DNA from: Erysipelotrichaceae bacterium
Lineage (GTDB): Bacteria > Bacillota_I > Bacilli_A > Erysipelotrichales > Erysipelotrichaceae
DNA length: 24,000 nucleotides
Assembly (NCBI GenBank): GCA_900759455.1
Contig: CAAEVI010000001.1
Coordinates: 1,467 to 25,466 of the forward strand
Direction: 5' to 3'
The translations under genes and the position numbers were made by a program. The number at the start of each line of letters is the position of its first letter. Within the stretch, counting starts at the first letter, position 1. A model generated the notes under the pieces. The model was not told the origin of the DNA. It searched no databases and was given only the letters and a program-made list of their open reading frames with translations. Positions 1-24,000 of this stretch are shown here, piece by piece.

Positions 1-396
1 GTTGAATCCATGCGGGAAATCAGCGAGAGCGAAGACTATCAGCATGCCCGTGCTGTTTTCTTCGAGCTGATCGAAAAGATGGCATCGGGCATGGATGAAG
101 CTGCTTTGTTTCTGCAGACCAAAGGCTATCCGTCCAAAAACAAGAAACTGGGAAAAGCTTCTTTTGCATGGATGCTGAACATGCTGATCCAGTATGTCAA
201 AGATCTCAGCAAAGAAACTGTCAGCTGTCGTGATACGCAGTATCTGGCACTGCGGAAAAAGAAAATATGGAATCAAACGCAACTGATCGATGTGCTTTCG
301 ATCCTGCTGGGGAAGAAAGACCTGCTCAGGCAGTCAGTCAATTTACAGCTGCTGATCGATCAGATGATGTATGAACTGAAAGAGGTGAAAGGATGA
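1..396 (+). CDS. holB: DNA polymerase III delta' subunit, C-terminal part (5' end lies outside the window)
   Basis: The frame is open from base 1, with no stop before the ATG at 10, so the ORF is cut by the window edge. The sequence is a helical C-terminal-type domain. Its stop overlaps the next start (ATGA at 393-396). It sits directly upstream of ricT(yaaT) and rsmI, as in the conserved Bacillota holB-yaaT...rsmI neighbourhood. The identity rests mainly on this synteny. Confidence 0.5.
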   Translation, partial: VESMREISESEDYQHARAVFFELIEKMASGMDEAALFLQTKGYPSKNKKLGKASFAWMLNMLIQYVKDLSKETVSCRDTQYLALRKKKIWNQTQLIDVLSILLGKKDLLRQSVNLQLLIDQMMYELKEVKG

Positions 397-1406
397 AGCA
401 GGAAACGAACGGACAGGAACGCGGCCGTGAGAAAAACCGCAATAAAGGAAATTCATCTTCTGAAAACGGAAAAGAAAGAAAACCTGTCAGGAAAAATGAT
501 AAGAAACAGGAAAAACGCATAGAGAAAAAAGAAGAACGCCAGGCGGCGAAACAGGAAAGCGTGAATGAGAAAAAGGAAGCACCTTCCCGTACATACCGTT
601 ATCTTGCCTTTGTCAGCTTCAAGGAATCCCGCAAAGTGTATTCCTTTGGCTATGACGAGGATGATCTGAAAGTCAATGACCGTGTCGTGGTGGAAACCAT
701 ACGCGGACAGGAACTGGGTACGATCGTAAAAGAATGCGAACCGTTTCTGACACAAAACAACGGACTGGAAATCAAGCCGGTCCTGCGCAAGGCAACATTG
801 CATGACCTTGAAAAAGAAAAAGAAAATGTCGAAAAAGCCAAAAAGGCAATGGTGATCTGTGATGAGTGCATCAAAGAACTCGGACTGGATATGCATTTGA
901 TCGAAGCGGAATATACACTGGACTGCAGTAAGATCATTTTCGTTTATGTGGCGGATGAACGTGTTGACTTCCGTGAACTTTTGAAGGAGCTGGCAAGCCG
1001 CTTCCGCTGCCGCATCGAACTGCGTCAGGTCGGACCGCGCAACAAGTCAAAAATCATCGGCGGACTGGGAATGTGCGGCATGGAAACATGCTGTTCCCGT
1101 TTCCTCAATGATTTTGATGTCGTATCCATCAACATGGCCAAAAATCAGCTGCTGGCATTGAACATCCAGAAGCTCAGCGGCCAGTGCGGCAAACTGATGT
1201 GCTGCCTGAAGTACGAAGATGCACAATATAAAACAATGCGCCAGGGACTGCCGAAACTGAATGCGCAGATCGAATACAAGGGTAAAAAATATCGGGTGAC
1301 AAGCATGAATGTCCTGCTGCAGCAGGCAAAAATCGAAAACAAGGAAGATGTTCAGTTCCTGGATTTCAAGGAACTTTGGCCGGACATCGACTTCTCCGAC
1401 CGTTAG
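393..1406 (+). CDS. ricT: PSP1-domain regulator RicT/YaaT with Fe-S ligand cysteines and a Lys/Glu-rich N-terminal extension
   Basis: A PSP1 C-terminal domain pattern is visible (YSFGYDEDDLKVNDRVVVETIRGQELGTIV ... DCSKIIFVYVADERVDFRELLKELASRF). Cysteine clusters GMCGMETCCSRF and CGKLMCCLKYE are typical of YaaT/RicT. The gene is translationally coupled to the upstream gene. Confidence 0.85.
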   Translation: MKQETNGQERGREKNRNKGNSSSENGKERKPVRKNDKKQEKRIEKKEERQAAKQESVNEKKEAPSRTYRYLAFVSFKESRKVYSFGYDEDDLKVNDRVVVETIRGQELGTIVKECEPFLTQNNGLEIKPVLRKATLHDLEKEKENVEKAKKAMVICDECIKELGLDMHLIEAEYTLDCSKIIFVYVADERVDFRELLKELASRFRCRIELRQVGPRNKSKIIGGLGMCGMETCCSRFLNDFDVVSINMAKNQLLALNIQKLSGQCGKLMCCLKYEDAQYKTMRQGLPKLNAQIEYKGKKYRVTSMNVLLQQAKIENKEDVQFLDFKELWPDIDFSDR

Positions 1407-1409
1407 CCT

Positions 1410-2267
1410 ATGAAACAGCAGAAAAGCTTTGAACAGCAGACACCGACCTTGTATATCGTCGCTACCCCGATCGGCAATCTGGGCGAACTGACACCGCGGG
1501 CGAAGGAAATACTGGAAAGCGTGGATGTGATCGCAGCGGAGGATACCCGCAATACGATCAAGCTGCTTTCCCACTTTCAGATCCAGACCCATCTGATCGC
1601 CCATCACAAATTCAATGAAGCCGCCAGCAGCAAAGGCATCGTGCAACTGCTGAAGGAAGGCAAAAACGTTGCGGTCGTCAGCGATGCCGGCTATCCGCTG
1701 ATCAGCGATCCGGGACGAGAACTGGTCAAAGAAGTGATCGATGCCGGCTTTAACGCCGTACCGGTTTCCGGCAGCAACGCCATGCTGAATGCGCTGGTAG
1801 CCAGCGGTCTGCAGCCACAGCCGTTTCTCTTTTACGGTTTTCTTTCCAGCAATGAGAAACAGCGCATCCGTGAGCTGCACACATTAAAAAACTACCCGAT
1901 GACCCTCGTTTTTTACGAGGCACCGCACCGTATCGAAAAGATGCTGAAAAACTGTCTGGAAGTGTTCGGTGACCGTGAAATGTGCCTGGCCAGAGAACTG
2001 ACCAAGCGCCATGAAGAATTTTTACGCGGCACGATCAGCGAGATCATCAACGAGGCATCGAAACGCAAAGGCGAAATGGTCGTCGTCATTGCCGGACATG
2101 AAGAAGAAAAAGACATTGATGTCACCCAGGCCATGCCGCTATTGAAAGAACATATCCAGAGCTACATCAAAGAAGGCATGACCACCAACGAGGCAATCAA
2201 ACGCGTTGCCAGAGAACGCGGCATGTCCAAAAACGAAATCTACAAAGAATACCATGGATTAAACTAA
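1410..2267 (+). CDS. rsmI: 16S rRNA (cytidine1402-2'-O)-methyltransferase RsmI
   Basis: The N-terminal tetrapyrrole-methylase-fold signature LYIVATPIGNLGELTPRAKEILESVDVIAAEDTRNT is present, along with VSDAGYPLISDPG and FYEAPHR motifs. Its length of 285 aa is typical. Confidence 0.9.
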   Translation: MKQQKSFEQQTPTLYIVATPIGNLGELTPRAKEILESVDVIAAEDTRNTIKLLSHFQIQTHLIAHHKFNEAASSKGIVQLLKEGKNVAVVSDAGYPLISDPGRELVKEVIDAGFNAVPVSGSNAMLNALVASGLQPQPFLFYGFLSSNEKQRIRELHTLKNYPMTLVFYEAPHRIEKMLKNCLEVFGDREMCLARELTKRHEEFLRGTISEIINEASKRKGEMVVVIAGHEEEKDIDVTQAMPLLKEHIQSYIKEGMTTNEAIKRVARERGMSKNEIYKEYHGLN

Positions 2268-2268
2268 A

Positions 2269-2293
2269 AGGCCTGAACAATCAGGCTTTTTTT
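2269..2293. terminator. Rho-independent terminator shared by convergent rsmI (+) and rpoN (-)
   Basis: Stem GCCTGA (2271-2276) pairs with TCAGGC (2281-2286) around loop ACAA, followed by T7 (2287-2293). A short A-run upstream allows weaker function on the minus strand. Confidence 0.75.
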
Positions 2294-2371
2294 GTAAGTA
2301 AAAGTGAATTGAAGGTCGTGTATGAAGAGAAACGGATTTTGTTTGCACAGTTCTTTTCGAAATGAGCTAAA

Positions 2372-3619
2372 CTACCGATTCTTTTGTTTCAACTGGTTTT
2401 GATATATTTTCTTCCTGTTTTTAGAGTTTGGTATATTCAACTGTTCTCTGTATTTTGCAATTGTTCTTCTAGAGGCGAAAAGTTCAATGTTTTCCAGCTT
2501 TTGCTGAAGCTGTTCATCCTGTAAAGGCTGCTTTTTGTCTTCATTTTCTATATAGGTTTGTATTGCCTTGATAATTGCATCTTTAGATGAACCTGATTTG
2601 GTTGAAGAAATTAAAAGGTCGGATAATGGATAAAGTTTGCCCTGAAACAAATAGTATTTTTCATGCAGCGTTCTCGAAATAGTCGATTGACTAAAGCCAG
2701 TTTGGACTGAGAGTTCTTTTAATGTACATGCTTTGAGTTCGTCTTGATATAAAAAGTGATATTTCTGAATTTCAAAGAGCTCGTTGGCAATAATCAGCAA
2801 CGTCTTGTTTCTTCTATGAAGACTGTCGATCATAAACTTCGCCTGATTAAAATAATTTTTTAATTCTTCACTAAGCTCATTTTTTTCTGCTTTTTCAGAT
2901 AGGCGAATTTCGCCCATGCTTTGAGGCTCAATAAGCAACTGATCATCTTGTATTTTGATTTCAAATTCAGGGAGAGTATAAGAGGTTGCACTGGTATCAT
3001 ATCCCTGACAAGGGTAGGGATGACAAGTACGGATTTGCTCAAAGTAGGTCTGTATGGTGTCCATCGTAATATGTTCTTTTCTGCAGACTGCTGAAAAGTC
3101 TTGTTTAATGATTTCTTCTTTGTACATAGACAAGAATTTTGCGGCATTGTTCCATCCCTTTAGTTTTAGCTGAATGATCAGGGAATCTTCGCTGTTTTTT
3201 GCAGCAACACCGGCTGGTTCAAAGGTCTGAATGTATTCCAGCGTTCGTACAAAGGTCTGTGCATCTGTTTTTGTATCCAGACAGGCCTGATGAATATCGA
3301 CAGAAAAGAAGCCGTGATTGTCTAAAGACTCAATGATATACTGAGCAGCCTCTTTATGATAAGGATGCCTGTTCGTATGAAGCTGGAAATAAAGTTCTTC
3401 CTTCAGGTTCGGTCCCTGCGCAATACCTGTCTCCAAGTATTCCTGACCTTTTAAACTGGGAGTGAACTCCAGAAAAGGGTTGTTGTTTGCCATACTGGTG
3501 AGTGTACGCAAGAGTTCATTACTGGATTGTTTTAAAGTTTCCAGATTTCGTTTCATAGAACGAGAAAGTGATAATTTTTGTTTTAGTTCCGGTTTTTGGA
3601 TAAGCTTTTGTTTAATCAT
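2372..3619 (-). CDS. rpoN: RNA polymerase sigma-54 factor (RpoN/SigL)
   Basis: Region I is Gln/Leu-rich (KQKLSLSRSMKRNLETLKQSSNELLRTL...NNPFLE). The C-terminal HTH reads LKELSVQTGFSQSTISRTL and the RpoN box reads ASRRTIAKYREQLNIPNSKNRK. I prefer the ATG at 3619 (AAAAGGAA about 7 nt upstream) over the first in-frame ATG at 3640. Confidence 0.9.
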   Translation of the reverse strand: MIKQKLIQKPELKQKLSLSRSMKRNLETLKQSSNELLRTLTSMANNNPFLEFTPSLKGQEYLETGIAQGPNLKEELYFQLHTNRHPYHKEAAQYIIESLDNHGFFSVDIHQACLDTKTDAQTFVRTLEYIQTFEPAGVAAKNSEDSLIIQLKLKGWNNAAKFLSMYKEEIIKQDFSAVCRKEHITMDTIQTYFEQIRTCHPYPCQGYDTSATSYTLPEFEIKIQDDQLLIEPQSMGEIRLSEKAEKNELSEELKNYFNQAKFMIDSLHRRNKTLLIIANELFEIQKYHFLYQDELKACTLKELSVQTGFSQSTISRTLHEKYYLFQGKLYPLSDLLISSTKSGSSKDAIIKAIQTYIENEDKKQPLQDEQLQQKLENIELFASRRTIAKYREQLNIPNSKNRKKIYQNQLKQKNR

Positions 3620-4124
3620 TGTATTTTCCTTTTTTATCATTATACACTAAAATAAAGATACAAGAGAACGGGATCAAATAAAGCAGACTCTTGTTTTTTG
3701 ATTTAATCAATTGCGGATGCATGATTCTTTTTAATAGTCATTTAAGTGAAAGAAAGCGGAAAATCATATGAATGATGATAAAGGAACTGTATCCTCCTAT
3801 GGACAAGATTTGTGTTATATGTAAAGATAATCAATGTGGATTTGATCAGTTTGCAAAACAATAAAAGTATCTGCAGCGTTTATGCGAAGATATGAAACAT
3901 GGAACGAACAGAGAAAGAACTTAATGTTTTAGCGGATAAAAAGAAAGGAGTAAGTTATAGAGACAAAATAGTAAAAAAGACAGGATCGATGATATAGAGG
4001 AACTCGCTTAAATAAACAGCACGTCTTATTACAGACAAATTGCCTCTTTTGGCAATAGGTGTTGTAAAACTGTCTGCGTTGAGAAGTGATATAAAACAGT
4101 GTTGATTCATGTAAGAAATATCGA

Positions 4125-4154
4125 TTGAGCATTTACAGATAGACCTTATATAAT
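4125..4154 (+). promoter_or_regulatory. Candidate sigma-A promoter for the LevR-like activator gene
   Basis: The -35 element is TTGAGC (4125-4130), followed by an 18-nt spacer and the -10 element TATAAT (4149-4154). It lies about 90 nt upstream of the start codon. Confidence 0.45.
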
Positions 4155-4245
4155 AACTGTCGCTGAATTGCTTGATGGTTCCTGTATCTCATTGATTTAA
4201 AAAAATTGATAGATTTTACTAAACAAAGGTTACTTTATAACAGGT

Positions 4246-6954
4246 GTGGATATGCAGGAAGAAATTTTATTGGTAATTGTACGAAATTGTGCCAAACATC
4301 AGTATGAAAAAAATACAATCTCTTTAATCAGTGAACAAATAAAGGTATCTAGAAACAAGGCGGCCATGGCTATTAATGAACTCGTTGAAACGGGACATTT
4401 GATTCGTGTTAACTCAAAACCGTATATCTATCTTGCCACTTCCTATTTAAGGAACAAGGGCATTGAAGTGACTTCTGCTTCTTATTCGAGTCTGGATGAT
4501 GTATGGGCTCTTGCAAATGAAGAAAAGAAAGATTTTGAAAAGCTAGTAGGATACAATCATTCACTGAAGAATATCGTTAAACAGTGTAAAGCTACGATTT
4601 CTTATCCTCCTAACGGTTTGCCTATGATGCTGTATGGCCCGACAGGAACAGGAAAAAGTTATATTGCGAAACTGACATATGAGTGGGCACGCAATCACGG
4701 CATATTAGATCCTGCGGCCAAGTTTGTAACGGTCAATTGCAGTGAGTATGCCAACAACCCGGAATTATTGACGGCAAATTTGTTCGGGCACATCAAGGGG
4801 GCTTTTACGGGAGCTGAAAAAGATAATGAGGGATTGCTTGCATTGGCTGACAAAGGTGTTTTGTTTTTAGACGAGGTGCATGAACTGAAGGCGGAGTGTC
4901 AGGAAAAGCTCTTCTTGTTCATGGATCAGGGAATTTATCACCGTGTCGGGGATAACGACAAATGGTATAAGTCCGATGTCCGCATTATTTTTGCGACGAC
5001 CGAGCAACCGGAAAAAGTTTTGCTGAAGACACTGTTAAGACGTATACCGATGTTTGTAACTATACCTTCTTTATCACAGCGAGGCATGCGAGAACGGATT
5101 GAATTAATGTATGATTTGTTTTCTAAAGAGGAAAAAAGACTTGGATGTTCTATTAAAATGTCCAATAAAGTTTATCGTATTTTGTTATCTGCCAAGATGC
5201 CGGGCAACATCGGGGAATTGAAAAGTGTGATTCAATCGTGCTGCATTAATTCTTTGTTTGAAAGAGAAGAAAATGATCTGGTAATCAGAATGGAAAGTCT
5301 TCCCGGTCATCTTCTTGATCAAGTTTATACTTCGACAAAGCTTATTCAGGAAGAGGAATACATTCACGTTGAGGATTTAAAAGGATTCTATGATGTAGAG
5401 AAAGGAATCATTCGATTAAATCAGGAACTTTTAGACTGTTTTAAAGAATTTCAGAAAAACCGTGATCATTCGCTTCTCATGAAGAAAGGGAAGCTGATTG
5501 TTGAAGACTATTTAAGTCTTCGTGTATATAAACAAAAAGAAACACCGGAGATTGAATATTATCGAAGAGGAATTGAACATATCTTTGAATTGGTGGAAGG
5601 TCGGTATGGTTTTAAGACACGCAACAGTGACCGGATAGCCTTAGCTATGTATTTAGATGAGATCCATCACGATTATCATGATTTCAGACAATGGAGCCTG
5701 CGACATGAAGAAGAATGTGAAGATTTCCTTCAATACCTTGAACAGGAATGTTTCAGAGCGACAAATGTATCACTGGAAATTTGTACTTATCTGAAATCCT
5801 ATCTGGAAATGGATATTTATCCGATTTTGATTATCTCTTATATTTTCTATGTCTATAATTTAAATAAAGATCAGAGACTGGCTCAAAAAGCCTGTGTTGT
5901 ATTGGCGCACGGATTTTCCACTGCCAGTTCTATTGCGGATGCTGCTAACCGCTTTTTGGAAAGCTATATCTTTGATGCGATCGATATGCCGCTTCATATT
6001 GATACAGCCATGATTACTGATAAGTTGAATTCTTATCTTTCCAGAGTAGGAAAAATCAAAGAATTGTATTTGTTAGTGGATATGGGAAGTTTATCGGATA
6101 TTTACAAAGGCCTGCATGTAGAGAACGTGGACATAGGATTGATCAACAATGTCAGCACACCGATGGCATTGGAACTTGGTTCTGCCATTCGTCAAGGCTT
6201 GTCTATGGAAGATGTCTTTTCACAGACAGCCAAACAAGTCGGATCTTCTTTGTCTTATCATATCGAACAAAATCATTCCAAGACGCCGATCATTTTATGC
6301 TCTTGTGCCAGCGGTATGGGAACAGCAAAGAAATTAAGGATGATGATTGAAGATTCATTTCCGGAAGGCGTTCATTTGGAAGTACATACACAGGATTACA
6401 ATGAGTTATTATCCAAAGGGAAAGATGAGGGACCTTTGAGTGAATATCAGATTATCTGTATTATCGGAACATTGAATCCAAATGTGGATGGATTGCCGTT
6501 TGTCGGAATTGAAGACCTGATCATTAATGAGAATCTGGAAAAATTTAATTCATATTTTAAAGATTATATGTCGAGTGAACAAATTGAAATATTTAATAAA
6601 AATGTTTTGCGTAATTTTACTCTTTCGAATATCATGAATAATCTGACGATTTTGAATCCTTCAAAACTCTTGGAACAGGTCGCTGATGCCATTGACCAGC
6701 TTCAGACTTATCTCCAGGTTCAGTTGAAAACGAAAACATGTTTTGGTATGTATGTGCATATATGTTGTCTGATAGAACGATTGGTTGTGGCCAAAAAGTT
6801 TACGGAATACAAAGCCTGTGAAGATTTTGTCGAACAACACAGTGTATTCATTGATTTTACCAAGAAGGCTTTCCATAAGGTCGAAAATTTCTATGGTGTG
6901 GATATTCCGCTGGAAGAAATTGCTTATATTTATGATTATGTGAAAAATGACTAA
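4246..6954 (+). CDS. Sigma-54-dependent LevR-type transcriptional activator (HTH, AAA+, PRD, EIIA-Man-like, EIIB-Gat-like, PRD)
   Basis: Walker A is GPTGTGKS (4636-4659). The sigma-54 contact loop GAFTGA lies at 4798-4815, and Walker B is VLFLDEVHEL. The EIIA-Man-like segment VVLAHGFSTASSIADAANRF contains a His, and the EIIB-Gat-like segment ILCSCASGMGTAKKL contains a Cys. PRD-like helices flank these segments. The start could be GTG 4246 or ATG 4252. Confidence 0.9.
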   Translation: MDMQEEILLVIVRNCAKHQYEKNTISLISEQIKVSRNKAAMAINELVETGHLIRVNSKPYIYLATSYLRNKGIEVTSASYSSLDDVWALANEEKKDFEKLVGYNHSLKNIVKQCKATISYPPNGLPMMLYGPTGTGKSYIAKLTYEWARNHGILDPAAKFVTVNCSEYANNPELLTANLFGHIKGAFTGAEKDNEGLLALADKGVLFLDEVHELKAECQEKLFLFMDQGIYHRVGDNDKWYKSDVRIIFATTEQPEKVLLKTLLRRIPMFVTIPSLSQRGMRERIELMYDLFSKEEKRLGCSIKMSNKVYRILLSAKMPGNIGELKSVIQSCCINSLFEREENDLVIRMESLPGHLLDQVYTSTKLIQEEEYIHVEDLKGFYDVEKGIIRLNQELLDCFKEFQKNRDHSLLMKKGKLIVEDYLSLRVYKQKETPEIEYYRRGIEHIFELVEGRYGFKTRNSDRIALAMYLDEIHHDYHDFRQWSLRHEEECEDFLQYLEQECFRATNVSLEICTYLKSYLEMDIYPILIISYIFYVYNLNKDQRLAQKACVVLAHGFSTASSIADAANRFLESYIFDAIDMPLHIDTAMITDKLNSYLSRVGKIKELYLLVDMGSLSDIYKGLHVENVDIGLINNVSTPMALELGSAIRQGLSMEDVFSQTAKQVGSSLSYHIEQNHSKTPIILCSCASGMGTAKKLRMMIEDSFPEGVHLEVHTQDYNELLSKGKDEGPLSEYQIICIIGTLNPNVDGLPFVGIEDLIINENLEKFNSYFKDYMSSEQIEIFNKNVLRNFTLSNIMNNLTILNPSKLLEQVADAIDQLQTYLQVQLKTKTCFGMYVHICCLIERLVVAKKFTEYKACEDFVEQHSVFIDFTKKAFHKVENFYGVDIPLEEIAYIYDYVKND

Positions 6955-6955
6955 A

Positions 6956-6979
6956 GGCAGAAATTTCTGCCTTTTTTTT
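6956..6979 (+). terminator. Rho-independent terminator after the activator gene
   Basis: The palindrome GGCAGAAA/TTTCTGCC (6956-6971) is followed by T8 (6972-6979). It begins 2 nt after the stop codon. Confidence 0.8.
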
Positions 6980-6993
6980 GCTGTTTTTTTCTA

Positions 6994-7009
6994 TGGCACA
7001 AAATTTGCT
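6994..7009 (+). promoter_or_regulatory. Sigma-54 (-24/-12) promoter of the PTS operon
   Basis: The sequence TGGCAC (6994-6999), aaaat, TTGCT (7005-7009) has the exact GG-to-GC spacing of the consensus TGGCAC-N5-TTGCW. It lies about 40 nt upstream of the EIIA start, with rpoN and a cognate enhancer-binding protein encoded next door. Confidence 0.85.
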
Positions 7010-7049
7010 TGTATTAGGGTGAACGATGGCAAAGGAAGGAGGTAAGAAA

Positions 7050-7460
7050 ATGGCACAAATCATTTTTGCCAGTCATGGTGAGCTTTCCAAGGGAATGAAA
7101 AATTCAGTATCTATGATTGTGGGAGATTTATCCAGTGATGTAGAAACTTTCAGTCTATTTCCCGGGCAAAACCCAAGAGATTATTATCAGCAACTATTGA
7201 AGCGAGTGCAGGAAACAGATGAGCAGTTTATTATTTTGACAGATATCAAAGGAGGCAGTGTTCATACCGCCCTGATGCCTTTGACACAAATGGATAATGT
7301 CATTTTATTGTCAGGAATGAATCTGGTCATGGCCCTGGATGTGTTGCTGAGATATAAAAACAACATAGAACAAAGTGATTTTGATGAATTGCTGCATAGC
7401 GCTAAATCCGGAATCACATTAATGAATTCAATCCAGGATGAGGATGATGAAGATTTTTAG
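7050..7460 (+). CDS. PTS mannose/fructose/sorbose-family EIIA component
   Basis: The N-terminal IIFASHGELSKGMKNS contains the phosphorylatable His of EIIA-Man. I chose ATG 7050, behind GGAAGGAGG, over the upstream in-frame ATG 7026. Confidence 0.85.
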   Translation: MAQIIFASHGELSKGMKNSVSMIVGDLSSDVETFSLFPGQNPRDYYQQLLKRVQETDEQFIILTDIKGGSVHTALMPLTQMDNVILLSGMNLVMALDVLLRYKNNIEQSDFDELLHSAKSGITLMNSIQDEDDEDF

Positions 7461-7481
7461 AAAGTACGGAGGAAAGATAAT

Positions 7482-7949
7482 ATGATCAAATTATTACGAG
7501 TAGATCATCGTTTGCTGCATGGACAAGTGGCTTTTTCTTGGAAGTCTCACGTAGATGCCGACTGTATCTTAATTGCCAACGATGCGGTAATGAAAGATGA
7601 TCTTAGAAAAACATCTATCAAATTAGCAAAACCTGCGGGAACAAAACTTGTTATCAAAAGTATCAAGGATTCGATTGATTCTATTAACAGCGGAGTGACA
7701 GATAAATACAAATTGTTGATTGTTGTTGAATCAATCAAAGATGCCAGTGAATTGATCCATAATTGTGGCATCAGACATTTGAATTTGGGAGGCACCAAAG
7801 CAACAAGTCAAACAAGGAATATTTCAAAGGCTGTGAACATTACAGAAGAAGAAACAGCGATTTTAAAAGATCTGGTAGCCGATGGAGTAGATGTGGAAAT
7901 TCAGATGGTGCCGGATGATGCAGCTGTAAAAGTCGAAAAAGTATTATAG
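7482..7949 (+). CDS. PTS mannose-family EIIB component
   Basis: LLRVDHRLLHGQVAFSW matches the EIIB-Man/Sor active-site signature (D-x-R-L-[IL]-H-G-Q-V). The RBS GGAGGAAAG lies upstream. Confidence 0.9.
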   Translation: MIKLLRVDHRLLHGQVAFSWKSHVDADCILIANDAVMKDDLRKTSIKLAKPAGTKLVIKSIKDSIDSINSGVTDKYKLLIVVESIKDASELIHNCGIRHLNLGGTKATSQTRNISKAVNITEEETAILKDLVADGVDVEIQMVPDDAAVKVEKVL

Positions 7950-7960
7950 GAGGAAGAGAT

Positions 7961-8737
7961 ATGTTTCAAGCAATATTATTAGGTCTTGTAGCGATGATCG
8001 GAAATGCGGAATATCTATTTGGTACATGTTTGCTTTCCAGACCTATCGTTATGGGAACATTGACGGGAATTGTGCTGGGAGATATTCCGACCGGAGTATC
8101 TTTGGGAGCAACACTTGAATTAGCATTTATGGGGGCATTTTCAATCGGGGCAAGCATTCCGCCGGAAATGATTTCCGGAACGGTGTTGGGAACTGCTTTT
8201 ACAATTACGACAGGTGCCGGACCGGAAACAGCATTGACAGTAGGTCTTCCGGTAGCTTCTCTTGTATTGATTGCCAAGAACATCGGAATGGTATTTATTC
8301 TCCCTCCGTTTGTTCATAAAGCGGATGACTATGCGAAACAAGGAAATATGCGCGGAGTAGCTTTGATGCATTTCCTGGGAGGATTCTTCGGTGTCAACTT
8401 GATCATTGGTCTGTGTGTTGGATGCGGTTTCTATGCCGGAGGTTCAGCAGTAGAAGCTCTGCTTAATATGATACCTGACTGGGTAAACAATGGATTGCAA
8501 ATTACAATGGGCTTACTTCCGGCAATCGGATTTGGTCTGTTACTGAAAATGATCATGAACAAGGGACTTGCATGTTTCTTCCTGCTGGGATTTGCATTGT
8601 CAGTATATTTGGAAATCCCTACAACCGGAATAGCCATTTTCGGTGCAATCATCGCCATTGTATTAACACAGTTAAAATCAAATGCGTCTGCACTTAACAC
8701 GCAAGGAGGAGGTTTGGACGAAGATGACGACTTCTAA
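7961..8737 (+). CDS. PTS mannose-family EIIC membrane component
   Basis: The protein is polytopic, hydrophobic and Gly-rich, of the size and composition of ManY/LevF-type IIC. It sits between the IIB and IID genes. Confidence 0.85.
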   Translation: MFQAILLGLVAMIGNAEYLFGTCLLSRPIVMGTLTGIVLGDIPTGVSLGATLELAFMGAFSIGASIPPEMISGTVLGTAFTITTGAGPETALTVGLPVASLVLIAKNIGMVFILPPFVHKADDYAKQGNMRGVALMHFLGGFFGVNLIIGLCVGCGFYAGGSAVEALLNMIPDWVNNGLQITMGLLPAIGFGLLLKMIMNKGLACFFLLGFALSVYLEIPTTGIAIFGAIIAIVLTQLKSNASALNTQGGGLDEDDDF

Positions 8738-9548
8738 TGAGAGAAAACTAACGAAAAAAGAAATTAATAAAGTATTCTGGAGATCCTTTGGTCTGGAGTG
8801 GGACTGGAACTACGAAAGACAAATGAACATGGGCTATTGTTACTGCATGCTGCCGGTAATTGAAAAATTATATCCGAATAAAGAAGATCAAATTGCGGCA
8901 ATGGAACGTCATCTGGAATTCTTCAATACAACGCCTCAGCTTGCAACTTTGATCTTGGGTGTTAGTGCTGCCATGGAGGAAAACAATGCCAATGATCCGA
9001 ATTTCGATACAGAAAGCATCAACAATGTAAAAGTGTCATTGATGGGTCCTCTTGCCGGTATCGGAGATTCCTTTATCTGGGGGACACTTCGTATCATTGC
9101 CACAGGTGTAGGTCTGTCTTTAGCAACTCAGGGAAATATTTTGGGACCGATCCTGTTTTTACTGGTATTCAATATTCCGGCTCAGGGACTTCGCTGGTAT
9201 TTAATGCGCACCGGTTATAAGCTGGGAAGCACATTCCTGACGAAAATTCAGGCTTCCGGATTGATGGATAAGCTAACGTATGGAGCGAGTGTGTTAGGTT
9301 TAATTGTTGTGGGGGCAATGACAGCAGGAAATGTTGTGGTCAATTTCCCTTTAGCATTGGGATCAGGAGATGAAGCAACGACTGTCGGAAACATCTTGGA
9401 TTCTATTATGCCGGGTCTTGCACCGTTGATGTTTACCTTACTTGTTTACTGGCTGCTGAAAAAGAAAAATGTAAAAACAACGACATTATTGCTGATGTGT
9501 GTAGCAATCGGATTAATTGGATCATTCTTTGGAATTTTAGGTGTATAA
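8724..9548 (+). CDS. PTS mannose-family EIID membrane component
   Basis: The IID N-terminal signature is KKEINKVFWRSFGLEWDWNYERQMNMGYCYCMLPVIEKLYP. ATG 8724 follows GGAGGAGG and overlaps the IIC 3' end by 14 nt. The ORF-track start at 8682 is probably too far upstream. Confidence 0.85.
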   Translation: MTTSNERKLTKKEINKVFWRSFGLEWDWNYERQMNMGYCYCMLPVIEKLYPNKEDQIAAMERHLEFFNTTPQLATLILGVSAAMEENNANDPNFDTESINNVKVSLMGPLAGIGDSFIWGTLRIIATGVGLSLATQGNILGPILFLLVFNIPAQGLRWYLMRTGYKLGSTFLTKIQASGLMDKLTYGASVLGLIVVGAMTAGNVVVNFPLALGSGDEATTVGNILDSIMPGLAPLMFTLLVYWLLKKKNVKTTTLLLMCVAIGLIGSFFGILGV

Positions 9549-9561
9549 AAGGAGTATGAAT

Positions 9562-10557
9562 ATGATTAAATTTAATGAACAGGCAAAAATCGACAGTGTG
9601 AACGGAGCATTAGCTCTTCGTCCTAGAATCAATGAAATCGTAGATGAAATTTGCAAAAACGGATATTCCAACATTTGCTGGCTGGGTATCGGCGGAACGT
9701 GGGCCAGCAGCATGCAGGCTACTGTACACATGAAGGAAATCTCTGCAATTGAAACATGGGCAGAAAACGCTGCGGAATATCTAACAACAGGGAACAAACG
9801 TATCACCAAGGACACGGTTGTGGTCATCTCCAGTGTAACGGGAAACACAAAAGAAGTGGTAGATGCTGTAAAAAAAGTAAAAGAAATCGGTGCTCGTGTC
9901 ATTGGATTTGTGGATATTGAAAAAGCTGAACTTCTGGATCTGGCTGACTATAAGATTTCATACCCGATGAACGAACAGTTAAAATTTTTCATGGTAGCAG
10001 ACCGCTTTATGTATAATGCCGGAGAAATGCCGGAATATGATGAAATGTATGCAGAATACGATGCTCATTTGGCTCAGGCATTGGTCGATGTGGAAAAGAA
10101 GGCTGATTCATTCGCGCAGGAATTTGCCAAGAAACACTGGAATGATGAAATGCATTACTTTGTCGGTGCAGGAAATCAGTGGGGAGCTACTTATTCCTAT
10201 GCCATGTGTTATTGGGAAGAACAGCTGTGGTTAAAAACTAAATCTATTACGGCTCCGGAATTCTTCCATGGAATGTTTGAAATTGTTACCAAGGAAACGC
10301 CTGTTACAATCTTCGTAGGAGAAGACAGCCAGCGGCCTCTTTCTGAAAGAGTTGTAAACTTTATTCCTAGAATTTGTGCCAACTATACAGTTATCGATTC
10401 TAAGGATTACGAACTGAAAGGAATTAGCGAAAAATACAGAAAACATTTGTCTCACCATGTGATGCATGCGGTAAACAATCGAATTGACGTTCATATGGAA
10501 ATCGAAACACGCCATCCGATGGAAATCCGCCGCTATTATCGCCGTTTAGAATATTAA
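9562..10557 (+). CDS. SIS-domain sugar-amine-6-phosphate deglycase, FrlB/GfrE-like
   Basis: SIS motifs are present (ICWLGIGGTWASSMQA; VVISSVTGNTKEV; FFHGMFEIV). As I recall it, the C-terminal EIRRYYRRLEY resembles the E. coli FrlB C-terminus (RRYYGGLVEY). The start at ATG 9562 lies 8 nt after AAAGGAG. Confidence 0.7.
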   Translation: MIKFNEQAKIDSVNGALALRPRINEIVDEICKNGYSNICWLGIGGTWASSMQATVHMKEISAIETWAENAAEYLTTGNKRITKDTVVVISSVTGNTKEVVDAVKKVKEIGARVIGFVDIEKAELLDLADYKISYPMNEQLKFFMVADRFMYNAGEMPEYDEMYAEYDAHLAQALVDVEKKADSFAQEFAKKHWNDEMHYFVGAGNQWGATYSYAMCYWEEQLWLKTKSITAPEFFHGMFEIVTKETPVTIFVGEDSQRPLSERVVNFIPRICANYTVIDSKDYELKGISEKYRKHLSHHVMHAVNNRIDVHMEIETRHPMEIRRYYRRLEY

Positions 10558-10561
10558 GATC

Positions 10562-10588
10562 AAGGTGGAGAAATCCACCTTCTTTTTT
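10562..10588 (+). terminator. Intra-operon intrinsic terminator or attenuator between the two SIS genes
   Basis: Stem AAGGTGGA (10562-10569) pairs with TCCACCTT (10574-10581) around loop GAAA, followed by CTTTTTT. The RBS AGGAGG of the next gene comes immediately afterwards. Confidence 0.65.
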
Positions 10589-10599
10589 AGGAGGAAAAT

Positions 10600-11679
10600 A
10601 TGACTAAATATACAATGTTGGATTATGTCAAAGAAGCGCCGGAAGTCGCAAGAAAAAATATTCAACGATATCAGGAACTGGTTGATCCCCTTCTCAGTCT
10701 TATGCAGAAAAGAGAATACCGATCTATCTGGCTGGTTGCTTCCGGTTCCAGTTATAATGCCTGTTTTGCGGCAAGACCTTTTATGCGTAAAGTGTTGAAA
10801 AAGGAAGTAAAGATTATTACTCCCTATACTTTTACTTATTATGAACACGATGTAAAAGATGAAGATCTAGTTTTAGTTGTTACACAAAGCGGGCTGAGTA
10901 CAAATGCCATTGAAGCAATTCAGACTTTAAATAACATGGGACATATTTCCATTTGTTTAACAGGAAACGTGGAAAGTGATGTTAAAAATTATGCAACACT
11001 TGTGTTGGATTATGGTGTAGGTGAAGAACTGGTTGGCTATGTAACAAAAGGAGTTACCAGTTTATGTCTATTTTTAATTTTATTAAGCATTGCTTACGCA
11101 CATCAGGAAGGGTATCTGTCCGAGGTGGAAAAAGCTGTTAATTTAAATGAACAGATGATAGAAAAAACACTTCAGTTCATTCGCACAAATTATAAAGCTC
11201 TCTCTTCCATGAACTGGGTATACTCGATTGGAGCAGGTTCGAACTATGGGACAGCTTTGGAAAGTGCCTTGAAGATGGGAGAAACAATTCATATTCCAAG
11301 CTGTGCCTATGAAATTGAAGAATATATCCATGGTCCAAATCTTCAGTTGACACCGCAATACAATGTTTTTATCTATGATGAGAACGATGAAGCGTCAACG
11401 CGTGTGGAACAAATTTATAAAGCAACTTCTAAAGTGACAGATCGTGTATTCATGATCAGCGCCAATAAGAATTTTAAAAATGATAAGCGTGTAATTGTTC
11501 TGGAAGATGCTCCGCTTCCTGAGTTGTGTGCATTGGTATATCTTCCATTTGTTCAACTGGTTAGCTTTGTTATCTCGGACGAAACACACCGTATCAAGCA
11601 ACATCCGTTAATGAAGGAGTTTAAAACAATTGCTGCTGCTAAGACAGAAAACTTTGTGAATTATGATGAAGATGATTAA
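10600..11679 (+). CDS. Double-SIS-domain sugar-phosphate isomerase/deglycase, GlmS-isomerase/GfrF-like
   Basis: SIS motifs are SIWLVASGSSYNACFAARPF, LVLVVTQSGLSTNAIEA and ALKMGETIHIPSCAYEIEEYIHGPNLQL. The protein is 359 aa. Confidence 0.7.
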   Translation: MTKYTMLDYVKEAPEVARKNIQRYQELVDPLLSLMQKREYRSIWLVASGSSYNACFAARPFMRKVLKKEVKIITPYTFTYYEHDVKDEDLVLVVTQSGLSTNAIEAIQTLNNMGHISICLTGNVESDVKNYATLVLDYGVGEELVGYVTKGVTSLCLFLILLSIAYAHQEGYLSEVEKAVNLNEQMIEKTLQFIRTNYKALSSMNWVYSIGAGSNYGTALESALKMGETIHIPSCAYEIEEYIHGPNLQLTPQYNVFIYDENDEASTRVEQIYKATSKVTDRVFMISANKNFKNDKRVIVLEDAPLPELCALVYLPFVQLVSFVISDETHRIKQHPLMKEFKTIAAAKTENFVNYDEDD

Positions 11680-12328
11680 GGCGGTTATTTTTGATATGGA
11701 TGGTTTGATGTTTGATACAGAAAGACCATATATAGACTTATTGGTAAAAATATGCCGGGAAAGAAATTTAAATTTTCCGACAGAATATGTTCGAGAGCTG
11801 ATCGGAGTAAGCTCGGTTACGGTGGAAAAATATGAAAATAATTATCCCGGGATCATAGAAGCAATGAATCAGGTCGATAGAGATTATGATGATTATTTCT
11901 TTTCTTTATATCCGACGCCGGGAAGCGCAAATAAAAAAGGTTTGGAAGAACTTTTTGACTATCTTAATAAAAACGGGTATAAAAAAGCGATTGCTTCGAG
12001 TTCAAGAGAAAGACATATTAAAAATTTGGTACGATATTCAAATGTGGATATGAAATTAGATGCAATCGTATCAAGTCACAGTGATTTTCCTTCGAAGCCG
12101 GATCCTGCAGTCTTTATAGAAGCAGCAAAAAGGCTGGATGTGAATCCTGATGAATGTCTCGTGTTGGAAGACAGCAAATATGGAATTATGGCCGCTAATA
12201 GGGCAGGTATGCATAGAGTATGGATTCCGGACATGATAACGGATAGTTCCGATTTTCAGGATAATCTGGAATTCAAATGTAATGACCTATCTGAAGTGAT
12301 TTCTATATTAGAAACAGCATTATCTTAA
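11663..12328 (+). CDS. HAD-superfamily phosphatase, subfamily IA (beta-phosphoglucomutase-like)
   Basis: Motif I is VIFDMDGLMFDTE, motif II is AIASSS, and motifs III/IV are K...LVLEDSKYGIMAANRAGM. The start overlaps the 3' end of the preceding gene. Alternative ATGs lie at 11666 and 11672. Confidence 0.8.
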   Translation: MMKMIKAVIFDMDGLMFDTERPYIDLLVKICRERNLNFPTEYVRELIGVSSVTVEKYENNYPGIIEAMNQVDRDYDDYFFSLYPTPGSANKKGLEELFDYLNKNGYKKAIASSSRERHIKNLVRYSNVDMKLDAIVSSHSDFPSKPDPAVFIEAAKRLDVNPDECLVLEDSKYGIMAANRAGMHRVWIPDMITDSSDFQDNLEFKCNDLSEVISILETALS

Positions 12329-12468
12329 ATGAGATGTATTATGAGTGATACTATAGTTATGACGATTATAAGAAAAACCGGTTAAATTGTTTTACTTTCA
12401 AAAGGTTGCAGAAACAAAAATGATAAAGTAAGATTATGTTCTTTATCGATCATTCGTATAGTAAAAAA

Positions 12469-12493
12469 GCAGAATCATTTTCTGCTTTTTTTT
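12469..12493. terminator. Bidirectional-looking Rho-independent terminator closing the sigma-54 PTS operon
   Basis: Stem GCAGAA (12469-12474) pairs with TTCTGC (12480-12485) around loop TCATT. It is flanked by A6 upstream and T8 downstream. Confidence 0.7.
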
Positions 12494-12857
12494 GAGATAA
12501 TTATATGTTGAAGGTGATCTTCCGTATGAGTGATTGTTGTAATGTGATAAGCATGTCGTTTTTCTTATAAGGTCTGTTTGGTCATAAGAATCTATCGTTC
12601 AAAATAAACATAGTAAATATTGAAGGTTTTTTATCCATGAGAGAGCCTAACTCTGTATACTATATAGATAATGAGAAACAAGGATATTAAGTAATATTTT
12701 ATTTCACTGGAAAAGTATATATTATATAATTTTCTAATGTAAAAGGGGATTAAATATTATTTAGTTTATTCCTTATTATATAGTGAATTGTCCATTAATG
12801 AAATCATATGTGTTAAAATAAATAAAGCTTAGATAATGTGAGTATTGAGGTGTTTAG

Positions 12858-14750
12858 ATGCTGATTTATGAAGGAACAAAGGATAATTTTTTAATGAGTG
12901 TAGAGCAAGATACAATTGCAGTAGAAATAGAGAACAATATTTATGAAAGAATGCATCGCCATACAGCGAAAAATGAATTTCGTGCATGGGAAAATTCTAT
13001 GGAATACATGTATAAGGTTTTGAATGATCGAGAGATTCCGTCGGATGCGGGGATTGCTATAGAGTATAATATTCCACAGACATCTAAACGGGTGGATTTT
13101 TTAATATCGGGGTATGGAAAAAAAGAAAGTGCTAATATTGTTTTAATTGAATTAAAACAATGGGATGAACTGGAGGCGATTCCAGGACGGGATGGTCTGG
13201 TAGAAACGTACACCGGAAATGCTTTAAGACAAGTTGTACATCCATCTTATCAGGCGTGGTCATACGCAATGCTAATTAGTGATTATAATGCTTCTGTGCA
13301 GGAAGGAATGGTATCCATTCGCCCTTGTGCATATTTACATAACTACAGACGACATGATCAAGACCCGCTTGATGCTGAGCAGTATGCAATTTATCTCGAA
13401 GATGCCCCGACGTTTACACGTGGGGAAGTTACTAAGTTAAGAGAATTTATTAAGAAAAACATACAAACAGGGGATAATAAAGAATTGATTTATAAGATTG
13501 ATTCAGGTCGCATCAAGCCTTCGAAAAGCCTTCAAGATTCCATTGCAAAAATGTTGAAAGGTAACCGTGAGTTTATCATGTTGGATGAACAAAAAGTTAT
13601 TTATGAAGAAGTCTTAAATGAAGCAAGGCAATCCGTTAAAGATGAAAAAAAGAGGGTTTTAATTATCAAAGGAGGACCGGGAACCGGTAAAAGTGTTGTC
13701 GCAATTAATCTGCTTGCCCAATTAACAAAAGAAGATCAGTTTTGCCAGTATGTATCAAAGAATTCGGCACCGAGAAATGTGTATCGCAAAAAATTAAAAG
13801 GAAGTATTAGGAAAAGCAGTGTTGATAATATGTTTAAAAGCTCAGGTGTTTATACTGAAACTGAAAGTAATATGATTGATACGATTCTTGTAGATGAAGC
13901 ACATCGATTAAATGAAAAATCAGGAATGTTTCATAACATAGGAGAGAATCAGATTAAGGAAATCATTCATTCGGCAAAATGCAGTGTATTCTTTATTGAC
14001 GAAAGTCAAAGGGTTACACTTCAAGATATAGGTCGAATCTCAGAGATAAAAAAATGGGCAGAAAAAGAAAATGCACGGGTAAAAGAAATGGAATTGGCAT
14101 CACAGTTCAGGTGTAACGGCTCAAATGGATATCTAGCATGGTTGGATCACATATTGCAAATTCGGGATACTGCCAACTATGATATGGAAGGAATAGATTA
14201 TGAAATCCGGATTATTGATTCTCCAAAAGAAATGCAGGAATTAATTGTTGATAAAAATCGCATTTCAAAAAATAAAGCAAGAATTTTAGCAGGTTATTGT
14301 TGGGACTGGAAAAAAGAAGGTGTAAATGATACCTCAGTACACGATATCATAATTGATGATTTTGAGATTAGCTGGAATTTAAAAAATACAACTACTTTTG
14401 CGATAGATGATGATTCTATCAATGAAGCAGGATGTATCCATACTTCCCAAGGATTAGAATTTGATTATGTGGGGGTTATTATTGGTAATGACATGCGTTA
14501 TGAAAATGGAAAAATCATTACAGACTTTACAAAAAGAGCAAAAACAGATCAATCATTGAAAGGTATAAAAAAATTATATAAAGAAAATCCAGAGTTTGCG
14601 AAAAAAGAAGCAGATGAAATTATAAAAAACACATATCGTACATTGATGACACGTGGTATGAAAGGTTGTTATGTATATTGTACAGATTCTCAGCTGTCTG
14701 ATTACTTTAAGGAATGTTTGAAGATACAAAAAAGTGAGGATAAGAAATGA
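12858..14750 (+). CDS. DUF2075 / Schlafen-group-3-type P-loop helicase with an N-terminal PD-(D/E)xK-like nuclease motif
   Basis: The N-terminal region reads E69...D80(RVDFLISG)...E98-L-K100(LIELKQW), a D-x(n)-ExK pattern. Walker A is GGPGTGKS (K278; nt 13671-13694) and Walker B is ILVDEAHRL (nt 13893-13904). The DUF2075-typical segments FFIDESQ and SQFRCNGSNGYLAWLD are present. SF1-like C-terminal motifs are CIHTSQGLEFDYVGVIIG and YRTLMTRGMKGCYVY. The RBS is GAGGTG. Confidence 0.8.
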   Translation: MLIYEGTKDNFLMSVEQDTIAVEIENNIYERMHRHTAKNEFRAWENSMEYMYKVLNDREIPSDAGIAIEYNIPQTSKRVDFLISGYGKKESANIVLIELKQWDELEAIPGRDGLVETYTGNALRQVVHPSYQAWSYAMLISDYNASVQEGMVSIRPCAYLHNYRRHDQDPLDAEQYAIYLEDAPTFTRGEVTKLREFIKKNIQTGDNKELIYKIDSGRIKPSKSLQDSIAKMLKGNREFIMLDEQKVIYEEVLNEARQSVKDEKKRVLIIKGGPGTGKSVVAINLLAQLTKEDQFCQYVSKNSAPRNVYRKKLKGSIRKSSVDNMFKSSGVYTETESNMIDTILVDEAHRLNEKSGMFHNIGENQIKEIIHSAKCSVFFIDESQRVTLQDIGRISEIKKWAEKENARVKEMELASQFRCNGSNGYLAWLDHILQIRDTANYDMEGIDYEIRIIDSPKEMQELIVDKNRISKNKARILAGYCWDWKKEGVNDTSVHDIIIDDFEISWNLKNTTTFAIDDDSINEAGCIHTSQGLEFDYVGVIIGNDMRYENGKIITDFTKRAKTDQSLKGIKKLYKENPEFAKKEADEIIKNTYRTLMTRGMKGCYVYCTDSQLSDYFKECLKIQKSEDKK

Positions 14751-15094
14751 ACAAGGAAACAATAGAGAAGGTCTTAAAATTCAGAGATGATCGGAACTGG
14801 AAACAGTTTCATAACCCGAAAGATTTAGCAGTCTCCATTAGTTTGGAAGCGGCAGAACTGCTTGAGGTATTTCAGTGGAGTGCAGATGATGTCTGGTGTA
14901 AAGAGAAACAGGATAAAATCCGAGAAGAACTGGCAGATGTGTTGAATTACTGTATTTTAATGGCAGATACTTGTGGATTAGATATGGATGAAATTATATT
15001 GGAAAAGGTAAAGAAAAATGCTGAAAAATATCCGATAGAAAAAGCTTATGGACATAAGGAAAAATATACTGAGCTAACAAAAGAAAAAAACTGA
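14747..15094 (+). CDS. MazG-like all-alpha NTP pyrophosphohydrolase, DCTPP1/RS21-C6 type
   Basis: FRDDRNWKQFHNPKDLAVSISLEAAELLEVFQW closely follows the DCTPP1 pattern (F..ERDW.QFH.P.NL...L..E.GEL.E.FQW). The EXXE (E34/E37) and EXXD (E61/D64) metal motifs are intact. The start overlaps the upstream stop (ATGA, 14747-14750). Confidence 0.8.
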   Translation: MNKETIEKVLKFRDDRNWKQFHNPKDLAVSISLEAAELLEVFQWSADDVWCKEKQDKIREELADVLNYCILMADTCGLDMDEIILEKVKKNAEKYPIEKAYGHKEKYTELTKEKN

Positions 15095-15141
15095 TATTTC
15101 ATTAAAATATATTAAAACAGTATTTTAAACGAGGTGGTGAA

Positions 15142-15990
15142 ATGAGCTTTAAAGATCAGACATCAAAAGATGACAAAGGGAAGGCGTTTTCTGCTGAGCA
15201 GGTCATTGTTTTTCCCGGGATTGAAAACTTAAAAAAAGAAGTGGAGAAAATGCGTACGGAGCTGTCTATGCTTTTATTGGAGCGGGATGAGTTGCTGCTT
15301 GTGATTTGTCCGAATATTGAAACTGATTATATGTTGAAATTAGGAAATATCGAATATAAGGCCTATGAAGCAATGTGTGCCATGCTTCGTTTAAAACGTA
15401 AGATCGAACTGCTTCAGGCAAAAAGAAACAGACAGGAAAACATTGTTCTCATTGATATTGAGAAAGTGTTGGATGAAGAGTTCGTCGAATATCAGAGACA
15501 GTTGGAAGAACAGTTGAACAAAATGAATGAAGCACTACACCGAAGCCGTTTAGAGGCTTTGTCACAGGAAGATACACGGGAGCTTAAAAAGCTTTACCGC
15601 AAAATCATGAAGCTGTTACATCCGGATCTCAATCCAGGTCTTTCGAAATCAAAAACAGAATTGTTTCATCATGCGGTCAGTGCCTATAAGAACGGCGATC
15701 TGGATACGCTACGCATGATCTTTGAAATGGTTGGAGATGATCCGCTGCCAGAGCTGAAAAGTGACGCAATGACACAGCTGACAGAAGAAAAAGAACGTTT
15801 GAAGGATTTGCTGAAATCAATCACAGACAGCATCGAAAAGATAAAGTCAAGCTATCCGTATACCTTGAAAGAACTTCTTGAAGATGAAAAGCAGATAAAA
15901 GAAAAGAAGCAGGAATCTGAAGATATTTTGAAGCAGTATCAGGAAATGATCGCGCTTTATAAAAGAAGGATCGAAGAGATACTGAGGTGA
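15142..15990 (+). CDS. Coiled-coil protein with an internal J-domain (DnaJ-like, HPD motif)
   Basis: LKKLYRKIMKLLHPDLNPGLSKSKTELFHHAVSAYKNGDLDTL matches J-domain helix II, HPD and helix III (HPD at nt 15619-15627; aa 160-162). The flanking regions have heptad-like charged sequence. The RBS is GAGGTGG. Confidence 0.7.
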   Translation: MSFKDQTSKDDKGKAFSAEQVIVFPGIENLKKEVEKMRTELSMLLLERDELLLVICPNIETDYMLKLGNIEYKAYEAMCAMLRLKRKIELLQAKRNRQENIVLIDIEKVLDEEFVEYQRQLEEQLNKMNEALHRSRLEALSQEDTRELKKLYRKIMKLLHPDLNPGLSKSKTELFHHAVSAYKNGDLDTLRMIFEMVGDDPLPELKSDAMTQLTEEKERLKDLLKSITDSIEKIKSSYPYTLKELLEDEKQIKEKKQESEDILKQYQEMIALYKRRIEEILR

Positions 15991-15994
15991 TGAG

Positions 15995-16390
15995 ATGAAT
16001 GATATTGTAGAATCTCAAAGTAGTGTCTTGGCTGCACTGCATGGAAAAAACGGGGAAATCTCTTTGCCGAAGCCTTTTGAAAGAAATATTTTCCTGTTTG
16101 ATACCTATGTGGCCGGAACGACACATATTGAGGGAATGGAAGAATTGGAGCCCGCTCTACAGATTGAAGACAAACTATCGTTTTTCAGAGAACCGGATAA
16201 TCGCTTTGATGATCAGGCCATTGTGATCAAAACAATGGACGGTGTAAAAATCGGTTATATTCCCCGGCAGGATAATGTTATCTTTGCGCGGTTGATGGAT
16301 GCCGGAAAACTGTTGTTTGGAAAGATTTCCTCAAAGGAAATCATAGGTTCCTGGGTAAAGATCGGAATCAAAGTATATTTGCATGAATAA
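15995..16390 (+). CDS. Stand-alone HIRAN-domain protein
   Basis: The sequence FDTYVAGTTHIEG...LSFFREPDNRFDDQAIVIKTMDGVKIGYIPRQDNVIFARLMDAG fits the HIRAN pattern (VAG..y...L.L.REP.N..D.nAI.V....g..IGYiPr..a..la.lmD.g). The start lies 4 nt after the upstream stop, behind GAGGTGA. Confidence 0.75.
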   Translation: MNDIVESQSSVLAALHGKNGEISLPKPFERNIFLFDTYVAGTTHIEGMEELEPALQIEDKLSFFREPDNRFDDQAIVIKTMDGVKIGYIPRQDNVIFARLMDAGKLLFGKISSKEIIGSWVKIGIKVYLHE

Positions 16391-16393
16391 AGA

Positions 16394-16427
16394 AGAAACG
16401 CTTGTGAAAGATGAGCGTTTCTTTTTT
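16394..16427 (+). terminator. Rho-independent terminator closing the four-gene cassette
   Basis: A 9-bp stem AGAAACGCT (16394-16402) pairs with AGCGTTTCT (16414-16422) around an 11-nt loop, and runs into a T-tract (to 16427). Confidence 0.8.
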
Positions 16428-16542
16428 ATCATTGAAACAGCGTGATGATCGTGTATGATCTGCATCATTATATCGTTCAAAATGTCCATATTATTATGGT
16501 CATTTTTACGAATTTTGGAAACAATTCTTTGCTCAGTTTCAA

Positions 16543-16551
16543 TGCTATAAT
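16543..16551 (+). promoter_or_regulatory. Candidate extended -10 sigma-A promoter for the second PTS operon
   Basis: The sequence is TGcTATAAT, with TG at 16543-16544 and TATAAT at 16546-16551. I found no convincing -35 element. It lies about 25 nt upstream of the start codon. Confidence 0.35.
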
Positions 16552-16577
16552 GGATTCAACAAAGAGGAGTGAAGACA

Positions 16578-18440
16578 TTGAAGCAAAGACAACTGAAGGT
16601 CATTCAACTATTATTGGAAAATAAAGAATATCTTTCAGCCAAAACATATGCAAATCTTCTGGGTATCTCCGAAAAATCTTTTAGAAGAGATTTAGAGGAA
16701 TTAGAACCGTTTTTCAAGAAGTATGATGCAGAGGTAATAAAAAAAATCGGCGTCGGTGTTCTGCTTGAAGTTGACCCCCAGCAGCGCATTTTGCTGAATG
16801 CGGAAATAGAAAAACTGGTGTGGATCGACAAGGAAAAAGAATTCCATTCATTAAACGGAACGAATCGAAAGAAAGATATGCGGCTAAATTTACTGTTAAG
16901 CGCAGGAGAGATTTACAGTGTTTCGCAAATCGCCGCAAGCTACTACTTAAGCAAATCATCGGCTTACCATGATTTACAGATGGTGGAAAATTTCTTTAGG
17001 GAACATGACCTTACCATTGAAAAAGGAACAAAGGGAAGCTGCATCCAAGGGAATGAATTTACCATACGAAAACTGATCATAAATGAATTGATCCGATATG
17101 AACAGTTTTATGATTTCTTTACACTTCAGTTCAATTTTGAATTGATCTCGGCAGGACTAATACAGAAACTGAAATCTTTATTTGTCGAAGAAGACATAAG
17201 AGAACTGACAAAACTGATCGAAGAAAAGAACAGACAGTTCATCCATCCGCTGACAAACGAAGAAAAGAACTGGATGTTTACCGCATTGCTGATACAGATT
17301 TACAGGATACGAATGAACCACATGATCAATGCATCCAATCAGTCACGGAAGGCCTTGTTAGAGTATGAATCCGATCTTTCGAATGCATGTATACAAGTGA
17401 TGAAAAAACAGACAAACCGCAAACTGACGATTGAAGAAATTACATATATTCACTGGGTATTATCGACATTAAGTCTGAATGATCATCCGCAAAGGGAACG
17501 ACAGAATATCGAAAATGTCGCAGAGGAGTTCACAAACGATTTCGTTGATGCTTTTTCCGCAATTACCGGTTTAAGCTTACGGAACAAACAAAGCTTTTAT
17601 CAGAATATTTCCCAGCATATCTTTTTCATGATTTCCAGAGTCGTGAACGGCCAGCGCTTTAAAAATCCGATCCTGGACAAGATGAGAAATGAATATCGGG
17701 CGATGGAAAAGGTTTGCAGCATCATTTGCTGGATCTTGGCAAAAAAACATGGAACCAGCTGTATAAACGACGACGAGATCAGTTATCTGATGTTGTATAT
17801 TCAGGGGGAAATTATAGATCTGGAACCCAAAATGAATACCCTTGTGATCTTCGATCTACAGAAAAGCTTACAGTCGTTATTTCAGATTCAGCTATCGAAG
17901 CGGTTTCCTAATCTGAATGTCACGTTTACAGATAATGACGGAGGAAAAAATCTGCCTGAATATGATCTGATCATCAATACAAAGTCGATGAAAAACAAAC
18001 TGCAGGAAGCCAATCGAATAGCGATTTCACCGATATTAACAGAAAGTGATTTTGATTTGATCGATGAAACAATTACAAAGATCATTTCCAACCGGAATGA
18101 CAATTACTTGGAATTAAGTCGGATATTAAATGACTTAAAAGATATCGGTGTGGAAATAATGATCAATTCAACAGCCGTCAGTGTTGAAAAACAAAAAAAG
18201 GATCATCTGGTTGTCATTGGTACATATGGATGGGAATATCATTACAGTTTTTCAGATCAGTACAGCAACAAATGCCTGATTTTTACGGAAGATATACAGG
18301 CACAGAAAAATGTAATTTATTTTTACATGAGTAATTGGGATTTCCTGTTGTTTTCAACAAAGCTTGTATACCTGATTGAAAACAGCACGAAACAGATCGT
18401 GAATTATTTCAGACAATATCTAATAGAGGAGTGGAGCTAA
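16578..18440 (+). CDS. PRD-domain transcriptional activator of the MtlR/ManR/LicR type (HTH, Mga-like, 2x PRD, degenerate EIIB/EIIA-like C-terminus)
   Basis: The N-terminal HTH reads KQRQLKVIQLLLENKEYLSAKTYANLLGISEKSFRRDLEEL. The central helical region is PRD-like with conserved His (YIHWVL, SQHIFFMISR). The C-terminal 200 aa resemble EIIB-Gat/EIIA-like regulatory domains. There is no ATG near the 5' end. TTG 16578 lies 8 nt after GAGGAG (16564-16569), and GTG 16569 is the alternative. The stop is 1 nt before the next start. Confidence 0.7.
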   Translation: MKQRQLKVIQLLLENKEYLSAKTYANLLGISEKSFRRDLEELEPFFKKYDAEVIKKIGVGVLLEVDPQQRILLNAEIEKLVWIDKEKEFHSLNGTNRKKDMRLNLLLSAGEIYSVSQIAASYYLSKSSAYHDLQMVENFFREHDLTIEKGTKGSCIQGNEFTIRKLIINELIRYEQFYDFFTLQFNFELISAGLIQKLKSLFVEEDIRELTKLIEEKNRQFIHPLTNEEKNWMFTALLIQIYRIRMNHMINASNQSRKALLEYESDLSNACIQVMKKQTNRKLTIEEITYIHWVLSTLSLNDHPQRERQNIENVAEEFTNDFVDAFSAITGLSLRNKQSFYQNISQHIFFMISRVVNGQRFKNPILDKMRNEYRAMEKVCSIICWILAKKHGTSCINDDEISYLMLYIQGEIIDLEPKMNTLVIFDLQKSLQSLFQIQLSKRFPNLNVTFTDNDGGKNLPEYDLIINTKSMKNKLQEANRIAISPILTESDFDLIDETITKIISNRNDNYLELSRILNDLKDIGVEIMINSTAVSVEKQKKDHLVVIGTYGWEYHYSFSDQYSNKCLIFTEDIQAQKNVIYFYMSNWDFLLFSTKLVYLIENSTKQIVNYFRQYLIEEWS

Positions 18441-18441
18441 T

Positions 18442-18846
18442 ATGGAAACAAAATTGATGATAGTTACACATGGCACATTAGGAAAGTCATTACTTGAAAC
18501 CTCATCCTTGATCGTAGGGGAACAGAGGAATGTAGAAACTTATGGAGTTGATCTAGGATGTGATGTGGAAAAGTTGAAAAATGAAATCAGACAATCCTTA
18601 AAAGAGTCATTTGACAAAGGGCAGTCTGTAATCGTATTGACGGATATTTTCTACGGTACCCCTTTTAATGTCGTGGTTTCTCTGATGGAAGATTATGATT
18701 TTATGCATATTACCGGTATCAATTTATCAATCGTACTGGAAATATTGCTAAAGCGAAATGAGATAAAAGAACAGGATATCGACGAAGTGATTGAAGAAGC
18801 CAAAAAATCAATGATTAATTGTCGCAAGTTTTTAATTGAGGAATAA
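18442..18846 (+). CDS. PTS mannose-family EIIA component (second system)
   Basis: LMIVTHGTLGKSLLETSSLIVG is the EIIA-Man His signature. The 134-aa protein has the right size. Confidence 0.85.
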   Translation: METKLMIVTHGTLGKSLLETSSLIVGEQRNVETYGVDLGCDVEKLKNEIRQSLKESFDKGQSVIVLTDIFYGTPFNVVVSLMEDYDFMHITGINLSIVLEILLKRNEIKEQDIDEVIEEAKKSMINCRKFLIEE

Positions 18847-18865
18847 CAGAAAGGAGGTGCTTGTG

Positions 18866-19342
18866 ATGAAAAACGTTTTAATAACAAGAATTGATGACCG
18901 TCTGATTCACGGACAAGTAGTAACAGCATGGATCAAAGTTTATCCGATCAACAAAATCTTAATTATTGATGATGAATTATCAAAAAATAAGTTGATGACG
19001 AGAATTTACCGTGCTGCCGCTCCGGCAGGAGTCGAGGTGATTCTGAAAGGTTTGGATGATGCACTTCATTATTTGCATGAAGAACCGGAAAAAGGAGAAA
19101 ACGTAATGATTTTGGTTAAGGTGCCTGAAATCATTGAAGCAATCATTGATAGCGGCTTTACAGTAAATAAAGTGATCTTAGGAGGAATGGGCGCATCTGA
19201 AAAGAGGAAACGATTCAATCGTAATATTTCGGCAAGTGAAAGTGAAATTGAATCTTTCAGAAGAATTGTTGAAAAGGGAATTGAAATTGTTTATCAGCTG
19301 GTTCCAAACGATCGTGAAATGAACATTCGGGATTTGCTATAG
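18866..19342 (+). CDS. PTS mannose-family EIIB component (second system)
   Basis: The active-site signature ITRIDDRLIHGQVVTAW is present. ATG 18866 follows AAAGGAGG (18851-18858). Confidence 0.9.
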   Translation: MKNVLITRIDDRLIHGQVVTAWIKVYPINKILIIDDELSKNKLMTRIYRAAAPAGVEVILKGLDDALHYLHEEPEKGENVMILVKVPEIIEAIIDSGFTVNKVILGGMGASEKRKRFNRNISASESEIESFRRIVEKGIEIVYQLVPNDREMNIRDLL

Positions 19343-19355
19343 GAGGAGGATTGTT

Positions 19356-20969
19356 ATGAGTTTACTGCAAGGGATTTTATTAGCATTTCTATATTATTTA
19401 GGCAACAGTACATGGGGCTTAGGCGTCGGTTGGTGGACTTTGATGCGTCCGTTGGTGCTTGGGTTTATTTCGGGAATCATTCTCGGTGATCCGGCCCAGG
19501 GAACCATCGTGGGTGCACAGATCAATGTGCTTTATCTGGGCTTTATTGGTGCAGGCGGTGCCTTGCCGGGCGATATTGCCTTAGCTGGCGTTGTCGGAAC
19601 GGCCATTGCATTATCAACGGGTGTAGATGTAAATACAGCTATGTCACTGGCAGTTCCTGTAGGTCTGCTAGGTACGATCATCTGGGTCATGAAGATGACC
19701 GTCAATACCGCATGGGTACGTTTTGCGGAAAAATATGCGGATAGCGGAAACACAAAGAGTTTCTGGATCGCCGATGTAGTCATGCCGCAGCTGTTTCTGT
19801 TCATCGTAAGTTTTATTTCCTGCTTTGTTATCGTATATTTCGGTGTTTCGTATATTAAGGATATACTGGATTTCCTTGGTGACAATGTAGTAGGCGTATT
19901 ATCCACGATTGGCGGAATGCTGCCTGCAGTAGGTATTGCCCTGACATTAAAATCAATCTTCAAAGCAGAATCGATTCCTATGTTCTTTTTGGGATTTATG
20001 CTAGTACAGTATTTTGGTTTAGACATGATTGCCACAGGCTTCCTGTCTCTGGTCTTTACTGTTATCTATATGCAGCTCAAAACAAAGGAAGGAGAAGAAC
20101 CTTTACTTGCCGGTTTTGATCATAATGTGGAAGGTCAGACAAGCTATGTACTGCTTGATAAAAAGACAATTAAAAAATCCTGGTTCAGATGGATCATGTT
20201 TAACCAGGCAAATTATAACTATGAGCGTATGCAGGGAACCGGATTCTGTCATGCCATGCTTCCGATTATAGATAAACTGTATCCAGATGATGCGGAAAAG
20301 AGAAGAGAACGCATGAAACTTCATATGAATTTCTTTAACACAGAACCGCAGTGGGGAGCTTGTATTATTGGTCTGACAGCTGCATTGGAAGAGAAAAAAG
20401 CACAGGGTTCGGATGAGGAAATCAGTGATGAGATGATCACCTCTATTAAGTCAAGCTTGATGGGACCTCTTGCGGGTATTGGCGATACCATTGACGGCGG
20501 AGTCATAACACCTTTACTGCTTACATTATTTATCGGTATTTCACAGACAGGAAACTTATTGGGACCGATCGGCTACATTATCGTTGAGGCATGTATCATG
20601 TGGTCTATTTACTGGTTTTCTTACAAACTGGGTTATGAAAAGGGATCAGATGCCATCGTGAATTTACTTGAAAGCGGGAAAATCAATAAACTGATCTTAG
20701 GTGCTTCTATCATGGGATGTATGGTACTTGGCGGACTGGTTGGAAATTTCGTTACATTTAAGACTGGATTGACATTTGATGTTGGAGGAGATGCACCGTT
20801 TGTTTTACAGGAACAGTTGTTTGATGTGATCCTGCCTGGCATGCTTCCATTATTGCTGACATTAGGATGCTATTGGTTAATAACGAAGAAAAATGTTTCT
20901 TCTGTTAAAGTAATCTTGTTGATCTTTGTTTTAGGCTTAGTCGGCGGATTGTTGGGCATTTTTGCTTAA
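19356..20969 (+). CDS. Fused PTS mannose-family EIIC-EIID permease
   Basis: The N-terminal ~245 aa are collinear with the separate IIC encoded at 7961-8737 (same G-rich TM pattern). After the hydrophilic linker KTKEGEEPLLAGFDHNVEGQTS comes KKSWFRWIMFNQANYNYERMQGTGFCHAMLPIIDKLYP, which is the IID N-terminal signature seen in the gene at 8724. The whole 537 aa are a single uninterrupted ORF. Confidence 0.85.
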   Translation: MSLLQGILLAFLYYLGNSTWGLGVGWWTLMRPLVLGFISGIILGDPAQGTIVGAQINVLYLGFIGAGGALPGDIALAGVVGTAIALSTGVDVNTAMSLAVPVGLLGTIIWVMKMTVNTAWVRFAEKYADSGNTKSFWIADVVMPQLFLFIVSFISCFVIVYFGVSYIKDILDFLGDNVVGVLSTIGGMLPAVGIALTLKSIFKAESIPMFFLGFMLVQYFGLDMIATGFLSLVFTVIYMQLKTKEGEEPLLAGFDHNVEGQTSYVLLDKKTIKKSWFRWIMFNQANYNYERMQGTGFCHAMLPIIDKLYPDDAEKRRERMKLHMNFFNTEPQWGACIIGLTAALEEKKAQGSDEEISDEMITSIKSSLMGPLAGIGDTIDGGVITPLLLTLFIGISQTGNLLGPIGYIIVEACIMWSIYWFSYKLGYEKGSDAIVNLLESGKINKLILGASIMGCMVLGGLVGNFVTFKTGLTFDVGGDAPFVLQEQLFDVILPGMLPLLLTLGCYWLITKKNVSSVKVILLIFVLGLVGGLLGIFA

Positions 20970-20979
20970 GGAGGACAGT

Positions 20980-22221
20980 ATGATCATTCAATTTGACGAA
21001 AAGTATAAATCATTTCCGAAGGAAGAATATGAGCTTCATGTAGAAAAGCTTCAGACAGAAATGAAAAAGATGAATCTGGATTTACTGTTACTGACAAGTC
21101 CTGAAAATATCTACTATTCTACAGGTTATCGTTCCTGGTATACTTCAAGCCTGTTTCGTCCGGTATATGTGCTTGTTCCGTTGGAAGGTGATCCAGCTGT
21201 CATCTTACGTATTCTGGAGAAAAGCACGGTAAAGTTTACAAGCTGGACATCTAATGTCTTTGTGTCAGGAACAAAAGCGAGAAATATCGGATATTTGGAT
21301 GCGGAAAGCCATATCGAGGCTACAAAAAAGGCGATTGACCAGATTGCCCCGTCTGCCAAAACGATCGGTATCGAAAAAGCAGACGGCTGTCAGTTCTTCT
21401 GGTCTCTTCAGATGCTGGAAGATTTTGCGCAAAAATATCCGCAATATGAATTTGTAGACGGGACATTGGCATTTCAACGTGCCAGAATGATCAAAACATC
21501 GTGGGAGATCGAGAAGATCCGAAGCGTTTGTTATATTACCGAAAAGGCAATTGAAGAAACATTTGCCATGGTGCGTCCGGGACAGACAACAGAAAAAGAG
21601 ATAGCAAGGAGCATTGCCTCTAAGATGGCAGCTGACGGAGTAGATAAATTCTCATATTTAACTGTAACCAGCGGCATTCAGAAATATACAACGTTGAATG
21701 CGTATGCGACAGATCGAATCGTTCAGTTCGGAGAATTGCTTCTTGTGGACATCAGCGGTCATATCGACGGTTATGCATCTGATTTGACCAGAATGATGTA
21801 TTTAGGAAATGAAATACCGAAAGATATTTATGACATGGCAAAAGCCAGCAGTGACTGTGTGATCGCAGGGAAAGAATATATGAAACCGGGAAGAAAAATC
21901 GGGGCTTTAAATAAAACGATTGAAGATACGCTGCGAAATGCAGGTTACAGCGATTATGTCATTCATTCCAGCGGTCATTGTGTCGGGCTGAATGTAGTTG
22001 AATATCCTACTATTTATGATGAAAGCGATGTTATGTTAGAACCGGGAATGGTATTTGCGGTCGAAAACGGTGTATACCCATTTGATAAAGAAGATGGTGC
22101 GGAAAATATGCATCTGGCGTTCAGAATGGAGGATGAAGTACTGGTAACCGAACATGGATCTGAATGGATAACAGGCCCAGGAAAAGCAATCTATTGCTTA
22201 AAGGATTTTAAGCAAAAATAA
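20980..22221 (+). CDS. M24-family metallopeptidase (Xaa-Pro aminopeptidase/prolidase-like, with a creatinase-type N-domain)
   Basis: The pita-bread-fold metal ligands are all present: D/D in LLLVDISGHIDGYASDLTRM, H in HSSGHCVGL, E in FAVENGVY, and E in MEDEVLVT. The start ATG 20980 follows AAGGAGGA. Confidence 0.8.
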   Translation: MIIQFDEKYKSFPKEEYELHVEKLQTEMKKMNLDLLLLTSPENIYYSTGYRSWYTSSLFRPVYVLVPLEGDPAVILRILEKSTVKFTSWTSNVFVSGTKARNIGYLDAESHIEATKKAIDQIAPSAKTIGIEKADGCQFFWSLQMLEDFAQKYPQYEFVDGTLAFQRARMIKTSWEIEKIRSVCYITEKAIEETFAMVRPGQTTEKEIARSIASKMAADGVDKFSYLTVTSGIQKYTTLNAYATDRIVQFGELLLVDISGHIDGYASDLTRMMYLGNEIPKDIYDMAKASSDCVIAGKEYMKPGRKIGALNKTIEDTLRNAGYSDYVIHSSGHCVGLNVVEYPTIYDESDVMLEPGMVFAVENGVYPFDKEDGAENMHLAFRMEDEVLVTEHGSEWITGPGKAIYCLKDFKQK

Positions 22222-22232
22222 TTTTACGAAAT

Positions 22233-22337
22233 AAAAAATGACCTATAGTAGTGATTCTTGAGGTGACCCCCAAAAGTTAGACCAATAAGTTTAACGATTG
22301 GAGGTCACTACATCTTCATTACTGTGGGTCATTTTTT
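22233..22337. repeat. A ~105-nt element with long imperfect terminal inverted repeats, flanked by A6/T6 (complex bidirectional terminator or MITE-like element)
   Basis: The 5' arm AAAAAATGACCTATAGTAGTGA pairs over 22 positions (3 of them G:U) with TCATTACTGTGGGTCATTTTTT. An inner stem GTGACC/GGTCAC surrounds a ~34-nt apical region. The element begins 12 nt after the M24 stop. Confidence 0.6.
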
Positions 22338-22641
22338 AATGAGTACTAATTAGAAAGATTCATAGACGATCTTTAAAAGAGTATTATCATTTCAATATTT
22401 AAATGTATCAAGAATAGTATTTTGATTTTCTTGCTGTAAGATCTCAAAGAGAGTCATCACTCAGATAATTATCTCTTTTTGGACATGCATGATTTGAAAA
22501 AAGACAGAACATACTTTGAAATATCAATATTCCGTTTTCTCAAAAACGTGTGATAAGAGCATAGAGAGACTTGAGGTGGCTGAATAAAAATGCATTTATA
22601 CATGTACATTTGAAAAATATAAACTTTTCATTTGATACATT

Positions 22642-23517
22642 TTATTGGTTGCTTTGCTCAACATTTTTGATTACTTCATAACTGCACACATACTGGTACA
22701 TATCGCCTGACTGGATAAAGCGGCATGGGATGTCTGTCTTTATTGCTTTGTGGATGTAGGTGAGCAGGTATTCCATACCGTATTCTTCCAGATTGAAATG
22801 GCCGATGCTGATGATGGCTTTGTTTTGTCCTGTCATGGCGGCATCACGAATGTATTCGCTCAGCGTAAAGTCAACGGCTTCCATGGTGAGAAAGCAGTCT
22901 ACTTCGCCTTTGTCGGCGGCAATGATTTCTCTTCTGGCATCACCTAATATGTGATAAGGAATGCAGATTTTTTCCACAACTGCATCGGGATTTCCGAGGA
23001 TGCGGGCACCGTTGAGGTGCAGGGTGGAAATGATATGATGCGCCAGTTCTTTGACGGTTATTTTGGGAAGAAGAAAACGCATGGATGAAGGATCGATGAA
23101 CGTGCTCCATCCCAGCTTGTGCGCTACGCCGGTAAAGATGCCGTCCGCATAAACGGTCTCGTTCAACGGAATACCGGAGTGGATATAATCGTGAAAACGC
23201 CAGACGACGATGCGGTGTTCGTCAAGCAGTCTGGTTTTTATTTCGTATGTTTTATTTTGATTTTCCTTCAGCCAGTCTTGATGGTCGCCATGGTTCCAAA
23301 ACAGAGCTTCATGTACGATGATCAGATTGGCGCCCTGCATGGCTGCCTGTCTGATGACGTCGACAGTAGCCCAGCAGGTAGTAACGATGCCGGTACAGGT
23401 CTGTCTGGGATCGCCGTACAGGATCTGATCCCTGGTGGTCTGTTCATCGATGACTTTATTGTTCCAGACGCCTCTGCAGTAGTCTTTGAGATTTCGGATG
23501 ACTGTGCTGATTTCCAT
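22642..23517 (-). CDS. NIF3 (DUF34)-like dinuclear-metal-centre protein
   Basis: The pattern ILYGDP...GIVTTCWATVDVIRQAAMQGANLIIVHEALFW...VVWRFHDYIH resembles NIF3-family metal-ligand segments. The assignment is by pattern only. The start ATG 23517 lies 27 nt downstream of the mntP stop, so the two genes are likely co-transcribed. Confidence 0.45.
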   Translation of the reverse strand: MEISTVIRNLKDYCRGVWNNKVIDEQTTRDQILYGDPRQTCTGIVTTCWATVDVIRQAAMQGANLIIVHEALFWNHGDHQDWLKENQNKTYEIKTRLLDEHRIVVWRFHDYIHSGIPLNETVYADGIFTGVAHKLGWSTFIDPSSMRFLLPKITVKELAHHIISTLHLNGARILGNPDAVVEKICIPYHILGDARREIIAADKGEVDCFLTMEAVDFTLSEYIRDAAMTGQNKAIISIGHFNLEEYGMEYLLTYIHKAIKTDIPCRFIQSGDMYQYVCSYEVIKNVEQSNQ

Positions 23518-23544
23518 ATGTATGCCTTCTTTCTTAAGCAACTG

Positions 23545-24000
23545 TTAAAAGAACAGGTGTTCAATCAGAATCTTGGTTCCGATCACGATGAGAATGACAC
23601 CGCCCAGGATGCCGGCATAGCGTTTTAATACGTCGCCGAGCTTGCTGCCGAGATAGACGGCCGCAAAGGACAATGCGAAGGTCGTTAAGCCGATGATCAG
23701 GATGCTGGATAAAATATTCACTTTCAAAAAGGCGAATGTAATGCCGACGGCCAGCGCATCGATGCTGGTCGCAACGGCAAGCATCAGTACATGAGGCAGG
23801 GCAAGGTTGCATGCATCGTCGTCCTCTTCTTCTCCTTTTATCGCTTCCCGGATCATGTTGGCACCGATGATGCCCAGTAACAGGAAGGCGATCCAGTGAT
23901 CGATGGATGTGATGAATGACTCGAACAGGGAACCGCTCAGCCATCCGATCAACGGCATCAAAGCCTGAAACAGGCCGAACCAGAAGGCCAGGATGCAGGC
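23545..24000 (-). CDS. mntP: Manganese efflux pump MntP (5' end lies outside the window)
   Basis: The frame stays open to the window edge, where it reads ...ACILAFWFGLFQALMPLIGW. The sequence GLFQALMPLIGWLSG...IDHWIAFLLLGIIGANMIREA...SIDALAVGITFA is the MntP/DUF204 repeat signature. Confidence 0.85.
   Translation of the reverse strand, partial: ACILAFWFGLFQALMPLIGWLSGSLFESFITSIDHWIAFLLLGIIGANMIREAIKGEEEDDDACNLALPHVLMLAVATSIDALAVGITFAFLKVNILSSILIIGLTTFALSFAAVYLGSKLGDVLKRYAGILGGVILIVIGTKILIEHLFF

Follow-up and report, generated by a model that had tools for sequence, protein, structure and literature searches.

Nuclease-helicase immunity (Nhi; SERP2475 of S. epidermidis) and the protein that Millman et al. 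2022 call Nhi-like, which lacks sequence identity to Nhi, are validated single-protein anti-phage defences located close to other defence genes. DUF2075 has previously been noted in the literature to associate with a DUF3427 restriction enzyme. The 'MazG-like' papers found in a literature search deal, by title and abstract, mostly with phage genomes or phage anti-defence. The HIRAN domain of HLTF binds free 3′-OH DNA ends, and prokaryotic HIRAN domains are described in the literature as uncharacterised. Small bacterial HIRAN proteins, HipN and HipL, belong to HipA-family kinase modules, which probably correspond to the PADLOC candidate PDC-M03; their HIRAN domain has been proposed to detect DNA ends from phages that enter the cell and to control a partner protein. 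Host DnaJ is reported (PLoS Biol 2025, PMC12169576) to mediate the sensing of phages by bNACHT25, a bacterial NLR-related protein.

Here, we describe a four-gene locus in a 24,000-nt stretch of DNA (the window) from an Erysipelotrichaceae bacterium. We consider it probable (roughly 0.7) that this locus is one operon in which two independent two-gene modules, both horizontally mobile and both drawn from the gene pool of defence islands, are joined: module A, comprising g1 and g2, and module B, comprising g3 and g4. An earlier note on this DNA knew of no named system of such composition; for the g1 half, Nhi and Nhi-like provide a validated precedent. No published description of module B (a J-domain protein with a HIRAN protein) was found. 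Module B is the more interesting half; the architecture of module A is already represented by Nhi and Nhi-like.

Layout of the locus

All four genes lie on the plus strand. Module A consists of g1 (12858–14750; 630 aa), encoding a nuclease-helicase, and g2 (14747–15094; 115 aa), encoding a DCTPP1/RS21-C6-type MazG nucleoside-triphosphate pyrophosphohydrolase, and module B of g3 (15142–15990; 282 aa), encoding a J-domain coiled-coil protein, and g4 (15995–16390; 131 aa), encoding a standalone HIRAN protein. Direct reading of the sequence confirmed the tight junctions reported earlier: g1 and g2 overlap by ATGA, 47 nt separate g2 from g3, and 4 nt separate g3 from g4, whose ribosome-binding site is located within the 3′ end of g3. 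The 47-nt g2/g3 junction (15095–15141, plus strand), which is the border of modules A and B, contained neither a stable hairpin (fold −6.4 kcal/mol, z −0.65) nor, in the promoter scan, a promoter-like site, which argues for a single transcription unit at this locus; its 3′ end bears the conserved module-B ribosome-binding site AACGAGGTG. The four genes are real and probably co-transcribed.

The bracketing of the genes by two intrinsic terminators was likewise borne out, as both hairpins fold strongly and are followed by T-runs, although a simple terminator scan overlooked them. The one at 16394–16427 (plus strand; −21.9 kcal/mol, z −5.8) closes the four-gene unit. The other, at 12469–12493 (−13 kcal/mol, z −3.7), belongs to the upstream operon and lies inside the leader that runs from this PTS/SIS/HAD operon to g1 (12329–12857, plus strand). 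The leader, described earlier as 530 bp and AT-rich, is indeed AT-rich (25.9% GC), but it measures 529 bp and its first third contains the upstream terminator, leaving ~364 nt. It contains the best promoter-like site of the scan (12703–12730; TTCACT-16-TATAAT, 10/12 match), and the operon promoter is probably located in this leader, with one terminator after g4. In a strain whose g1 is 99% identical, the leader has been interrupted by an rve-type IS element (locus L182).

The locus is flanked, as noted before, by two sugar-PTS operons, both of the mannose family and with sigma-54/LevR-type and PRD/Mga-type regulators. The earlier assignment of the whole cassette to a low-GC accessory region holds for g1 and g2 (34–35% GC) but not for g3 and g4 (40%), which are close to the flanks (39%).

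Domains and conservation of the four proteins

The domain calls made from the sequence were supported for all four proteins, with the J-domain falling below the Pfam threshold. In g1, Pfam identified PF09848 (E 2e-104) at aa 265–610 (13650–14687, plus strand), an SF1 helicase/DUF2075 domain with Walker A K278 and Walker B D346-E347. The N-terminal domain (aa 1–262; 12858–13643, plus strand) carries a PD-(D/E)xK-type motif (E69, D80, E98-x-K100), on which g1 is a putative PD-(D/E)xK-type nuclease; a profile search against the PDB found no match for the nuclease fold. The motif residues, among them D80, E98, K100 and K278, which had been proposed as mutation targets, were invariant in 83 orthologue sequences of 40–88% identity. 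PADLOC matches of g1 were partial (PDC-S41 7.7e-19, AbiO 6.6e-17, Nhi 3.4e-16). Relatives of g1 cross phyla and reach archaea at 50–57% identity. The g2 protein matched PF12643 (E 2.7e-24) and, in the PDB, 4QGP (1.8e-21) and mouse/human DCTPP1 (3.7e-19), and E34 and E37, also proposed for mutation, were conserved together with E60, E61 and D64 in at least 95% of 60 orthologues.

The DnaJ (PF00226) match of g3 reached 25.4 bits, under the Pfam cut-off of 27.8. The J-domain call (aa ~138–200; 15553–15741, plus strand) is nevertheless backed by its HPD motif (aa 160–162; 15619–15627, plus strand), which is invariant together with helix-II residues among relatives down to 26% identity, and by the profile search against the PDB, in which all 16 matches were J-domains (best E 0.0034). 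The AF2 model (mean pLDDT 79) shows the helix/HPD-loop/helix/helix layout within an all-helical protein that has a long N-terminal helix or coiled coil at aa ~25–135 and a second coiled coil at the C terminus. The g3 family comprises 2,214 clusters at E ≤ 1e-3, three of them fused to ADP-ribosylglycohydrolase, and g3 had no PADLOC match. The HIRAN domain of g4 (PF08797, E 7.5e-16) covers aa 33–130 (16091–16384, plus strand). It matched 3K2Y, a bacterial standalone HIRAN protein, at 4.1e-8, the HLTF HIRAN at ~0.07, and PADLOC PDC-M03B at 1e-13 over the HIRAN half only (model positions 125–217 of 250). Domain and PADLOC searches revealed no recognisable effector enzyme domain in either g3 or g4.

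Distribution of the two gene pairs and alternative readings

Among g1 orthologues from 80 species, a MazG gene adjoins g1 in 60 of the 75 assessable loci (56 downstream and 4 upstream); it is absent beside g1 in 13/75 and therefore dispensable for some g1 relatives. Conservation of the g1+g2 pair extends from Lachnospiraceae to a plasmid of the haloarchaeon Halalkalicoccus. A Priestia plasmid carries a g1 relative with a MazG partner and restriction-modification genes, and also ABC-3C and DUF3578, and a Hymenobacter plasmid carries one near restriction-modification genes without a MazG partner. Gene content around module A is hypervariable, and genes for type IV restriction (PADLOC mREase_IV, 8.9e-203), a TOTE AEP-helicase, Fic/PDC-S04 and NUDIX recur there; in other genomes, type IV restriction, NUDIX, HNH and TOTE genes surround it. 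With its Nhi-type architecture, (near-)invariant catalytic motifs and restriction-rich neighbourhoods, module A is a defence candidate.

Relatives of g3 were collected from 80 metagenome loci (682 kb in total), many of them from related human-gut Lachnospiraceae, so that the 80 loci amount to ~15–20 independent architectures. A HIRAN gene lies directly downstream of g3 in 69/69 assessable loci, the gap being nearly always 4 nt, and phages and plasmids are essentially without the pair. Alignment of upstream junctions from nine contexts showed that homology begins ~15–20 nt before the g3 start codon, and alignment of the downstream junctions showed that it stops at the g4 stop codon. Module B is therefore a compact cassette reaching from ribosome-binding site to stop codon, without a promoter or terminator of its own, and the terminator at 16394–16427 is local to this locus and lies outside the conserved cassette. 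The upstream gene is co-oriented in 56/57 loci, most partners being 15–63 nt away, and belongs to more than 10 distinct families; the partners identified were HsdR (E=0), McrB/McrC, type III Mod/Res, BnzB (1e-103), PDC-M09A (2.6e-70), WYL, AAA15 and a GajB-like UvrD helicase. Type I, type III, McrBC and Bunzi-like operons, among other defence operons, carry module B in the same orientation at their 3′ ends, and at least one labelled defence family lies within five genes in 38/54 loci; in several contexts another gene starts 13–25 nt after the pair, which is not always terminal. Genomic context supports the suggested defence or DNA-conflict role for both halves, with defence-island location being guilt by association.

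In the earlier note, the four proteins made up a single system: HIRAN would be the sensor and the nuclease-helicase the effector, MazG would modify the nucleotide pool and the J-protein would serve as a chaperone-dependent switch. The apparent single transcription unit and its tight junctions would fit such a system, as would the stability of the arrangement, which at least 22 contigs from separate human-gut samples share, and module B, which always follows some defence gene, mostly an ATP-dependent nuclease, helicase or ATPase, might cooperate with whichever lies upstream. However, the note stated that its hypothesis would fail if the genes were not co-conserved in other genomes, and of the co-occurrence that it proposed to check, for the four genes or for the two pairs, only that of the pairs was found: g2 tracks g1 and g4 tracks g3, whereas g3/g4 occur within 8 kb of a g1 orthologue in only 3/80 species loci and g1/g2 at none of the 80 metagenome g3 loci. 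Outside the window's own lineage the four genes were not seen side by side, and downstream of the nearest g1+g2 relatives (Drancourtella, 88%) come HNH_4, SAM methyltransferase, Nmad3, DUF3427 and NUDIX genes instead of g3/g4. Because each pair is strongly co-conserved alone and stands apart from the other pair in the remaining loci examined, the downstream genes of the closest relatives differ and the halves differ in GC, the single four-gene system is not supported and very unlikely, and we favour two modules joined in one operon. That their adjacency is an accident of island assembly without functional consequence, some genes being decaying passengers, is scarcely credible: the four-gene order is lineage-specific and an IS element did enter the leader in one strain, but all four ORFs are intact, catalytic and signature residues are conserved, and the cassette is ~99–100% identical across many samples.

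Possible, if tentative, is a reading of module B as a portable accessory that serves the upstream ATP-dependent nuclease or translocase (HsdR, McrBC, type III Res, UvrD-like or, here, DUF2075) and is not a defence system of its own. HIRAN would find the DNA ends that these enzymes create or stall on, and DnaK, recruited by the J-domain, would release, recycle or restrain the enzymes, in a form of autoimmunity control or restriction alleviation. Such a role is consistent with the missing promoter, terminator and effector domain and with varied, co-oriented upstream partners at gaps down to 15 nt, most identified ones being DNA-dependent ATPases or nucleases; yet some upstream partners, such as small proteins of unknown kind, WYL regulators and Bunzi/PDC-M09-like genes, are neither nucleases nor motors, the pair is not always the last of its operon, and strong co-orientation is common in Firmicutes. 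Unlikely, in our assessment, is that one or both modules, instead of defending against phages, help the host or a mobile element to tolerate DNA damage or to sanitise the nucleotide pool, with HIRAN and the J-protein acting where forks stall or DNA is ADP-ribosylated and MazG as a house-cleaning enzyme. In favour of this, the HIRAN domain has a role in fork reversal in HLTF and DCTPP1 is itself a house-cleaning enzyme; both modules repeatedly have Y-family polymerase cassettes with XRE regulators a few genes away; and there are the ADP-ribosylglycohydrolase fusions of the g3 family and a DUF3990+NADAR pair after module B (loci L085–87). Against this, both modules, unlike core repair genes, are patchy and horizontally mobile across phyla in hypervariable, defence-rich neighbourhoods, and g1 shares its architecture with validated anti-phage proteins.

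Proposed activities and comparison with known systems

For the two modules, we infer biochemical activities and any anti-phage phenotype from domains and context. By analogy with Nhi, the helicase-nuclease of module A most likely attacks replicating foreign DNA, and its MazG partner most likely hydrolyses dCTP or base-modified dNTPs, which would either starve phage replication or strip the modified nucleotides that enable escape from restriction. The latter fits the neighbours of module A, since these are modification-dependent restriction, NUDIX and nucleotide-modification genes. In module B, HIRAN most likely binds free 3′ DNA ends, the coiled-coil g3 protein would bridge to HIRAN, and its HPD J-domain would recruit and fire host Hsp70 (DnaK) at the bound site. 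This might act as a defence switch, or it might remodel or recycle nuclease motors that have stalled at DNA ends.

Compared with Nhi and Nhi-like, g1 has the same order of domains, an N-terminal PD-(D/E)xK-type motif and, after it, an SF1 helicase that overlaps DUF2075/PF09848. However, by sequence g1 does not belong to Nhi, the PADLOC Nhi and AbiO models cover the helicase core only (57–59 bits, aa 236–443), and in most species a dedicated MazG partner stands beside g1; a literature search found no published paper in which DUF2075 or Nhi-like occurs together with MazG. The g2 protein shares with the all-alpha MazG enzymes DCTPP1 and RS21-C6 its alignment to the mouse/human protein and the metal-binding acidic residues. 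Manipulation of the nucleotide pool is reportedly an established defence strategy, a point attributed to Tal and colleagues in 2022. Unlike the dNTP-depleting defences (dCTP deaminase, dGTPase) and DCTPP1, g2 is a putative minimal enzyme of 115 aa and the partner of a nuclease-helicase, not a stand-alone effector.

For module B, host DnaJ and bNACHT25, as reported, offer a precedent for Hsp70 co-chaperone machinery in anti-phage sensing; there, a housekeeping DnaJ works with a NACHT effector, whereas module B pairs an island-encoded, divergent J-domain protein with a putative DNA-end binder. The g4 protein belongs to the same domain family as the HIRAN of HLTF/Rad5, but it stands alone instead of being fused to a SWI/SNF motor, and its sequence match to HLTF is marginal. 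Last, g4 resembles HipN and HipL as a small bacterial HIRAN protein that matches PDC-M03B; in contrast to these, it has neither a HipS-like domain nor a HipA-like kinase, and its partner is a J-domain coiled-coil protein.

Organization of the four-gene cassette

The cassette consists of four genes on the + strand at 12858–16390 of the window: g1 (12858–14750, 630 aa), g2 (14747–15094, 115 aa), g3 (15142–15990, 282 aa) and g4 (15995–16390, 131 aa). Here, module A denotes the putative nuclease-helicase g1 with the MazG protein g2, and module B the J-domain coiled-coil protein g3 with the HIRAN protein g4. The junctions described in the earlier note were borne out by the sequence itself: g1 and g2 overlap by ATGA, and spacers of 47 and 4 nt separate g2 from g3 and g3 from g4, respectively. 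The two terminators proposed to bracket the genes are predicted to fold into hairpins of −13 kcal/mol (z −3.7) and −21.9 kcal/mol (z −5.8), each followed by a T-run, although a consensus scan picked up neither. Consistent with the claim that the 47-nt spacer is free of hairpins, its predicted structure was not significant (z −0.65), and the consensus scan found no + strand promoter-like site in it. Rfam returned no match in the leader (the AT-rich stretch in front of g1) or in the cassette.

Both flanks were identified as mannose-family PTS operons, as the placement of the cassette between two sugar-PTS operons implied. The upstream operon (2372–12328) contains rpoN on the − strand, a LevR-type sigma-54 activator, man-PTS EIIA–D, two SIS-domain proteins and a HAD phosphatase; the downstream one (16569–22221) encodes a PRD/Mga regulator, EIIA, EIIB, a fused EIIC–EIID and an M24 peptidase. 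The EIIC–EIID fusion, a single 537-aa protein, is unusual. The leader, put at 530 bp, measures 529 bp with 25.9% GC, but the terminator of the upstream operon sits within it. Likewise, the low GC content ascribed to the region holds for g1 and g2 (34.4% and 35.1%; 12858–15094) but not for g3 and g4 (39.6% and 40.4%; 15142–16390), which resemble the flanks (39%). In a strain whose g1 is 99% identical to that of the window, an IS element with a 587-aa rve-family transposase lies in the leader between the HAD gene and g1 (locus L182, 4798–6561, corresponding to approximately 12500–12850 of the window); this insertion may change the expression of the cassette.

The proposed domain identities largely stood. 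The g1 protein matched the DUF2075 helicase family over the entire model (PF09848, 2e-104, 350 bits versus a cut-off of 24, model positions 1–354/354). Across 83 g1 sequences of 40–88% identity, Walker A K278 and Walker B D346-E347 are invariant, as are E69, D80, E98, K100 and Q101 within the N-terminal 262 residues, where the motif order is that expected of a PD-(D/E)xK enzyme and marks a candidate nuclease. A profile search with this N-terminal domain found no relative in the PDB, and the AlphaFold2 model of g1, built from a shallow alignment of 15 sequences at least 84% identical, reached a mean pLDDT of 34 and was discarded. With phmmer, g1 matched nothing in the PDB beyond spurious P-loop similarity to RecA. 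The assignment of g2 as a DCTPP1-type MazG-like protein was confirmed (PF12643, 2.7e-24, 85.7 bits versus a cut-off of 27): PDB matches (1.8e-21; DCTPP1 itself 3.7e-19) indicate a DCTPP1/RS21-C6-type enzyme, and the acidic metal ligands E34, E37, E60, E61 and D64 are kept in at least 95% of 60 sequences.

For g3, the J-domain (PF00226) fell short of the Pfam gathering cut-off (25.4 versus 27.8 bits), but the HPD motif and the helix layout are present. Its relatives score 19.6–26.2 bits against DnaJ. Down to 26% identity, no change occurs in H160-P161-D162 or in the helix-II residues just before it. The AlphaFold2 model (mean pLDDT 79, usable) is all-helical, running from a long N-terminal helix through a centre of helix 142–159, a loop, helix 169–183 and helix 187–197 to C-terminal helices. 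All 16 PDB profile matches were J-domains aligned on the HPD segment (best E 0.0034); Foldseek of the whole model against the PDB gave coiled-coil noise only, with nothing at E≤0.001. The g4 protein is a HIRAN protein, as proposed (PF08797, 7.5e-16, 58.2 bits versus a cut-off of 24.7, model positions 2–94/96); its structure matches include 3K2Y, a stand-alone bacterial HIRAN protein (4.1e-8), whereas HLTF was marginal. Operon structure, domain identities and residue conservation are established.

Two modules joined once

The earlier note suggested that the four genes could form one integrated system, in which HIRAN would serve as sensor, the helicase as effector, MazG as modifier of the nucleotide pool and the J-domain protein as switch. 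Co-occurrence, on which the note itself had made this model depend, was examined from both sides. The g1-side survey, with one genome per species, comprised 80 loci with g1 orthologues of 62–88% identity, mostly from Lachnospiraceae and also from Erysipelotrichaceae, Treponema, Fibrobacter, Oxalobacter and Bifidobacteriaceae. In 60 of the 75 assessable loci g2 adjoins g1 (56 downstream, 4 upstream); it lies at another place in 2 and is missing, despite room on both sides, in 13. Relatives of g3/g4, 26–53% identical, occur within 8 kb of g1 in 3/80 loci, none of them adjoining it. The g3-side survey started from a query alignment that took in distant versions and yielded 80 metagenome loci of 29–68% identity. 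A HIRAN gene lies directly 3′ of the g3 relative in 69/69 assessable loci, nearly always after a 4-nt spacer, and neither g1 nor g2 was found at any of the 80 loci (682 kb searched in all).

The exact four-gene order was recovered only in the window's own lineage, where at least 22 contigs from the human gut show it between the PTS operons seen here. Exact look-ups with the flanking HAD and SIS proteins and with a 96%-identical g3 revealed no empty site, as every informative contig had the cassette. Because the pairs co-occur across genomes but not with each other, the cassette is two modules joined once: pairing is obligate inside each module, and the modules are independent. The rise in GC content from g2 to g3 also fits two halves that arose separately. 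The compact operon would suit a single integrated system, but the four genes are not co-conserved across genomes, which makes that model very improbable; the fallback of two co-conserved pairs held. The observation in the earlier note was confirmed and its interpretation partly supported. For genome scans, the lesson is that a neat operon is not necessarily a system; here cross-genome co-occurrence split one in two.

Genomic contexts of the two modules

The module A pair persists at 39–50% identity, in either gene order, on Halalkalicoccus and Priestia plasmids, and the genes beyond g2 form hypervariable neighbourhoods. Recurrent neighbours are a DUF3427 PLD-helicase (PADLOC type IV restriction, 8.9e-203), a TOTE AEP-helicase-PLD protein, an HNH_4 protein, a mad2-like methyltransferase, NUDIX, Fic/PDC-S04 and Y-family polymerases; DUF2075 was already associated with a DUF3427 restriction enzyme in 2019. 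Next to the nearest relatives of g1 and g2 (88%, Drancourtella and allies), the downstream genes encode HNH_4, a SAM methyltransferase, Nmad3, a small ORF, the DUF3427 type IV enzyme and NUDIX. With a DinG-like helicase gene preceding the g1 orthologue and MazG, the fullest of these loci (L183–L186, Drancourtella sp. An12 and relatives) run to nine co-oriented genes, which may constitute a larger modification-centred conflict island around module A. On a Hymenobacter canadensis plasmid (L094, 5001–8987), DUF2075 occurs as two tandem paralogues with no MazG; upstream of them lie a BPTD_3080-family restriction endonuclease, a DNA methyltransferase and DUF4747. Our literature search, in a library lacking most subscription journals and thus weak evidence, returned no paper in which a MazG partner is connected with either DUF2075 or the Nhi-like proteins.

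Homology between module B loci in different contexts starts approximately 15–20 nt 5′ of the g3 start, at the ribosome-binding site, and stops at the g4 stop codon; therefore, the unit carries neither promoter nor terminator. The upstream gene is co-oriented in 56/57 loci and belongs to more than 10 families, with spacers of 15–63 nt for most partners and longer ones for some (201 nt after type III Res, for example). These partners include type I HsdR (E=0), McrB/McrC, type III Mod/Res, BnzB (1e-103) with PDC-M09A (2.6e-70), WYL regulators, an AAA15/AriA-like ATPase and a GajB-like UvrD helicase. In 38 of 54 loci, one or more labelled defence families occur no more than five genes from module B; this count is a lower bound, given that singleton ORFs were left out of the annotation. 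The window follows the same rule, with module B 47 nt behind module A. Both the cassette boundaries and the defence-rich contexts are established. The g3 family forms 2,214 clusters at 50% identity (E≤1e-3), and module B is a well-delimited and widespread pair, apparently undescribed; among the papers listed from the same library, again weak evidence, none was found to describe a J-domain/HIRAN pair. None of 50,697 phage records or 72,556 plasmid records contained module B, which was present on 2 of the 2.9 million IMG/VR contigs. A prophage or anti-defence origin was rejected on such counts (g3 in 0 and g1 in 4 of the phage records, and the two IMG/VR contigs).

Variants of module B were also encountered. 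At L034 (1284–3336), L053 (15914–17854) and L189 (3–1707), a Sel1/TPR-repeat protein of approximately 300 aa is encoded directly 5′ of a distant (26–28% identical) J-domain protein and its HIRAN partner. In the divergent pairs of L174 (6834–10298) and L175 (6622–10263), the HIRAN protein is approximately 400 aa long owing to a C-terminal extension of approximately 270 aa with a weak DUF1653 match, and upstream of the pair lie genes for an AsnC-type HTH regulator and for a 135-aa protein that consists of an RNA polymerase alpha C-terminal domain. At L133 (7569–8789), a DUF1810 domain (4e-55) occupies the N-terminus of the ORF that encodes the J-domain module of the g3 homologue, with HIRAN next. 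In three clusters of long g3-family members (P0248, P0249 and P0256), an N-terminal ADP-ribosylglycohydrolase (PF03747, up to 2e-66) is fused to the J-domain/coiled-coil part with the HPD kept; a search of viral contigs for this fusion returned a stand-alone ADP-ribosylglycohydrolase. These fusions suggest a link of the g3 module to the reversal of ADP-ribosylation and hint at a further tie to DNA or protein ADP-ribosylation conflicts. At L085–L087 (approximately 9769–11317), the next genes 3′ of the pair are DUF3990, a 138-aa ORF and NADAR, again related to ADP-ribose and possibly a toxin–antitoxin pair.

Several contexts have a further gene beginning 13–25 nt past the HIRAN stop codon, which may represent an additional operon partner: a 276-aa protein that weakly matches GIY-YIG (0.0027) at L104 (9216–10043) and relatives (family F28), and a 290-aa protein with no Pfam match at L096 (9855–10739; family F17). 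Genes for Y-family (ImpB/MucB) polymerases, in many cases accompanied by XRE-type regulators, were repeatedly found within a few genes of both modules (g1 loci L005, L025 and L029; g3 loci L097, L100, L102, L104, L106, L112 and others). They could indicate a region of mobile-element cargo or a link to DNA damage.

Possible functions and relation to known systems

By analogy with Nhi, module A would degrade replicating foreign DNA, and its MazG partner would deplete or sanitise dNTPs; we infer an Nhi-type defence whose partner edits the dNTP pool. Because the neighbours of module A are modification-centred, base-modified dNTPs are an attractive guess for the substrate of g2. The pairing is conserved between hosts as distant as gut Firmicutes and a haloarchaeal plasmid, and it suggests that a DCTPP1-like nucleotide pyrophosphohydrolase is a common partner of Nhi-type nuclease-helicases. 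Such a partnership would join direct attack on foreign DNA to nucleotide-pool editing, possibly against modified-base phages.

For module B, we tentatively propose, with a probability of roughly 0.3, that the J/HIRAN pair is a promoterless plug-in that inserts at the 3′ end of many different restriction and nuclease operons and couples recognition of 3′ ends to local recruitment of the host Hsp70. HIRAN would attach to free 3′ ends of DNA, and DnaK would be brought to the bound site by the coiled-coil J-protein; there, Hsp70 recruitment could trigger an abortive response, or free or restrain nuclease motors stalled on DNA. With fairly low probability, the pair is a portable accessory of the upstream nuclease motor; the upstream families include HsdR, Res and the UvrD helicase, and WYL regulators as well. 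The pair may also be an autonomous defence. No nuclease, pore, NADase or other classical effector is added in any of its variants (Sel1/TPR, fusions and extended HIRAN). A repair reading, in which module B is a damage-tolerance device, seems unlikely.

If the plug-in proposal is true, module B would be the first component of bacterial immunity that is both dedicated to recruiting a chaperone and tied to the sensing of DNA ends. It would also give the stand-alone HIRAN proteins of prokaryotes, where this domain is described as uncharacterised, their first function. Module B matters more than module A: the pairing is obligate, the family counts more than 2,000 clusters at 50% identity, and abundant bacteria of the human gut carry it within operons for restriction and other defences. 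Solving it would reveal what HIRAN does in prokaryotes and whether dedicated J-proteins connect Hsp70 to bacterial immunity.

Finally, the modules were compared with known systems. PDC-M03 combines a HipA-like kinase with a HipS–HIRAN protein, and M03B appears to be the HipS–HIRAN antitoxin of such kinases. The g4 protein resembles the HIRAN half of M03B only (model positions 125–217/250) and is for this reason not a PDC-M03 member; the M03A models had no match among g1, g2 and g3 in PADLOC. Assignment of g1 to PDC-S41 (7.7e-19, 65 bits) was rejected, the best stretch covering only g1 residues 362–615 (model 392–630/657). The PADLOC Nhi match (3.4e-16, 57 bits) is likewise confined to g1 residues 236–443 (model 178–352/470) and the AbiO match is partial; by sequence, g1 is not an Nhi. 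Its putative architecture, with a candidate nuclease domain defined by motifs ahead of the DUF2075 helicase, would be that of Nhi (Bari et al. 2022) and of the 'Nhi-like' protein, whose role in defence Millman et al. validated.

Follow-up and report, generated by a model that had tools for sequence, protein, structure and literature searches.

Two open reading frames stand side by side on the forward strand of the window, by which we mean the whole 24,000-nucleotide stretch of Erysipelotrichaceae DNA analyzed here, and both have exactly the extents given to them in an earlier, sequence-only reading (Table 1). The upstream frame encodes a helical protein with an internal J-domain (the J protein, or J-scaffold), and the downstream frame encodes a stand-alone HIRAN protein. 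The 4-nt gap that had been claimed between the genes is confirmed by the coordinates, with the TGA of the J gene and the ATG of the HIRAN gene separated by positions 15991 to 15994. A GAGG Shine-Dalgarno element lies 7 nt 5' of each ATG, and the copy belonging to the HIRAN gene overlaps the stop codon of the J gene, an arrangement from which the two genes are predicted to be translationally coupled. Directly 3' of the HIRAN stop codon is a terminator-like hairpin, whose 11-nt loop places it outside the range of the automated hairpin scan, with its loop limit of 8 nt. Upstream of the pair lie two further genes, encoding a DUF2075/Schlafen-type helicase and a MazG-like pyrophosphohydrolase.

Table 1. 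Features of the J-HIRAN locus and its upstream neighbors (positions in the window)
Feature	Position	Strand	Basis
Separate cassette of DUF2075/Schlafen-type helicase and MazG-like pyrophosphohydrolase	12858-15094	+	Pfam, 350 and 86 bits
DUF2075/Schlafen-type helicase gene	12858-14750	+	Pfam, 350 bits
MazG-like pyrophosphohydrolase gene	14747-15094	+	Pfam, 86 bits
Shine-Dalgarno-like GAGGTGGTG of J gene	15131-15139	+	GAGG core 7 nt before ATG; sequence reading
J-domain scaffold gene, 282 aa, all-helical product	15142-15990	+	Open reading frame, homologues, AlphaFold
J-domain, aa 141-197 (helix II, HPD loop, helices III and IV)	15562-15732	+	PF00226, family profile, BFVD
HPD tripeptide, aa 160-162	15619-15627	+	Invariant in 99-sequence alignment A1
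Shine-Dalgarno-like GAGGTGA of HIRAN gene	15984-15990	+	Sequence reading; overlaps J-gene stop
Stand-alone HIRAN gene, 131 aa	15995-16390	+	PF08797, 3k2y, position directly 3' of J gene
HIRAN domain, aa 33-130, after 32-aa N-terminal tail	16091-16384	+	PF08797
Terminator-like hairpin AGAAACGCT / AGCGTTTCT, 9 bp, 11-nt loop, then T-run	16394-16428	+	Sequence reading

Taken alone, the window J protein yields a sub-threshold J-domain call, because its match to PF00226 (aa 141-183, profile positions 10-51 of 63, E = 1.6e-5) scores 25.4 bits and the gathering cut-off is 27.8 bits. The call is rescued by evidence from the family, namely the HPD tripeptide, the PF00226 matches of relatives and a profile comparison to the PDB. 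HPD is invariant in alignment A1, which holds 99 sequences with 35-65% identity to the window protein and has a mean column identity of 40%; it also occurs in nearly all of 150 cluster representatives, and no other element of the J-scaffold family is as strongly conserved. PF00226 is found at E <= 0.01 in 91 of the 99 relatives, certain of which lie above the cut-off (34.2 bits and 29.7 bits), and all 17 matches of the family profile to the PDB are J-domains (best E = 3e-6), with the alignment spanning helix II, HPD and helix III. Y152 and the A181-Y182 of helix III vary little or not at all, and the same holds for F175 where it occurs; the basic residues of helix II and the core Tyr, Phe, Ala and Tyr positions are retained. 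Conservation extends beyond the J-domain to a face with D49, Y63, E71, R86 and N96 and to a YPY motif at residues 238-240.

In the structural predictions, the helices follow one another in the order of a J-domain. The AlphaFold model of the J protein (pLDDT 93.7, pTM 0.84) has helices at residues 25-96, 103-135, 142-197 and 209-281, with long helices flanking the J-domain and HPD situated between predicted helices 142-159 and 169-183. Foldseek searches of BFVD placed J-domain proteins at ranks 1, 2, 4 and 5 (best E = 3.4e-5, with low TM-scores), and the top fold matches there are phage J-domain proteins of 223-286 aa. Against the PDB, the whole protein matched generic helical bundles only. One annotation source labels a relative "coiled-coil domain-containing."

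We found no Gly/Phe region or zinc finger in the window J protein, in agreement with the sequence-only reading, and no DnaJ C-terminal domain (no PF00684 or PF01556 at E <= 0.1); its sequence contains just two Cys and lacks a G/F stretch. A canonical DnaJ or CbpA of class A or B is ruled out, as the scores of the NCBIfam DnaJ equivalogs (12-20 bits) fall far short of their cut-offs (above 330) and the C-terminal domains are missing. The same reading had described the J-domain as internal, in contrast to the N-terminal one of canonical DnaJ proteins. The assignment stands on the family evidence, the window protein itself scoring 25.4 bits and thus below the cut-off, but the position is unremarkable in itself, since an internal J-domain is normal among class III J-domain proteins.

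It is conceivable that the J-like segment no longer engages Hsp70 and that the protein is merely a coiled-coil scaffold or a DNA-associated structural partner of the HIRAN protein. Compatible with such a loss are the Pfam score under the cut-off, the failure of PF00226 to match canonical helix I, its profile match beginning at position 10, and the PDB fold search with the isolated J-segment model, which was not significant (the HSJ1a J-domain ranked fifth, E = 1.6). Yet HPD is invariant in an alignment whose mean column identity is 40%, and the basic helix II residues and core aromatic and Ala positions are kept with it. Such conservation is hard to account for without an Hsp70 interaction, and we consider this explanation improbable.

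The HIRAN assignment of the 131-aa protein is, as a profile call, firm: PF08797 aligns from aa 33 to aa 130, covering profile positions 2-94 of 96, and its score of 58.2 bits exceeds the cut-off of 24.7. With only 32 residues ahead of the domain, the protein is essentially a bare HIRAN domain, as had been proposed, and the profile searches suggested earlier as a check on the two domains support both the J-domain and HIRAN. The nearest solved structure is a bacterial HIRAN protein, 3k2y (Lactobacillus plantarum lp_0118; E = 4e-8), and HLTF HIRAN chains match at E of about 0.07. Residues were mapped between HLTF and the window protein by sequence alignment through the shared REP-N-x-[YF]-D and G-[HY]-x-x-[KR] motifs. 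From this mapping and the HLTF structures, we take Asp72 to be the counterpart of HLTF D94, the residue that contacts the 3'-OH, and Phe71 and Tyr88 to be those of Y93 and H110. The Asp and the aromatic pocket positions are conserved at 90% or more within the HIRAN family; the equivalents of HLTF R71-Y72 are a conserved T/S-H, and 3'-end binding by the window protein is therefore not assured. Eukaryotic HLTF and Rad5 share the domain family (PF08797), whereas the window protein stands alone, with no fusion to an SNF2 helicase or RING domain. Prokaryotic HIRAN domains have been described as uncharacterised (PMC11090510).

Linkage of the two genes across genomes, which the sequence-only reading had put forward as a check, is apparent. 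Among ~90 loci, about 85 have an intact sequence 3' of the J gene, and in each of these the HIRAN gene follows directly; the loci with the pair fall into 41 unrelated neighborhoods. The pairing has two exceptions, one due to a derailed assembly and the other to an IS insertion; L089, where no HIRAN gene was detected downstream, has a truncated J gene and is uninformative. The pairwise identities of the J and HIRAN proteins are correlated (Mantel r = 0.93, a value reached by 0 of 999 permutations), and the pair is kept down to 36% identity, in Oscillospiraceae. No natural J-HIRAN fusion was found among the relatives; the C-terminal extension of one (P0355) is low-complexity sequence, not HIRAN. 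The family is large, with more than 1,200 homologues of the J protein and at least 267 clusters at 50% identity (E <= 1e-30). The loci recovered belong for the most part to Clostridia in metagenomes of gut, fermenters and digesters, where the scan used a 9-sequence alignment as query; a scan of genome contigs with the single J protein as query gave two loci only. The J and HIRAN genes are a strictly conserved, mobile two-gene unit in gut Clostridia. Neither near-identical DNA nor a tblastn match of the J protein was found in phages and plasmids, an absence that fits a host gene and gives no direct phage link.

The DUF2075 and MazG genes are a separate cassette and not part of the conserved pair. 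They adjoin it only in the window species and are absent from all 41 other contexts, and elsewhere they occur without the pair, in defense islands, followed by HNH nuclease and methyltransferase genes. We found nothing in the literature on DUF2075 together with MazG. Comparative genomics largely refutes a four-gene system with DUF2075-MazG. The sequence-only reading had raised the possibility that the pair is a chaperone-gated sensor serving the neighboring nuclease-helicase, and the idea is unsupported because DUF2075 and MazG never accompany the pair outside the window species. Features that might favor such control, with MazG as a fourth component, are the synteny of all four genes in all close relatives, the lack of a terminator between the MazG and J genes in the window, the position of its best promoter-like site upstream of DUF2075, and a Lactobacillus plasmid on which a distant stand-alone HIRAN lies ~2.6 kb from a DUF2075 gene. 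Co-transcription of the cassette and the pair in the window is possible. That plasmid locus has no J-like partner, its neighbors being a non-specific endonuclease and an unrelated 516-aa protein. The two halves of the window cluster differ in G+C (0.30-0.34 for DUF2075-MazG, 0.39-0.40 for J-HIRAN), and in one close relative (L111) DUF2075 is split while the pair is intact. Together with the other contexts, these differences make control of the helicase by the pair very improbable.

In about 12 of 42 contexts, genes of type I restriction-modification, McrBC/LlaJI, GmrSD, Dnd (DndE) or DUF2075 lie within two genes of the pair, this being a raw count over that span without a matched background and not a measure of enrichment. 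About 70% of the contexts consist of ordinary metabolic or transport genes, and one adjoins a Y-family polymerase. No HSP70 gene was found beside the pair in these contexts, and neither the window cluster nor related loci showed a kinase domain. The N-terminal modules of the J protein vary among relatives and include ADP-ribosylglycohydrolase (ARG), DUF6508, a zinc ribbon and unknown types; we found no literature on DUF6508. ARG is fused at the N terminus in P0249, P0250, P0255, L021, L043, L075 and L081, and at one locus a NADAR gene lies directly upstream of the J gene. The relatives that bear ARG or NADAR have no linked ADP-ribosyltransferase, and the window J protein itself has no ARG domain by Pfam. 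Neither the defense-island context nor the ADP-ribose-hydrolase variants figured in the sequence-only reading.

The reading that we prefer, at a probability of roughly 0.4, is that the pair is an autonomous, horizontally mobile two-gene conflict module of the defense-island type, with HIRAN acting at DNA 3' ends and the J-scaffold acting with host DnaK. The HIRAN protein would recognize free 3' ends and the rigid helical J-scaffold would partner with it, while the J-domain with its invariant HPD would recruit the housekeeping DnaK of the host and trigger its ATPase. DnaK might then be clamped onto a client protein located at DNA ends; a replication or terminal protein of foreign origin would be one such client, and a nucleoprotein complex that has stalled another. 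In certain relatives the scaffold carries or adjoins an ADP-ribose-removing enzyme, ARG or NADAR, which suggests that ADP-ribosylation can occur on the DNA or protein that the module handles. The domains, the obligate pairing, the co-inheritance of the two genes, their independence of adjacent genes, their context and the variable N-terminal modules are observed. We infer the physical complex, the engagement of DnaK, the binding of DNA ends and the biological outcome; DnaK-dependent remodelling at DNA ends, as suggested in the sequence-only reading, is plausible from the functions of the domains by themselves. A more doubtful possibility is a novel kind of bacterial immune or conflict module, in which the pair uses the Hsp70 machine of the host as its output arm. 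HIRAN would sense foreign or damaged 3' ends, and the J-scaffold would load DnaK onto the end-bound proteins of an invader or divert it, leading to cell arrest, while the ARG and NADAR variants would erase ADP-ribose marks that phage or toxin enzymes had placed on proteins or DNA. Strict conservation, mobility and frequent restriction-system neighbors make the pair a candidate for a new link between DnaK and DNA-end sensing in conflict with phages and mobile elements.

In a toxin-antitoxin or abortive-infection system, the J-scaffold could be a toxin that hijacks or titrates DnaK, with HIRAN as the antitoxin or sensor that frees it at DNA ends. Precedents exist in the phage class III protein Rki, which is highly toxic in dependence on DnaK and an intact J-domain, as judged with an HPD His-to-Gln mutant (PMC3486835), and in the order of effector followed by HIRAN, which mirrors hipIN/PDC-M03, where HIRAN is the predicted antitoxin (PMC8262856). 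The strict coupling of the two genes, their mobility and the similar size of the phage J-domain proteins that are the best BFVD matches also agree with a toxin. Still, the HIRAN protein has no HipS-like or other known neutralizing domain, and enzymatic N-terminal fusions such as ARG are more in keeping with processing than with a toxin alone; the locus with the truncated J gene permits no deduction. We hold a toxin unlikely on these grounds. Rather unlikely, too, is a host accessory of DNA repair or replication restart, in which HIRAN would act at stalled or reversed forks, the J-scaffold and DnaK would remodel replisome or repair proteins, and ARG or NADAR would remove ADP-ribose lesions. According to work cited in PMC8262856, the eukaryotic HIRAN of HLTF functions at stalled forks. 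Many housekeeping contexts, the one neighboring Y-family polymerase and the ARG and NADAR links, which are compatible with lesion reversal, would fit such an accessory. Against it are the patchy, strain-variable location of the pair over 41 different neighborhoods, the recurrence of restriction genes beside it, and the predominance of metagenomic Clostridia (gut, fermenter, digester) among the loci recovered. Variable N-terminal modules are likewise a hallmark of accessory conflict genes and not of core repair.

J-domain proteins determine where Hsp70 acts, and no bacterial J-domain protein is known to be dedicated to DNA ends. A large, strictly paired and mobile family beside restriction systems offers a testable case of chaperone recruitment combined with DNA-end sensing. 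If the module is defensive, Hsp70 recruitment would be added to the strategies of immune effectors, and the ARG and NADAR variants would tie the pair to the little-explored reversal of ADP-ribosylation. The abundance of the pair in human-gut Clostridia means that it may shape the dynamics of phages and mobile elements in the microbiome.

No description of a J-domain/HIRAN pairing was found in the full-text literature or PADLOC, in keeping with the earlier remark that no operonic pair of this kind had been described. The J protein has no meaningful match in PADLOC (only ZorA, at E = 0.029 and 11 bits) and none in PHROG. It is akin to the class III (type C) J-domain proteins such as Rki of phage RB43 and DjlA of Escherichia coli, in which an HPD-bearing J-domain is the sole DnaJ-like element and sits on an unrelated specialized domain; by this likeness the expected partner of the window protein is the housekeeping DnaK. 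Rki also shows that class III proteins act in phage-host conflict (PMC3486835). The window protein differs in having its J-domain set within a long scaffold of helices, with no detectable sequence homology outside the J-domain (no PHROG or phage tblastn match), and in its obligatory pairing with HIRAN, which has no known counterpart among described J-domain proteins.

In its gene order the pair resembles HipIN/HipL and PDC-M03, two-gene modules in which HIRAN is immediately 3' of, or fused to, an effector. PDC-M03, a HipA-like kinase with a HIRAN protein, is a PADLOC defense candidate (PMC8262856, PMC13245101, PMC11706625), and its HIRAN proteins are predicted regulators of HipA-type effectors (PMC8262856, PMC13245101). 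The window HIRAN matches PDC-M03B models at E = 1e-13, with only the HIRAN part covered (profile positions 125-217 of 250). Its partner is a J-domain scaffold and not a HipA kinase, and the residues that precede HIRAN do not form a HipS-like N-terminal domain.

Predicted anti-ADP-ribosylation systems centered on ARG, described by the Aravind laboratory, contain chaperone components and include an ARPP-HIRAN pair (PMC9503650). Some relatives of the J protein likewise unite an ADP-ribose-removing enzyme with a chaperone-type element, to which HIRAN is added, whereas the window J protein is without ARG. The ARG-centered systems have vWA, SseB and TY-chaperones in place of J-domains, their HIRAN is partnered by ARPP, and the taxa are mainly Actinobacteria and Proteobacteria (PMC9503650). 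Chaperones also enter conflict systems centered on GAP1-N2 GTPases, with HSP70, GrpE and a DnaJ-domain fusion (PMC7159879), and bNACHT25, which senses through host DnaJ (PMC12169576). Such systems rely on their own HSP70 and GrpE or on host DnaJ as a co-sensor, and neither has HIRAN or the helical scaffold of the J protein, but both are precedents for Hsp70/J-domain logic in bacterial immune and conflict systems.

The two-gene arrangement picked out in the sequence-only reading, a J-domain protein followed by a HIRAN protein, is confirmed by both open reading frames, by the 4-nt gap between them, by the match of the HIRAN protein to PF08797 (58.2 bits against a cut-off of 24.7, aa 33-130), and, for the J-domain, by family evidence. 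A GAGG Shine-Dalgarno lies 7 nt before the start codon of both genes, and that of the HIRAN gene overlaps the TGA of the J gene, which, with the short gap, is the typical layout for translational coupling. The hairpin beyond the HIRAN gene was absent from the automatic terminator scan because its loop is 11 nt. No terminator is seen in the 47-nt A+T-rich spacer that separates the J gene from the MazG-like gene upstream.

Coordinates of the genes and features discussed (window positions unless a collected genomic locus, L, is named)
Feature	Position	Placement	Description
J gene	15142-15990	same strand as HIRAN gene	open reading frame, 282 aa
HIRAN gene	15995-16390	same strand as J gene	open reading frame, 131 aa
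Hairpin	16394-16428	directly 3' of HIRAN gene	read from sequence; 9 bp, contains G+C, with T-run
HIRAN tail	15995-16090	aa 1-32 of HIRAN protein	partly conserved (L12, H16, P25, P27, E29)
DUF2075 and MazG-like genes	12858-15094	upstream of the pair	overlap by 4 nt
Intergenic stretch	12329-12857	between HAD hydrolase and DUF2075 genes	530 nt, G+C 0.28
Best promoter-like site	12703-12730	upstream of DUF2075 gene
Split DUF2075 gene	L111 4716-6609	close relative	ORFs of 464 and 183 aa
Type I R-M locus	L001-L005 1-5060	adjoins the pair	several hsdS genes
Region of NADAR gene and transposase insertion	L089 6171-6950 and 7747-8202	NADAR gene 36 nt upstream of J gene
131-aa upstream gene, example	L086 6551-6943	upstream of J gene	conserved in one clade
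Stand-alone HIRAN region	L120 30640-41008		Lactobacillus amylolyticus plasmid NZ_CP031836.1

Scored by itself against PF00226, the window protein gives a marginal J-domain call (E = 1.6e-5, 25.4 bits against a cut-off of 27.8, profile positions 10-51 of 63). At the family level the assignment is convincing, drawing on the HPD motif, PF00226, a profile comparison with the PDB, and a structural model. Searched exhaustively with HMMER, 1.84 billion cluster representatives yielded 1,909 relatives (267 at E <= 1e-30), almost every one with the motif LKKLYRxIVKxLHPDLNP. In an alignment of 99 sequences (35-65% identity to the window protein, mean column identity 40%), the sole invariant residues are Y152, H160, P161, D162, and P239; PF00226 is matched by 91 of the members, some scoring over the cut-off, and the alignment profile matches 17 PDB sequences, all J-domains, aligned across helix II, HPD, and helix III. 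The AlphaFold2 model built from this alignment is very confident (pLDDT 93.7, pTM 0.84) and all-helical: helix 142-159 leads up to HPD, helices 169-183 and 187-197 come after it, and a 72-residue helix (25-96) and other long helices lie on the flanks. Foldseek found no significant match in the PDB for the whole protein or the excised J segment; in BFVD, phage proteins of 223-284 aa named "J domain-containing" or "DnaJ-like" take ranks 1, 2, 4, and 5 (lowest E 3.4e-5), but their TM-scores are low. [quoted passage not shown] The internal J-domain, previously considered noteworthy, is not unusual in that class.

The HIRAN assignment is secure, and the nearest solved structure, 3k2y (E = 4e-8), is itself a bacterial stand-alone HIRAN protein. 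The motifs AGT, EGIEE, REP-N--D--AI, GYVP--DN, and RLMDAGK-LF are at least 90% conserved in the family. From sequence alignment and the HLTF structures, we take D72 to be the HLTF Asp that contacts the 3'-OH and F71 and Y88 to be the stacking aromatics, with HLTF R71/Y72 replaced by T/S-H. The N-terminal tail could be a contact with the J scaffold or a DnaK-binding peptide. HIRAN domains are also found apart from the J protein, in phages and beside different partners. A more distant one (L120, 36% identity) has no J partner; it follows a non-specific endonuclease gene and is itself followed by an unrelated 516-aa protein, with a restriction endonuclease nearby and another DUF2075 gene ~2.6 kb away; a non-specific endonuclease is also found near the pair in L018.

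Linkage of the two genes is far stronger than could be known from one sequence. Among 88 loci, collected by exact-protein look-ups and genome, viral-contig, and metagenome scans (the last giving 80 loci), grouping by shared neighbors yields 41 distinct contexts, and the HIRAN start follows the J stop by a few nucleotides in every locus with sufficient downstream sequence: the pair is obligate. There are two apparent exceptions: L078, where the HIRAN N-terminus is present before the assembly derails into high-G+C sequence, and L089, where an IS-type transposase insertion truncates the J gene near aa 256 and no HIRAN gene was detected downstream. The pair is kept, with identities of 36% and 43%, by an Oscillospiraceae MAG, where its neighborhood is unrelated. 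J-J and HIRAN-HIRAN identities correlate across 57 non-redundant pairs (Mantel r = 0.93, reached by 0 of 999 permutations), so the genes are inherited as a unit. The J protein has no match in PHROG or in sequenced phages or plasmids, and in IMG/VR the pair is present on just four contigs, so the gene is host-side.

The suggestion that the pair acts as a sensor for the adjacent nuclease-helicase is not supported. The upstream genes encode a DUF2075/Schlafen-group-3 helicase (630 aa, 350 bits in Pfam), whose N-terminal portion, as read from the sequence, has an apparent PD-(D/E)xK-type motif, and a MazG-like pyrophosphohydrolase (115 aa, 86 bits). In the window the four genes are flanked on both sides by sugar-PTS/SIS operons; their order is fixed among close relatives from human-gut samples. 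In no other context does DUF2075 or MazG adjoin the pair, and the halves differ in G+C (0.30-0.34 versus 0.39-0.40), which speaks against a dedicated regulator of the helicase; in this window two cassettes have come to lie side by side in a small defense island. The low-G+C intergenic stretch may be its left edge. In the relative with a split DUF2075 gene, MazG, J, and HIRAN are intact. Elsewhere (L115-L119), DUF2075-MazG sits in clear defense islands, ahead of an HNH_4 nuclease and a methyltransferase; its PADLOC matches are weak (PDC-S41, AbiO, Nhi), we found no literature on DUF2075 together with MazG, and the two genes appear to form a distinct candidate cassette not described so far.

Within two genes of the pair lie type I R-M genes (L001-5, L010-13, the L016 group, L032/37, L039), McrBC/LlaJI (L018, L025, L061), GmrSD (the L055 group, L081), DndE (L036), or, in this window, DUF2075. 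Such neighbors occur in ~12 of 42 contexts, a raw count without matched background, so that enrichment beside restriction systems is suggestive only. The other neighbors are heterogeneous housekeeping genes, and the pattern fits a small mobile cassette. In L001-L005, the hsdS genes lie in both orientations with an integrase between and resemble a phase-variable shufflon of specificity genes, arranged differently in different samples. In seven loci of one clade (L086, L090-L092, L096, L099, L100), a conserved gene without a Pfam match, sometimes duplicated, precedes the J gene by 24-37 nt and could represent a third component there.

Characteristically, conflict systems keep a conserved core and vary its accessory domains. 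Here the constant core begins at the motif VIVFPEFE, preceded in some relatives by ADP-ribosylglycohydrolase (ARG), DUF6508, both, a zinc ribbon, or at least three unknown module types. ARG-bearing proteins (L021, L043, L050, L055, L075, L081, P0249, P0250, P0255) span 543-811 aa, the upper end reached by some that also have an internal DUF6508, and HIRAN is still next in all, as in the ARG-J fusion of L021. Together with the NADAR-domain gene of L089, ARG points to ADP-ribose removal from DNA or proteins.

Stimulation of the Hsp70 ATPase is the task of the HPD motif, in which an H-to-Q change abolishes function (PMC3486835), and HIRAN binds DNA 3' ends (summarized in PMC8262856). From these activities we infer a complex of J scaffold and HIRAN protein, in which HIRAN would dock onto free 3' ends and the J-domain would load host DnaK onto a client there. 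The N-terminal variants with enzymatic domains lead us to favor the reading that foreign or stalled nucleoprotein complexes would be taken apart. Alternatively, the outcome may be DnaK-dependent growth arrest, by analogy with that caused by phage Rki. A housekeeping repair role is less likely; housekeeping genes do neighbor the pair, as do restriction systems, and the context changes from locus to locus. A degenerate J-domain is less likely too, the marginal score of the single protein being set against an HPD invariant throughout the alignment. Proof of a function in defense, or as a chaperone at DNA ends, would add to the significance of the pair.

As the sequence-only reading had supposed, we found no description of a J-domain/HIRAN operon in the literature, and in PADLOC the J protein draws nothing meaningful (only ZorA, E = 0.029, 11 bits). 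By sequence, the HIRAN half is closest to PADLOC candidate PDC-M03B, which is the HIRAN component of HipA-HIRAN modules (PMC13245101, PMC8262856, PMC11706625); those modules, however, are defined by a kinase and a HipS-like domain, and the pair has neither. Nearest in theme are predicted ARG-centered systems with chaperones and an ARPP-HIRAN pair (PMC9503650). Fusions with a DnaJ domain are also found in GTPase conflict systems that contain HSP70 (PMC7159879), and bNACHT25 is an experimental demonstration that phage can be sensed through host DnaJ (PMC12169576). Set beside these systems, the module is a new combination built from known domains, with a function that we infer.
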